From a virus (taxonomy: Duplodnaviria > Caudoviricetes): DNA of 32,578 nucleotides. The position numbers and the translations under genes are program-made. The number at the start of each line of letters is the position of its first letter. Within the stretch, counting starts at the first letter, position 1. Location: IMG/VR virus record IMGVR_UViG_3300020440_000003, positions 1-32,578 of that record. One strand, 5' to 3'. Below are positions 1 to 32,578 of the stretch, in pieces. The notes under the pieces were generated by a model. That model was not told the origin of the DNA and did no database searches. It worked only from the letters and a program-made list of their open reading frames with translations.

Positions 1-77
1 GAAGGCTCTGCACCACTAGCGAAACATTGTTGTTGAACATCTTTAACCATAGCTTCGGTTAAATCTCTTCTAGTTCC
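1..77. repeat. 77-bp exact terminal overlap with 32502-32578 (circular contig, assembly k-mer overlap)
   Basis: gaaggctctg...ctagttcc is identical at both ends; the capsid reading frame continues across the join. Confidence 0.97.
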
Positions 78-596
78 ATTTGTTCTAGCAGCTGAATCAG
101 AACCATTTGCTCCATCAGACGCTTTATTGACGTTTGATGAATAAAAGGTTTCTAAAGACCTTGTTTGTCTTGCTGTTGAAGCGTTACCTGCATTTTTAGC
201 AATATTCTGAACAAGAGCTTCTTCCATATCTCTTTTAAGAGCTTTAGCCATGATAGCTAATTGGTGAGCCATTTCAGAATTTTTGCCAGCTGCATCTGAT
301 GCTTCTTGCGATCCTGTTACTGTTGCATCTCTTGAAGAGATCATACATACATTACTTATCCTTGATGTAGCTGTTGAAGATGATCTTGATAATTCAAAAC
401 CTTCTAACTCTCCTGTTGAGGACGGAGTTGGTAATACTTCAGTTTGCCAATCAAAGACAACATTATTTACGTTTCTTTTTCCAACACTTGACAGAAACGG
501 TGTTTGCATAGGAGAGATGTTATAGATTAAATCTGATAAATCTTCCTTATCAGCCGTTGCTGTATAAGTGTCAAATGCGTTAGTCACTTTTGCCAT
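1..596 (-). CDS. Major capsid protein, N-terminal part (gene spans the origin: 596->1, then 32501->32147; 316 aa)
   Basis: Read by hand: MAKVTNAFDTYTATADKEDLSDLIYNISPMQTPF...FDWQTE. AGGAG RBS upstream; follows the scaffold gene; resembles DUF5309/SU10-type capsid proteins. Missing from the ORF track because of the break. Confidence 0.9.
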   Translation of the reverse strand, partial: MAKVTNAFDTYTATADKEDLSDLIYNISPMQTPFLSSVGKRNVNNVVFDWQTEVLPTPSSTGELEGFELSRSSSTATSRISNVCMISSRDATVTGSQEASDAAGKNSEMAHQLAIMAKALKRDMEEALVQNIAKNAGNASTARQTRSLETFYSSNVNKASDGANGSDSAARTNGTRRDLTEAMVKDVQQQCFASGAEP

Positions 597-623
597 TTTA
601 TTTTTCTCCTTAGGCTTATGCCT

Positions 624-1631
624 TTATTTTTTATTTAATAGCTGTTCAAAAACTTTTGCTGCGTCTTTGGTTTTACCCGTCTTACGCAACTTTTGTCGTA
701 GTTTTTTTTCTGGAGCAACTGATACTTTTCTAGTTGATGAACCTGGCTTACCAGCACGAATTGATGCTTTTTCTGTAGGCTTTCTCTTTGTTGCCTCTGC
801 TGTTTGACTTTGTAGCCATGCAGATCGCAAACCAAGTAAAGCTCTATAATCATACACCTGATCCATTTCTTCAGATGAATAACCTAAAACATTAATCGCA
901 TATTCTCTGATTGCAGTTTTTTCTTTACTTGCAATCTTTTCGTCAGACCATTCAGGTATAAGTTCCAAAAGTTTTTGTTGTCCTTGTTGGACCATTTGCA
1001 TAATCTGTTCTTGCTTTTTTGCTAAAGATTCTTTTTGAATCCTTTGCTGTTCAGCTTGTACAGCTTGCAACCTTTCTTTCTTTTGATCCCATAACTGTTT
1101 TTCTCTAACGTATGCGATTGGATCATCTTCGCTTAACTGTTGCCAATCAGGTTCATTCTGCAAATCGCCTTTTAGTTGCGCTTCCATTTTAGGAAGTAAC
1201 TCAGAATAAACTGCGTCTTTTTGAGAAATCTCAGATTGCTGTTGCTCAATAGATTTTTTCTGTTGAGAAAGTTCTTGAGTTTTTCTCGTATAATCTTGTT
1301 GTCTTGAATAACCTCTTTGAAGTTCCTCAAGCGTGACCTCTTGTTCTATGCCATCAATTTTGACTTTATAAAATTGAGGTTGCTTTTCTTCTTCAACTTG
1401 TTCTTCAAGCTCTTCTTCTTGAGGACTTTCATCCTCTTCTTCAGAAACTTCATCCTCTTCTTGAGGATCTTGTTCTTCTTCTATTTCTTCAACTTCCTCT
1501 TCAACAATCTCTTCTTGGTTTTCTATTTGCTCTTCCTGAGTTTCCTCTTTCGGAGATAGATAACTTTCAAAAGACTTCACGTTTTTTTGGAAGTCGGTTT
1601 GTAATGCAGTCGGTTTTTCCGTTGTTGCCAT
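624..1631 (-). CDS. Capsid scaffolding protein
   Basis: Acidic N-terminus, YKVKIDG..EVTLEEL..GY.RQ.DYTRKTQEL motif, coiled coil; directly upstream of the capsid gene; AAGGAG RBS. Confidence 0.88.
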   Translation of the reverse strand: MATTEKPTALQTDFQKNVKSFESYLSPKEETQEEQIENQEEIVEEEVEEIEEEQDPQEEDEVSEEEDESPQEEELEEQVEEEKQPQFYKVKIDGIEQEVTLEELQRGYSRQQDYTRKTQELSQQKKSIEQQQSEISQKDAVYSELLPKMEAQLKGDLQNEPDWQQLSEDDPIAYVREKQLWDQKKERLQAVQAEQQRIQKESLAKKQEQIMQMVQQGQQKLLELIPEWSDEKIASKEKTAIREYAINVLGYSSEEMDQVYDYRALLGLRSAWLQSQTAEATKRKPTEKASIRAGKPGSSTRKVSVAPEKKLRQKLRKTGKTKDAAKVFEQLLNKK

Positions 1632-1658
1632 TTAAAACTCCTTAAATAGTTTTAACTA

Positions 1659-1688
1659 ATTTTACAATATAAATGGTATTTATGTGAA
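1659..1688 (-). promoter_or_regulatory. Possible sigma70-type promoter for scaffold/capsid
   Basis: TTCACA-18 nt-TAAAAT in the intergenic gap upstream of the scaffold RBS; the AT-rich context weakens it. Confidence 0.35.
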
Positions 1689-1689
1689 G

Positions 1690-1953
1690 TTATTTGACTT
1701 TTTTTAGTTTTTCGGCTTGAAATTTAGATATTTTTCCTTTTTCAACAATAATTCTTAAATGCTTTTCTATTTGTGGTAACAACAATATAGCTTTGTGTAT
1801 ATCTTCTCTTAAAGAAACAGCATCAACATCAATATTATTTAACCAATGTTGTATGTATTCTTCTTTTAAATTTTGTAAGGCTTTTTTAAAAACTTCACTT
1901 TCTAAAATTTGTTCGGCTTGTTGGCCATCAAGAATTTTTTGTTGTTCAGACAT
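1690..1953 (-). CDS. Hypothetical head-module protein (87 aa, helical)
   Basis: In operon, overlaps the upstream gene; typical small gene upstream of the scaffold. Confidence 0.7.
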   Translation of the reverse strand: MSEQQKILDGQQAEQILESEVFKKALQNLKEEYIQHWLNNIDVDAVSLREDIHKAILLLPQIEKHLRIIVEKGKISKFQAEKLKKVK

Positions 1954-2473
1954 TAGAATAGTAATTCAACTGTTCTGGTGTAAGTTGTCTTATTTCACCA
2001 GAAGGCAGCCTATAAAACCCACCAAAATCTTTAGCTATTGATATCTTGTCACCAAAATCAAGATCATCATAAGTATCACCCTGAGGAACTGGAAAGAAAA
2101 GAACATCTACTCCTGTATCTTCGGGTGCTGGTGCTGGTGCTGGAGCTGGGGTTGGAGGCGGTGCAACTACTGGATCTGGTGGTGGTGGCGGTGGTGGTGT
2201 TATTGATGGTGTTCCTGGTAGTAATGAAAAATTAATATCAAAAACACTTCTACCCATAGGCTGTGCTGTTGAAAACTCCATTCCTGGTTGAACTATTTGA
2301 TCGAATGGCATACCGCCTGAAATTGCTGTTGCATATTCTAAGGCCTTTGATCCAATGATAGGACCTCCAGCAAACAATCCATCTGCTGCGGAAAGCATTT
2401 GGTCTGCTTTATATTGAGAAAAAAGACCACCTTGGCCATATAAATCTTCGTATGCTCTTTGTGTAGGATTCAT
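1946..2473 (-). CDS. Hypothetical protein with Pro/Ala-rich linker
   Basis: 175 aa ORF coupled by TAATG to the upstream gene; contains PPPPPPPDPVVAPPPTPAPAPAPAP. Confidence 0.7.
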   Translation of the reverse strand: MNPTQRAYEDLYGQGGLFSQYKADQMLSAADGLFAGGPIIGSKALEYATAISGGMPFDQIVQPGMEFSTAQPMGRSVFDINFSLLPGTPSITPPPPPPPDPVVAPPPTPAPAPAPAPEDTGVDVLFFPVPQGDTYDDLDFGDKISIAKDFGGFYRLPSGEIRQLTPEQLNYYSNV

Positions 2474-2724
2474 TATTTAACTAAAAATTTATCTAATTTT
2501 TCCTCTAGTTTATCAAATCTATCCAATATTTGTGAAATATCATCTTTAACATCACCTTTTGTTGCGTATTTGCTTGGTATTTCTTCTCTTGTTTTATTAA
2601 TCAATATATCAACCCTTTTAATTTCTGAAGAATTTTGTCTAATGCCATACATCAATGGTGCTAAAACTAATGTTATAAAAATGTTCCAAATAATGTAAGG
2701 ACTAAAATCCATTAATAACTCCAA
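2473..2724 (-). CDS. Lysis-associated membrane protein (N-terminal TM + coiled coil)
   Basis: Hydrophobic IIWNIFITLVLAPLMYGI followed by a heptad-like C-terminus; adjacent to the endolysin. Confidence 0.6.
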   Translation of the reverse strand: MELLMDFSPYIIWNIFITLVLAPLMYGIRQNSSEIKRVDILINKTREEIPSKYATKGDVKDDISQILDRFDKLEEKLDKFLVK

Positions 2725-3083
2725 ATATATGGTCTGATTTTATCATATTTTTCCCCATGCATATCCAAATGTATAAATCTATCCTTGCCCTTTTGACTAA
2801 CACCTATACCAGTAAAACCAAAAGAAGGAGCTAAAGCTACCAATTCATAAGCTTGCATACCACTTACCAAAATATCAACTGCCAAACCTTTTGTGTGCAT
2901 ACCTGGATTTTTTTTATTAATTTCTACAGGATGGCTTTCACATCTGTAACCAGAAGTTATGATAAATGGAAAATCACATTCAGTTCTTAGTTCTTGTAAT
3001 TTATCAACAAAATTATTATCAATAAAATTATAGCCACAATGCTTACAAGCAAATTCTTCTAATTTAAAATTTTCCCAACTCAT
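2712..3083 (-). CDS. Endolysin, peptidase M15 family
   Basis: F..EEFACKHCG, ITSGYRC, H..G.AVD and FIHLD motifs. Confidence 0.9.
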   Translation of the reverse strand: MSWENFKLEEFACKHCGYNFIDNNFVDKLQELRTECDFPFIITSGYRCESHPVEINKKNPGMHTKGLAVDILVSGMQAYELVALAPSFGFTGIGVSQKGKDRFIHLDMHGEKYDKIRPYIWSY

Positions 3084-3472
3084 TTTGTTAAATCGTTTTT
3101 CTTTTCGTAAGTTCTTAAACCACCAAGCCCCAACATGCCGAGCAAGATAGTCATTAATGAACTCATATCAAACTCTGGAAGATCGTATGAAAGCCCTGCG
3201 ACAGATAACGAGAATACCGCAATGGGCGAGATAATAAAATGGTAGCCGAGTGCAAGCGCACAAATCCAGCCCACACAAGGTCGCCAAGACGCAACAAACC
3301 AATGACGGGATTGTGCTTCCATCTTATTGACTTCAATTTGAGCAAGATTCGCTCTATGTAATTCTGTTTTAAGTTCATGTTGAAGTTTTGCTTTTAAATC
3401 TTTATCAACAACAAACTTATCAAGAATGTTAGTGATTGGACCACTAACAAGATCTATAAGTTTGTTGGACAT
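3080..3472 (-). CDS. Holin, 3-TM (GTA-release holin-like)
   Basis: QIEVNK.EA...FVA.WRP.VGW and LLGMLGLGGLRTYEK signature; next to the endolysin. Confidence 0.85.
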   Translation of the reverse strand: MSNKLIDLVSGPITNILDKFVVDKDLKAKLQHELKTELHRANLAQIEVNKMEAQSRHWFVASWRPCVGWICALALGYHFIISPIAVFSLSVAGLSYDLPEFDMSSLMTILLGMLGLGGLRTYEKKNDLTK

Positions 3473-3473
3473 T

Positions 3474-3626
3474 TTATTTTTTATGGACTTTTACTACATC
3501 AAAAGAAATAGAAGTCTTTGCACCCTTATGAGGTTTGTAACCGCCTTCAGGATTTTTCATAAGTTTTATATTTTTGCCATCAACCATAAAATGATAGCCC
3601 TTTGGTGCTTTTACAGATTTTTTCAT
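3474..3626 (-). CDS. Small basic protein (50 aa)
   Basis: Read by hand: MKKSVKAPKGYHFMVDGKNIKLMKNPEGGYKPHKGAKTSISFDVVKVHKK; ATGA overlap with the upstream ORF. Confidence 0.75.
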   Translation of the reverse strand: MKKSVKAPKGYHFMVDGKNIKLMKNPEGGYKPHKGAKTSISFDVVKVHKK

Positions 3627-3736
3627 TTCTTTTTCTTTTTACGCAATGCTTTTAAATCAGCAGCAGTAATTTTTTTTCTTGGTTTAGCAACTGCTGCCAA
3701 CTTCTTTTGTTTTGGTGAATATTTGCTAAATGGCAT
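3623..3736 (-). CDS. Small basic peptide (37 aa)
   Basis: MPFSKYSPKQKKLAAVAKPRKKITAADLKALRKKKKK; TAATG and ATGA coupling on both sides. Confidence 0.75.
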   Translation of the reverse strand: MPFSKYSPKQKKLAAVAKPRKKITAADLKALRKKKKK

Positions 3737-3903
3737 TATTTAAAAATTTTAAAATTTAATGCTAATTTATTAACAAAATCTAAAAACTTACCAATCCATT
3801 GATCGTCTTTTGGACTTGGTGTTGCTGCTGCTACTATTGAGGCAACAGATATTATTATGCTTATTGTTACGAATAAATCGTATAGCCAATCAAATATAAA
3901 CAT
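3736..3903 (-). CDS. Small membrane protein (55 aa, TM + TPSPKDD motif)
   Basis: MFIFDWLYDLFVTISIIISVASIVAAATPSPKDDQWIGKFLDFVNKLALNFKIFK; AGGAG RBS; TAATG coupling. Confidence 0.75.
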   Translation of the reverse strand: MFIFDWLYDLFVTISIIISVASIVAAATPSPKDDQWIGKFLDFVNKLALNFKIFK

Positions 3904-3959
3904 TATTTGCTCCTTTTCTTTTTACCTTTTTTCTTTTTAGGTTTTCCGTAATTATACAT
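3903..3959 (-). CDS. Lysine-rich micropeptide (18 aa)
   Basis: MYNYGKPKKKKGKKKRSK; AGGAG RBS; exactly fills the gap with TAATG overlaps at both ends. Confidence 0.6.
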   Translation of the reverse strand: MYNYGKPKKKKGKKKRSK

Positions 3960-4192
3960 TATGTACTCCTTTTCTTTTTGGGTCTTAGTAAGTCTGCATC
4001 TGCTTTTCTTGCTCCACCTTTGCCTGTAGCAAAAGATCTAACTCGTCCTGCAGCCCATTGATGCGCTGACACCTTTGGCCTAGAACCTGATGAATAATAA
4101 GCCCCAAGACCACGTTTATAAACTTTTTCTAAAGTTCCTTTGGATATACCGCTAGACTTAGAATATTTATCTATAACAGCTTTTTTACTCAC
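3959..4192 (-). CDS. Small basic protein (77 aa)
   Basis: L.KVY.RG.GAY...GSRP.....QWA.GRV.SF motif, which I recall from marine virus proteins; GTG start overlaps the upstream TGA. Confidence 0.75.
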   Translation of the reverse strand: MSKKAVIDKYSKSSGISKGTLEKVYKRGLGAYYSSGSRPKVSAHQWAAGRVRSFATGKGGARKADADLLRPKKKRST

Positions 4193-4374
4193 CCCTTACT
4201 CCTTAACTTAGATATTCTGTTCATCATAGCTGGAGTAAGTTTTCCTGCTTTATATAGTTTAGCAGTTTTTAATATTTCTTGTTCTCTAGCACGAGGATTT
4301 TTTGCACCTTTTACATATTTTTTAGGTACACCCTTTTTGGTTTTAGCTACTCTTTTGAATTTTCTTTTTATCAT
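4189..4374 (-). CDS. Small basic protein (61 aa)
   Basis: K/R-rich with GVPKKY motif; coupled to the downstream ORF. Confidence 0.7.
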   Translation of the reverse strand: MIKRKFKRVAKTKKGVPKKYVKGAKNPRAREQEILKTAKLYKAGKLTPAMMNRISKLRSKG

Positions 4375-4438
4375 CGTTTTTATCTTTTCTAATAACTTCG
4401 CCTTCAGCTTGAATTTTTATTTTTACTTTATCTACCAT
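4343..4438 (-). CDS. Small charged peptide (31 aa)
   Basis: MVDKVKIKIQAEGEVIRKDKNDDKKKIQKSS; bridges the gap between two basic ORFs. Confidence 0.45.
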   Translation of the reverse strand: MVDKVKIKIQAEGEVIRKDKNDDKKKIQKSS

Positions 4439-4683
4439 TTGCTACAACTCCAATATCTAGCTGTTAATTTATCAGGTGGGTTAGTATCACATTTATGTCT
4501 AGCACGAAATGATTTACGTCTGGCTGGTATATTTTTTTTAATCTTCATATCAGGATCACCAAAACGAATTAACTTTACCTTATCTCCTTTCTTGGCAAGC
4601 ACAGCAAATTTTTTAGATTTGTTAGGTGTTCTTTTAGGTTTGTTATAACCACTAAATCTTTCACCTCTGTATGTAATAGCCAT
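4432..4683 (-). CDS. Small basic protein (83 aa)
   Basis: RFGDP.M.IKK..PARRKSFRARHKC......ARYWSC..W motif typical of a widespread marine phage family. Confidence 0.8.
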   Translation of the reverse strand: MAITYRGERFSGYNKPKRTPNKSKKFAVLAKKGDKVKLIRFGDPDMKIKKNIPARRKSFRARHKCDTNPPDKLTARYWSCSKW

Positions 4684-4859
4684 TAATGTATTATCCTTCT
4701 TTCAACTTTTACTATTTTTGAATATTCATCTACCAAACCACCAAACATAACAATAGCCATATCTATAGCTTGGTCTTCATCTTCAGCACAAATATCATTA
4801 GCTATGTATAACTTATCACCCTCTTCTATTTCAATATCAAATATTTTGTGTTGGTACAT
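4683..4859 (-). CDS. Small acidic hypothetical protein (58 aa)
   Basis: MYQHKIFDIEIEEGDKLYIANDICAEDEDQAIDMAIVMFGGLVDEYSKIVKVERRIIH; overlaps the portal end, TAATG to the next gene. Confidence 0.6.
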   Translation of the reverse strand: MYQHKIFDIEIEEGDKLYIANDICAEDEDQAIDMAIVMFGGLVDEYSKIVKVERRIIH

Positions 4860-6972
4860 TTCTAAATAATCCTTGTGCTTGTGATTTTTGAGCCTGTCTA
4901 ATTAATTCTCTATCTCTTTCCATAATCGCATTTATCTCAGCGATATTTACTTGTGTACCATACTTAGCTTGAAGTTCTGCTGCTTTAAGTCTAAATTGAG
5001 CTTCTTCAATATCTCTCTGCCTATCATCATCCATAATAATTTTCATACGATCTGTTTCAGCATCAATGATTGCTTTTTGTGCCTGTACTTGTGCTTTTTG
5101 TGCTTCTGCTTGTGCAAGCAGAGCTGCTGGATCAGGTTGTTGTGGTTCTTGTGGCACGGGTGGTTGTGGCGGTATTTGAGTGTTTACAAAACTATTAACA
5201 TCTTTAAAGCCTGCCATTTCAACTAATTTAGATAAGGTGTTAGCGTATTGTTGTAAATTTACCAAAGGATTATTAGGTCCTAATGTTTGCAATATTTGTT
5301 CTTGCTTGCCCGCTAGTTGTGATAAAAAGCCCAACTTTTCTTCATCTGATGATTTTGATAAAGCAACATTTACAACTATATCTTTGTTGTTATCCCAATA
5401 TCTTGGATCAACAGGTATAAATTTATTATTCAATCTGAAAACATCTTGAGCATCTTGATGTTTGATAACTAAATTATTTACTAAGCTAAATAATTTTTTC
5501 AAACCACCCTCTGCGAAGTGTCTGCAAATCAATTCTATTCTGCCCTGTGCTGCGGACATGGTGGCTGTAACTGCTGCTTTGGTTGATGATTGTAAAGCAT
5601 CTGCATTTAAACCTGCTGAAGCTTTTGAAACACCTGTTCTGTTTTCTTTGGCATCATCCAAATAACTTAAAACAGGAAAAGCTGCTTGACCAACAAAAGG
5701 TACGCTAAAAGGTTGTACCATGCCTGGCGCTCTCATTCTAATTGGCTGACCAATATCAGTATTTAAAACATCATCAATATTAACTTGCCCTTCAACAATA
5801 CCCATTCTTGGAAAAATAGAATGACCTAAAGAATCAAGGGTATCTCTAACTATTTGCGACTTTGCAGCCTGTATTGGTTTGAGATAATCTGCTGGACAAG
5901 AACCAATGGCTGTATGTGGTTCTGGATCAGGGCAAAACATAACTATAGGCAATTCATCACATGGCTCAACATTGATAATGTGTAAAGCACCACCTATCGA
6001 GCAAACCTTTAGCAATTCATCTATACCATCATCATCTAGGTCGTAATGTACAAAGTGTTCAACATATAAAACATTTTTAGATTCACCAGCATCAGGGTAA
6101 GTCATGTTGTCATTTGGATTTCTGGCTTGCTGTTCTTCAAAAGCATGAGGATCTAAAAGATAACCACCCTCACCAGAGTATCTATCAATCTCTTCTCTGC
6201 TGTAACCCATAGCCACTAACTCTGAAACTGTTTTTATCATTCTGTGAGCTACATAAGAAGAATCATTGATAGAACGTGCATGGCGAGCAATCAAGATTTC
6301 TTCTGGTGGTACAGATTCTAAAATTACTTGATTTTTTGCTTTTACACGTCTTATCTTGACATCATATTTAACAGGTATTTCTTGTGTTACTTCTTCACCA
6401 GATACAGGATCAAGTGTGGTGATAGATTCTGTAGTTGCTGTTTCTTCTAAAATCTCAACATCTTTATCTAAAGCTAAAGCCTGATATTGTGGTGGTAAAA
6501 TATTGGTATATTCATGTGTTGAAGTTGAAAGACTATCATCCCAATAGGCTTTCACATATCCTGTCTTTCTAACAAGGGCATCTTTAAAAGCATCATATAA
6601 AATTTGAAAGCCATTGTTTTTTTCTTGGACAATATAATTAATGTAATCGGTTTGTTGCTCTGCTATTGGTATATCTTCTTGGCTTTTTGGCACAAACTCG
6701 ACAACCTTTTTTGTGCCAAAAAAAGTACGCATGATTTGTGGCAACATGAATAAAACAGTATCTCTGACATCTGTGGATATGTAATAAGACTGTAAAGAGC
6801 TGTGTGGCTCTGGTTCGTTACCTAAGTAGTAGTCTGTTGATTCTGCTCTTTCTTGGCCAACCACATTTGCATAATCTTCAGCATCATCCATTTCACCCTT
6901 GAGATAGCCTTTAAGATCATCAAAATTTTGTTCTTCGATTATTACTTCAACTTTTTCTTCTTCTTTTGCCAT
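4837..6972 (-). CDS. Portal protein (P22/SU10-like, long C-terminal coiled-coil barrel)
   Basis: 711 aa directly after terL; YY.G, DV.DTV..MLP, FKDAL..KTG..K.YWD; Q/A-rich helical C-terminus. Confidence 0.92.
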   Translation of the reverse strand: MAKEEEKVEVIIEEQNFDDLKGYLKGEMDDAEDYANVVGQERAESTDYYLGNEPEPHSSLQSYYISTDVRDTVLFMLPQIMRTFFGTKKVVEFVPKSQEDIPIAEQQTDYINYIVQEKNNGFQILYDAFKDALVRKTGYVKAYWDDSLSTSTHEYTNILPPQYQALALDKDVEILEETATTESITTLDPVSGEEVTQEIPVKYDVKIRRVKAKNQVILESVPPEEILIARHARSINDSSYVAHRMIKTVSELVAMGYSREEIDRYSGEGGYLLDPHAFEEQQARNPNDNMTYPDAGESKNVLYVEHFVHYDLDDDGIDELLKVCSIGGALHIINVEPCDELPIVMFCPDPEPHTAIGSCPADYLKPIQAAKSQIVRDTLDSLGHSIFPRMGIVEGQVNIDDVLNTDIGQPIRMRAPGMVQPFSVPFVGQAAFPVLSYLDDAKENRTGVSKASAGLNADALQSSTKAAVTATMSAAQGRIELICRHFAEGGLKKLFSLVNNLVIKHQDAQDVFRLNNKFIPVDPRYWDNNKDIVVNVALSKSSDEEKLGFLSQLAGKQEQILQTLGPNNPLVNLQQYANTLSKLVEMAGFKDVNSFVNTQIPPQPPVPQEPQQPDPAALLAQAEAQKAQVQAQKAIIDAETDRMKIIMDDDRQRDIEEAQFRLKAAELQAKYGTQVNIAEINAIMERDRELIRQAQKSQAQGLFRNVPTQNI

Positions 6973-6975
6973 GTG

Positions 6976-8505
6976 TTATCCAACCCTTATTATTTTAGAT
7001 TTTAGAGGTTTTCTGAAATTATACCCTAAATAACTCACTGTGCCACCACTCGTTGCACTTGAGGCCATAGTTAAGGCTAAAGCATCTGCTCGGTCTGGTG
7101 ATTTAACACCACGCTTACGCATTTCCTCTTTACTTTCAATTTTTATTTTACCTGTTGAAGTATATTTATAACCAGGTGATGCTAATTCACGCACGAGTTC
7201 ATCATCTTCGGGCAAACGACAATCACGAGCTTGCAACCAATCTTTTATCTTAAACCAAAGTTCAGCACGAAGATTAAGATAATTCTTTTTGCTAGACGGA
7301 GATTCAGCCACATTTATGCCACGCACGGGCATATTAAGTTCACGCAGACGATCAACCACGCCTGAACCTATACCAATAACATCAACCAATATTTCTTGTG
7401 GTTTTTCTAAAACAGTTGCATCATCATAGCGATTTTTAACTACGCCACAAAGTTGCATCAGATCCATTGAGGCAAATGTTTCGACCTCAAAAACTGTATT
7501 ACCTTGACGAACACAAAGCGCAGAATTATCACCACCAAAACGAGCCACATCTAAACCCCAAACAATCGGCTCACTAGATGTTAAGTCAACATCACGACCA
7601 ACTGCACCTCTTATCAGCTCCATTGGTATAACAGCATCATCATCAGCACGGGGGAACTCACCCATAACTTCAACTCTTGCGACAGTTGAATCTTCGCCAT
7701 ACTGTTCGATCATGCGTGTGAATAAAGCGGTATCTGTGCCTTCGACTGTGCGTGAATCTATTTGTTCGGTTTGCCAAAAAGATCTGTTCCCGTGAAAGCA
7801 ATCATAAAAAGGTCCTGTGTTCCTACGTGGGTTGGAAAAACAAAACCAATATCTATCAGGCGTGGGTTCGGAGAAGAAACCTTCTGATACTGAGTAAATG
7901 GGTGCGGGAATACCTGATGCTTCATCCATGATTAAGCAGACACCATAACTAGAGTGAATACCTGCAAAAGCATCTGGATTTTCTTCAGACCATAACTGAG
8001 CTTGAGCGTAGTAATAGCCTGTGTCGATTTTTAAGTCACGCACGAGCGCTTCTTCAAACCATTGTGATGGTTTTATTGTAGTTGCTGTTTTACTAAACCA
8101 ATGTGAGTTGAGTGCAAGCGTGAGCCATTTACCAAGTTCAGCCCAAGTTCGTGAGCGTAACTGTTGTTCGGTGTTAGCTGTAACGATTATGGTTGAGCCA
8201 AGTCTGGTTGATAACATCCATAAGATTAGCCAAGACACTAAAGCTGATTTACCAATCCCACGACCAGAAGCAATAGCCATACGAAACATTTGTGGATCAA
8301 CACGACCTTGATTACGTTTTATATGTGTTGAAATTTTTTTCAAAATTTTTTCTTGCCACTTACGAGGTCCTTTAAAATCTTGTAGGGGGGTATCTTCTTG
8401 CCCCCAAGGGAAGATGTATTTAACAAACTTGTAAGGATCATTTTTTATTGTGGGTGTCCACACATCTAACATTAATTGTTTTTCTTGTTCTACTGGGTAT
8501 TTCAT
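6976..8505 (-). CDS. terL: Terminase large subunit
   Basis: Walker A SGRGIGKS, Walker B IMDEAS, SNP coupling motif, RNase H-like GLDVARFGGD...SPDRADAL. Confidence 0.96.
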   Translation of the reverse strand: MKYPVEQEKQLMLDVWTPTIKNDPYKFVKYIFPWGQEDTPLQDFKGPRKWQEKILKKISTHIKRNQGRVDPQMFRMAIASGRGIGKSALVSWLILWMLSTRLGSTIIVTANTEQQLRSRTWAELGKWLTLALNSHWFSKTATTIKPSQWFEEALVRDLKIDTGYYYAQAQLWSEENPDAFAGIHSSYGVCLIMDEASGIPAPIYSVSEGFFSEPTPDRYWFCFSNPRRNTGPFYDCFHGNRSFWQTEQIDSRTVEGTDTALFTRMIEQYGEDSTVARVEVMGEFPRADDDAVIPMELIRGAVGRDVDLTSSEPIVWGLDVARFGGDNSALCVRQGNTVFEVETFASMDLMQLCGVVKNRYDDATVLEKPQEILVDVIGIGSGVVDRLRELNMPVRGINVAESPSSKKNYLNLRAELWFKIKDWLQARDCRLPEDDELVRELASPGYKYTSTGKIKIESKEEMRKRGVKSPDRADALALTMASSATSGGTVSYLGYNFRKPLKSKIIRVG

Positions 8506-8714
8506 TTTTTATTTTTGAAATATAGGCGGGTGTAATATCTTCTTATGATAGCTGCGAATGTTAATACCATAAGTTGAATTACAGTTATGGTTAATGCGTC
8601 TTGTGTGAATACCAAAGTAATAGCTATGCAAGCCCATGATAGTGGAAAGTTGAAAGCTGCCCCTAGTATTGTGTCTGTTACTGATTCTTCTAATGCCTTT
8701 TTGTCAATTTTCAT
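8502..8714 (-). CDS. Small 2-TM membrane protein
   Basis: ES..D..LG...NF...IRRY..R.YF pattern; ATGA overlap with the terL start. Confidence 0.7.
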   Translation of the reverse strand: MKIDKKALEESVTDTILGAAFNFPLSWACIAITLVFTQDALTITVIQLMVLTFAAIIRRYYTRLYFKNKK

Positions 8715-8744
8715 AAAAAAATTATTTCAAGTGTTTATATATAT

Positions 8745-8782
8745 GTACACCCCCGCATGGGGTGGCAACGGGGGGGTGACGC
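8745..8782. other. GC-rich inverted-repeat element between terS and terL (candidate packaging/terminus site)
   Basis: CACCCCCGCATGGGGTGGCAACGGGGGGGTG in an AT-rich genome; the C-run can pair with either G-run. Confidence 0.45.
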
Positions 8783-8845
8783 TGATATTCAGCGTAGGCG
8801 TTCCCGTTGCCTGTTGTGATAAAGAGAGAGAGAAACACAACATAA

Positions 8846-9292
8846 TCACGCCTGGATATCGCTCTTGGTTAACTTCTTTTTAAGAAACTGCTCCTCTTTT
8901 TCTACTACTTCACCCTCAATAATCCTTTCCTGTGCGTTAGTGAGTAAATTTTTTAAATTTATTTGATGATTTACCTGAACCTGGTCGTTCCAGTTATCTG
9001 GATCTCTATTCTTTAACCAGAAAATCATTGAAGTTGTATCTTTAGATTGTGCTTTTTCAAATAATGCGTTTGTAATTGTTTCTAATGCTTTTGCTTTTCC
9101 TTTTTTTAATGCTGTGTCAAATTTATCATTATTACGTTTATTCCTCGCAATACTACTCAAAGATACTCCGAGATTATCTGCTATTTGTTTTTCGGATAAA
9201 CCTAAGCCAGACCATTTTGTAATATTTTCATAGTCTTGCTCAGTAAATGTAATTCTTTTTCTGCCTGGTTTCCCTTTTTGTTTCTCTTTCAC
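8846..9292 (-). CDS. terS: Terminase small subunit (HTH)
   Basis: GKPGRK start, HTH GLSEKQIADNLGVS, L...A...DTTSMIFWLKNR...W.D; upstream of terL; GTG start. Confidence 0.85.
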   Translation of the reverse strand: MKEKQKGKPGRKRITFTEQDYENITKWSGLGLSEKQIADNLGVSLSSIARNKRNNDKFDTALKKGKAKALETITNALFEKAQSKDTTSMIFWLKNRDPDNWNDQVQVNHQINLKNLLTNAQERIIEGEVVEKEEQFLKKKLTKSDIQA

Positions 9293-9346
9293 GCCTTTAT
9301 TTTATAAGGTTTTTGAAAAAACATAGTATTAATTTAGTATTTAAAG

Positions 9347-9375
9347 TTGAAATGTGTGTTTTTGTGCATTAATAT
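9347..9375 (+). promoter_or_regulatory. Sigma70-type early promoter
   Basis: TTGAAA-17 nt-TAATAT upstream of the GGGAG RBS and the first plus-strand gene. Confidence 0.6.
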
Positions 9376-9418
9376 GGAAACATATTGGAATTAACCAATA
9401 TATAAAAAGGGAGAAAAT

Positions 9419-9619
9419 ATGTTTTTATATGAAGACGACAACGGGCAGTTTTTTATATCTAAGTTCACTGTCGAATATAACGAGGACAGTCAAACTTATT
9501 CTGTGCGTTTATATACCAAAGACTTAGATGAAGATTTGGAGAAATATTTTGAAGTTGATGAACAGGAGTTCGCAACTTATGACGAGGTTTTAAACTTTCT
9601 AAAAAAGGAGGAAGTATGA
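9419..9619 (+). CDS. Early acidic hypothetical protein
   Basis: GGGAG RBS; D/E-rich 66 aa. Confidence 0.75.
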   Translation: MFLYEDDNGQFFISKFTVEYNEDSQTYSVRLYTKDLDEDLEKYFEVDEQEFATYDEVLNFLKKEEV

Positions 9620-9843
9620 AAATAAATATAAATATAGAAACCGCTAACTCAGCATTTTGGAATGGGTGTGAAGATTCCGAAAATCCAACATTTGAATATG
9701 CTGAAGTTGAAAGAATACTAAAAGAGATAATGCCAAAATTTGAATATAGAGATGCTGGAAAATGTATTGATATAAATGGAAATACAGTCGGCACATATAC
9801 TGTAGAAAGAACAAGGGGGAAAAATGAGCAACGACAACCATGA
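9616..9843 (+). CDS. Early hypothetical protein
   Basis: AGGAGG RBS; I.T.NSAF...EV.RIL...DINGNTVG motif seen in small phage proteins. Confidence 0.8.
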   Translation: MKININIETANSAFWNGCEDSENPTFEYAEVERILKEIMPKFEYRDAGKCIDINGNTVGTYTVERTRGKNEQRQP

Positions 9844-10006
9844 AAACGGCTTAGTGTTATCAAAAGCTGAAGTCAAAATTCTTGACGAAGTAATAAACTC
9901 ACAAATGTCTTTTACAGACCTGCGTGACGCATATAACGAAGATGGTAAGTATTGGACTGCTGACCAAATTAACGAACTAATGAACAAAGTCGGAGGCTCG
10001 TTATGA
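9824..10006 (+). CDS. Early hypothetical protein
   Basis: AGGGGG RBS; in operon. Confidence 0.7.
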   Translation: MSNDNHENGLVLSKAEVKILDEVINSQMSFTDLRDAYNEDGKYWTADQINELMNKVGGSL

Positions 10007-10350
10007 TCAAATCAGATCTGAATGAAATAAACAAACGCAATGAGCAGAGGTTTAAAAATCATATGAAAAATGTTTATATGAGATTGAGCGGTGATAATAA
10101 ATATTATTATGCTGACCAATGCCAAAAATTTATAAATTACTTTTTGAAACATGGTTTTAATAATCATAAAGCAAAAGATATTAAGGGCGTATCAATAGTT
10201 AATTGCACACATTACGGAGCAAGTATCAACGCAAGGCTTTCAAGCGGTGGCGAAACACACATAAAAACCTTTAACACCAAAAATGAAATGTTAGGTTTTA
10301 TTTGTGGGTTTAATTTTTCGGTGGGAATACTTTTTAAGGAGGAGAAATGA
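10003..10350 (+). CDS. Early hypothetical protein
   Basis: GGAGG RBS; ATGA coupling. Confidence 0.75.
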   Translation: MIKSDLNEINKRNEQRFKNHMKNVYMRLSGDNKYYYADQCQKFINYFLKHGFNNHKAKDIKGVSIVNCTHYGASINARLSSGGETHIKTFNTKNEMLGFICGFNFSVGILFKEEK

Positions 10351-10697
10351 GTAGCGCTTTAGACAATCTGCATGACTACGTTATATGTAATTTCACAGAA
10401 GAAGAAATAGATATTATTGTTTCTTGTGATGAAGATAAGGCCAAAAAAATTCGTAATTGGGAAAGCGACCTTGAAATATTTTTTAGAGAGTGTCAAGACG
10501 ATATTTTTGAGTTTATTGCTGAAGATTTAGAATGTGTCAAAGCAAAAAACCCTATACATTGGATTTCCAAACTACAGGGCGCTGATGAAGTCACAAGTTT
10601 AAGGGATATTAAGTTGTTAATGGCTACAGCAGCAATTCAAGTAGCTGCTAGTCTTTACGATAAAGAAGGTAATGAAATAGAGGAGGAGGGAGCTTAA
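10347..10697 (+). CDS. Early acidic helical protein (possible DNA mimic)
   Basis: AGGAGG RBS; about 28 D/E vs about 11 K/R in 116 aa; function is inferred. Confidence 0.7.
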   Translation: MSSALDNLHDYVICNFTEEEIDIIVSCDEDKAKKIRNWESDLEIFFRECQDDIFEFIAEDLECVKAKNPIHWISKLQGADEVTSLRDIKLLMATAAIQVAASLYDKEGNEIEEEGA

Positions 10698-10714
10698 CAG
10701 CTCCCATTTTTTTT
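10688..10714 (+). terminator. Rho-independent terminator
   Basis: GGGAGCT-TAAC-AGCTCCC stem followed by A and 8 T. Confidence 0.85.
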
Positions 10715-10726
10715 AAGGGAGAAATT

Positions 10727-10945
10727 ATGAATACATTAAAAGTTTTAAATCAAACCTATCGAAATTATTTAACCAATGAGATCGAAAAAATTGCTAATCC
10801 AAGAGGAAATTACACAGAGAAACAAAAAACAAAACTCTACAAGTTGCATGAGTTGAGAAAAGCGTATGATATGAAAGTGTGTGATTTAATGCACAATCCT
10901 AAAAGTCTTAAATTATATTTAAAACAAATGGAGAAAGAGGTATAA
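10727..10945 (+). CDS. Hypothetical protein
   Basis: GGGAG RBS; 72 aa. Confidence 0.7.
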   Translation: MNTLKVLNQTYRNYLTNEIEKIANPRGNYTEKQKTKLYKLHELRKAYDMKVCDLMHNPKSLKLYLKQMEKEV

Positions 10946-10948
10946 CTA

Positions 10949-11125
10949 ATGGAAAGAATCATAAATAATTTTATTCGTGGGGTGAAATCTTTTTTGTTTA
11001 AAAGAAAGATGGAACTGAAGTATAAGAAACCATACAAGGAGATATTGTGTGCGGAAATTGAAGAAGTTGATTTGATCATATCTAATAAAATTTTTGAGGA
11101 GGTGAATAATGAAGAAATCATATAG
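10949..11125 (+). CDS. Hypothetical protein (58 aa)
   Basis: Read by hand: MERIINNFIRGVKSFLFKRKMELKYKKPYKEILCAEIEEVDLIISNKIFEEVNNEEII; GAGG RBS. Confidence 0.6.
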   Translation: MERIINNFIRGVKSFLFKRKMELKYKKPYKEILCAEIEEVDLIISNKIFEEVNNEEII

Positions 11126-11282
11126 TTTGCTAGAGTTAGCCAAACTGCCGTTATGTTGTATGTGTTGTGGTAGTAGAAATGTTGATACTACTACAGATAC
11201 TTGCTTGTCTTGTGGCTCGACTGAGGGTTTATGGGCAGATGAAAGAACAGATGAAGAATATGAGGAGGTGAATGATGAGTAG
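11109..11282 (+). CDS. Small zinc-ribbon protein (57 aa)
   Basis: MKKSYSLLELAKLPLCCMCCGSRNVDTTTDTCLSCGSTEGLWADERTDEEYEEVNDE; two CxxC motifs; GAGGAGG RBS. Confidence 0.7.
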   Translation: MKKSYSLLELAKLPLCCMCCGSRNVDTTTDTCLSCGSTEGLWADERTDEEYEEVNDE

Positions 11283-11463
11283 AGATTTAGATATATGTGT
11301 GTGGGATATACAATTTTGCAAGAAAGACGAAGATGGCAATGAACTTTTAAATGATGATGGAACTGTAAAACTATTTCAGTTAAAAAGAGAACATGATGTT
11401 TCTTTTATTGCAGAGGGAACAGACCACGAAGATTTAGAGGAGATGAATGATGAAAAAATATAG
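11272..11463 (+). CDS. Acidic hypothetical protein
   Basis: GAGGAGG RBS; DEDGNELLNDDGTVKLF. Confidence 0.75.
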   Translation: MMSRDLDICVWDIQFCKKDEDGNELLNDDGTVKLFQLKREHDVSFIAEGTDHEDLEEMNDEKI

Positions 11464-11635
11464 ATTGACAGCTACCTTACCTGTTGTTGTTAATGCTTAT
11501 GTCGAAGCAAAGTCTATTGATGAGCTTTGGACAAAAGTAGAAAACAAACAAGCTATATGGTTCTCAAGTGAGCATGATAAATCTTTTTTACATAATGAAG
11601 ATATATATGATTATGAATTAGAGGAGAGTGAATGA
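11447..11635 (+). CDS. Hypothetical protein
   Basis: GAGGAG RBS; MKKY......VEAKS.DE pattern of small phage proteins. Confidence 0.7.
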   Translation: MMKKYRLTATLPVVVNAYVEAKSIDELWTKVENKQAIWFSSEHDKSFLHNEDIYDYELEESE

Positions 11636-11724
11636 TGACTGCTGAGATAATAATATCGTACTTACTGTTTGTATCAATAGCAGTAGGTTTTGCAGTTTGG
11701 TTTAATAGTGAGGGGGAAGAATGA
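11632..11724 (+). CDS. Single-TM micropeptide (30 aa)
   Basis: MMTAEIIISYLLFVSIAVGFAVWFNSEGEE; GAGGAG RBS; ATGA coupling at both ends. Confidence 0.6.
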   Translation: MMTAEIIISYLLFVSIAVGFAVWFNSEGEE

Positions 11725-11933
11725 GCGAACTAAATCTTGATACCAAATTAAACGTAAAAGAAATTAAATTAAAACTTGATGACCTATATATTAAAAAATA
11801 TGATGCCCAAAGAGTTTTAAACGCTGACCAGGATTACATAAGTTTAAAAACTTATAATAATCTTTACGCTAACGTATTAGATATAGAAATTGAAATTGAT
11901 CGCTTAAAAGATCTTTTAAATAAAACTTTATAA
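11721..11933 (+). CDS. Hypothetical coiled-coil protein
   Basis: GAGGGGG RBS; 70 aa. Confidence 0.7.
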   Translation: MSELNLDTKLNVKEIKLKLDDLYIKKYDAQRVLNADQDYISLKTYNNLYANVLDIEIEIDRLKDLLNKTL

Positions 11934-11936
11934 ATC

Positions 11937-12017
11937 ATGTTAGAAAATGTCATAATATTTTTGCTTGTATGGTTAGTAATACAAGTTTACTTTTATTTTG
12001 AAGATAAGGAGGAGTAA
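11937..12017 (+). CDS. Single-TM micropeptide (26 aa)
   Basis: MLENVIIFLLVWLVIQVYFYFEDKEE; TAATG coupling to the next gene; no clear RBS. Confidence 0.5.
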   Translation: MLENVIIFLLVWLVIQVYFYFEDKEE

Positions 12018-12199
12018 TGACTTTAAAATATGAAATACAAGAATTTCAATACAATGAAAATTTATCATTCCAAAGTAATTTTGAAACTTGGTTTAGATTA
12101 GATACCAAAGAGAGAGAAGATTGGAACGATACACCCTTACACATAGAGGACGCTTACGATAAATTTGTTCGTTACTACGGACAGTTTAACGTGGCGTAG
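12017..12199 (+). CDS. Hypothetical protein
   Basis: AGGAGG RBS; last plus-strand early gene, convergent with the rep gene. Confidence 0.7.
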   Translation: MTLKYEIQEFQYNENLSFQSNFETWFRLDTKEREDWNDTPLHIEDAYDKFVRYYGQFNVA

Positions 12200-12647
12200 T
12201 GTTTCTCCCCCAAAGGGAACTCTTAACCTCTATAAGAGTTCCCAACCCAACCAATAAAAAATGTTTTTTACCACTTGGCTGAGATTTCCTCAAACGTACG
12301 CCAGGTTTATCTTCTAACACCAACCAAATAATATTCTTATCTATCAATTCAGCGATAGCACGTCCGCACGTCTTACGATTAACACCAACCATTTTGGCGT
12401 AATAATCAATAGCGTCATGGCTAGAACAAGTTTCCCACCGCCAACGCTCGCATAAACTCCATAAAATTAGTTTGGCACTCACGCTTAAATTTTTATTGCC
12501 CGCACGGGAACGATACCAACGCCAGACGCACGCACGCACGTCCGCAAAATCTTTTGGCTCACTAACATGACTATGATACAGATAGCCGTCATTCTGATCT
12601 GTTTCTGTATTTACTAGCCACCAATAATTTTTCTCTCTTTTTCTCAT
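12186..12647 (-). CDS. Winged-helix DNA-binding protein, probable replication initiator
   Basis: LS.SAKLIL..L.......S......A..VGVNRKT..RAI.EL....I wHTH pattern; lies immediately downstream of iteron-like repeats. Confidence 0.7.
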   Translation of the reverse strand: MRKREKNYWWLVNTETDQNDGYLYHSHVSEPKDFADVRACVWRWYRSRAGNKNLSVSAKLILWSLCERWRWETCSSHDAIDYYAKMVGVNRKTCGRAIAELIDKNIIWLVLEDKPGVRLRKSQPSGKKHFLLVGLGTLIEVKSSLWGRNTTPR

Positions 12648-12718
12648 GCTCTTCTACTTTAAGAGAGAAAAATTGCTTTAGCAATTTTCTCTCTCTATAT
12701 ACATATGACTATGTATAT
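12626..12718. repeat. Nested inverted repeats upstream of and overlapping the rep start
   Basis: 12626-12639 and 12661-12674 form a perfect 14-bp IR; 12662-12676 and 12681-12694 an IR with one bulge; 12697-12705 and 12710-12718 a perfect 9-bp IR. Confidence 0.85.
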
Positions 12719-12735
12719 GGATATATGGGTAAGTT

Positions 12736-12812
12736 TTACTAGGTCTATGTCCGTAACTTACTCATACTATGTCCGTAACTTACTCATACTATGTCCGTAA
12801 CTTACTAGGTCT
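12736..12812. repeat. 22-bp tandem iterons (putative replication origin)
   Basis: CTATGTCCGTAACTTACT(CATA/AGGT) at 12745, 12767 and 12789; TTACTAGGTCT at both ends; adjacent AT-rich tract. Confidence 0.85.
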
Positions 12813-12934
12813 GCTTTTTTGCCTTTAGTCTTTTTCCAATTCTTTTTGTGCGGTGAGTTGAAAATTTCATCCCATCTTTTTTGCATTTCTTGGTCTGATA
12901 TTTGGCTTTTTCTTCTGTCGCTACCCTTACTCAT
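12767..12934 (-). CDS. Small basic protein (55 aa, MSKGS.RR...WD.IF type)
   Basis: MSKGSDRRKSQISDQEMQKRWDEIFNSPHKKNWKKTKGKKADLVSYGHSMSKLRT; ATGA overlap with the MT-A70 stop; ends inside the iterons. Confidence 0.6.
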   Translation of the reverse strand: MSKGSDRRKSQISDQEMQKRWDEIFNSPHKKNWKKTKGKKADLVSYGHSMSKLRT

Positions 12935-13437
12935 ACTTCGTTACCCCAACAATCCCAACCTTCAAATTTTTCTCTTGCAAAGAGTTCTATTCGTGGGCTA
13001 TAACTCATTGATTCAATCATTTTTCTTGCTTCTATTGGTTTTTGGGAGTGTTTTCTTTTAGGACTAACCAACAAACTACTAACATTTCTTCTAATTGGTT
13101 TTAAATTTCCCTTAACACCAAATAAACATAATTCGTGTTGTCCTCTAAAATAATAACCAATACCAAAACTATCTTTAGCCCAAACAAAATTTGTCACATA
13201 TCTGAAACCCCATTCTTCCATTACTTCAATACCATCTTTGAGAAAATTGTTTGTCACCCACAAATAGAGCCAACAATTATCATCTGCAATATCCTGGACG
13301 GGCAGTTTTTTTATAGCCTCTGTTTTCATTAAAGGATAGTGCCTATCAGCCCCCCTTTTAATTTTACCCCCCCCCACTTCATTCCAAGCTGGATCACAAT
13401 AAATAGTTTTGTATTTTTTATTGGGAAAAGGAATCAT
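12931..13437 (-). CDS. MT-A70 family N6-adenine methyltransferase
   Basis: Y.TIY.DPAW (DPPW-like), HY.LM, LYLWVTN, WGF.Y, HS.KP, RIELFAR...GW..WGNE. Confidence 0.92.
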   Translation of the reverse strand: MIPFPNKKYKTIYCDPAWNEVGGGKIKRGADRHYPLMKTEAIKKLPVQDIADDNCWLYLWVTNNFLKDGIEVMEEWGFRYVTNFVWAKDSFGIGYYFRGQHELCLFGVKGNLKPIRRNVSSLLVSPKRKHSQKPIEARKMIESMSYSPRIELFAREKFEGWDCWGNEV

Positions 13438-13592
13438 TATCCTTGCCCCACATTAGGTTTATAACTTCTTCTAAAGTTTTTATTCATTGTTGCTGTGCCA
13501 ACATTTCTTCTGCCTTGTGAAGTCTTCTTACCCCTGACACCACATACAGGCACATGAGCATTGCTCAAACCAAACTTAGTTTTTTTAGGCAT
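13437..13592 (-). CDS. Small basic KKTSQG-type peptide, copy 2 (51 aa)
   Basis: MPKKTKFGLSNAHVPVCGVRGKKTSQGRRNVGTATMNKNFRRSYKPNVGQG; GGGAG RBS; TAATG coupling at both ends. Confidence 0.8.
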   Translation of the reverse strand: MPKKTKFGLSNAHVPVCGVRGKKTSQGRRNVGTATMNKNFRRSYKPNVGQG

Positions 13593-13801
13593 TATGTTAT
13601 CTCCCTATTTACACTCTCATAAATCCAATCAGGAATATGTATCAGTTTTGTTTTTGCACCTGTCGCCAAATACATATCTATAGCATTCTCAAACATGTTT
13701 CTATATTGCTCTCTCTTTATCCAACACTCATCTACTTTAGATTTAATTTTACAATCTTCTCGCCAAGACTTGTCAAGGTCAATCTCTTTGTAAAGTATCA
13801 T
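13592..13801 (-). CDS. Hypothetical MILY-type protein, copy 2
   Basis: Paralog of 15634-15873; ATGA overlap with the C5 MTase stop. Confidence 0.8.
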   Translation of the reverse strand: MILYKEIDLDKSWREDCKIKSKVDECWIKREQYRNMFENAIDMYLATGAKTKLIHIPDWIYESVNREIT

Positions 13802-15114
13802 TTGATTTCACCTAATATGTGTTTAATAACCTCAACTGTCCAACCATTGCCAAGCATCTTGTATCTTTGAGTATTGCTAACACCATCTGTATAGTTGTCT
13901 GGCACAGTCTGTAATCTTTCACATTCAAGAGGTGTTAGTTTTCTCCAGGTTAACTCTTCATCAACTACCACACTATCCTTGCCAACTGTCGTGATGGCAT
14001 TTGATTTATCATCCTTGCGTAGTTCTAGCATTTGTTTAGTTTTATTAGCAACTGAGCTACCATCACGATCCATGCGCTTACCATCTTTATCGTAAGCTCT
14101 ACCACGAAAAGCACCACCTGTTACTACCTTCGGCTCTCTGTTACCACCACCCATAGTATTTAATGTCGGAGATTTACCTTCTGGGCTATAAACTCTTTTT
14201 AAAATATCGTGACCACTTATGTCGGCAGCTATGCCAACTTGTTTTGGTTTGGTTTCAACCAAAGCATTACCCACGCCAGCAGTACCACCCGATTGTGAGG
14301 ACAGAGTAGAAGATTTACCATCTTGTGAGTATATTCTATTACCTTGTCCACCATCTTTAATACTACCAACTTGTTTTGGTTTGGTTTCTTTAAAATAATT
14401 ATATGGCACTCCTTTGTGCCAGTTTTCTGTTATGGTAAAAGACTTTTTCTTATCTGCTGTTTGCTCGTATCTATCTGCTCTTCTTGCTCCTGCTTGTTGC
14501 CATTTATCATTGCCTCTTTCCATATATTCTATTGATTTCTTACCATGATAAAATTCGTTGTCCACATCATTTTCTAATATATCTCTTAGTACAATACCTC
14601 TCTCTTCTGGTTGTTTTATATTTGGAATATTTGTCCAATAAAACCTCTGCCTCGATTGGGCGGAAAGAAGAGAAGAATTTATCAAAATAGGTTGTATGCC
14701 AAAAGTAATCTCTGGATAACACTCTGATACTTGCTGTGAAATAATATCTACAAACTCTTTCTTCATTCTGACATTCTCTAATAAAAAATACTTAGGCTTG
14801 ATTGCTTTGAGCATGCGAATAAACTCAAAAAACAATGCAGACCTTGGGTCATCAAATGCTAATTGTTTGCCTGCAAAACTAAAACCTTGACACGGACTAC
14901 CACCCATAATTAAATCTACGTCTGCGAAATCTTTAGGATCTAGTTTTGTAATGTCACCAACTTGTATTGTTTCGGGAAAATTTTTTTGTGTTATCTCGAT
15001 AGCATACTTATCTATTTCACTTGCATAGTAAGTGTCAACCTCTATACCTAATTGATCTAGGGCTATCTGCCCACAACTCATACCATCAAATAAACTTAAT
15101 ACCTTAATCGCCAT
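13798..15114 (-). CDS. C5-cytosine DNA methyltransferase with an expanded variable region
   Basis: Motif I SLFDGMS, motif IV GGSPCQGFS, motif VI ENV, motif VIII QSRQR, motifs IX-X RKLTPLECERLQ and GNGW. Start most likely 15114 (or 15144) rather than 15195. Confidence 0.95.
   Translation of the reverse strand: MAIKVLSLFDGMSCGQIALDQLGIEVDTYYASEIDKYAIEITQKNFPETIQVGDITKLDPKDFADVDLIMGGSPCQGFSFAGKQLAFDDPRSALFFEFIRMLKAIKPKYFLLENVRMKKEFVDIISQQVSECYPEITFGIQPILINSSLLSAQSRQRFYWTNIPNIKQPEERGIVLRDILENDVDNEFYHGKKSIEYMERGNDKWQQAGARRADRYEQTADKKKSFTITENWHKGVPYNYFKETKPKQVGSIKDGGQGNRIYSQDGKSSTLSSQSGGTAGVGNALVETKPKQVGIAADISGHDILKRVYSPEGKSPTLNTMGGGNREPKVVTGGAFRGRAYDKDGKRMDRDGSSVANKTKQMLELRKDDKSNAITTVGKDSVVVDEELTWRKLTPLECERLQTVPDNYTDGVSNTQRYKMLGNGWTVEVIKHILGEIK
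14234..14388. repeat. 23-bp exact direct repeat inside the MTase variable region (ETKPKQVG)
   Basis: CCAACTTGTTTTGGTTTGGTTTC at 14234-14256 and 14366-14388, 132 nt apart, in frame. Confidence 0.92.
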
Positions 15115-15229
15115 TCCTTTGTTTAAACCATAATCTTGTAGCATATCTTCTACCTTGTGAAGTTTTTTTACCTCTAACACCGCATACAGGCACATGAATT
15201 GTTGTTTGTCCTTTACTTTTTTTTGCCAT
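15104..15229 (-). CDS. Small basic KKTSQG-type peptide, copy 1 (41 aa, divergent C-terminus)
   Basis: MAKKSKGQTTIHVPVCGVRGKKTSQGRRYATRLWFKQRNGD; 17 residues identical to copy 2. Confidence 0.7.
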   Translation of the reverse strand: MAKKSKGQTTIHVPVCGVRGKKTSQGRRYATRLWFKQRNGD

Positions 15230-15428
15230 GTTCTATATAGTTAGTTAATTTTGAGAGCCAACATTTAGCTACAAATTCTGCGTGTGAGTAAGGATATTTT
15301 TGCATATCTACCTTTCTTATAAGTTTTTCCTCGTCATAAAGATTAACCTGGTAACTGTCTGCTAAATAAATTTTGGCAGTTCTGGTAGTTTCTTTTTCTG
15401 CAAATTCTTTTACTAATTTTTTATTCAT
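15213..15428 (-). CDS. Hypothetical protein (71 aa)
   Basis: In operon with overlapping neighbours. Confidence 0.65.
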   Translation of the reverse strand: MNKKLVKEFAEKETTRTAKIYLADSYQVNLYDEEKLIRKVDMQKYPYSHAEFVAKCWLSKLTNYIEHGKKK

Positions 15429-15516
15429 CTTCTGCCAGTATTAAAAACAACAATAGACTATCAGTTACTAAAATAATAATAAATAATAAAATTGTAAATT
15501 GTGTTAGATCAATCAT
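15421..15516 (-). CDS. Single-TM micropeptide (31 aa)
   Basis: MIDLTQFTILLFIIILVTDSLLLFLILAEDE; fills the gap with overlaps. Confidence 0.5.
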   Translation of the reverse strand: MIDLTQFTILLFIIILVTDSLLLFLILAEDE

Positions 15517-15634
15517 TTTTATTTTCACACTCTTTGCACACTTCTAGTCTAAATATTTTATATTCTTTTTGTTTCTGTCTAAAAATATCTAACGGATATT
15601 CTCTCTGACAGATTTTACATTTTCTCTTTTTCAT
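15509..15634 (-). CDS. Small zinc-ribbon protein (41 aa)
   Basis: MKKRKCKICQREYPLDIFRQKQKEYKIFRLEVCKECENKND; two CxxC motifs; TAATG coupling. Confidence 0.65.
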   Translation of the reverse strand: MKKRKCKICQREYPLDIFRQKQKEYKIFRLEVCKECENKND

Positions 15635-15873
15635 TAAGTTTCATCTGTTTCAAGATCTATAATATTTTTTATATCTTCAGAAATTTCTTTTGGCATATAA
15701 ATTTTTACAGTCATAGACACTTTAGGATTTTGTCCAGCAACTAAAGTATCTAAATATTTTTCAAAATGAAATCTAAACTCCTCTCTATGCAACCAGGCAA
15801 GATTATTTTTAGTTCTTTGTTTGCAGTCATATCGCCAAGCATAATCTAAATTTTTTTCTGTATATAAGATCAT
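15634..15873 (-). CDS. Hypothetical MILY-type protein, copy 1
   Basis: Paralog of 13592-13801; ATGA overlap with the N4/N6 MTase stop. Confidence 0.8.
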   Translation of the reverse strand: MILYTEKNLDYAWRYDCKQRTKNNLAWLHREEFRFHFEKYLDTLVAGQNPKVSMTVKIYMPKEISEDIKNIIDLETDET

Positions 15874-16829
15874 AAAATATTTATTTGTTGAAAAATTCCT
15901 AATTCTTTCTCTATCCTTTTCTTTGCTATTTTTACATATTCAGGATTAATCTCTACCATAATTGAGTTTCGATTTTGACTTTCAGCAACAATACAAGTTG
16001 TGCCACTACCACCAAAAGGATCAAACACAACGCCATTTTCAGGACACCCCGCTAACACACAAGGCTCAATCAAGTCTTTTGGAAAAGTTGCAAAGTGGGC
16101 CTCTTTGAATGGCTTTGTTGTTACTGTCCAGACAGATCTTTTATTTTTGTATGGCAAAGCTGTGATCTTTGCCAAACCACCTCTAGTGTCCATACCATGC
16201 TGTCCTACCCCTTTTTTAATTTTATCTGGAGAATTAGGTCCATTTGGGAACTTAGCCTTTTCTTTAATCGCCTCATTATCAAAGTAATACTTAACATTTT
16301 TACTTAATAAAAAAATATATTCATGTGCTTTGGTGCATCTATCTTTGACACTCTCTGGCATAGGATTAGGCTTGTGCCAGATAATATCTTGTCTTAGATA
16401 CCACCCGTCTTGCTGTAATGCGAAAGCTACACGCCAAGGTATTCCTGCCAAATCTTTATCCTTATAAAAAGAATGTCCATACATGTCTTTCTTACCACCT
16501 TTATGCAAGATGCCATATTTTTTTTGATTTTCGCCACCACCAGCTAGTGTTTGCTCTCTGGTTGAATATCTGCTTTTGCCACTTATATAACTATCTCCAA
16601 GATTTAACCAAACAGTTCCATCATCACGCAATACTCTTTTTACTTCCTTAAATACATTTACCAAGTTTTCTACAAATTCTTCTGGTGTATTTTCCATACC
16701 AAGTTGACCACCCTCACCATAATCACGCAATCCCCAATAAGGTGGTGAGGTGATACAAGTATTAACAGATTTATCAGGTATTTCTTTAAGTCTTTGAAAT
16801 ACGTTTCCCTTATAAATATTTATTCCCAA
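15870..16829 (-). CDS. N4-cytosine/N6-adenine DNA methyltransferase (beta class)
   Basis: TSPPY catalytic motif, IIWHKPNPMPES, HFATFP, DPFGGSGTT SAM-binding motif; GGAGG RBS with TTG start. Confidence 0.95.
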   Translation of the reverse strand: MGINIYKGNVFQRLKEIPDKSVNTCITSPPYWGLRDYGEGGQLGMENTPEEFVENLVNVFKEVKRVLRDDGTVWLNLGDSYISGKSRYSTREQTLAGGGENQKKYGILHKGGKKDMYGHSFYKDKDLAGIPWRVAFALQQDGWYLRQDIIWHKPNPMPESVKDRCTKAHEYIFLLSKNVKYYFDNEAIKEKAKFPNGPNSPDKIKKGVGQHGMDTRGGLAKITALPYKNKRSVWTVTTKPFKEAHFATFPKDLIEPCVLAGCPENGVVFDPFGGSGTTCIVAESQNRNSIMVEINPEYVKIAKKRIEKELGIFQQINIL

Positions 16830-18694
16830 TTTATACCTCCATTATCATTTATTGGCTCTAATATATTTTTTCTTCTAAATAAAGTTTTCACTTTACTGTC
16901 TATTTCTGAACTGTTCGCTTTCACTACTCCACATTTAACCACACGCATAGGATCAAAATCTACGCCTTGATCTGTACAGATTCTTTCCGCCTCACCTTCT
17001 GGGGCTAACCAAATTGCAATCGCAGCTCTATGACCATCTACAATAGAACTTGCTCCTCTAATGCTTGCTCTCGCTTGCATACTGTCCTCTGTGCCTGTTA
17101 AACCTGTTTTACCCATATGATGTATGCTTAAACAAGCACAATTAAATTTAGCCGATATTCTGGTTGCTAACTGACAATACATTTGACTTGCCTCTTGACT
17201 TGTTGTTATTGGAGCGTTCACGAATGATTGAATCGGATCAATTATGACTAACTCCAAGTCATTAATTGTTTCTAACTCTTCAATCAAATCTTCTGCCTGT
17301 GTTGTTATCTGTAAACCAGAACTATCTTCTTTGAGCAAAGTAAAGGGTTTGCCATAATCAGGTACAGTAAAAACAAACATATCGTAATTTGTTTCAAATC
17401 TTGTAAATTTTGGATCAAGAGCATTTACTCTTCTATGAATTTCTTGTCTATCATCTTCAGCCGCTAAAACGACAACATTGCCAGCTTTTTTTATTGGATT
17501 ATCCAACCAAATACCACTACCCCTTATTATCTTCAATCCTAAATCTAACGAGAGCATTGATTTACCAACGCCACCAATAGAGGCTAATAACATTGGTTTA
17601 GATTTTTCTACCAACCTATCAACTAACCACTCACGGGGCGGAGGATCTTCAACCAAGTTACGAACTGCATATTGTTTAAGTCCGATTCCTGTTTCTGATA
17701 ACTCCAACCTTACTTGTTCGATACCATGTTCGAGTGCTAGGTCGTTGAAATCTCCAGGTTTGCTTGGTATGCGTGCAATACAATTAGAAATTGCATTAGC
17801 ACAATCCTCCGCTTTTTGTTTCCCCAAGCCGCTTTTATCATTATCAAAGGCCACCAGAAACCTTGCATTAGTTTTTTCACGCAAGTTGGCTAAAGAGGCA
17901 AGGCCAAAATTTGCGGAAAAAATGCAGACAGAGGGGATGCCTGTTGCAAGATAACTGGTGACGGATGTTGCCATACCTTCACAAATAATTAATTTATCTA
18001 AATTTGGTAAATCGCTAATATTAAAACCGACTGGAAAAAAATTACCCTTAACTTCACTAGCGGAAACGAATCTTTTTTCTCCCTGTGCAGAAATATACTG
18101 CAAACTTCTGATTTCAGCATTTACATTGTAAATTGGCACTACTAAGAGCGTCTTATTTGCTCTCAGGCTTTCGCATTTTATTTTTTTGGTTTCTAAGTAG
18201 GGGTGTTTTTCAACCTGTTCATAGCTTTTAAATCTGTTTGCACAATCAACAGCTACTTCATCATAGCGTTCTAATTTGTGTTTTTCAGATTCCTCTTTGG
18301 CTTCTTTTAGTTTTTTCTGCAAATCATTACGTTCACGCACGCTCAGATCATTAGTCTGAACGCTCGACCACTTTTTTTCTTCGCCTGTACGCCAGTTCCC
18401 GTACGCACAAAAAGTATGCTTACCAAGTTGATTGACCGCATACCAACCAGATTTTTCACCATGCTTATCAGGTCTAGTAATAGAACTTGCTTTGACTGAG
18501 CAACGGACAAGTCCGCCACCCGTATCAAGATATGGCACGTCTAAACCAAAGTTATTAAGTTCTGTTAGCAAATCGTCTGTAGTTTTGCCTTTGCCCTCAA
18601 ATACTAAATTCTGATTTATTACAATGCCATCATTAAAGTATTTCGTCAGTTTGACCAAAATCTGTTTTCCCCGTTTCTGCTTGATAGTTTGCAA
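16820..18694 (-). CDS. DNA primase-helicase (Toprim + RepA/AAA_25-type helicase)
   Basis: KSGWY N-terminal domain, SLQYI...GEKRF, ICEG.AT, FDND..G, GDFND, Walker A GGVGKS, IIDP, HH.GK, RGASS. Start may be TTG at 18658. Confidence 0.92.
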   Translation of the reverse strand: MQTIKQKRGKQILVKLTKYFNDGIVINQNLVFEGKGKTTDDLLTELNNFGLDVPYLDTGGGLVRCSVKASSITRPDKHGEKSGWYAVNQLGKHTFCAYGNWRTGEEKKWSSVQTNDLSVRERNDLQKKLKEAKEESEKHKLERYDEVAVDCANRFKSYEQVEKHPYLETKKIKCESLRANKTLLVVPIYNVNAEIRSLQYISAQGEKRFVSASEVKGNFFPVGFNISDLPNLDKLIICEGMATSVTSYLATGIPSVCIFSANFGLASLANLREKTNARFLVAFDNDKSGLGKQKAEDCANAISNCIARIPSKPGDFNDLALEHGIEQVRLELSETGIGLKQYAVRNLVEDPPPREWLVDRLVEKSKPMLLASIGGVGKSMLSLDLGLKIIRGSGIWLDNPIKKAGNVVVLAAEDDRQEIHRRVNALDPKFTRFETNYDMFVFTVPDYGKPFTLLKEDSSGLQITTQAEDLIEELETINDLELVIIDPIQSFVNAPITTSQEASQMYCQLATRISAKFNCACLSIHHMGKTGLTGTEDSMQARASIRGASSIVDGHRAAIAIWLAPEGEAERICTDQGVDFDPMRVVKCGVVKANSSEIDSKVKTLFRRKNILEPINDNGGINWE

Positions 18695-19004
18695 AATTCA
18701 AATATTCTCTCACGATATTTGCAAACAGTTTCTCTCTATTTGTTTTACTCCATTCGTGCAATGTCCAAGTTTTTTCTGTTTTGGCTATTTTTAAATAAGT
18801 TTGTTTAGTTTCTTTAATAGCATAATGTAGCCCCTTTTCTGATAGCCTAGCTTTATTTTTAAGTTTTTCGCCTTTTTGCAATTTTCTTAAATGCGACATT
18901 GAACAAGCACCGAAAGTTTTTTTTGTATCAATAAGCAGATAACCTCTAGCGGGTGATTTGCAGTAACCACACAAGCTAGGGTTATCTTGCTTTAAATCAA
19001 ACAT
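18633..19004 (-). CDS. Hypothetical protein with CxxC...CxxxH zinc finger
   Basis: CGYC...ACSMSH; lies between SSB and primase. Confidence 0.7.
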   Translation of the reverse strand: MFDLKQDNPSLCGYCKSPARGYLLIDTKKTFGACSMSHLRKLQKGEKLKNKARLSEKGLHYAIKETKQTYLKIAKTEKTWTLHEWSKTNREKLFANIVREYLNFANYQAETGKTDFGQTDEIL

Positions 19005-19006
19005 TT

Positions 19007-19456
19007 CTAAAAAGGAATGTCTGGATCATCTTCTGGTTCTGCTTTTTTAGGTGTAACTTTTTTGGCTACAGCTTTTTTTTCAACTGCTTGCCAATTTTTG
19101 CCATAGTTATCATCAATTTCTGCATAACCAGATTCATTATTTTTTACCTCAACCGATACAGTTTTTCCTTTCAGTTCTTCTGTATTTTTGAGTTCTGTTA
19201 AACCAGCTGCATTAGCTAACATAGCCAATGATTGCCGACCAATATCAATCGCTTTAGGATTATTTGAACCAACAGTAAATGTGCAAGGCACAAAATGATT
19301 CGTTCCCTCAACTGAAAATAGCATTTTTATAGCTACCCATCCATTTTTTCCAGAGATTTCCTCTGCGCTAACATAACTTACGTTATATCTTCCTGGTTGT
19401 AACGCCTCTTGTTCAAGAGTTGCGTCCACCTCTAAGTCGTAATTGGATAAATCCAT
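19007..19456 (-). CDS. Single-stranded DNA-binding protein (DUF669-like)
   Basis: L.PGRY start and acidic DDPDIPF tail; AAGGAG RBS places the start at 19456; follows the Sak4-like gene. Confidence 0.78.
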   Translation of the reverse strand: MDLSNYDLEVDATLEQEALQPGRYNVSYVSAEEISGKNGWVAIKMLFSVEGTNHFVPCTFTVGSNNPKAIDIGRQSLAMLANAAGLTELKNTEELKGKTVSVEVKNNESGYAEIDDNYGKNWQAVEKKAVAKKVTPKKAEPEDDPDIPF

Positions 19457-19466
19457 TATTTTCTCC

Positions 19467-19616
19467 TTAACGCCAACACTTATAGTTTTGGCAATTTTCT
19501 TCATTTTCACCACAATATTTGCAAACTCCGTCCACAAATTGAGGTTCATCATCTTCTAAACTATCCCAAATCGGATGATCTGGATTATCTTTGTATTTAA
19601 AAGATTGTTTCTTCAT
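19467..19616 (-). CDS. Small Cys-rich protein (49 aa)
   Basis: MKKQSFKYKDNPDHPIWDSLEDDEPQFVDGVCKYCGENEENCQNYKCWR; ATGA coupling. Confidence 0.6.
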   Translation of the reverse strand: MKKQSFKYKDNPDHPIWDSLEDDEPQFVDGVCKYCGENEENCQNYKCWR

Positions 19617-20341
19617 TTCAACATTTCCTCACGAATAGTAGCCCAATCGAAAGGAAGTTCTTCTGGTAGGCCATATCTATTCTTTGCAAGATATGCTGGC
19701 TTTTCTACTGTGTAACATACTCTGTCACCGCTAACGGCTTTGGTAGTCATGTTGCCACCTTTACCTTGCACTTTAACTGTGCCTAATTTAAAACTAGCGA
19801 ACAAACAAGCGTCTGAGTGTTCAAGCAACAAGTCAGCAGCTTTTCTGTGAAGTTTAAGCTCGTGTCTATCAAAGGCTTCAATACGAGGATCTTCAACCTT
19901 TTTAATTTGGTTGTGTGCTATTTGGATAATAGTCATGCCTTTGTTTCTTAAGTCATTAAGAATATCAATGTATTCACGCCAATAACTCAAAACTGTGACA
20001 TAACCCTTACCAAAGCCAGGTTGCTCAATGGTTTTCCAGCCATTATCTTCACAAGCCTTGTTCCATATAAGTGGCTCTAACCAATCCAATGAATCTATGA
20101 TTAAGGTTTTAAAATCATGTTTCTCTTCTTGTAATGTTTTTAGATAGGACATGAAATCAGTATAAGATTTTGCAACAGGAAAATGATCTGCCTCTACTTT
20201 ACCTAAACCATCTTCAGTCAAAATAAAAATAGGTTTATTGGTAGTAGCTCCGAAAGAAGTTTTACCAACTCCAGCTCCACCATAAATTACAATTCTTGGC
20301 GGCTTGACTTTGGCTTTTTTCTTAATAAGTTCTAAGCTCAT
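19613..20341 (-). CDS. AAA_24/Sak4-like ATPase (ssDNA annealing/recombination)
   Basis: IYGGAGVGKTS, IIDSLDWLE, GFGKGY, IAH, AKNRYGLP. Confidence 0.88.
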   Translation of the reverse strand: MSLELIKKKAKVKPPRIVIYGGAGVGKTSFGATTNKPIFILTEDGLGKVEADHFPVAKSYTDFMSYLKTLQEEKHDFKTLIIDSLDWLEPLIWNKACEDNGWKTIEQPGFGKGYVTVLSYWREYIDILNDLRNKGMTIIQIAHNQIKKVEDPRIEAFDRHELKLHRKAADLLLEHSDACLFASFKLGTVKVQGKGGNMTTKAVSGDRVCYTVEKPAYLAKNRYGLPEELPFDWATIREEMLK

Positions 20342-20625
20342 TTTTCATCCTTACTAGATTTAACTACAGTTTTTTTTGGTAGCGCCTGTTCTAGTTTGTT
20401 GGCTTGGTTTGAAATGTAGGCATCTAAGATTTGATTTGTTCTTACCTCAAGTATTGCCTCATTATGTTTGTTCGCTCTAGCATTTTTAATCTCTAAAGCT
20501 GCACTCAACTCTGTCGCTAAAGGACGAGTTGAATCATCTAAATCTTCGTCAAAAACATCTCTACTTTCACCAGATTGTGAGGTTAAAGTAAAGAGTTTTT
20601 CTTTTGCATCAGTTTTTACCGACAT
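20338..20625 (-). CDS. Hypothetical protein
   Basis: AGGAG RBS; in operon. Confidence 0.7.
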   Translation of the reverse strand: MSVKTDAKEKLFTLTSQSGESRDVFDEDLDDSTRPLATELSAALEIKNARANKHNEAILEVRTNQILDAYISNQANKLEQALPKKTVVKSSKDEK

Positions 20626-21355
20626 TTTTTTCTCCTATATTTAAGTCCTGATAAACAGGACATTTCGCTTTCGCATTACAAAAGCGACAATGATCGCCAA
20701 AGACAAGCTCTGGCTCTTCTCTCTCGCAGGCATCAGTAGCCTCTTTAAGAAAACTGAAACCCCAATCGACTAGATCTGTTGCGGATATATCCCAACTTCT
20801 AATGGGTCCATCAGGGCTAAATGATCTTGGTTGCACAATGGTTAATTCAAGCGTTGTATCTTCGTTACCATAACGTGATAAAGCTCCTAAACCATAAATC
20901 ATTAACTGTGTATTATTTTTTGGATCAACAGGGAATTTGCCAGATTTAAGGTCGCATACAACTAATCTATTTTTTCCAATAATTAGTGCGTCAGCCGTTC
21001 CCCAAACATTTTGGCTTATCTCTTCTATTGATACTCTCTCTTCTATTAACAATTTTCCCTCTAGTTCTTTTTGCCTTTTTCTTACATAATCAACATATAC
21101 TTTGGCACAATCAATCATACTCTGATCTATTGTGATTATAAAATCTTCTATATTCTCCTCTTTATTTAAGTAATAATCTTCCAGCGTTATATTATCCAAG
21201 CGGTCTTTTAACTGCGCCTCAACCATTTGGTGAACTAATGTTCCATTAGCAGCAGCTTCAGACACTTGATAGGGTACATCCTGTGCCAACTTTGGCATAC
21301 CAGGACACTTCAACCAAATGTTAGAGGCTGAAGGGCTAAGAAGAGCATGAGCCAT
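20609..21355 (-). CDS. Cas4/RecB-like PD-(D/E)XK exonuclease (DUF2800-like)
   Basis: HA.LSPS...W..CP, GT..H, GTADAL, DLKSG, QLMIY, C-terminal CRFC.AKA.CP Fe-S cysteines. Confidence 0.88.
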   Translation of the reverse strand: MAHALLSPSASNIWLKCPGMPKLAQDVPYQVSEAAANGTLVHQMVEAQLKDRLDNITLEDYYLNKEENIEDFIITIDQSMIDCAKVYVDYVRKRQKELEGKLLIEERVSIEEISQNVWGTADALIIGKNRLVVCDLKSGKFPVDPKNNTQLMIYGLGALSRYGNEDTTLELTIVQPRSFSPDGPIRSWDISATDLVDWGFSFLKEATDACEREEPELVFGDHCRFCNAKAKCPVYQDLNIGEKNVGKN

Positions 21356-21548
21356 TACTTATATAAGATTTATTTTCTAATTCAATAATTTCTGCTAGAT
21401 CATATAAGACCTTGCCACCAATTTTGTAATAGTTTGGACCTTCACCACGACCACGCCAGTTTTCAATAGTTCTTGGGCTTTTATTCCAACGCTTCGCTAA
21501 CTGGCTTGTATTTAAGAAATTTCTCTCGTTGTTTGTATCTTCTTGCAT
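21336..21548 (-). CDS. Excisionase/AlpA-like HTH protein
   Basis: FLNT.QLA.RW..SPRT.ENWR..G.GP.Y.KIG..VLY; GGGAG RBS. Confidence 0.88.
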   Translation of the reverse strand: MQEDTNNERNFLNTSQLAKRWNKSPRTIENWRGRGEGPNYYKIGGKVLYDLAEIIELENKSYISNGSCSS

Positions 21549-21593
21549 AAAACTCCCTTTTTGTTCTATTTTGGTTTAGTATATACATAAAAA

Positions 21594-21617
21594 TACACTT
21601 TACAATGTAAAAGTGTA
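21594..21617. promoter_or_regulatory. Operator-like palindrome in the divergent control region
   Basis: TACACTTTACA-A-TGTAAAAGTGTA (one bulge); overlaps the -35 of a candidate leftward promoter TTGTAA-16-TATACT (21605-21578). Confidence 0.55.
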
Positions 21618-21635
21618 AAATTTTAGGAGAATATT

Positions 21636-21872
21636 ATGGGAATTAAAAAAGAGAATAATATGGTTGATAAACCAGCACACTACACAAAGGGATCTATTGA
21701 GTGTAAAGACGCAATAAAATCTGCTTTGGGTAGAGAGCAATACGAAGGATTTTTGCGTGGCAATATACTTAAATATGTATGGCGAGGTCCACATAAAGGT
21801 GAAAATCTGGAGGATTATAAAAAGGCTCGTTTTTGGCTTGATGAACTTATCTCCGAAATAGAGGAAATGTAA
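21636..21872 (+). CDS. DUF3310-like protein
   Basis: V..P.HYT.G.IEC.DAI...F.RGN.LKY.WR..HKG...ED..KA.F.L signature. Confidence 0.88.
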   Translation: MGIKKENNMVDKPAHYTKGSIECKDAIKSALGREQYEGFLRGNILKYVWRGPHKGENLEDYKKARFWLDELISEIEEM

Positions 21873-22120
21873 TGTTAAATGATATAAAAATAAGAAAAGA
21901 TGGCTTATTTGATGGCATTGATGATCCTATTCTTAACGAAAGATATGGCAAAAAAGCCTTGTGGATTGATAGATTTTTGCATAATAAATTGCAAAAAATA
22001 TCAAAAACCAAAAATAAAAACCCACAAGCAATAGCCGAATATCTAATTAGTTTGGGAATATCAACTGTTGAAAATTCTAATATGCCAACAGAAATTACTT
22101 TTGATATAGATAAATTATAA
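21872..22120 (+). CDS. Probable ribbon-helix-helix DNA-binding protein
   Basis: KALWID (strand), LHNKLQKIS (helix), PQAIAEYLI (helix) pattern; TAATG coupling. Confidence 0.55.
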   Translation: MLNDIKIRKDGLFDGIDDPILNERYGKKALWIDRFLHNKLQKISKTKNKNPQAIAEYLISLGISTVENSNMPTEITFDIDKL

Positions 22121-22963
22121 ATCTGTAATCAAGTTCTCAATATGGTTGCCAATCTTGTTGGCGTTCTCAATACTTTTCTCTTCGTGAATATGAGCATACC
22201 TTTGTGTCGTAGCTTGATCTCTGTGGCCAAGTAGTTCACCCACGTCAGCAAGTTTAACTACCTGTAATGACCAAGAGGCGTAACTGTGTCTAATGTCATG
22301 CAAACGCACATTATCAATATTGCAATTTTTTAATATAGTGTGCCAGGCACGTCTAGGTGATTTTATACCGACAATATAATCAGAATCTTTTGTAGTTTTA
22401 TCTAACATACCAAGAATCTGTGGGGATAAATATATAATTCGATCCTCACCTAGACGATCATTTTTATGATTTTTAATAATTAATTTGTTGTCGTGAATGT
22501 CTGTCCATTTAGCTTGTGCTATCTCACCTTTTCTAGCACCTGTTAATATCAATAACCAAATAAATAAAATTGATTTTTTATATATTGGATTTTTTTGCAG
22601 TCTGTTCATTTCACGCACAACAGCTATCAACTCTTTATTAGTTAAATATCTTTTGCGTTTATTTTCTCTATTTTTATTAATGTGTGTAGCTGGATTATTT
22701 TCTACCAAAGATAAAGTAATGGCTAAGTTAAACATAGCTTTAAGTGTAGTTAGTATGTTGTTAGCAACAAATGGCGCACGTTCAGATATACTTAAATGTA
22801 ATGATGCAATATCACCACGAATTATATCTGTAATTGGTTTATCACCAAGTATGGGTTTTATATTGTTGTCGTAAAGTTGATTAATTTTATTAGTGGTTTT
22901 ACAACCCCTACGTTTTAGATCACGAAGATACAGCTTGAATAACTGATTCAGATTTTGTTTCAT
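22115..22963 (-). CDS. int: Tyrosine recombinase/integrase (282 aa, no arm-binding domain)
   Basis: TGARKGE, HK, LHDIRHSYAS, LLGH and TQRYAH catalytic residues, all intact. Confidence 0.93.
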   Translation of the reverse strand: MKQNLNQLFKLYLRDLKRRGCKTTNKINQLYDNNIKPILGDKPITDIIRGDIASLHLSISERAPFVANNILTTLKAMFNLAITLSLVENNPATHINKNRENKRKRYLTNKELIAVVREMNRLQKNPIYKKSILFIWLLILTGARKGEIAQAKWTDIHDNKLIIKNHKNDRLGEDRIIYLSPQILGMLDKTTKDSDYIVGIKSPRRAWHTILKNCNIDNVRLHDIRHSYASWSLQVVKLADVGELLGHRDQATTQRYAHIHEEKSIENANKIGNHIENLITDL

Positions 22964-23387
22964 TTTTTCTCTCTCTTAATATATTTATTATCTCAATCGC
23001 AGTTTTCAATGATTCATGCGGATTGAAACTTTTAATAAATTCTAACTTCTTTTGATATGTTTTGCCAAGATTTTCGTTAGGTGCAAAAGTAACCTTATCT
23101 GAAGGTAGAAAAACAAAAGCGAAAATATCAACTTCTTCTTTATTATATAATCTTTGTTCTCCTGTATTTGATATTTTCTTTTTTATATCCCACCTTACCC
23201 AATCAGCATTGTTTCTTTCAAAAGGAGAGGCTGAAGTTTTTACTTGTATTTTATAAGATTTGTTATTAAGAACTGCTAAGAAATCGTAACGTGAGTGTGA
23301 TGGACATTCAAAGATCTCGTCAAAGTATCTAGCGAGGTAGCTGGCGGTGAGGTATTCCCCCGCACGGCCAACTTGGTTTGGTGTCAT
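22920..23387 (-). CDS. PD-(D/E)XK endonuclease
   Basis: GRAGE, RYDFL, KIQVKT, Y....VDIFAFV. Confidence 0.85.
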   Translation of the reverse strand: MTPNQVGRAGEYLTASYLARYFDEIFECPSHSRYDFLAVLNNKSYKIQVKTSASPFERNNADWVRWDIKKKISNTGEQRLYNKEEVDIFAFVFLPSDKVTFAPNENLGKTYQKKLEFIKSFNPHESLKTAIEIINILRERKNETKSESVIQAVSS

Positions 23388-24871
23388 TCTTCAGTTTCAT
23401 TTATAGGAACTTGACTTAATTGTGATCCAAAAAAGGGTGACAAACCTCTTACTACTGGATCAGCGCTAGTTAATAAACCAGTAGTTGGTGACATTCCCCC
23501 TATCCTTGCCATAGCAAGCTCAGAAAGAATTGCTGGAGGTCCTAATGTTACTAATTTTGTTGGATCTATAATTATATCTTGAGCCAATAATCTTGATGCT
23601 GTTCCAGTTTCAGGAAATTGAGAACCCAAAATTTGTTGAGCTTGTTCTGCTGTTTCTTGTAAGGGTTGTTTGCCAGCGATTGTTTGTCTTTTTCTTAAAG
23701 TTTCATCTTGTTTTTTTACTGCTCTTAATAGTTGAGCTGGCGTAAATATGCCTTCATTAACTATTGCATTTTCCATAGCTCTATTTATTGGTATCATGTT
23801 TTTGTAAACTTGATTTATTTTTTTAAGCTGATCTGAATTGGGGTTTTGTAAATCTATTTCATTTTCTAAAAGTCTTTTTATATTTGATAAAACCTCACCA
23901 ACATCTCCTTCAAAACCACCCCTTTTTTTATAGCTAGATGATAATTTTCTTAAATCAGTTTGTGCATTTTTTAATAAATTACCAGAAATTTTTCCATCTT
24001 TAATTTGCGTTAAAATAGTTTTATTAACGATTTTTAAAACTCTTTCCTGTTCTTTTGGATCAAGTATGCTATCTTCTATTGTGTTTAATATTTTATTTTC
24101 AAAGTTACCTAAATCTGAAATAGATAATTTTGGTAAAATTTTTGCATATTCTTCATCCAATCTATCTTGAACAAATTCAAAAGATTCTCTAGGTGTTAAA
24201 TTTTTAGGAATTTTTATATTTAAAGGTTGTACAGCTTCGTTAATAAAGACTTGGTTTGTTTTTATTAAACCTTCTAATCTTTTCCCTTGAATTACTGCAC
24301 CAGCACCAGGGTAAGAGGTAGTTAAATCTTCTAAAGCTGTAATTAATGATGATCCAATAGAGCCTTGATCTCTAAGAGATTGTCCTGGTGTTAATGGTAT
24401 GCCTTTTTCTTGAAGTTTTTTTGCTATCTTAGACTTTTGTGGTAGTAATTTTTCTGCGGCTTTAGATACGCCACCACCTAATGTAGCACCTAAAGCAGCG
24501 CCAGTTAGTCTTTCTTCTGCACTTTCTCCAGTTCCAGCTCCATACAATGCTCCTTCAATTGCACCTATTTTTCCAGCGCCAGTTAATCCAAGTCTAGCCA
24601 ATCCTGCTCCACCAAGCAAAGCTGATGGTATGCTTGCTAATGCTTCAGAACCATATGCTGCTACAGGTGCTTGCTCCCTAAAAGCATCAAGTTCCGATCT
24701 AATTGTTTCTAAATTTTCTTCATAACCTTTATCGCCAGCTAATGATCTTACAAAAGCCTCAGCTTCATCAGCAAAACCAAATAATAATCCTTGTCCTACA
24801 GATCTACTAAGACCTGTTGTAATATCTAGTTCTTGTGATTGTCTTTTAACTTTTTTCTTTGGAGCTGGCAT
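23384..24871 (-). CDS. Internal virion/DNA ejection protein
   Basis: GQGLLFGFADEAEA and G/A-rich hydrophobic segments, SGTA.R-like ETGTASR; last structural gene. Confidence 0.75.
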   Translation of the reverse strand: MPAPKKKVKRQSQELDITTGLSRSVGQGLLFGFADEAEAFVRSLAGDKGYEENLETIRSELDAFREQAPVAAYGSEALASIPSALLGGAGLARLGLTGAGKIGAIEGALYGAGTGESAEERLTGAALGATLGGGVSKAAEKLLPQKSKIAKKLQEKGIPLTPGQSLRDQGSIGSSLITALEDLTTSYPGAGAVIQGKRLEGLIKTNQVFINEAVQPLNIKIPKNLTPRESFEFVQDRLDEEYAKILPKLSISDLGNFENKILNTIEDSILDPKEQERVLKIVNKTILTQIKDGKISGNLLKNAQTDLRKLSSSYKKRGGFEGDVGEVLSNIKRLLENEIDLQNPNSDQLKKINQVYKNMIPINRAMENAIVNEGIFTPAQLLRAVKKQDETLRKRQTIAGKQPLQETAEQAQQILGSQFPETGTASRLLAQDIIIDPTKLVTLGPPAILSELAMARIGGMSPTTGLLTSADPVVRGLSPFFGSQLSQVPINETEE

Positions 24872-24880
24872 TATTTTTCT

Positions 24881-25957
24881 CTATAGAACGTCCTCGTCAG
24901 TTAAAATTCTAAATTCTCCATATTTTCCATCATAAACAAAATCACCAGCTTTTAGTTTACCCTCTTTAACTTGTTGATCGAAACTTTGGTCGCTATCATA
25001 AGATTTGAATACAGGGCCTAAAACACCATCTGCATATTCACCAAAACCAATTAAATCTCCTGCTCCTAAATTTTCATCCTCTATATATTTTTCCATTAAT
25101 TTTAACCTTTCTCTGTTGTGTTTAGCTACAGCACTCATACCACCAACTATTAAAAGGTTTCCACCTTCTTCTAGCTGTAGGCTTGGTGCAGATTCTCTAA
25201 ATAGTTGTACTTCAGTGTCAGAAGTAGAACCAGAACCAGCCACTCTCATTCTAGGAACAATATAATTTACAGTTCTTGTAAATAATTCTTTAGATTCCAG
25301 TCCTTTCAATTCATCTTCTGGCAATATATTTAGACCAGCTGCAAGCCTTTGAAATGGTATTTTTAATTCTTCAAATATACCTGTTTCAAGCTGTCCACCT
25401 TGAAGCTGTTTTTGTAAAATATTTAACCTGCCCTCTATATCAACGAATTGCTGTACTTGTTCTTGTGCATCTTCAAGAGTTCTAAAAGCTGATTTTGTGG
25501 CTTCTTTTTGAAATTCTGTTTCTACCTCTTGGTCTATACTGACAACAGGTGATTTTTTTTGTTGTAAATAATCAATAAATGTTCCTTTATATCCTTGTTT
25601 AACCGCTAACAGATAATTTTTTTGATCTGCTGTCAAATCTGAGTCCATTGTATCAAGCATACGAGGATCTACACCACCTCTAATTAATTTAATTTGATCT
25701 GCATATTTTGGATTTTTTTCTAATTCTTTCAAAATTGCCTCTTGCTCTCTTTCTCTTTTTTGTTCTTGTAAAATCTCTACTCCTCCTAATACAGCCCTAG
25801 TTGGATCTCGACCACTCAAAGAACTTCCTAAACCAAGCAAGGCTAAAGCAACTCCTGGTGGAATGTTGCTTAAAAATGGTCTTGAACTTGATCTGCCCTC
25901 ATCTGTTTGATCAACAATCTGATTTACTTGTGTTTGTGTTGGAAAAGGTGCGCTCAT
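24881..25957 (-). CDS. Internal virion/DNA ejection protein
   Basis: Helical; ALLGLGSSLSG, GY.GTF.DY, GSGSTSD.E; start probably 25957 (MSAPF). Confidence 0.7.
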   Translation of the reverse strand: MSAPFPTQTQVNQIVDQTDEGRSSSRPFLSNIPPGVALALLGLGSSLSGRDPTRAVLGGVEILQEQKREREQEAILKELEKNPKYADQIKLIRGGVDPRMLDTMDSDLTADQKNYLLAVKQGYKGTFIDYLQQKKSPVVSIDQEVETEFQKEATKSAFRTLEDAQEQVQQFVDIEGRLNILQKQLQGGQLETGIFEELKIPFQRLAAGLNILPEDELKGLESKELFTRTVNYIVPRMRVAGSGSTSDTEVQLFRESAPSLQLEEGGNLLIVGGMSAVAKHNRERLKLMEKYIEDENLGAGDLIGFGEYADGVLGPVFKSYDSDQSFDQQVKEGKLKAGDFVYDGKYGEFRILTDEDVL

Positions 25958-25979
25958 GGTTTTATTATGCTGGTGGTGG

Positions 25980-26822
25980 TCATGATGTTCCAAAAGCACC
26001 ACCTATTGCTAATGATGCTAATAAAGTTGCAAGCTGTCCTGCAACATCAGCACCACCTACATCCCTTCTTTGAACTTGTGATGATCCTGTTGGTATTCCA
26101 AACGCTGCTTGTGATAGTAACCCAATTTGTTGTGCTGGGTAAGCTAATGCACGATCAAACTCGCCTCTTGCTGCTGTAAGAGCTGCTTGTTGTAGTTGTC
26201 TTTGTTGTGCGCCTGTGCCTAATAAACCAGATATAGCCTGTTGTTGTGCAAGCTGTTGTTGTCCTAATAAATTAGCTCTAAATTGTTGTTGAGCAAGTTG
26301 TCTTTCAATATCGGATTGAGCAGCTCTTTGTGCTTGCTCAAAACCAACTTGTCTTAATTGTGCTGCGGTTCTGCCTGCTTGCTCAACAAAAGGTCTTGCT
26401 GCTTCAGATTCAATTAAAGCTGACCTTGAGCCACCAAAAGCGCCAGCTCTTATTGCTCTTTCTTGAGCTTGTCTTTGAGCAATATCTTGCTGTCTTTGTA
26501 TGTCACTAAGAGCAACATCTACTACCTGTTGTTCAAATGGTGATCTGTATGCACGAATATCAGCATCTAATAAAGATGGCGCTGGTTGTTGCATTAACTG
26601 CTGTCTTTGAGCAAATACATTTAATGGTTCTGCTTGACTAGCTACTCTTCTTTGAAATTCAAATCCTCTTAATTCGTCTGGTGAGAAACCAGCCACCTGT
26701 GGTCCTATGTAGGGTGTAAATGGTTGTTGAGCTACTGCTCTAGCTTGACCATATATATCTCTATATATATTTTGTTGAAATTCTGGAATTACTGTTTCTG
26801 TTGTTGTTGCACCTTTACTCAT
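25980..26822 (-). CDS. Internal virion/ejection (pilot) protein
   Basis: Q/A-rich; PY.GP.VAGFS, AGAFGGSR motif, hydrophobic G/A C-terminus. Confidence 0.75.
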   Translation of the reverse strand: MSKGATTTETVIPEFQQNIYRDIYGQARAVAQQPFTPYIGPQVAGFSPDELRGFEFQRRVASQAEPLNVFAQRQQLMQQPAPSLLDADIRAYRSPFEQQVVDVALSDIQRQQDIAQRQAQERAIRAGAFGGSRSALIESEAARPFVEQAGRTAAQLRQVGFEQAQRAAQSDIERQLAQQQFRANLLGQQQLAQQQAISGLLGTGAQQRQLQQAALTAARGEFDRALAYPAQQIGLLSQAAFGIPTGSSQVQRRDVGGADVAGQLATLLASLAIGGAFGTS

Positions 26823-27223
26823 AAATCTTTTTTTATTATATATTCTGGTTCAAAACCTAAATGTTTTATTTTTTTAATCCATCCTTTACGCCCCCCTAAA
26901 TAAAGTCTTTTTACATTTGCTCTACGAGCAAAATCCTCTATATAGGGAAACATTTCTTCAAGTTCTTTATAATCACCACCAGCAAATAATAAATTCATTG
27001 CTCTGTATTGTGGGAATATAATAAACTCTGTTATCATGGCTGATTTTTTACCTGGCCATAAATGAAATATTCCTTGTCTTATTCTATCCTCTATGTCATT
27101 AATTGTATAGCCATCTTGATGTTTTACAGCTCCCTCAATCCAATGTTTGCAACGCTCCCATTGTATTTTCCACTCCTCTTTTGCTTGAGATTGTCTGTCT
27201 AATTTTTTAATCGCCTTTTGCAT
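26819..27223 (-). CDS. GNAT-like protein of the podovirus tail module
   Basis: L.FAGG..ELEEM...IE.FA......GRKGW.K....LGF; position before the ejection genes. Confidence 0.7.
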   Translation of the reverse strand: MQKAIKKLDRQSQAKEEWKIQWERCKHWIEGAVKHQDGYTINDIEDRIRQGIFHLWPGKKSAMITEFIIFPQYRAMNLLFAGGDYKELEEMFPYIEDFARRANVKRLYLGGRKGWIKKIKHLGFEPEYIIKKDL

Positions 27224-27572
27224 ATTCTATAACGCTAAAAACTAAATCAATGTTAGCGTGATTGACTTGTCCTTTTATGATCTCGCCAGCCAACAAAATA
27301 ACTCCATTACCTTTTATTAATTCTTCAGTGGCATGAGCTGATATATTGTGTTGTTTAAAAAGAAAAAACTCATTAGAGCTTGTATCAGTTATTGATATAT
27401 CTAAGTTTGTTTGCTGATTGCCTGTATCACACGCAAACAAATTCTTAACAACAACAAAATCAAAGTCACCGCCAGATGGCGCTGTATAAATTGTTTCTTG
27501 CGTTGTGCCAGCAAAACTATGTTTTACATTGATGGCTCGTTGTATGTATTGTCTTTGTGAGGATAAGTCCAT
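27207..27572 (-). CDS. Virion structural protein (beta-rich)
   Basis: TIYTAPSG... beta-sandwich pattern; coupled to the nozzle gene. Confidence 0.65.
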   Translation of the reverse strand: MDLSSQRQYIQRAINVKHSFAGTTQETIYTAPSGGDFDFVVVKNLFACDTGNQQTNLDISITDTSSNEFFLFKQHNISAHATEELIKGNGVILLAGEIIKGQVNHANIDLVFSVIEYAKGD

Positions 27573-29086
27573 TATCTTTTACCCCTTGCTTTTGCATCCA
27601 CCCTAACCTGACCAAGTTTAAAATCTTGGTTTGTGTCACCTTCTACTTTCATTGAAATAGATCTTGCAGTAAATCTTGCATCCATATAACCATCTGATTC
27701 AAAAGTAAATGAGCCAAAGTCTGTTTCTGCACCATTTGCTGTAAATTGTCCTGTAAATGATAAAGTAACGCCAGGAAGCGTTGTAGCTTCTGAATCTGGT
27801 ATGATCTGATTGACTTGAGCTAGTTTATCTCCTTGTCCTATTTCAATAGGCCCTGTTTTGCAAAATGGTTTAGTTGAGCCTAATCCTAAAGAGTTTTCTA
27901 ATAAGGTAGATTCATGCTGTAGTATATTGCCAGAGCCATCACCAGCTATAGGATATTCTAAAACACCTTGATCCCACCAAGCACCTCTATCGACACCTGT
28001 GCCTTTACTCCAGACATTATCTTTATAGTTCCAAATAACATATCTTGATGGTGTGTAACCAGTATCAGCATCACTTGGAAAAAACCACCATATTTCATTG
28101 TAATTAGAATTGTGACCACCCACCGCAACTTTTCTCATAGGATAATCTAAATTATCGTAGATATAATCATGCACATCACATGATACTTCTCTAACATTAC
28201 CATCATAAACAAAGACAGAATTTTCTCCCAACCAAGCAAGAAAATCACCTGTGCTAACAACAGACCTCATACCCAAAGGACGGCAACTTTCACCAGCTTG
28301 TGCAATGCCATAAATAAAAGGATTACCAGAATAATACATTCTACTTAGACCTGTTTCTGTAAAAACTATAGTGTCTAATTTGTATTTTTTTGCACCTATA
28401 ATTTCACCAGAACTAGGAACTATTAAATCTCCTGCGGTATTGGTGGCTTTAGCTGTCCAGTTATTATTATCTTCTCTATTAGACCAGGCTATTTTTCTAG
28501 GATCACCACCTGAACCAAAAGTTACTAAATGTCTTTCATTTGTTACTACTATAGCTTTATTGTTTGTTGGTGCATTGCTTAATACAGTAGCGATAGTATC
28601 TGCTGATCCACTTGAATTAGATTGCCACCTATATACCTTACCATCACCAGCGAAACAAATTATTAAATCTTCACCCCAATTATCAAAAGAAAAATCTCTA
28701 GTGTTTAAAGATAAGCCTGATTGACTTCGTGCATCACCATAATCTTCAACACCCCAATGATAAGCACCATAACCTAAAGGATCTGCACTTGCATCATTTA
28801 CAAAACCAACTGGAGTTATATCTGTTGTAGAACCTTTATAAATGACAAATATTTTTTGTCTTGTGCCAACAGCAATAACTGGATTGCCTGCATTGTCATT
28901 ATAGGCATATAGGGCAATAACCTCTCCTGTTATTGTGCCATGTGATAATTTTTCCCATCCTTTTATGGGTGTGAGATAACCATTTTGAAATCTGACTAAA
29001 TTGCCATCAACCCAACGGCCTTTGTTGGAATATTCTGTGCCGTTAGTGACTATTCCTGCGGGTGGTGTAATTGATACTAAAGCCAT
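27572..29086 (-). CDS. Tail stabilisation/nozzle protein (P22 gp10-like)
   Basis: GRW.D.NLVRF..G.L.PI.GW, SFDNWGEDL, I.WS..ED...W, NEIWWFFP; beta-propeller repeats. Confidence 0.8.
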   Translation of the reverse strand: MALVSITPPAGIVTNGTEYSNKGRWVDGNLVRFQNGYLTPIKGWEKLSHGTITGEVIALYAYNDNAGNPVIAVGTRQKIFVIYKGSTTDITPVGFVNDASADPLGYGAYHWGVEDYGDARSQSGLSLNTRDFSFDNWGEDLIICFAGDGKVYRWQSNSSGSADTIATVLSNAPTNNKAIVVTNERHLVTFGSGGDPRKIAWSNREDNNNWTAKATNTAGDLIVPSSGEIIGAKKYKLDTIVFTETGLSRMYYSGNPFIYGIAQAGESCRPLGMRSVVSTGDFLAWLGENSVFVYDGNVREVSCDVHDYIYDNLDYPMRKVAVGGHNSNYNEIWWFFPSDADTGYTPSRYVIWNYKDNVWSKGTGVDRGAWWDQGVLEYPIAGDGSGNILQHESTLLENSLGLGSTKPFCKTGPIEIGQGDKLAQVNQIIPDSEATTLPGVTLSFTGQFTANGAETDFGSFTFESDGYMDARFTARSISMKVEGDTNQDFKLGQVRVDAKARGKR

Positions 29087-29089
29087 TCA

Positions 29090-30196
29090 CTAATTACTGC
29101 CCTCTAGTGATTCAATTCTACTTTGTAAATCGTCTATTATTGCTTGTTGTTCTTGAATAGCCTTTACTAAGTTTGGAACTAAGGGTGCAAAATCTAACAT
29201 CCATTTTTCTGTATCTGAACCAACTGTGACACCTCTTGCATAAGCGCCTATATCATCAAAGGCTTGTTTGTAAGATTGAGCGCCAAAACCACAACCATCA
29301 GTAACTCCTTCCGATGGTCTTGTATACTTTATTGGTTCTAGTTTAGAAATTAAATTTAAACCATCAGCTGGTCCTGTAATAGTTTTGTATCTTTCATCAG
29401 ATTCAACTGCTAATGTCATAGCATCACCTGAAAGATCGTAGTCTATTTTTCCTAAACTTGAGTTAGCATTTTTTCTATAAAATCTAACAAATCTATAAAA
29501 AGAAGCATCACCGGTATCTGAATCTAAAGCTAAAACTGCATCATCATTGTTACCTGTCTTTTTAAGGTTTAATATTTCGTTTTCAAATATTGTTGTGCCA
29601 CCTATAGATACTTGACCACTAGCATTAATTTGCATCCTTTGACCACCACCAGTATCAAATCTGATAATATCTTCGTCAGAAGATTCTTCACATTGAACTT
29701 TAGTATCGCCGTCAGCGTCTTGTATAGCTGTTGGTGTTGAAGATATAGTAGCAAAAGATAAAGCTCCACTTCCGTTTGTTTGTAAAACTTGGTTAGCACT
29801 ACCATCTGATGTTGGGAAAGTGTATGCACCATTAAATTGGACTACTTGGCTTTCATTAATACCAATAGCAACGCTTGTTCCTACTGTGCTGCCATGACCA
29901 ATAACAAGATCATCTACAGAATCATCAAGTGCAATATAGAAATCTTGTGCATTACCATCAAATTGAATTGTGACATCTTCTGCGCCAGCATCACCCAATG
30001 TTAATTTTGGAGTTGTGCCTTGAATAATTACATCACCACCAAAAGTTACAGCTCCCATTGAAACTGCTGTACCTGATGTGCTAAAAATTGCATCAACAGT
30101 ATCTAAATTTGTATTTAATTTTGTACCCCATGTGTCGGTAGAAGCTCCGACTTCTGGTTTTACTAGACTTAAATTTGTTGTGTTTGTATCTGCCAT
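29090..30196 (-). CDS. Tail fibre with C-terminal intramolecular chaperone (peptidase S74-like)
   Basis: N-terminal L.L.KPEVGAS.DTWG.KLN adaptor; [20 protein letters not shown]; SDERYK cleavage motif; LVKAIQEQQ coiled coil. Confidence 0.87.
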
Positions 30197-30198
30197 AA

Positions 30199-30768
30199 TT
30201 ACCTATTTGATATTTGTTCTGTCCAAGTTGTAGATGGATTTGTTTGATCTGTCCAAACTACACTTGGATTTATTTCTTTCTCCCATTTTAAACGACCATC
30301 TACAGAAATGCTAGAAGTATTGTTGATTGATGAAGCTCCTTGTTTAATAAGACCAGCTGAAGAACCAACAGAAGAAACTGTTGTTATTGTTGCTTCTCCG
30401 ACATTAATTTGAGTTCCTTCTGAGGTAACAGATGAAGATACTGTTATACTTGATTCACCAATATTAACCTGAGTTCCAGCAGATGATACAGAGGAAGATG
30501 CTGAAACAGAACTAGATCCTATTAGCAAGATTACTCCAGCACTAGATAATGATGCTGAAGAACTTATTGAGGTCGCACCTTCACGAATAAGCAATCCGTC
30601 AGATGATAATGATGATGAAACATTTATATTAGATTCACCTAAATCTATTTGTGTGCCTGAGCAACTAACTGATGCAGATGCGGATATATTTGATGTTGCT
30701 AACTCATATTGGGTATCACCCCAATTTGATCTGCCATAACTACCAAACCCATATCCTTGTTGGGCCAT
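30199..30768 (-). CDS. Ser-rich structural protein with 20-aa repeats
   Basis: GYGFGSYG start; about 7 tandem 20-residue units beginning with G; W-containing C-terminal repeats. Confidence 0.75.
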
Positions 30769-30771
30769 GTG

Positions 30772-31155
30772 TTAATCCAACGAAATAGTTACTGAACTTG
30801 CGTTAAATCTAAAGACATCACCACTACCTACAGTTTTACTTGCTGTTAATGCACCATAGGCAAGTAAATTACCGCTTGATGATGCGTCAAATAAACCCAT
30901 GTGGGTAATTGTGCCTTGTGATCCTGTAGCTGTTGGAAACTCAACTGAGCCACTATTAGATATTGAGCCACTTGAAGCAGCACTAAAAGCCATAACCTGT
31001 CTTGCATAACCATTGCCAGAAACTTCTGTGCCACCACCTGCGTCATTTGGTGCAGCAGTGAATAAAGCCACATAAATATTAGATGGAGCTGTATAAGCTG
31101 AATTTCTAAAAACGTGGTCTAAAACTTCTAATTCTAAAAAATTACTAAATGACAT
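30772..31155 (-). CDS. Virion fibre/decoration-associated protein
   Basis: SNFLE..LDH, YVALFTA.P...GGGTEVSG.GYARQ, THMGLFDA.SSGNLL; AGGAG RBS. Confidence 0.8.
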   Translation of the reverse strand: MSFSNFLELEVLDHVFRNSAYTAPSNIYVALFTAAPNDAGGGTEVSGNGYARQVMAFSAASSGSISNSGSVEFPTATGSQGTITHMGLFDASSSGNLLAYGALTASKTVGSGDVFRFNASSVTISLD

Positions 31156-31163
31156 AAATTCTC

Positions 31164-31814
31164 CTAGTCTCCTTTCATATAATAAACATTTTTCTTAGCT
31201 TTTCCATAACTTTTTCTTCTTTGTAGTAATGAACCTTTAGCAAATTTAGCTTTTTCATCTTCCATTCTTATTTCTTCAATGGCTTTTTCAAATTGGTTGT
31301 TAAAAAGTACAGCTCTATCATCTTCCATTAAAAATACTGATGCGTGTTTTAATGCACCATATAAATAAACATCTGGATGATCGTTAGAAACAAAATTAGA
31401 TGTATTTGAATCGCTTAAAGGTGTTACTTTTGCATAATAGGTTAGCTGTAAGTCATAGTTTTGATCTGGGGTTGGTGCAAATTCCAAAGTATCATTGACA
31501 ATAGCAAAATATACAGGCTGTCCACTAGAGTTATCAATACTTCTTCTATAAACATCTAAAGATTCTACTGATTGTTGGAATAATGGAGAGAAATTATTTG
31601 AGACTATTTCAACATTAATAGCTTCCATCCAATCACTTGGTAATGTTAGATATTGATTTTCTAAAACAGCATTTGCTCTTTTAACCATATCTTTTGTTCT
31701 TATTTTTCTATTTATTTCTGCTTCAGCTTGGTCTATAAAAATATCTAACTGATTTGTTAAATCAGATCTATTCAAATATGAAGCAATGTTTGTTTTTAAT
31801 TCACTATAAGTCAT
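31164..31814 (-). CDS. Head-tail adaptor protein
   Basis: TY.ELKT.IA.YLNR.DL, LPSD, G.P.YF, P.PD..Y, PDVYLYGAL. Confidence 0.82.
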   Translation of the reverse strand: MTYSELKTNIASYLNRSDLTNQLDIFIDQAEAEINRKIRTKDMVKRANAVLENQYLTLPSDWMEAINVEIVSNNFSPLFQQSVESLDVYRRSIDNSSGQPVYFAIVNDTLEFAPTPDQNYDLQLTYYAKVTPLSDSNTSNFVSNDHPDVYLYGALKHASVFLMEDDRAVLFNNQFEKAIEEIRMEDEKAKFAKGSLLQRRKSYGKAKKNVYYMKGD

Positions 31815-31816
31815 GT

Positions 31817-32107
31817 TTATATTTTACCCTTCCAAACCCTAAATAATTTATTATCAGGATTATTTAACCATTTTTTTAAAGCCCTCTTATCACGAATAGA
31901 GCCATCTCTAACCATTCTTTGATATATTACCATAGGAATTTCTGCAACGTGCCTAAATTCTTTACCAGGCTTTAGCTCTCCTAATTTTTTTGTTAATTCT
32001 ATAACAGGTTGTACGTTTTGTGAGGTGTGGTAAATGTGTTTGTTATCTTCGGTTGCAAATTCATTTTTGTAACCTGTTTTATGATCGATAATAGTTTTTA
32101 CAGTCAT
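31817..32107 (-). CDS. Conserved-type hypothetical protein after the capsid gene
   Basis: Q.V.PVI...HVA.IP....WLN.PDN..FR..G pattern. Confidence 0.75.
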   Translation of the reverse strand: MTVKTIIDHKTGYKNEFATEDNKHIYHTSQNVQPVIELTKKLGELKPGKEFRHVAEIPMVIYQRMVRDGSIRDKRALKKWLNNPDNKLFRVWKGKI

Positions 32108-32133
32108 AATAAAATGGGGGGCAAAAGCCCCCC
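32108..32133 (-). terminator. Rho-independent terminator after the major capsid gene
   Basis: Minus strand GGGGGGC-TTTT-GCCCCCC followed by ATTTTATT. Confidence 0.8.
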
Positions 32134-32146
32134 TAAAGGTTAGTTA

Positions 32147-32578
32147 TTAACCTGCGTCAGTAGATGAAACTTTAACATCTGCAACGATACCATGTGCTGC
32201 TTCGTTTTTAACCTCAAGACCATATTCACATACAATCATTTTGGTTTCTGCATCACCGATAGTTGAAATATCAATAGTTTCAAAATCTCTTAAATATGCA
32301 ACTGCTGCATATTCAGGATCTAACAGATGAACTGCTTGCTCTCTACTTCTGTTTGATGGCACAACTTGTAGTTCACCAAAATCACCTGAGTAGATAGAAA
32401 CAGATGCTTCTACTGTATTAGCATCAACAAACTGTCTTGCTTGCGCTCTTCCTGTGAAACCAGAAATAACACCTTTGTTATATGGTCCGCACATTAAGAT
32501 TGAAGGCTCTGCACCACTAGCGAAACATTGTTGTTGAACATCTTTAACCATAGCTTCGGTTAAATCTCTTCTAGTTCC
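32147..32578 (-). CDS. Major capsid protein, C-terminal part
   Basis: In frame with 1-596 across the overlap; Y.GDFG.L.VVP.R, LR, GDA.....EYGL...NE.AHG motifs. Confidence 0.9.
   Translation of the reverse strand, partial: GTRRDLTEAMVKDVQQQCFASGAEPSILMCGPYNKGVISGFTGRAQARQFVDANTVEASVSIYSGDFGELQVVPSNRSREQAVHLLDPEYAAVAYLRDFETIDISTIGDAETKMIVCEYGLEVKNEAAHGIVADVKVSSTDAG
32502..32578. repeat. Second copy of the 77-bp terminal overlap
   Basis: Identical to 1-77. Confidence 0.97.

Follow-up and report, generated by a model that had tools for sequence, protein, structure and literature searches.

The marine podophage genome studied here carries three DNA methyltransferases (MTases) of different families that alternate with two pairs of small genes, MILY and KKTSQG. 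We found that a 1,640-bp segment, near-identical to part of a distant marine podophage genome, sits inside a single KKTSQG gene, and one recent recombination event very probably created both gene pairs. The window, i.e., the whole stretch of 32,578 nucleotides that was analyzed, represents a complete genome of 32.5 kb whose assembly ends overlap by 77 nt. The insert contains a C5 MTase, MILY-2 and the 5' half of a KKTSQG gene. Since this donor segment was placed within the one KKTSQG gene of the recipient, KKTSQG-1 and KKTSQG-2 are both chimeras. A preliminary description of the locus had taken the small genes for paralogous pairs; however, the pairs were not made in this genome, where one insertion joined two phage lineages.

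The gene order given in that description was confirmed, the three MTase families were recovered by Pfam matches, and all genes of the locus lie on the minus strand. Its fixed upstream border is a primase/helicase gene (Toprim plus AAA_25; 16820–18694, minus strand), which is 98% identical in the close relatives L008, L009, and L164. Directly behind it, in slot 1, follows a N4/N6 (beta-class) DNA MTase (15870–16829; PF01555, E 1.8e-54), while L008, L009, and L164 encode a C5 MTase there instead. MILY-1 (79 aa; 15634–15873) is the recipient lineage's own copy with 96% identity to the single copy in L008/L009, and the next three small recipient ORFs of 41, 35, and 71 aa (15213–15634) are found there in the same order at 94–98% identity. 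Further downstream are KKTSQG-1 (15104–15229), the 438-aa C5 cytosine MTase (13798–15114; PF00145, E 4e-55), the donor lineage's MILY-2 (69 aa; 13592–13801), with 91–99% identity to the single copies in L001–L007, and KKTSQG-2 (13437–13592; phrog_17967). Slot 2 holds a MT-A70-family MTase (12931–13437; PF05063, E 1.3e-28), followed by the small basic 'SKGS' gene (12767–12934), the usual downstream border of the region. The MT-A70 gene lies outside the 1640-bp insert: it is 80% identical to that of the donor, occurs in the empty-site form described below, is absent from L008/L009, and encodes the catalytic motif DPAW, whereas the donor has DPPW.

Tight gene junctions between the small genes and the MTases had been noted. 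An ATGA overlap is present at both MILY genes and a TAATG at KKTSQG-2/MT-A70. In contrast, KKTSQG-1 probably does not end at the start of the C5 gene; with the C5 start most likely at 15114, as judged from the start in relatives, it would overlap the latter by 11 nt. Nor are such overlaps special to MTases, as comparable ones occur at MT-A70/SKGS in the window and at KKTSQG/SKGS in L008. Pfam named neither the MILY nor the KKTSQG protein, KKTSQG had no match among GenBank phages, and in the ESM Atlas KKTSQG hit only unnamed clusters while MILY gave no usable match. A promoter and terminator scan remained at chance level (17 against 17.5) and a tRNA search found none. Among the matches listed, a 99.7% identical contig belongs to a MAG titled Rhodobiaceae MED766; since it comes without host flank, this is only a hint toward a host.

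The borders of the insert can be drawn at base resolution. The donor-derived segment (13509–15151, minus strand; net insertion 1640 bp) matches L001 at all but 2 of 1643 nt, whereas its flanks are 97–98% identical to L008/L009, two near-identical relatives that represent roughly a single lineage. At the left junction (15146–15151, minus strand), the recipient KKTSQG gene and the end of a DUF7220-like donor gene (E 8e-6, below the curated cut-off) have the 6-bp microhomology AGAAGA in common, a hexamer that is not rare (9 occurrences in 9097 nt of L001). Consequently, KKTSQG-1 is an in-frame chimera: 28 codons stem from the 5' part of the recipient gene and its final 13 from the end of the DUF7220-like gene, and with these foreign residues it is no full copy. 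KKTSQG-2 is a full-length hybrid (5' half donor, 3' half recipient) with an in-register crossover at 13511–13509, where donor and recipient agree at 45 of 50 nt upstream and 45 of 66 nt downstream. Both crossovers fall on one AGA triplet of the recipient, so no recipient bases were lost. The two KKTSQG genes are alike at 22 of 29 residues and form a 56-nt repeat (88% identity) with a spacing of 1640 bp.

Both parental arrangements are known. The recipient type reads primase, MTase, MILY-1, three ORFs, one KKTSQG, and SKGS, and the donor type prim-pol, DUF7220-like gene, C5 MTase, MILY-2, KKTSQG, and MT-A70. Elsewhere the two are distant: the Sak4 proteins are 35–36% identical, the primase types differ, and the terminases gave no significant pairwise match. 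In three donor or recipient records, all of them fragments, no terminase and portal were found. An old tandem duplication of a MTase-MILY-KKTSQG unit within the lineage, followed by divergence, would explain why this order is present twice, and a MILY tree (35 of 65 sequences kept) did not reject MILY-1 and MILY-2 as sisters (p-AU 0.128). However, each MILY copy is 96–99% identical to a single-copy gene of a different lineage and only 39% identical to its neighbor (E 1e-14), and donor identity starts and stops exactly where the second unit does. A duplication is thus extremely unlikely, and by these identities MILY-1 and MILY-2 derive from two different phages.

As a chimeric assembly would mimic such an insertion, we searched assembled contigs (not raw reads) of other runs for the junctions. 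Both were found on one X5 contig with zero differences (13376–15274), from the same study as a run flagged as possible source of the window; in X8 two contigs each cross one junction, and the assemblies L157 and L160 contain the left and the right junction, respectively. A chimera of two co-occurring phages would fit to the presence of donor and recombinant types in samples of one kind and to X3 contigs that stop about 30 nt from the junctions. Nevertheless, given the spanning contigs, and with shared stretches of 6 and 15 nt at the junctions being shorter than the 77-nt end overlap of the assembly, we regard this scenario as next to impossible.

The 1640-bp deletion junction, whose search had been suggested, was found as well. 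A 1330-nt contig of X9 joins 13505 to 15146, skips exactly 1640 bp and differs from the window at 2 positions; it represents an empty site. Taken alone, this contig fits a pre-insertion state and a precise excision equally well. Yet wherever donor and recipient can be told apart, the empty form shows the recipient's letters, as an ancestor should. The donor form is present in X10, X11, and X13, and the donor contigs of X10 and X13 part from the window at 15151 with loose ends. Among the runs X11–X20, which have a low word share, only X11 and X13 were accepted as evidence. Both parental types, the recombinant, and the empty site are thus all represented in public ocean datasets of several studies (records 2014–2025).

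We further surveyed 131 contigs for the two small families. They were found with MILY and KKTSQG as queries, and as many of them are related, the counts are not independent events. MILY (98 contigs) and KKTSQG (83 contigs) were always single copy, which contradicts the repeat-unit architecture formerly assumed. Both were mostly located beside lysis, head-tail or ribonucleotide-reductase genes: 83 of the 98 MILY genes directly precede a holin gene, which is recognized by PF11351 in 24 cases and is holin-like but unannotated in 59; 31 follow a lysozyme, and the upstream neighbors of KKTSQG are holin-like or ribonucleotide-reductase genes. One might suspect that the two small proteins serve neighboring MTases as dedicated partners or regulators, since MILY follows a DNA-modification gene with stop/start overlap in 12 of 98 contigs, which belong to the donor and recipient lineages and a sister group. 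However, KKTSQG precedes a DNA-modification gene in only 7 of 83 contigs. In addition, MILY-1 remains 96% identical while its neighbor switches from C5 to N4/N6, and in L104 MILY comes straight after the primase. Such a partnership, also put forward in the preliminary description, is therefore very improbable.

Behind the primase lies a cargo region for DNA modification with variable content, which can be N4/N6 or C5 MTases, Mom, a glycosyltransferase or no such gene. The gene next to KKTSQG differs as well, being MT-A70 in the window, none in L008/L009, and a 403-aa N4/N6 MTase in L161. KKTSQG likely served once as homology anchor. The former idea that the small genes anchor exchangeable MTase cassettes is thus correct insofar as one junction uses KKTSQG homology and modification genes vary in number and type. 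However, the cargo also varies in all 11 distant relatives whose sequences extend to the downstream HTH gene but carry neither MILY nor KKTSQG there, so neither is needed for this variation.

The direct repeat invites a more dynamic interpretation. KKTSQG might be a recurrent landing pad and the 56-nt repeat might let the C5 cassette leave and re-enter as a circle, with populations routinely toggling and stacking MTase cassettes. This would agree with the existence of otherwise almost identical filled and empty forms, with the coinciding crossovers that circle integration predicts, and with the changing gene behind KKTSQG. Against it, a single insertion of this kind was seen and none of the 131 surveyed contigs had two copies; the skip joint occurred in one of four runs of one set and was absent among the matches listed in four others. 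Together with the recipient letters of the empty form and the cargo variation without either small gene, this makes routine toggling quite improbable. Somewhat broader, KKTSQG, SKGS, and the primase end could be recurrent landing pads in distant marine podophages, with the short direct repeat left by an insertion rendering a multispecific methylase cassette excisable and re-integrable as a circle; this would amount to a reversible, recombinase-independent anti-restriction accordion that operates both on whole genes and on TRD modules. We consider this unlikely.

The imported C5 enzyme itself is likely a multispecific methylase, to judge from its sequence. Four TRD-like modules are arranged in tandem between motifs VIII and IX. 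Module 2 aligns weakly with the TRD loop region of M.HhaI (i-E 0.078), and a search of GenBank phages with it gave nothing at E 0.01; module 3 matches part of the phi3T, H2, and rho11s enzymes at 67–73% identity. The predicted target would be GCNGC for module 3 and perhaps GCGC for module 2. Modules 2 and 3 are homologous to each other (E 4e-9), while modules 1 and 4 were recognized by a short motif only. An AlphaFold model from a 7-sequence alignment reached a mean pLDDT of 30.6, too low to be informative. Among relatives, modules are gained, lost, and exchanged whole, and the 82 distinct variable regions of the marine C5 family contain 2–7 modules and show 51 different arrangements.

How could the favored single insertion have occurred? 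Co-infection, or infection of a lysogen, would bring donor and recipient together. Pairing within the shared KKTSQG gene would fix one end of the insert and the 6-bp microhomology would close the other, probably assisted by the phage's Sak4 and SSB. The Sak4-like single-strand annealing protein (19613–20341, minus strand; phrog_124, E 3e-44) is a candidate recombinase; a SSB-like gene (19007–19552) adjoins it and an exonuclease gene (20609–21355) is nearby. Since the crossovers coincide and nothing was lost, integration of a small circle or one-break repair fits better than two independent crossovers. The product retains an intact KKTSQG gene plus an in-frame stub; the stop of the latter overlaps the C5 start, which would maintain translational coupling. 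The likely benefit would be broader protection from host restriction. A site-specific mobile cassette (integron- or IS-like) was considered as well and rejected: the insert encodes only the C5 enzyme, MILY, and gene halves, and the 25 longest pairs, out of 228, include no inverted repeat at its ends.

Taken together, the event is ordinary phage gene swapping and no new system. It nevertheless provides a base-resolved natural example of a phage that adds, rather than swaps, an anti-restriction gene, and recombination between distant wild phages as well as the spread of a likely multispecific methylase become directly measurable. We found no paper on the MILY/KKTSQG locus, both being small families without searchable names, and none on marine multispecific C5 enzymes; both searches covered literature outside subscription.

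A close parallel is homology-facilitated illegitimate recombination (HFIR), whose signature, in the accessible text of PMC3240628, is one-sided homology plus 3–10 bp of microhomology; it has also been proposed for the T6SS immunity arrays of Vibrio cholerae (excerpts of PMC5361080). Here, too, one end lies in existing homology with an in-register crossover and the other at 6 bp of microhomology, and a new gene was added while a relic of the old one was left. However, HFIR is RecA-dependent, uses linear donor DNA, and was described for bacterial chromosomes as the target, whereas here DNA moved from phage to phage and the enzyme is only a candidate. Moreover, classical HFIR usually deletes roughly as much as it inserts (same portion of PMC3240628), while no recipient DNA was deleted here and the empty site rejoins exactly. 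Consequently, the insertion works like HFIR, yet we do not class it as a member.

A second parallel is relaxed homologous recombination in temperate phages, where 169 of 635 mosaics showed one homology trace (available parts of PMC3945230). Both share a recent near-identical segment in otherwise distant phages with one homology trace, and our phage encodes Sak4, SSB, and an exonuclease; Sak4 anneals oligonucleotides diverged up to 20% (in the section available of PMC5928155). In contrast to those studies, our phages are marine and uncultured, the annealing protein is a Sak4 and not of the Rad52-like kind, and sequences of the two parent types and of the empty site are available. As far as the accessible passages report, orphan MTases are the most frequent genes within the variable islands of phages from cryoconite (PMC7468147, PMC4190342), and as with such anti-restriction MTases, ours come and go at a variable site. 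Unlike these, one post-primase position takes N4/N6, C5, Mom or glycosyltransferase genes clade-wide, and three MTase families are stacked within a 32.5-kb genome. The C5 enzyme resembles the multispecific MTases of the Bacillus phages phi3T, SPbeta, rho11s, H2, and SPR with their tandem TRD-like modules in a variable region (as given in extracts of PMC12707154 and PMC8936443), but it belongs to a marine family whose multiple specificities are predicted.

The methyltransferase (MTase) locus of the window (12931-16829, minus strand) contains DNA from two phage lineages. They were recovered by searching separately with each copy of the small gene MILY, one distinct lineage per copy. The recipient lineage, type A, comprises the nearly identical related contigs L008 and L009 and, in part, L164; its identity to the window is 98% across 16819-23391 and 97% across 15142-15872. 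Its genes are ordered primase, C5 MTase, MILY-1, three small ORFs, one intact copy of the second small gene, KKTSQG, then SKGS (a small basic gene) and a PAPS-reductase-like gene. The distant type B (L001-L007, L155, L156, L158, L161) reads prim-pol, DUF7220-like gene, C5 MTase, MILY-2, KKTSQG and finally either MT-A70 or another MTase, an N4/N6 enzyme of 403 aa. Virion protein families are common to type B and the window; the primase type differs, the Sak4 proteins are 35-36% identical, and pairwise comparison of the terminases gave no significant match.

Window 15151-13509 shows 2 differences in 1643 bases to L001, a type B contig, which identifies the donor, and this identity stops abruptly at both ends. 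At the left junction, the recipient KKTSQG passes in frame, through the hexamer AGAAGA common to both phages, into the final 13 codons of the donor DUF7220-like gene, and KKTSQG-1 is a chimera of the two. At the right junction, the 5' half of the donor KKTSQG runs in register into the recipient 3' half; donor and recipient are alike at 45 of 50 nt before this crossover and at 45 of 66 after it, and KKTSQG-2 is a donor/recipient hybrid. Since both crossovers lie on the same AGA triplet in recipient coordinates, no recipient DNA was lost. The window has a DUF7220-like gene of its own before the terminase (8502-8714), with 67-75% DNA identity to the donor gene whose tail makes the left junction. 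The MT-A70 gene (12931-13437; catalytic motif DPAW, DPPW in the donor) was gained separately, outside the 1640-bp event, as it is only 80% identical to that of the donor and absent from L008 and L009. Thus, while the gene order, the three MTase families and the two small-gene pairs of the preliminary description were all confirmed (the MILY proteins are 39% identical, and both KKTSQG genes share a 56-nt repeat, 88% identical at 1640 bp spacing), the pairs are not duplications: the MILY copies lead to different lineages and both KKTSQG genes are composite.

Chimeric assembly was checked on contigs from two sets of four public sequencing runs (X3, X5, X7, X8; then X9, X10, X11, X13). One X5 contig covers both junctions without differences, and X8 provides one contig over each. 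A possible source run of the window shares its study with X5 but not with X8. X3 contigs end ~30 nt beyond the junctions, and X7 gave one listed piece ending near each. The left junction is also present in assembly L157 and the right one in L160. An assembly artefact was consequently rejected. The 1640-bp deletion form proposed for a search was found as well: a 1330-nt X9 contig passes directly from 13505 to 15146, leaving out 1640 bp, and holds the window's N4/N6-side genes together with its MT-A70, i.e., the empty site. The donor form is present in X10, X11 and X13. The empty-site contig could represent either the ancestor or a precise excision; as L008/L009 and all other relatives have one copy only, we infer that single-copy is ancestral.

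To place the small genes, 59 MILY loci from profile searches and the best 80 of 477 confirmed KKTSQG stretches, which lie at many unrelated positions in viral contigs of marine phages, were combined. Once 22 duplicates and one spurious locus had been removed, the map comprised 131 contigs (MILY in 98, KKTSQG in 83, both in 50), many of them near relatives, so that the counts describe range and not independent events. None of the 131 contains a second copy of either gene. Upstream of MILY lies a lysozyme (31), a head-tail gene (28) or a large virion gene; its downstream neighbour is a GTA-type holin (24) or an unannotated gene which we call holin-like (59). In all, MILY immediately precedes one or the other in 83 of 98 contigs, often with a lysozyme on its other side, and does so in unrelated phage types (e.g., L029, L051, L107, L114). 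For KKTSQG, the preceding gene is holin-like in 37 contigs and a ribonucleotide reductase in 19. DNA-modification neighbours are rare, directly upstream of MILY in 12/98 and, as MTases, downstream of KKTSQG in 7/83, which argues against both genes as dedicated MTase partners. Judged by its neighbourhood, MILY, which has no Pfam family, is a candidate lysis-cassette accessory protein. KKTSQG possibly binds nucleic acids, although this is a guess. The protein (window 13437-13592; phrog_17967) is very basic and 50 aa long.

A variable region of DNA-modification cargo extends from primase to the downstream SKGS (12767-12934) and HTH genes. Seven of 38 primase loci had been mapped before and 14 end within primase; the remaining 17 were mapped together with L203. 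A DNA-modification gene directly follows primase in 16 of these 18 (one lacks it, one is cut): N4/N6, C5 or another MTase family, Mom, or a TET-associated glycosyltransferase (L188, L189). The earlier-mapped contigs carry C5 (L008, L009, L164, L133, L134), Mom (L105) or nothing (L104) there. Within a marine podophage clade (L177-L198) the position is variable, and PAPS-reductase-like genes come and go nearby. MILY and KKTSQG were absent between primase and the HTH gene in 11 of 11 distant contigs reaching the latter. Given the varying contents, cassettes are thus swapped in this region. The proposed array of exchangeable MTase cassettes holds for the variable cargo and its swapping, while MILY and KKTSQG are not its required anchors. 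We presume a likeness to the nin region of lambdoid phages, which is likewise variable. Orphan MTases have been described as flexible anti-restriction cargo (PMC7468147, PMC4190342, PMC12707154).

The imported C5 MTase (13798-15114, minus strand) comprises four tandem TRD-like modules bordered by KPKQV-like linkers, at which a 23-bp internal repeat lies; its relatives carry other module combinations. Among the best 120 of 2765 homologues, both flanking motifs were present in 112, from which 82 distinct variable regions were obtained. Each contains 2-7 cores as defined by a simple motif that may overcount (mean 4.4 vs. 0.18 in shuffles), with 28 core types and 51 arrangements overall. In L002, L007, L156 and L161 one module contains a ~75-aa insert, gained or lost together with its module. 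Module 3 matches a segment of three Bacillus phage enzymes, those of phi3T, H2 and rho11s, at 67-73% identity and resembles the SPR enzyme just weakly; we take its counterpart to be the GCNGC reader of the phi3T enzyme. Module 2 aligns weakly with the recognition region of M.HhaI, which targets GCGC. On these sequence comparisons, the enzyme is likely multispecific. Protection of GCNGC by the phi3T enzyme (PMC4736252) and tandem TRDs in Bacillus phage enzymes (PMC8936443, PMC12707154) have been reported.

The window is a complete circular genome of ~32.5 kb and 35% G+C, based on a 77-nt overlap of its ends and direct terminal repeats. It encodes an SU10-type portal, ejection proteins, integrase, primase/helicase, Sak4, an SSB-like gene and an exonuclease, and from this gene content the phage is probably a temperate podophage. 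It is present in marine runs from several studies, and the closest named terminases are ~50% identical to its own. Contig L203, 99.7% identical to 15821-24694 and without visible host flank, was assigned to a MAG with the title Rhodobiaceae MED766, a weak hint toward Rhodobiaceae as host. CGCG occurs 0 times (16 expected), CGNCG once (13 expected) and CCGG once (10 expected), which is consistent with restriction pressure among other possible causes. Three tandem 22-bp repeats at 12736-12806, a candidate origin or operator, are found shortly upstream of the HTH_36 gene (12186-12647), which gave weak matches to replication initiators, and a hairpin lies near the repeats; L009 has a similar, diverged array.

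For the gain itself, donor and recipient would have met in one cell, in support of which further 84-91% identical patches are common to both phages near 10934-11722. KKTSQG homology would have guided one end, possibly through a Sak4-type annealase; Sak4 of HK620 is reported to anneal oligonucleotides up to 20% diverged (PMC5928155). The 6-bp AGAAGA microhomology would have closed the other. An in-frame join is expected by chance one time in three. The KKTSQG-1 stub stops, in frame, 11 nt inside the C5 gene, as does the donor's own upstream gene, and this overlap would keep translational coupling. That tiny conserved genes serve as recurrent landing pads for a methylase cassette, excisable and re-integrable as a circle, appears improbable to us. 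Homology at one end and microhomology at the other resemble homology-facilitated illegitimate recombination, yet the insertion here lacks the deletion described as usual there (PMC3240628); a small circle that integrated, or a single break that was repaired, would therefore fit at least as well. The same process has been invoked for immunity-gene arrays (PMC5361080), and one-sided homology traces are reported as common in phage mosaics (169/635; PMC3945230). Taken together, the locus adds a clean new case to the known mosaicism of phages, with a known kind of enzyme as cargo.
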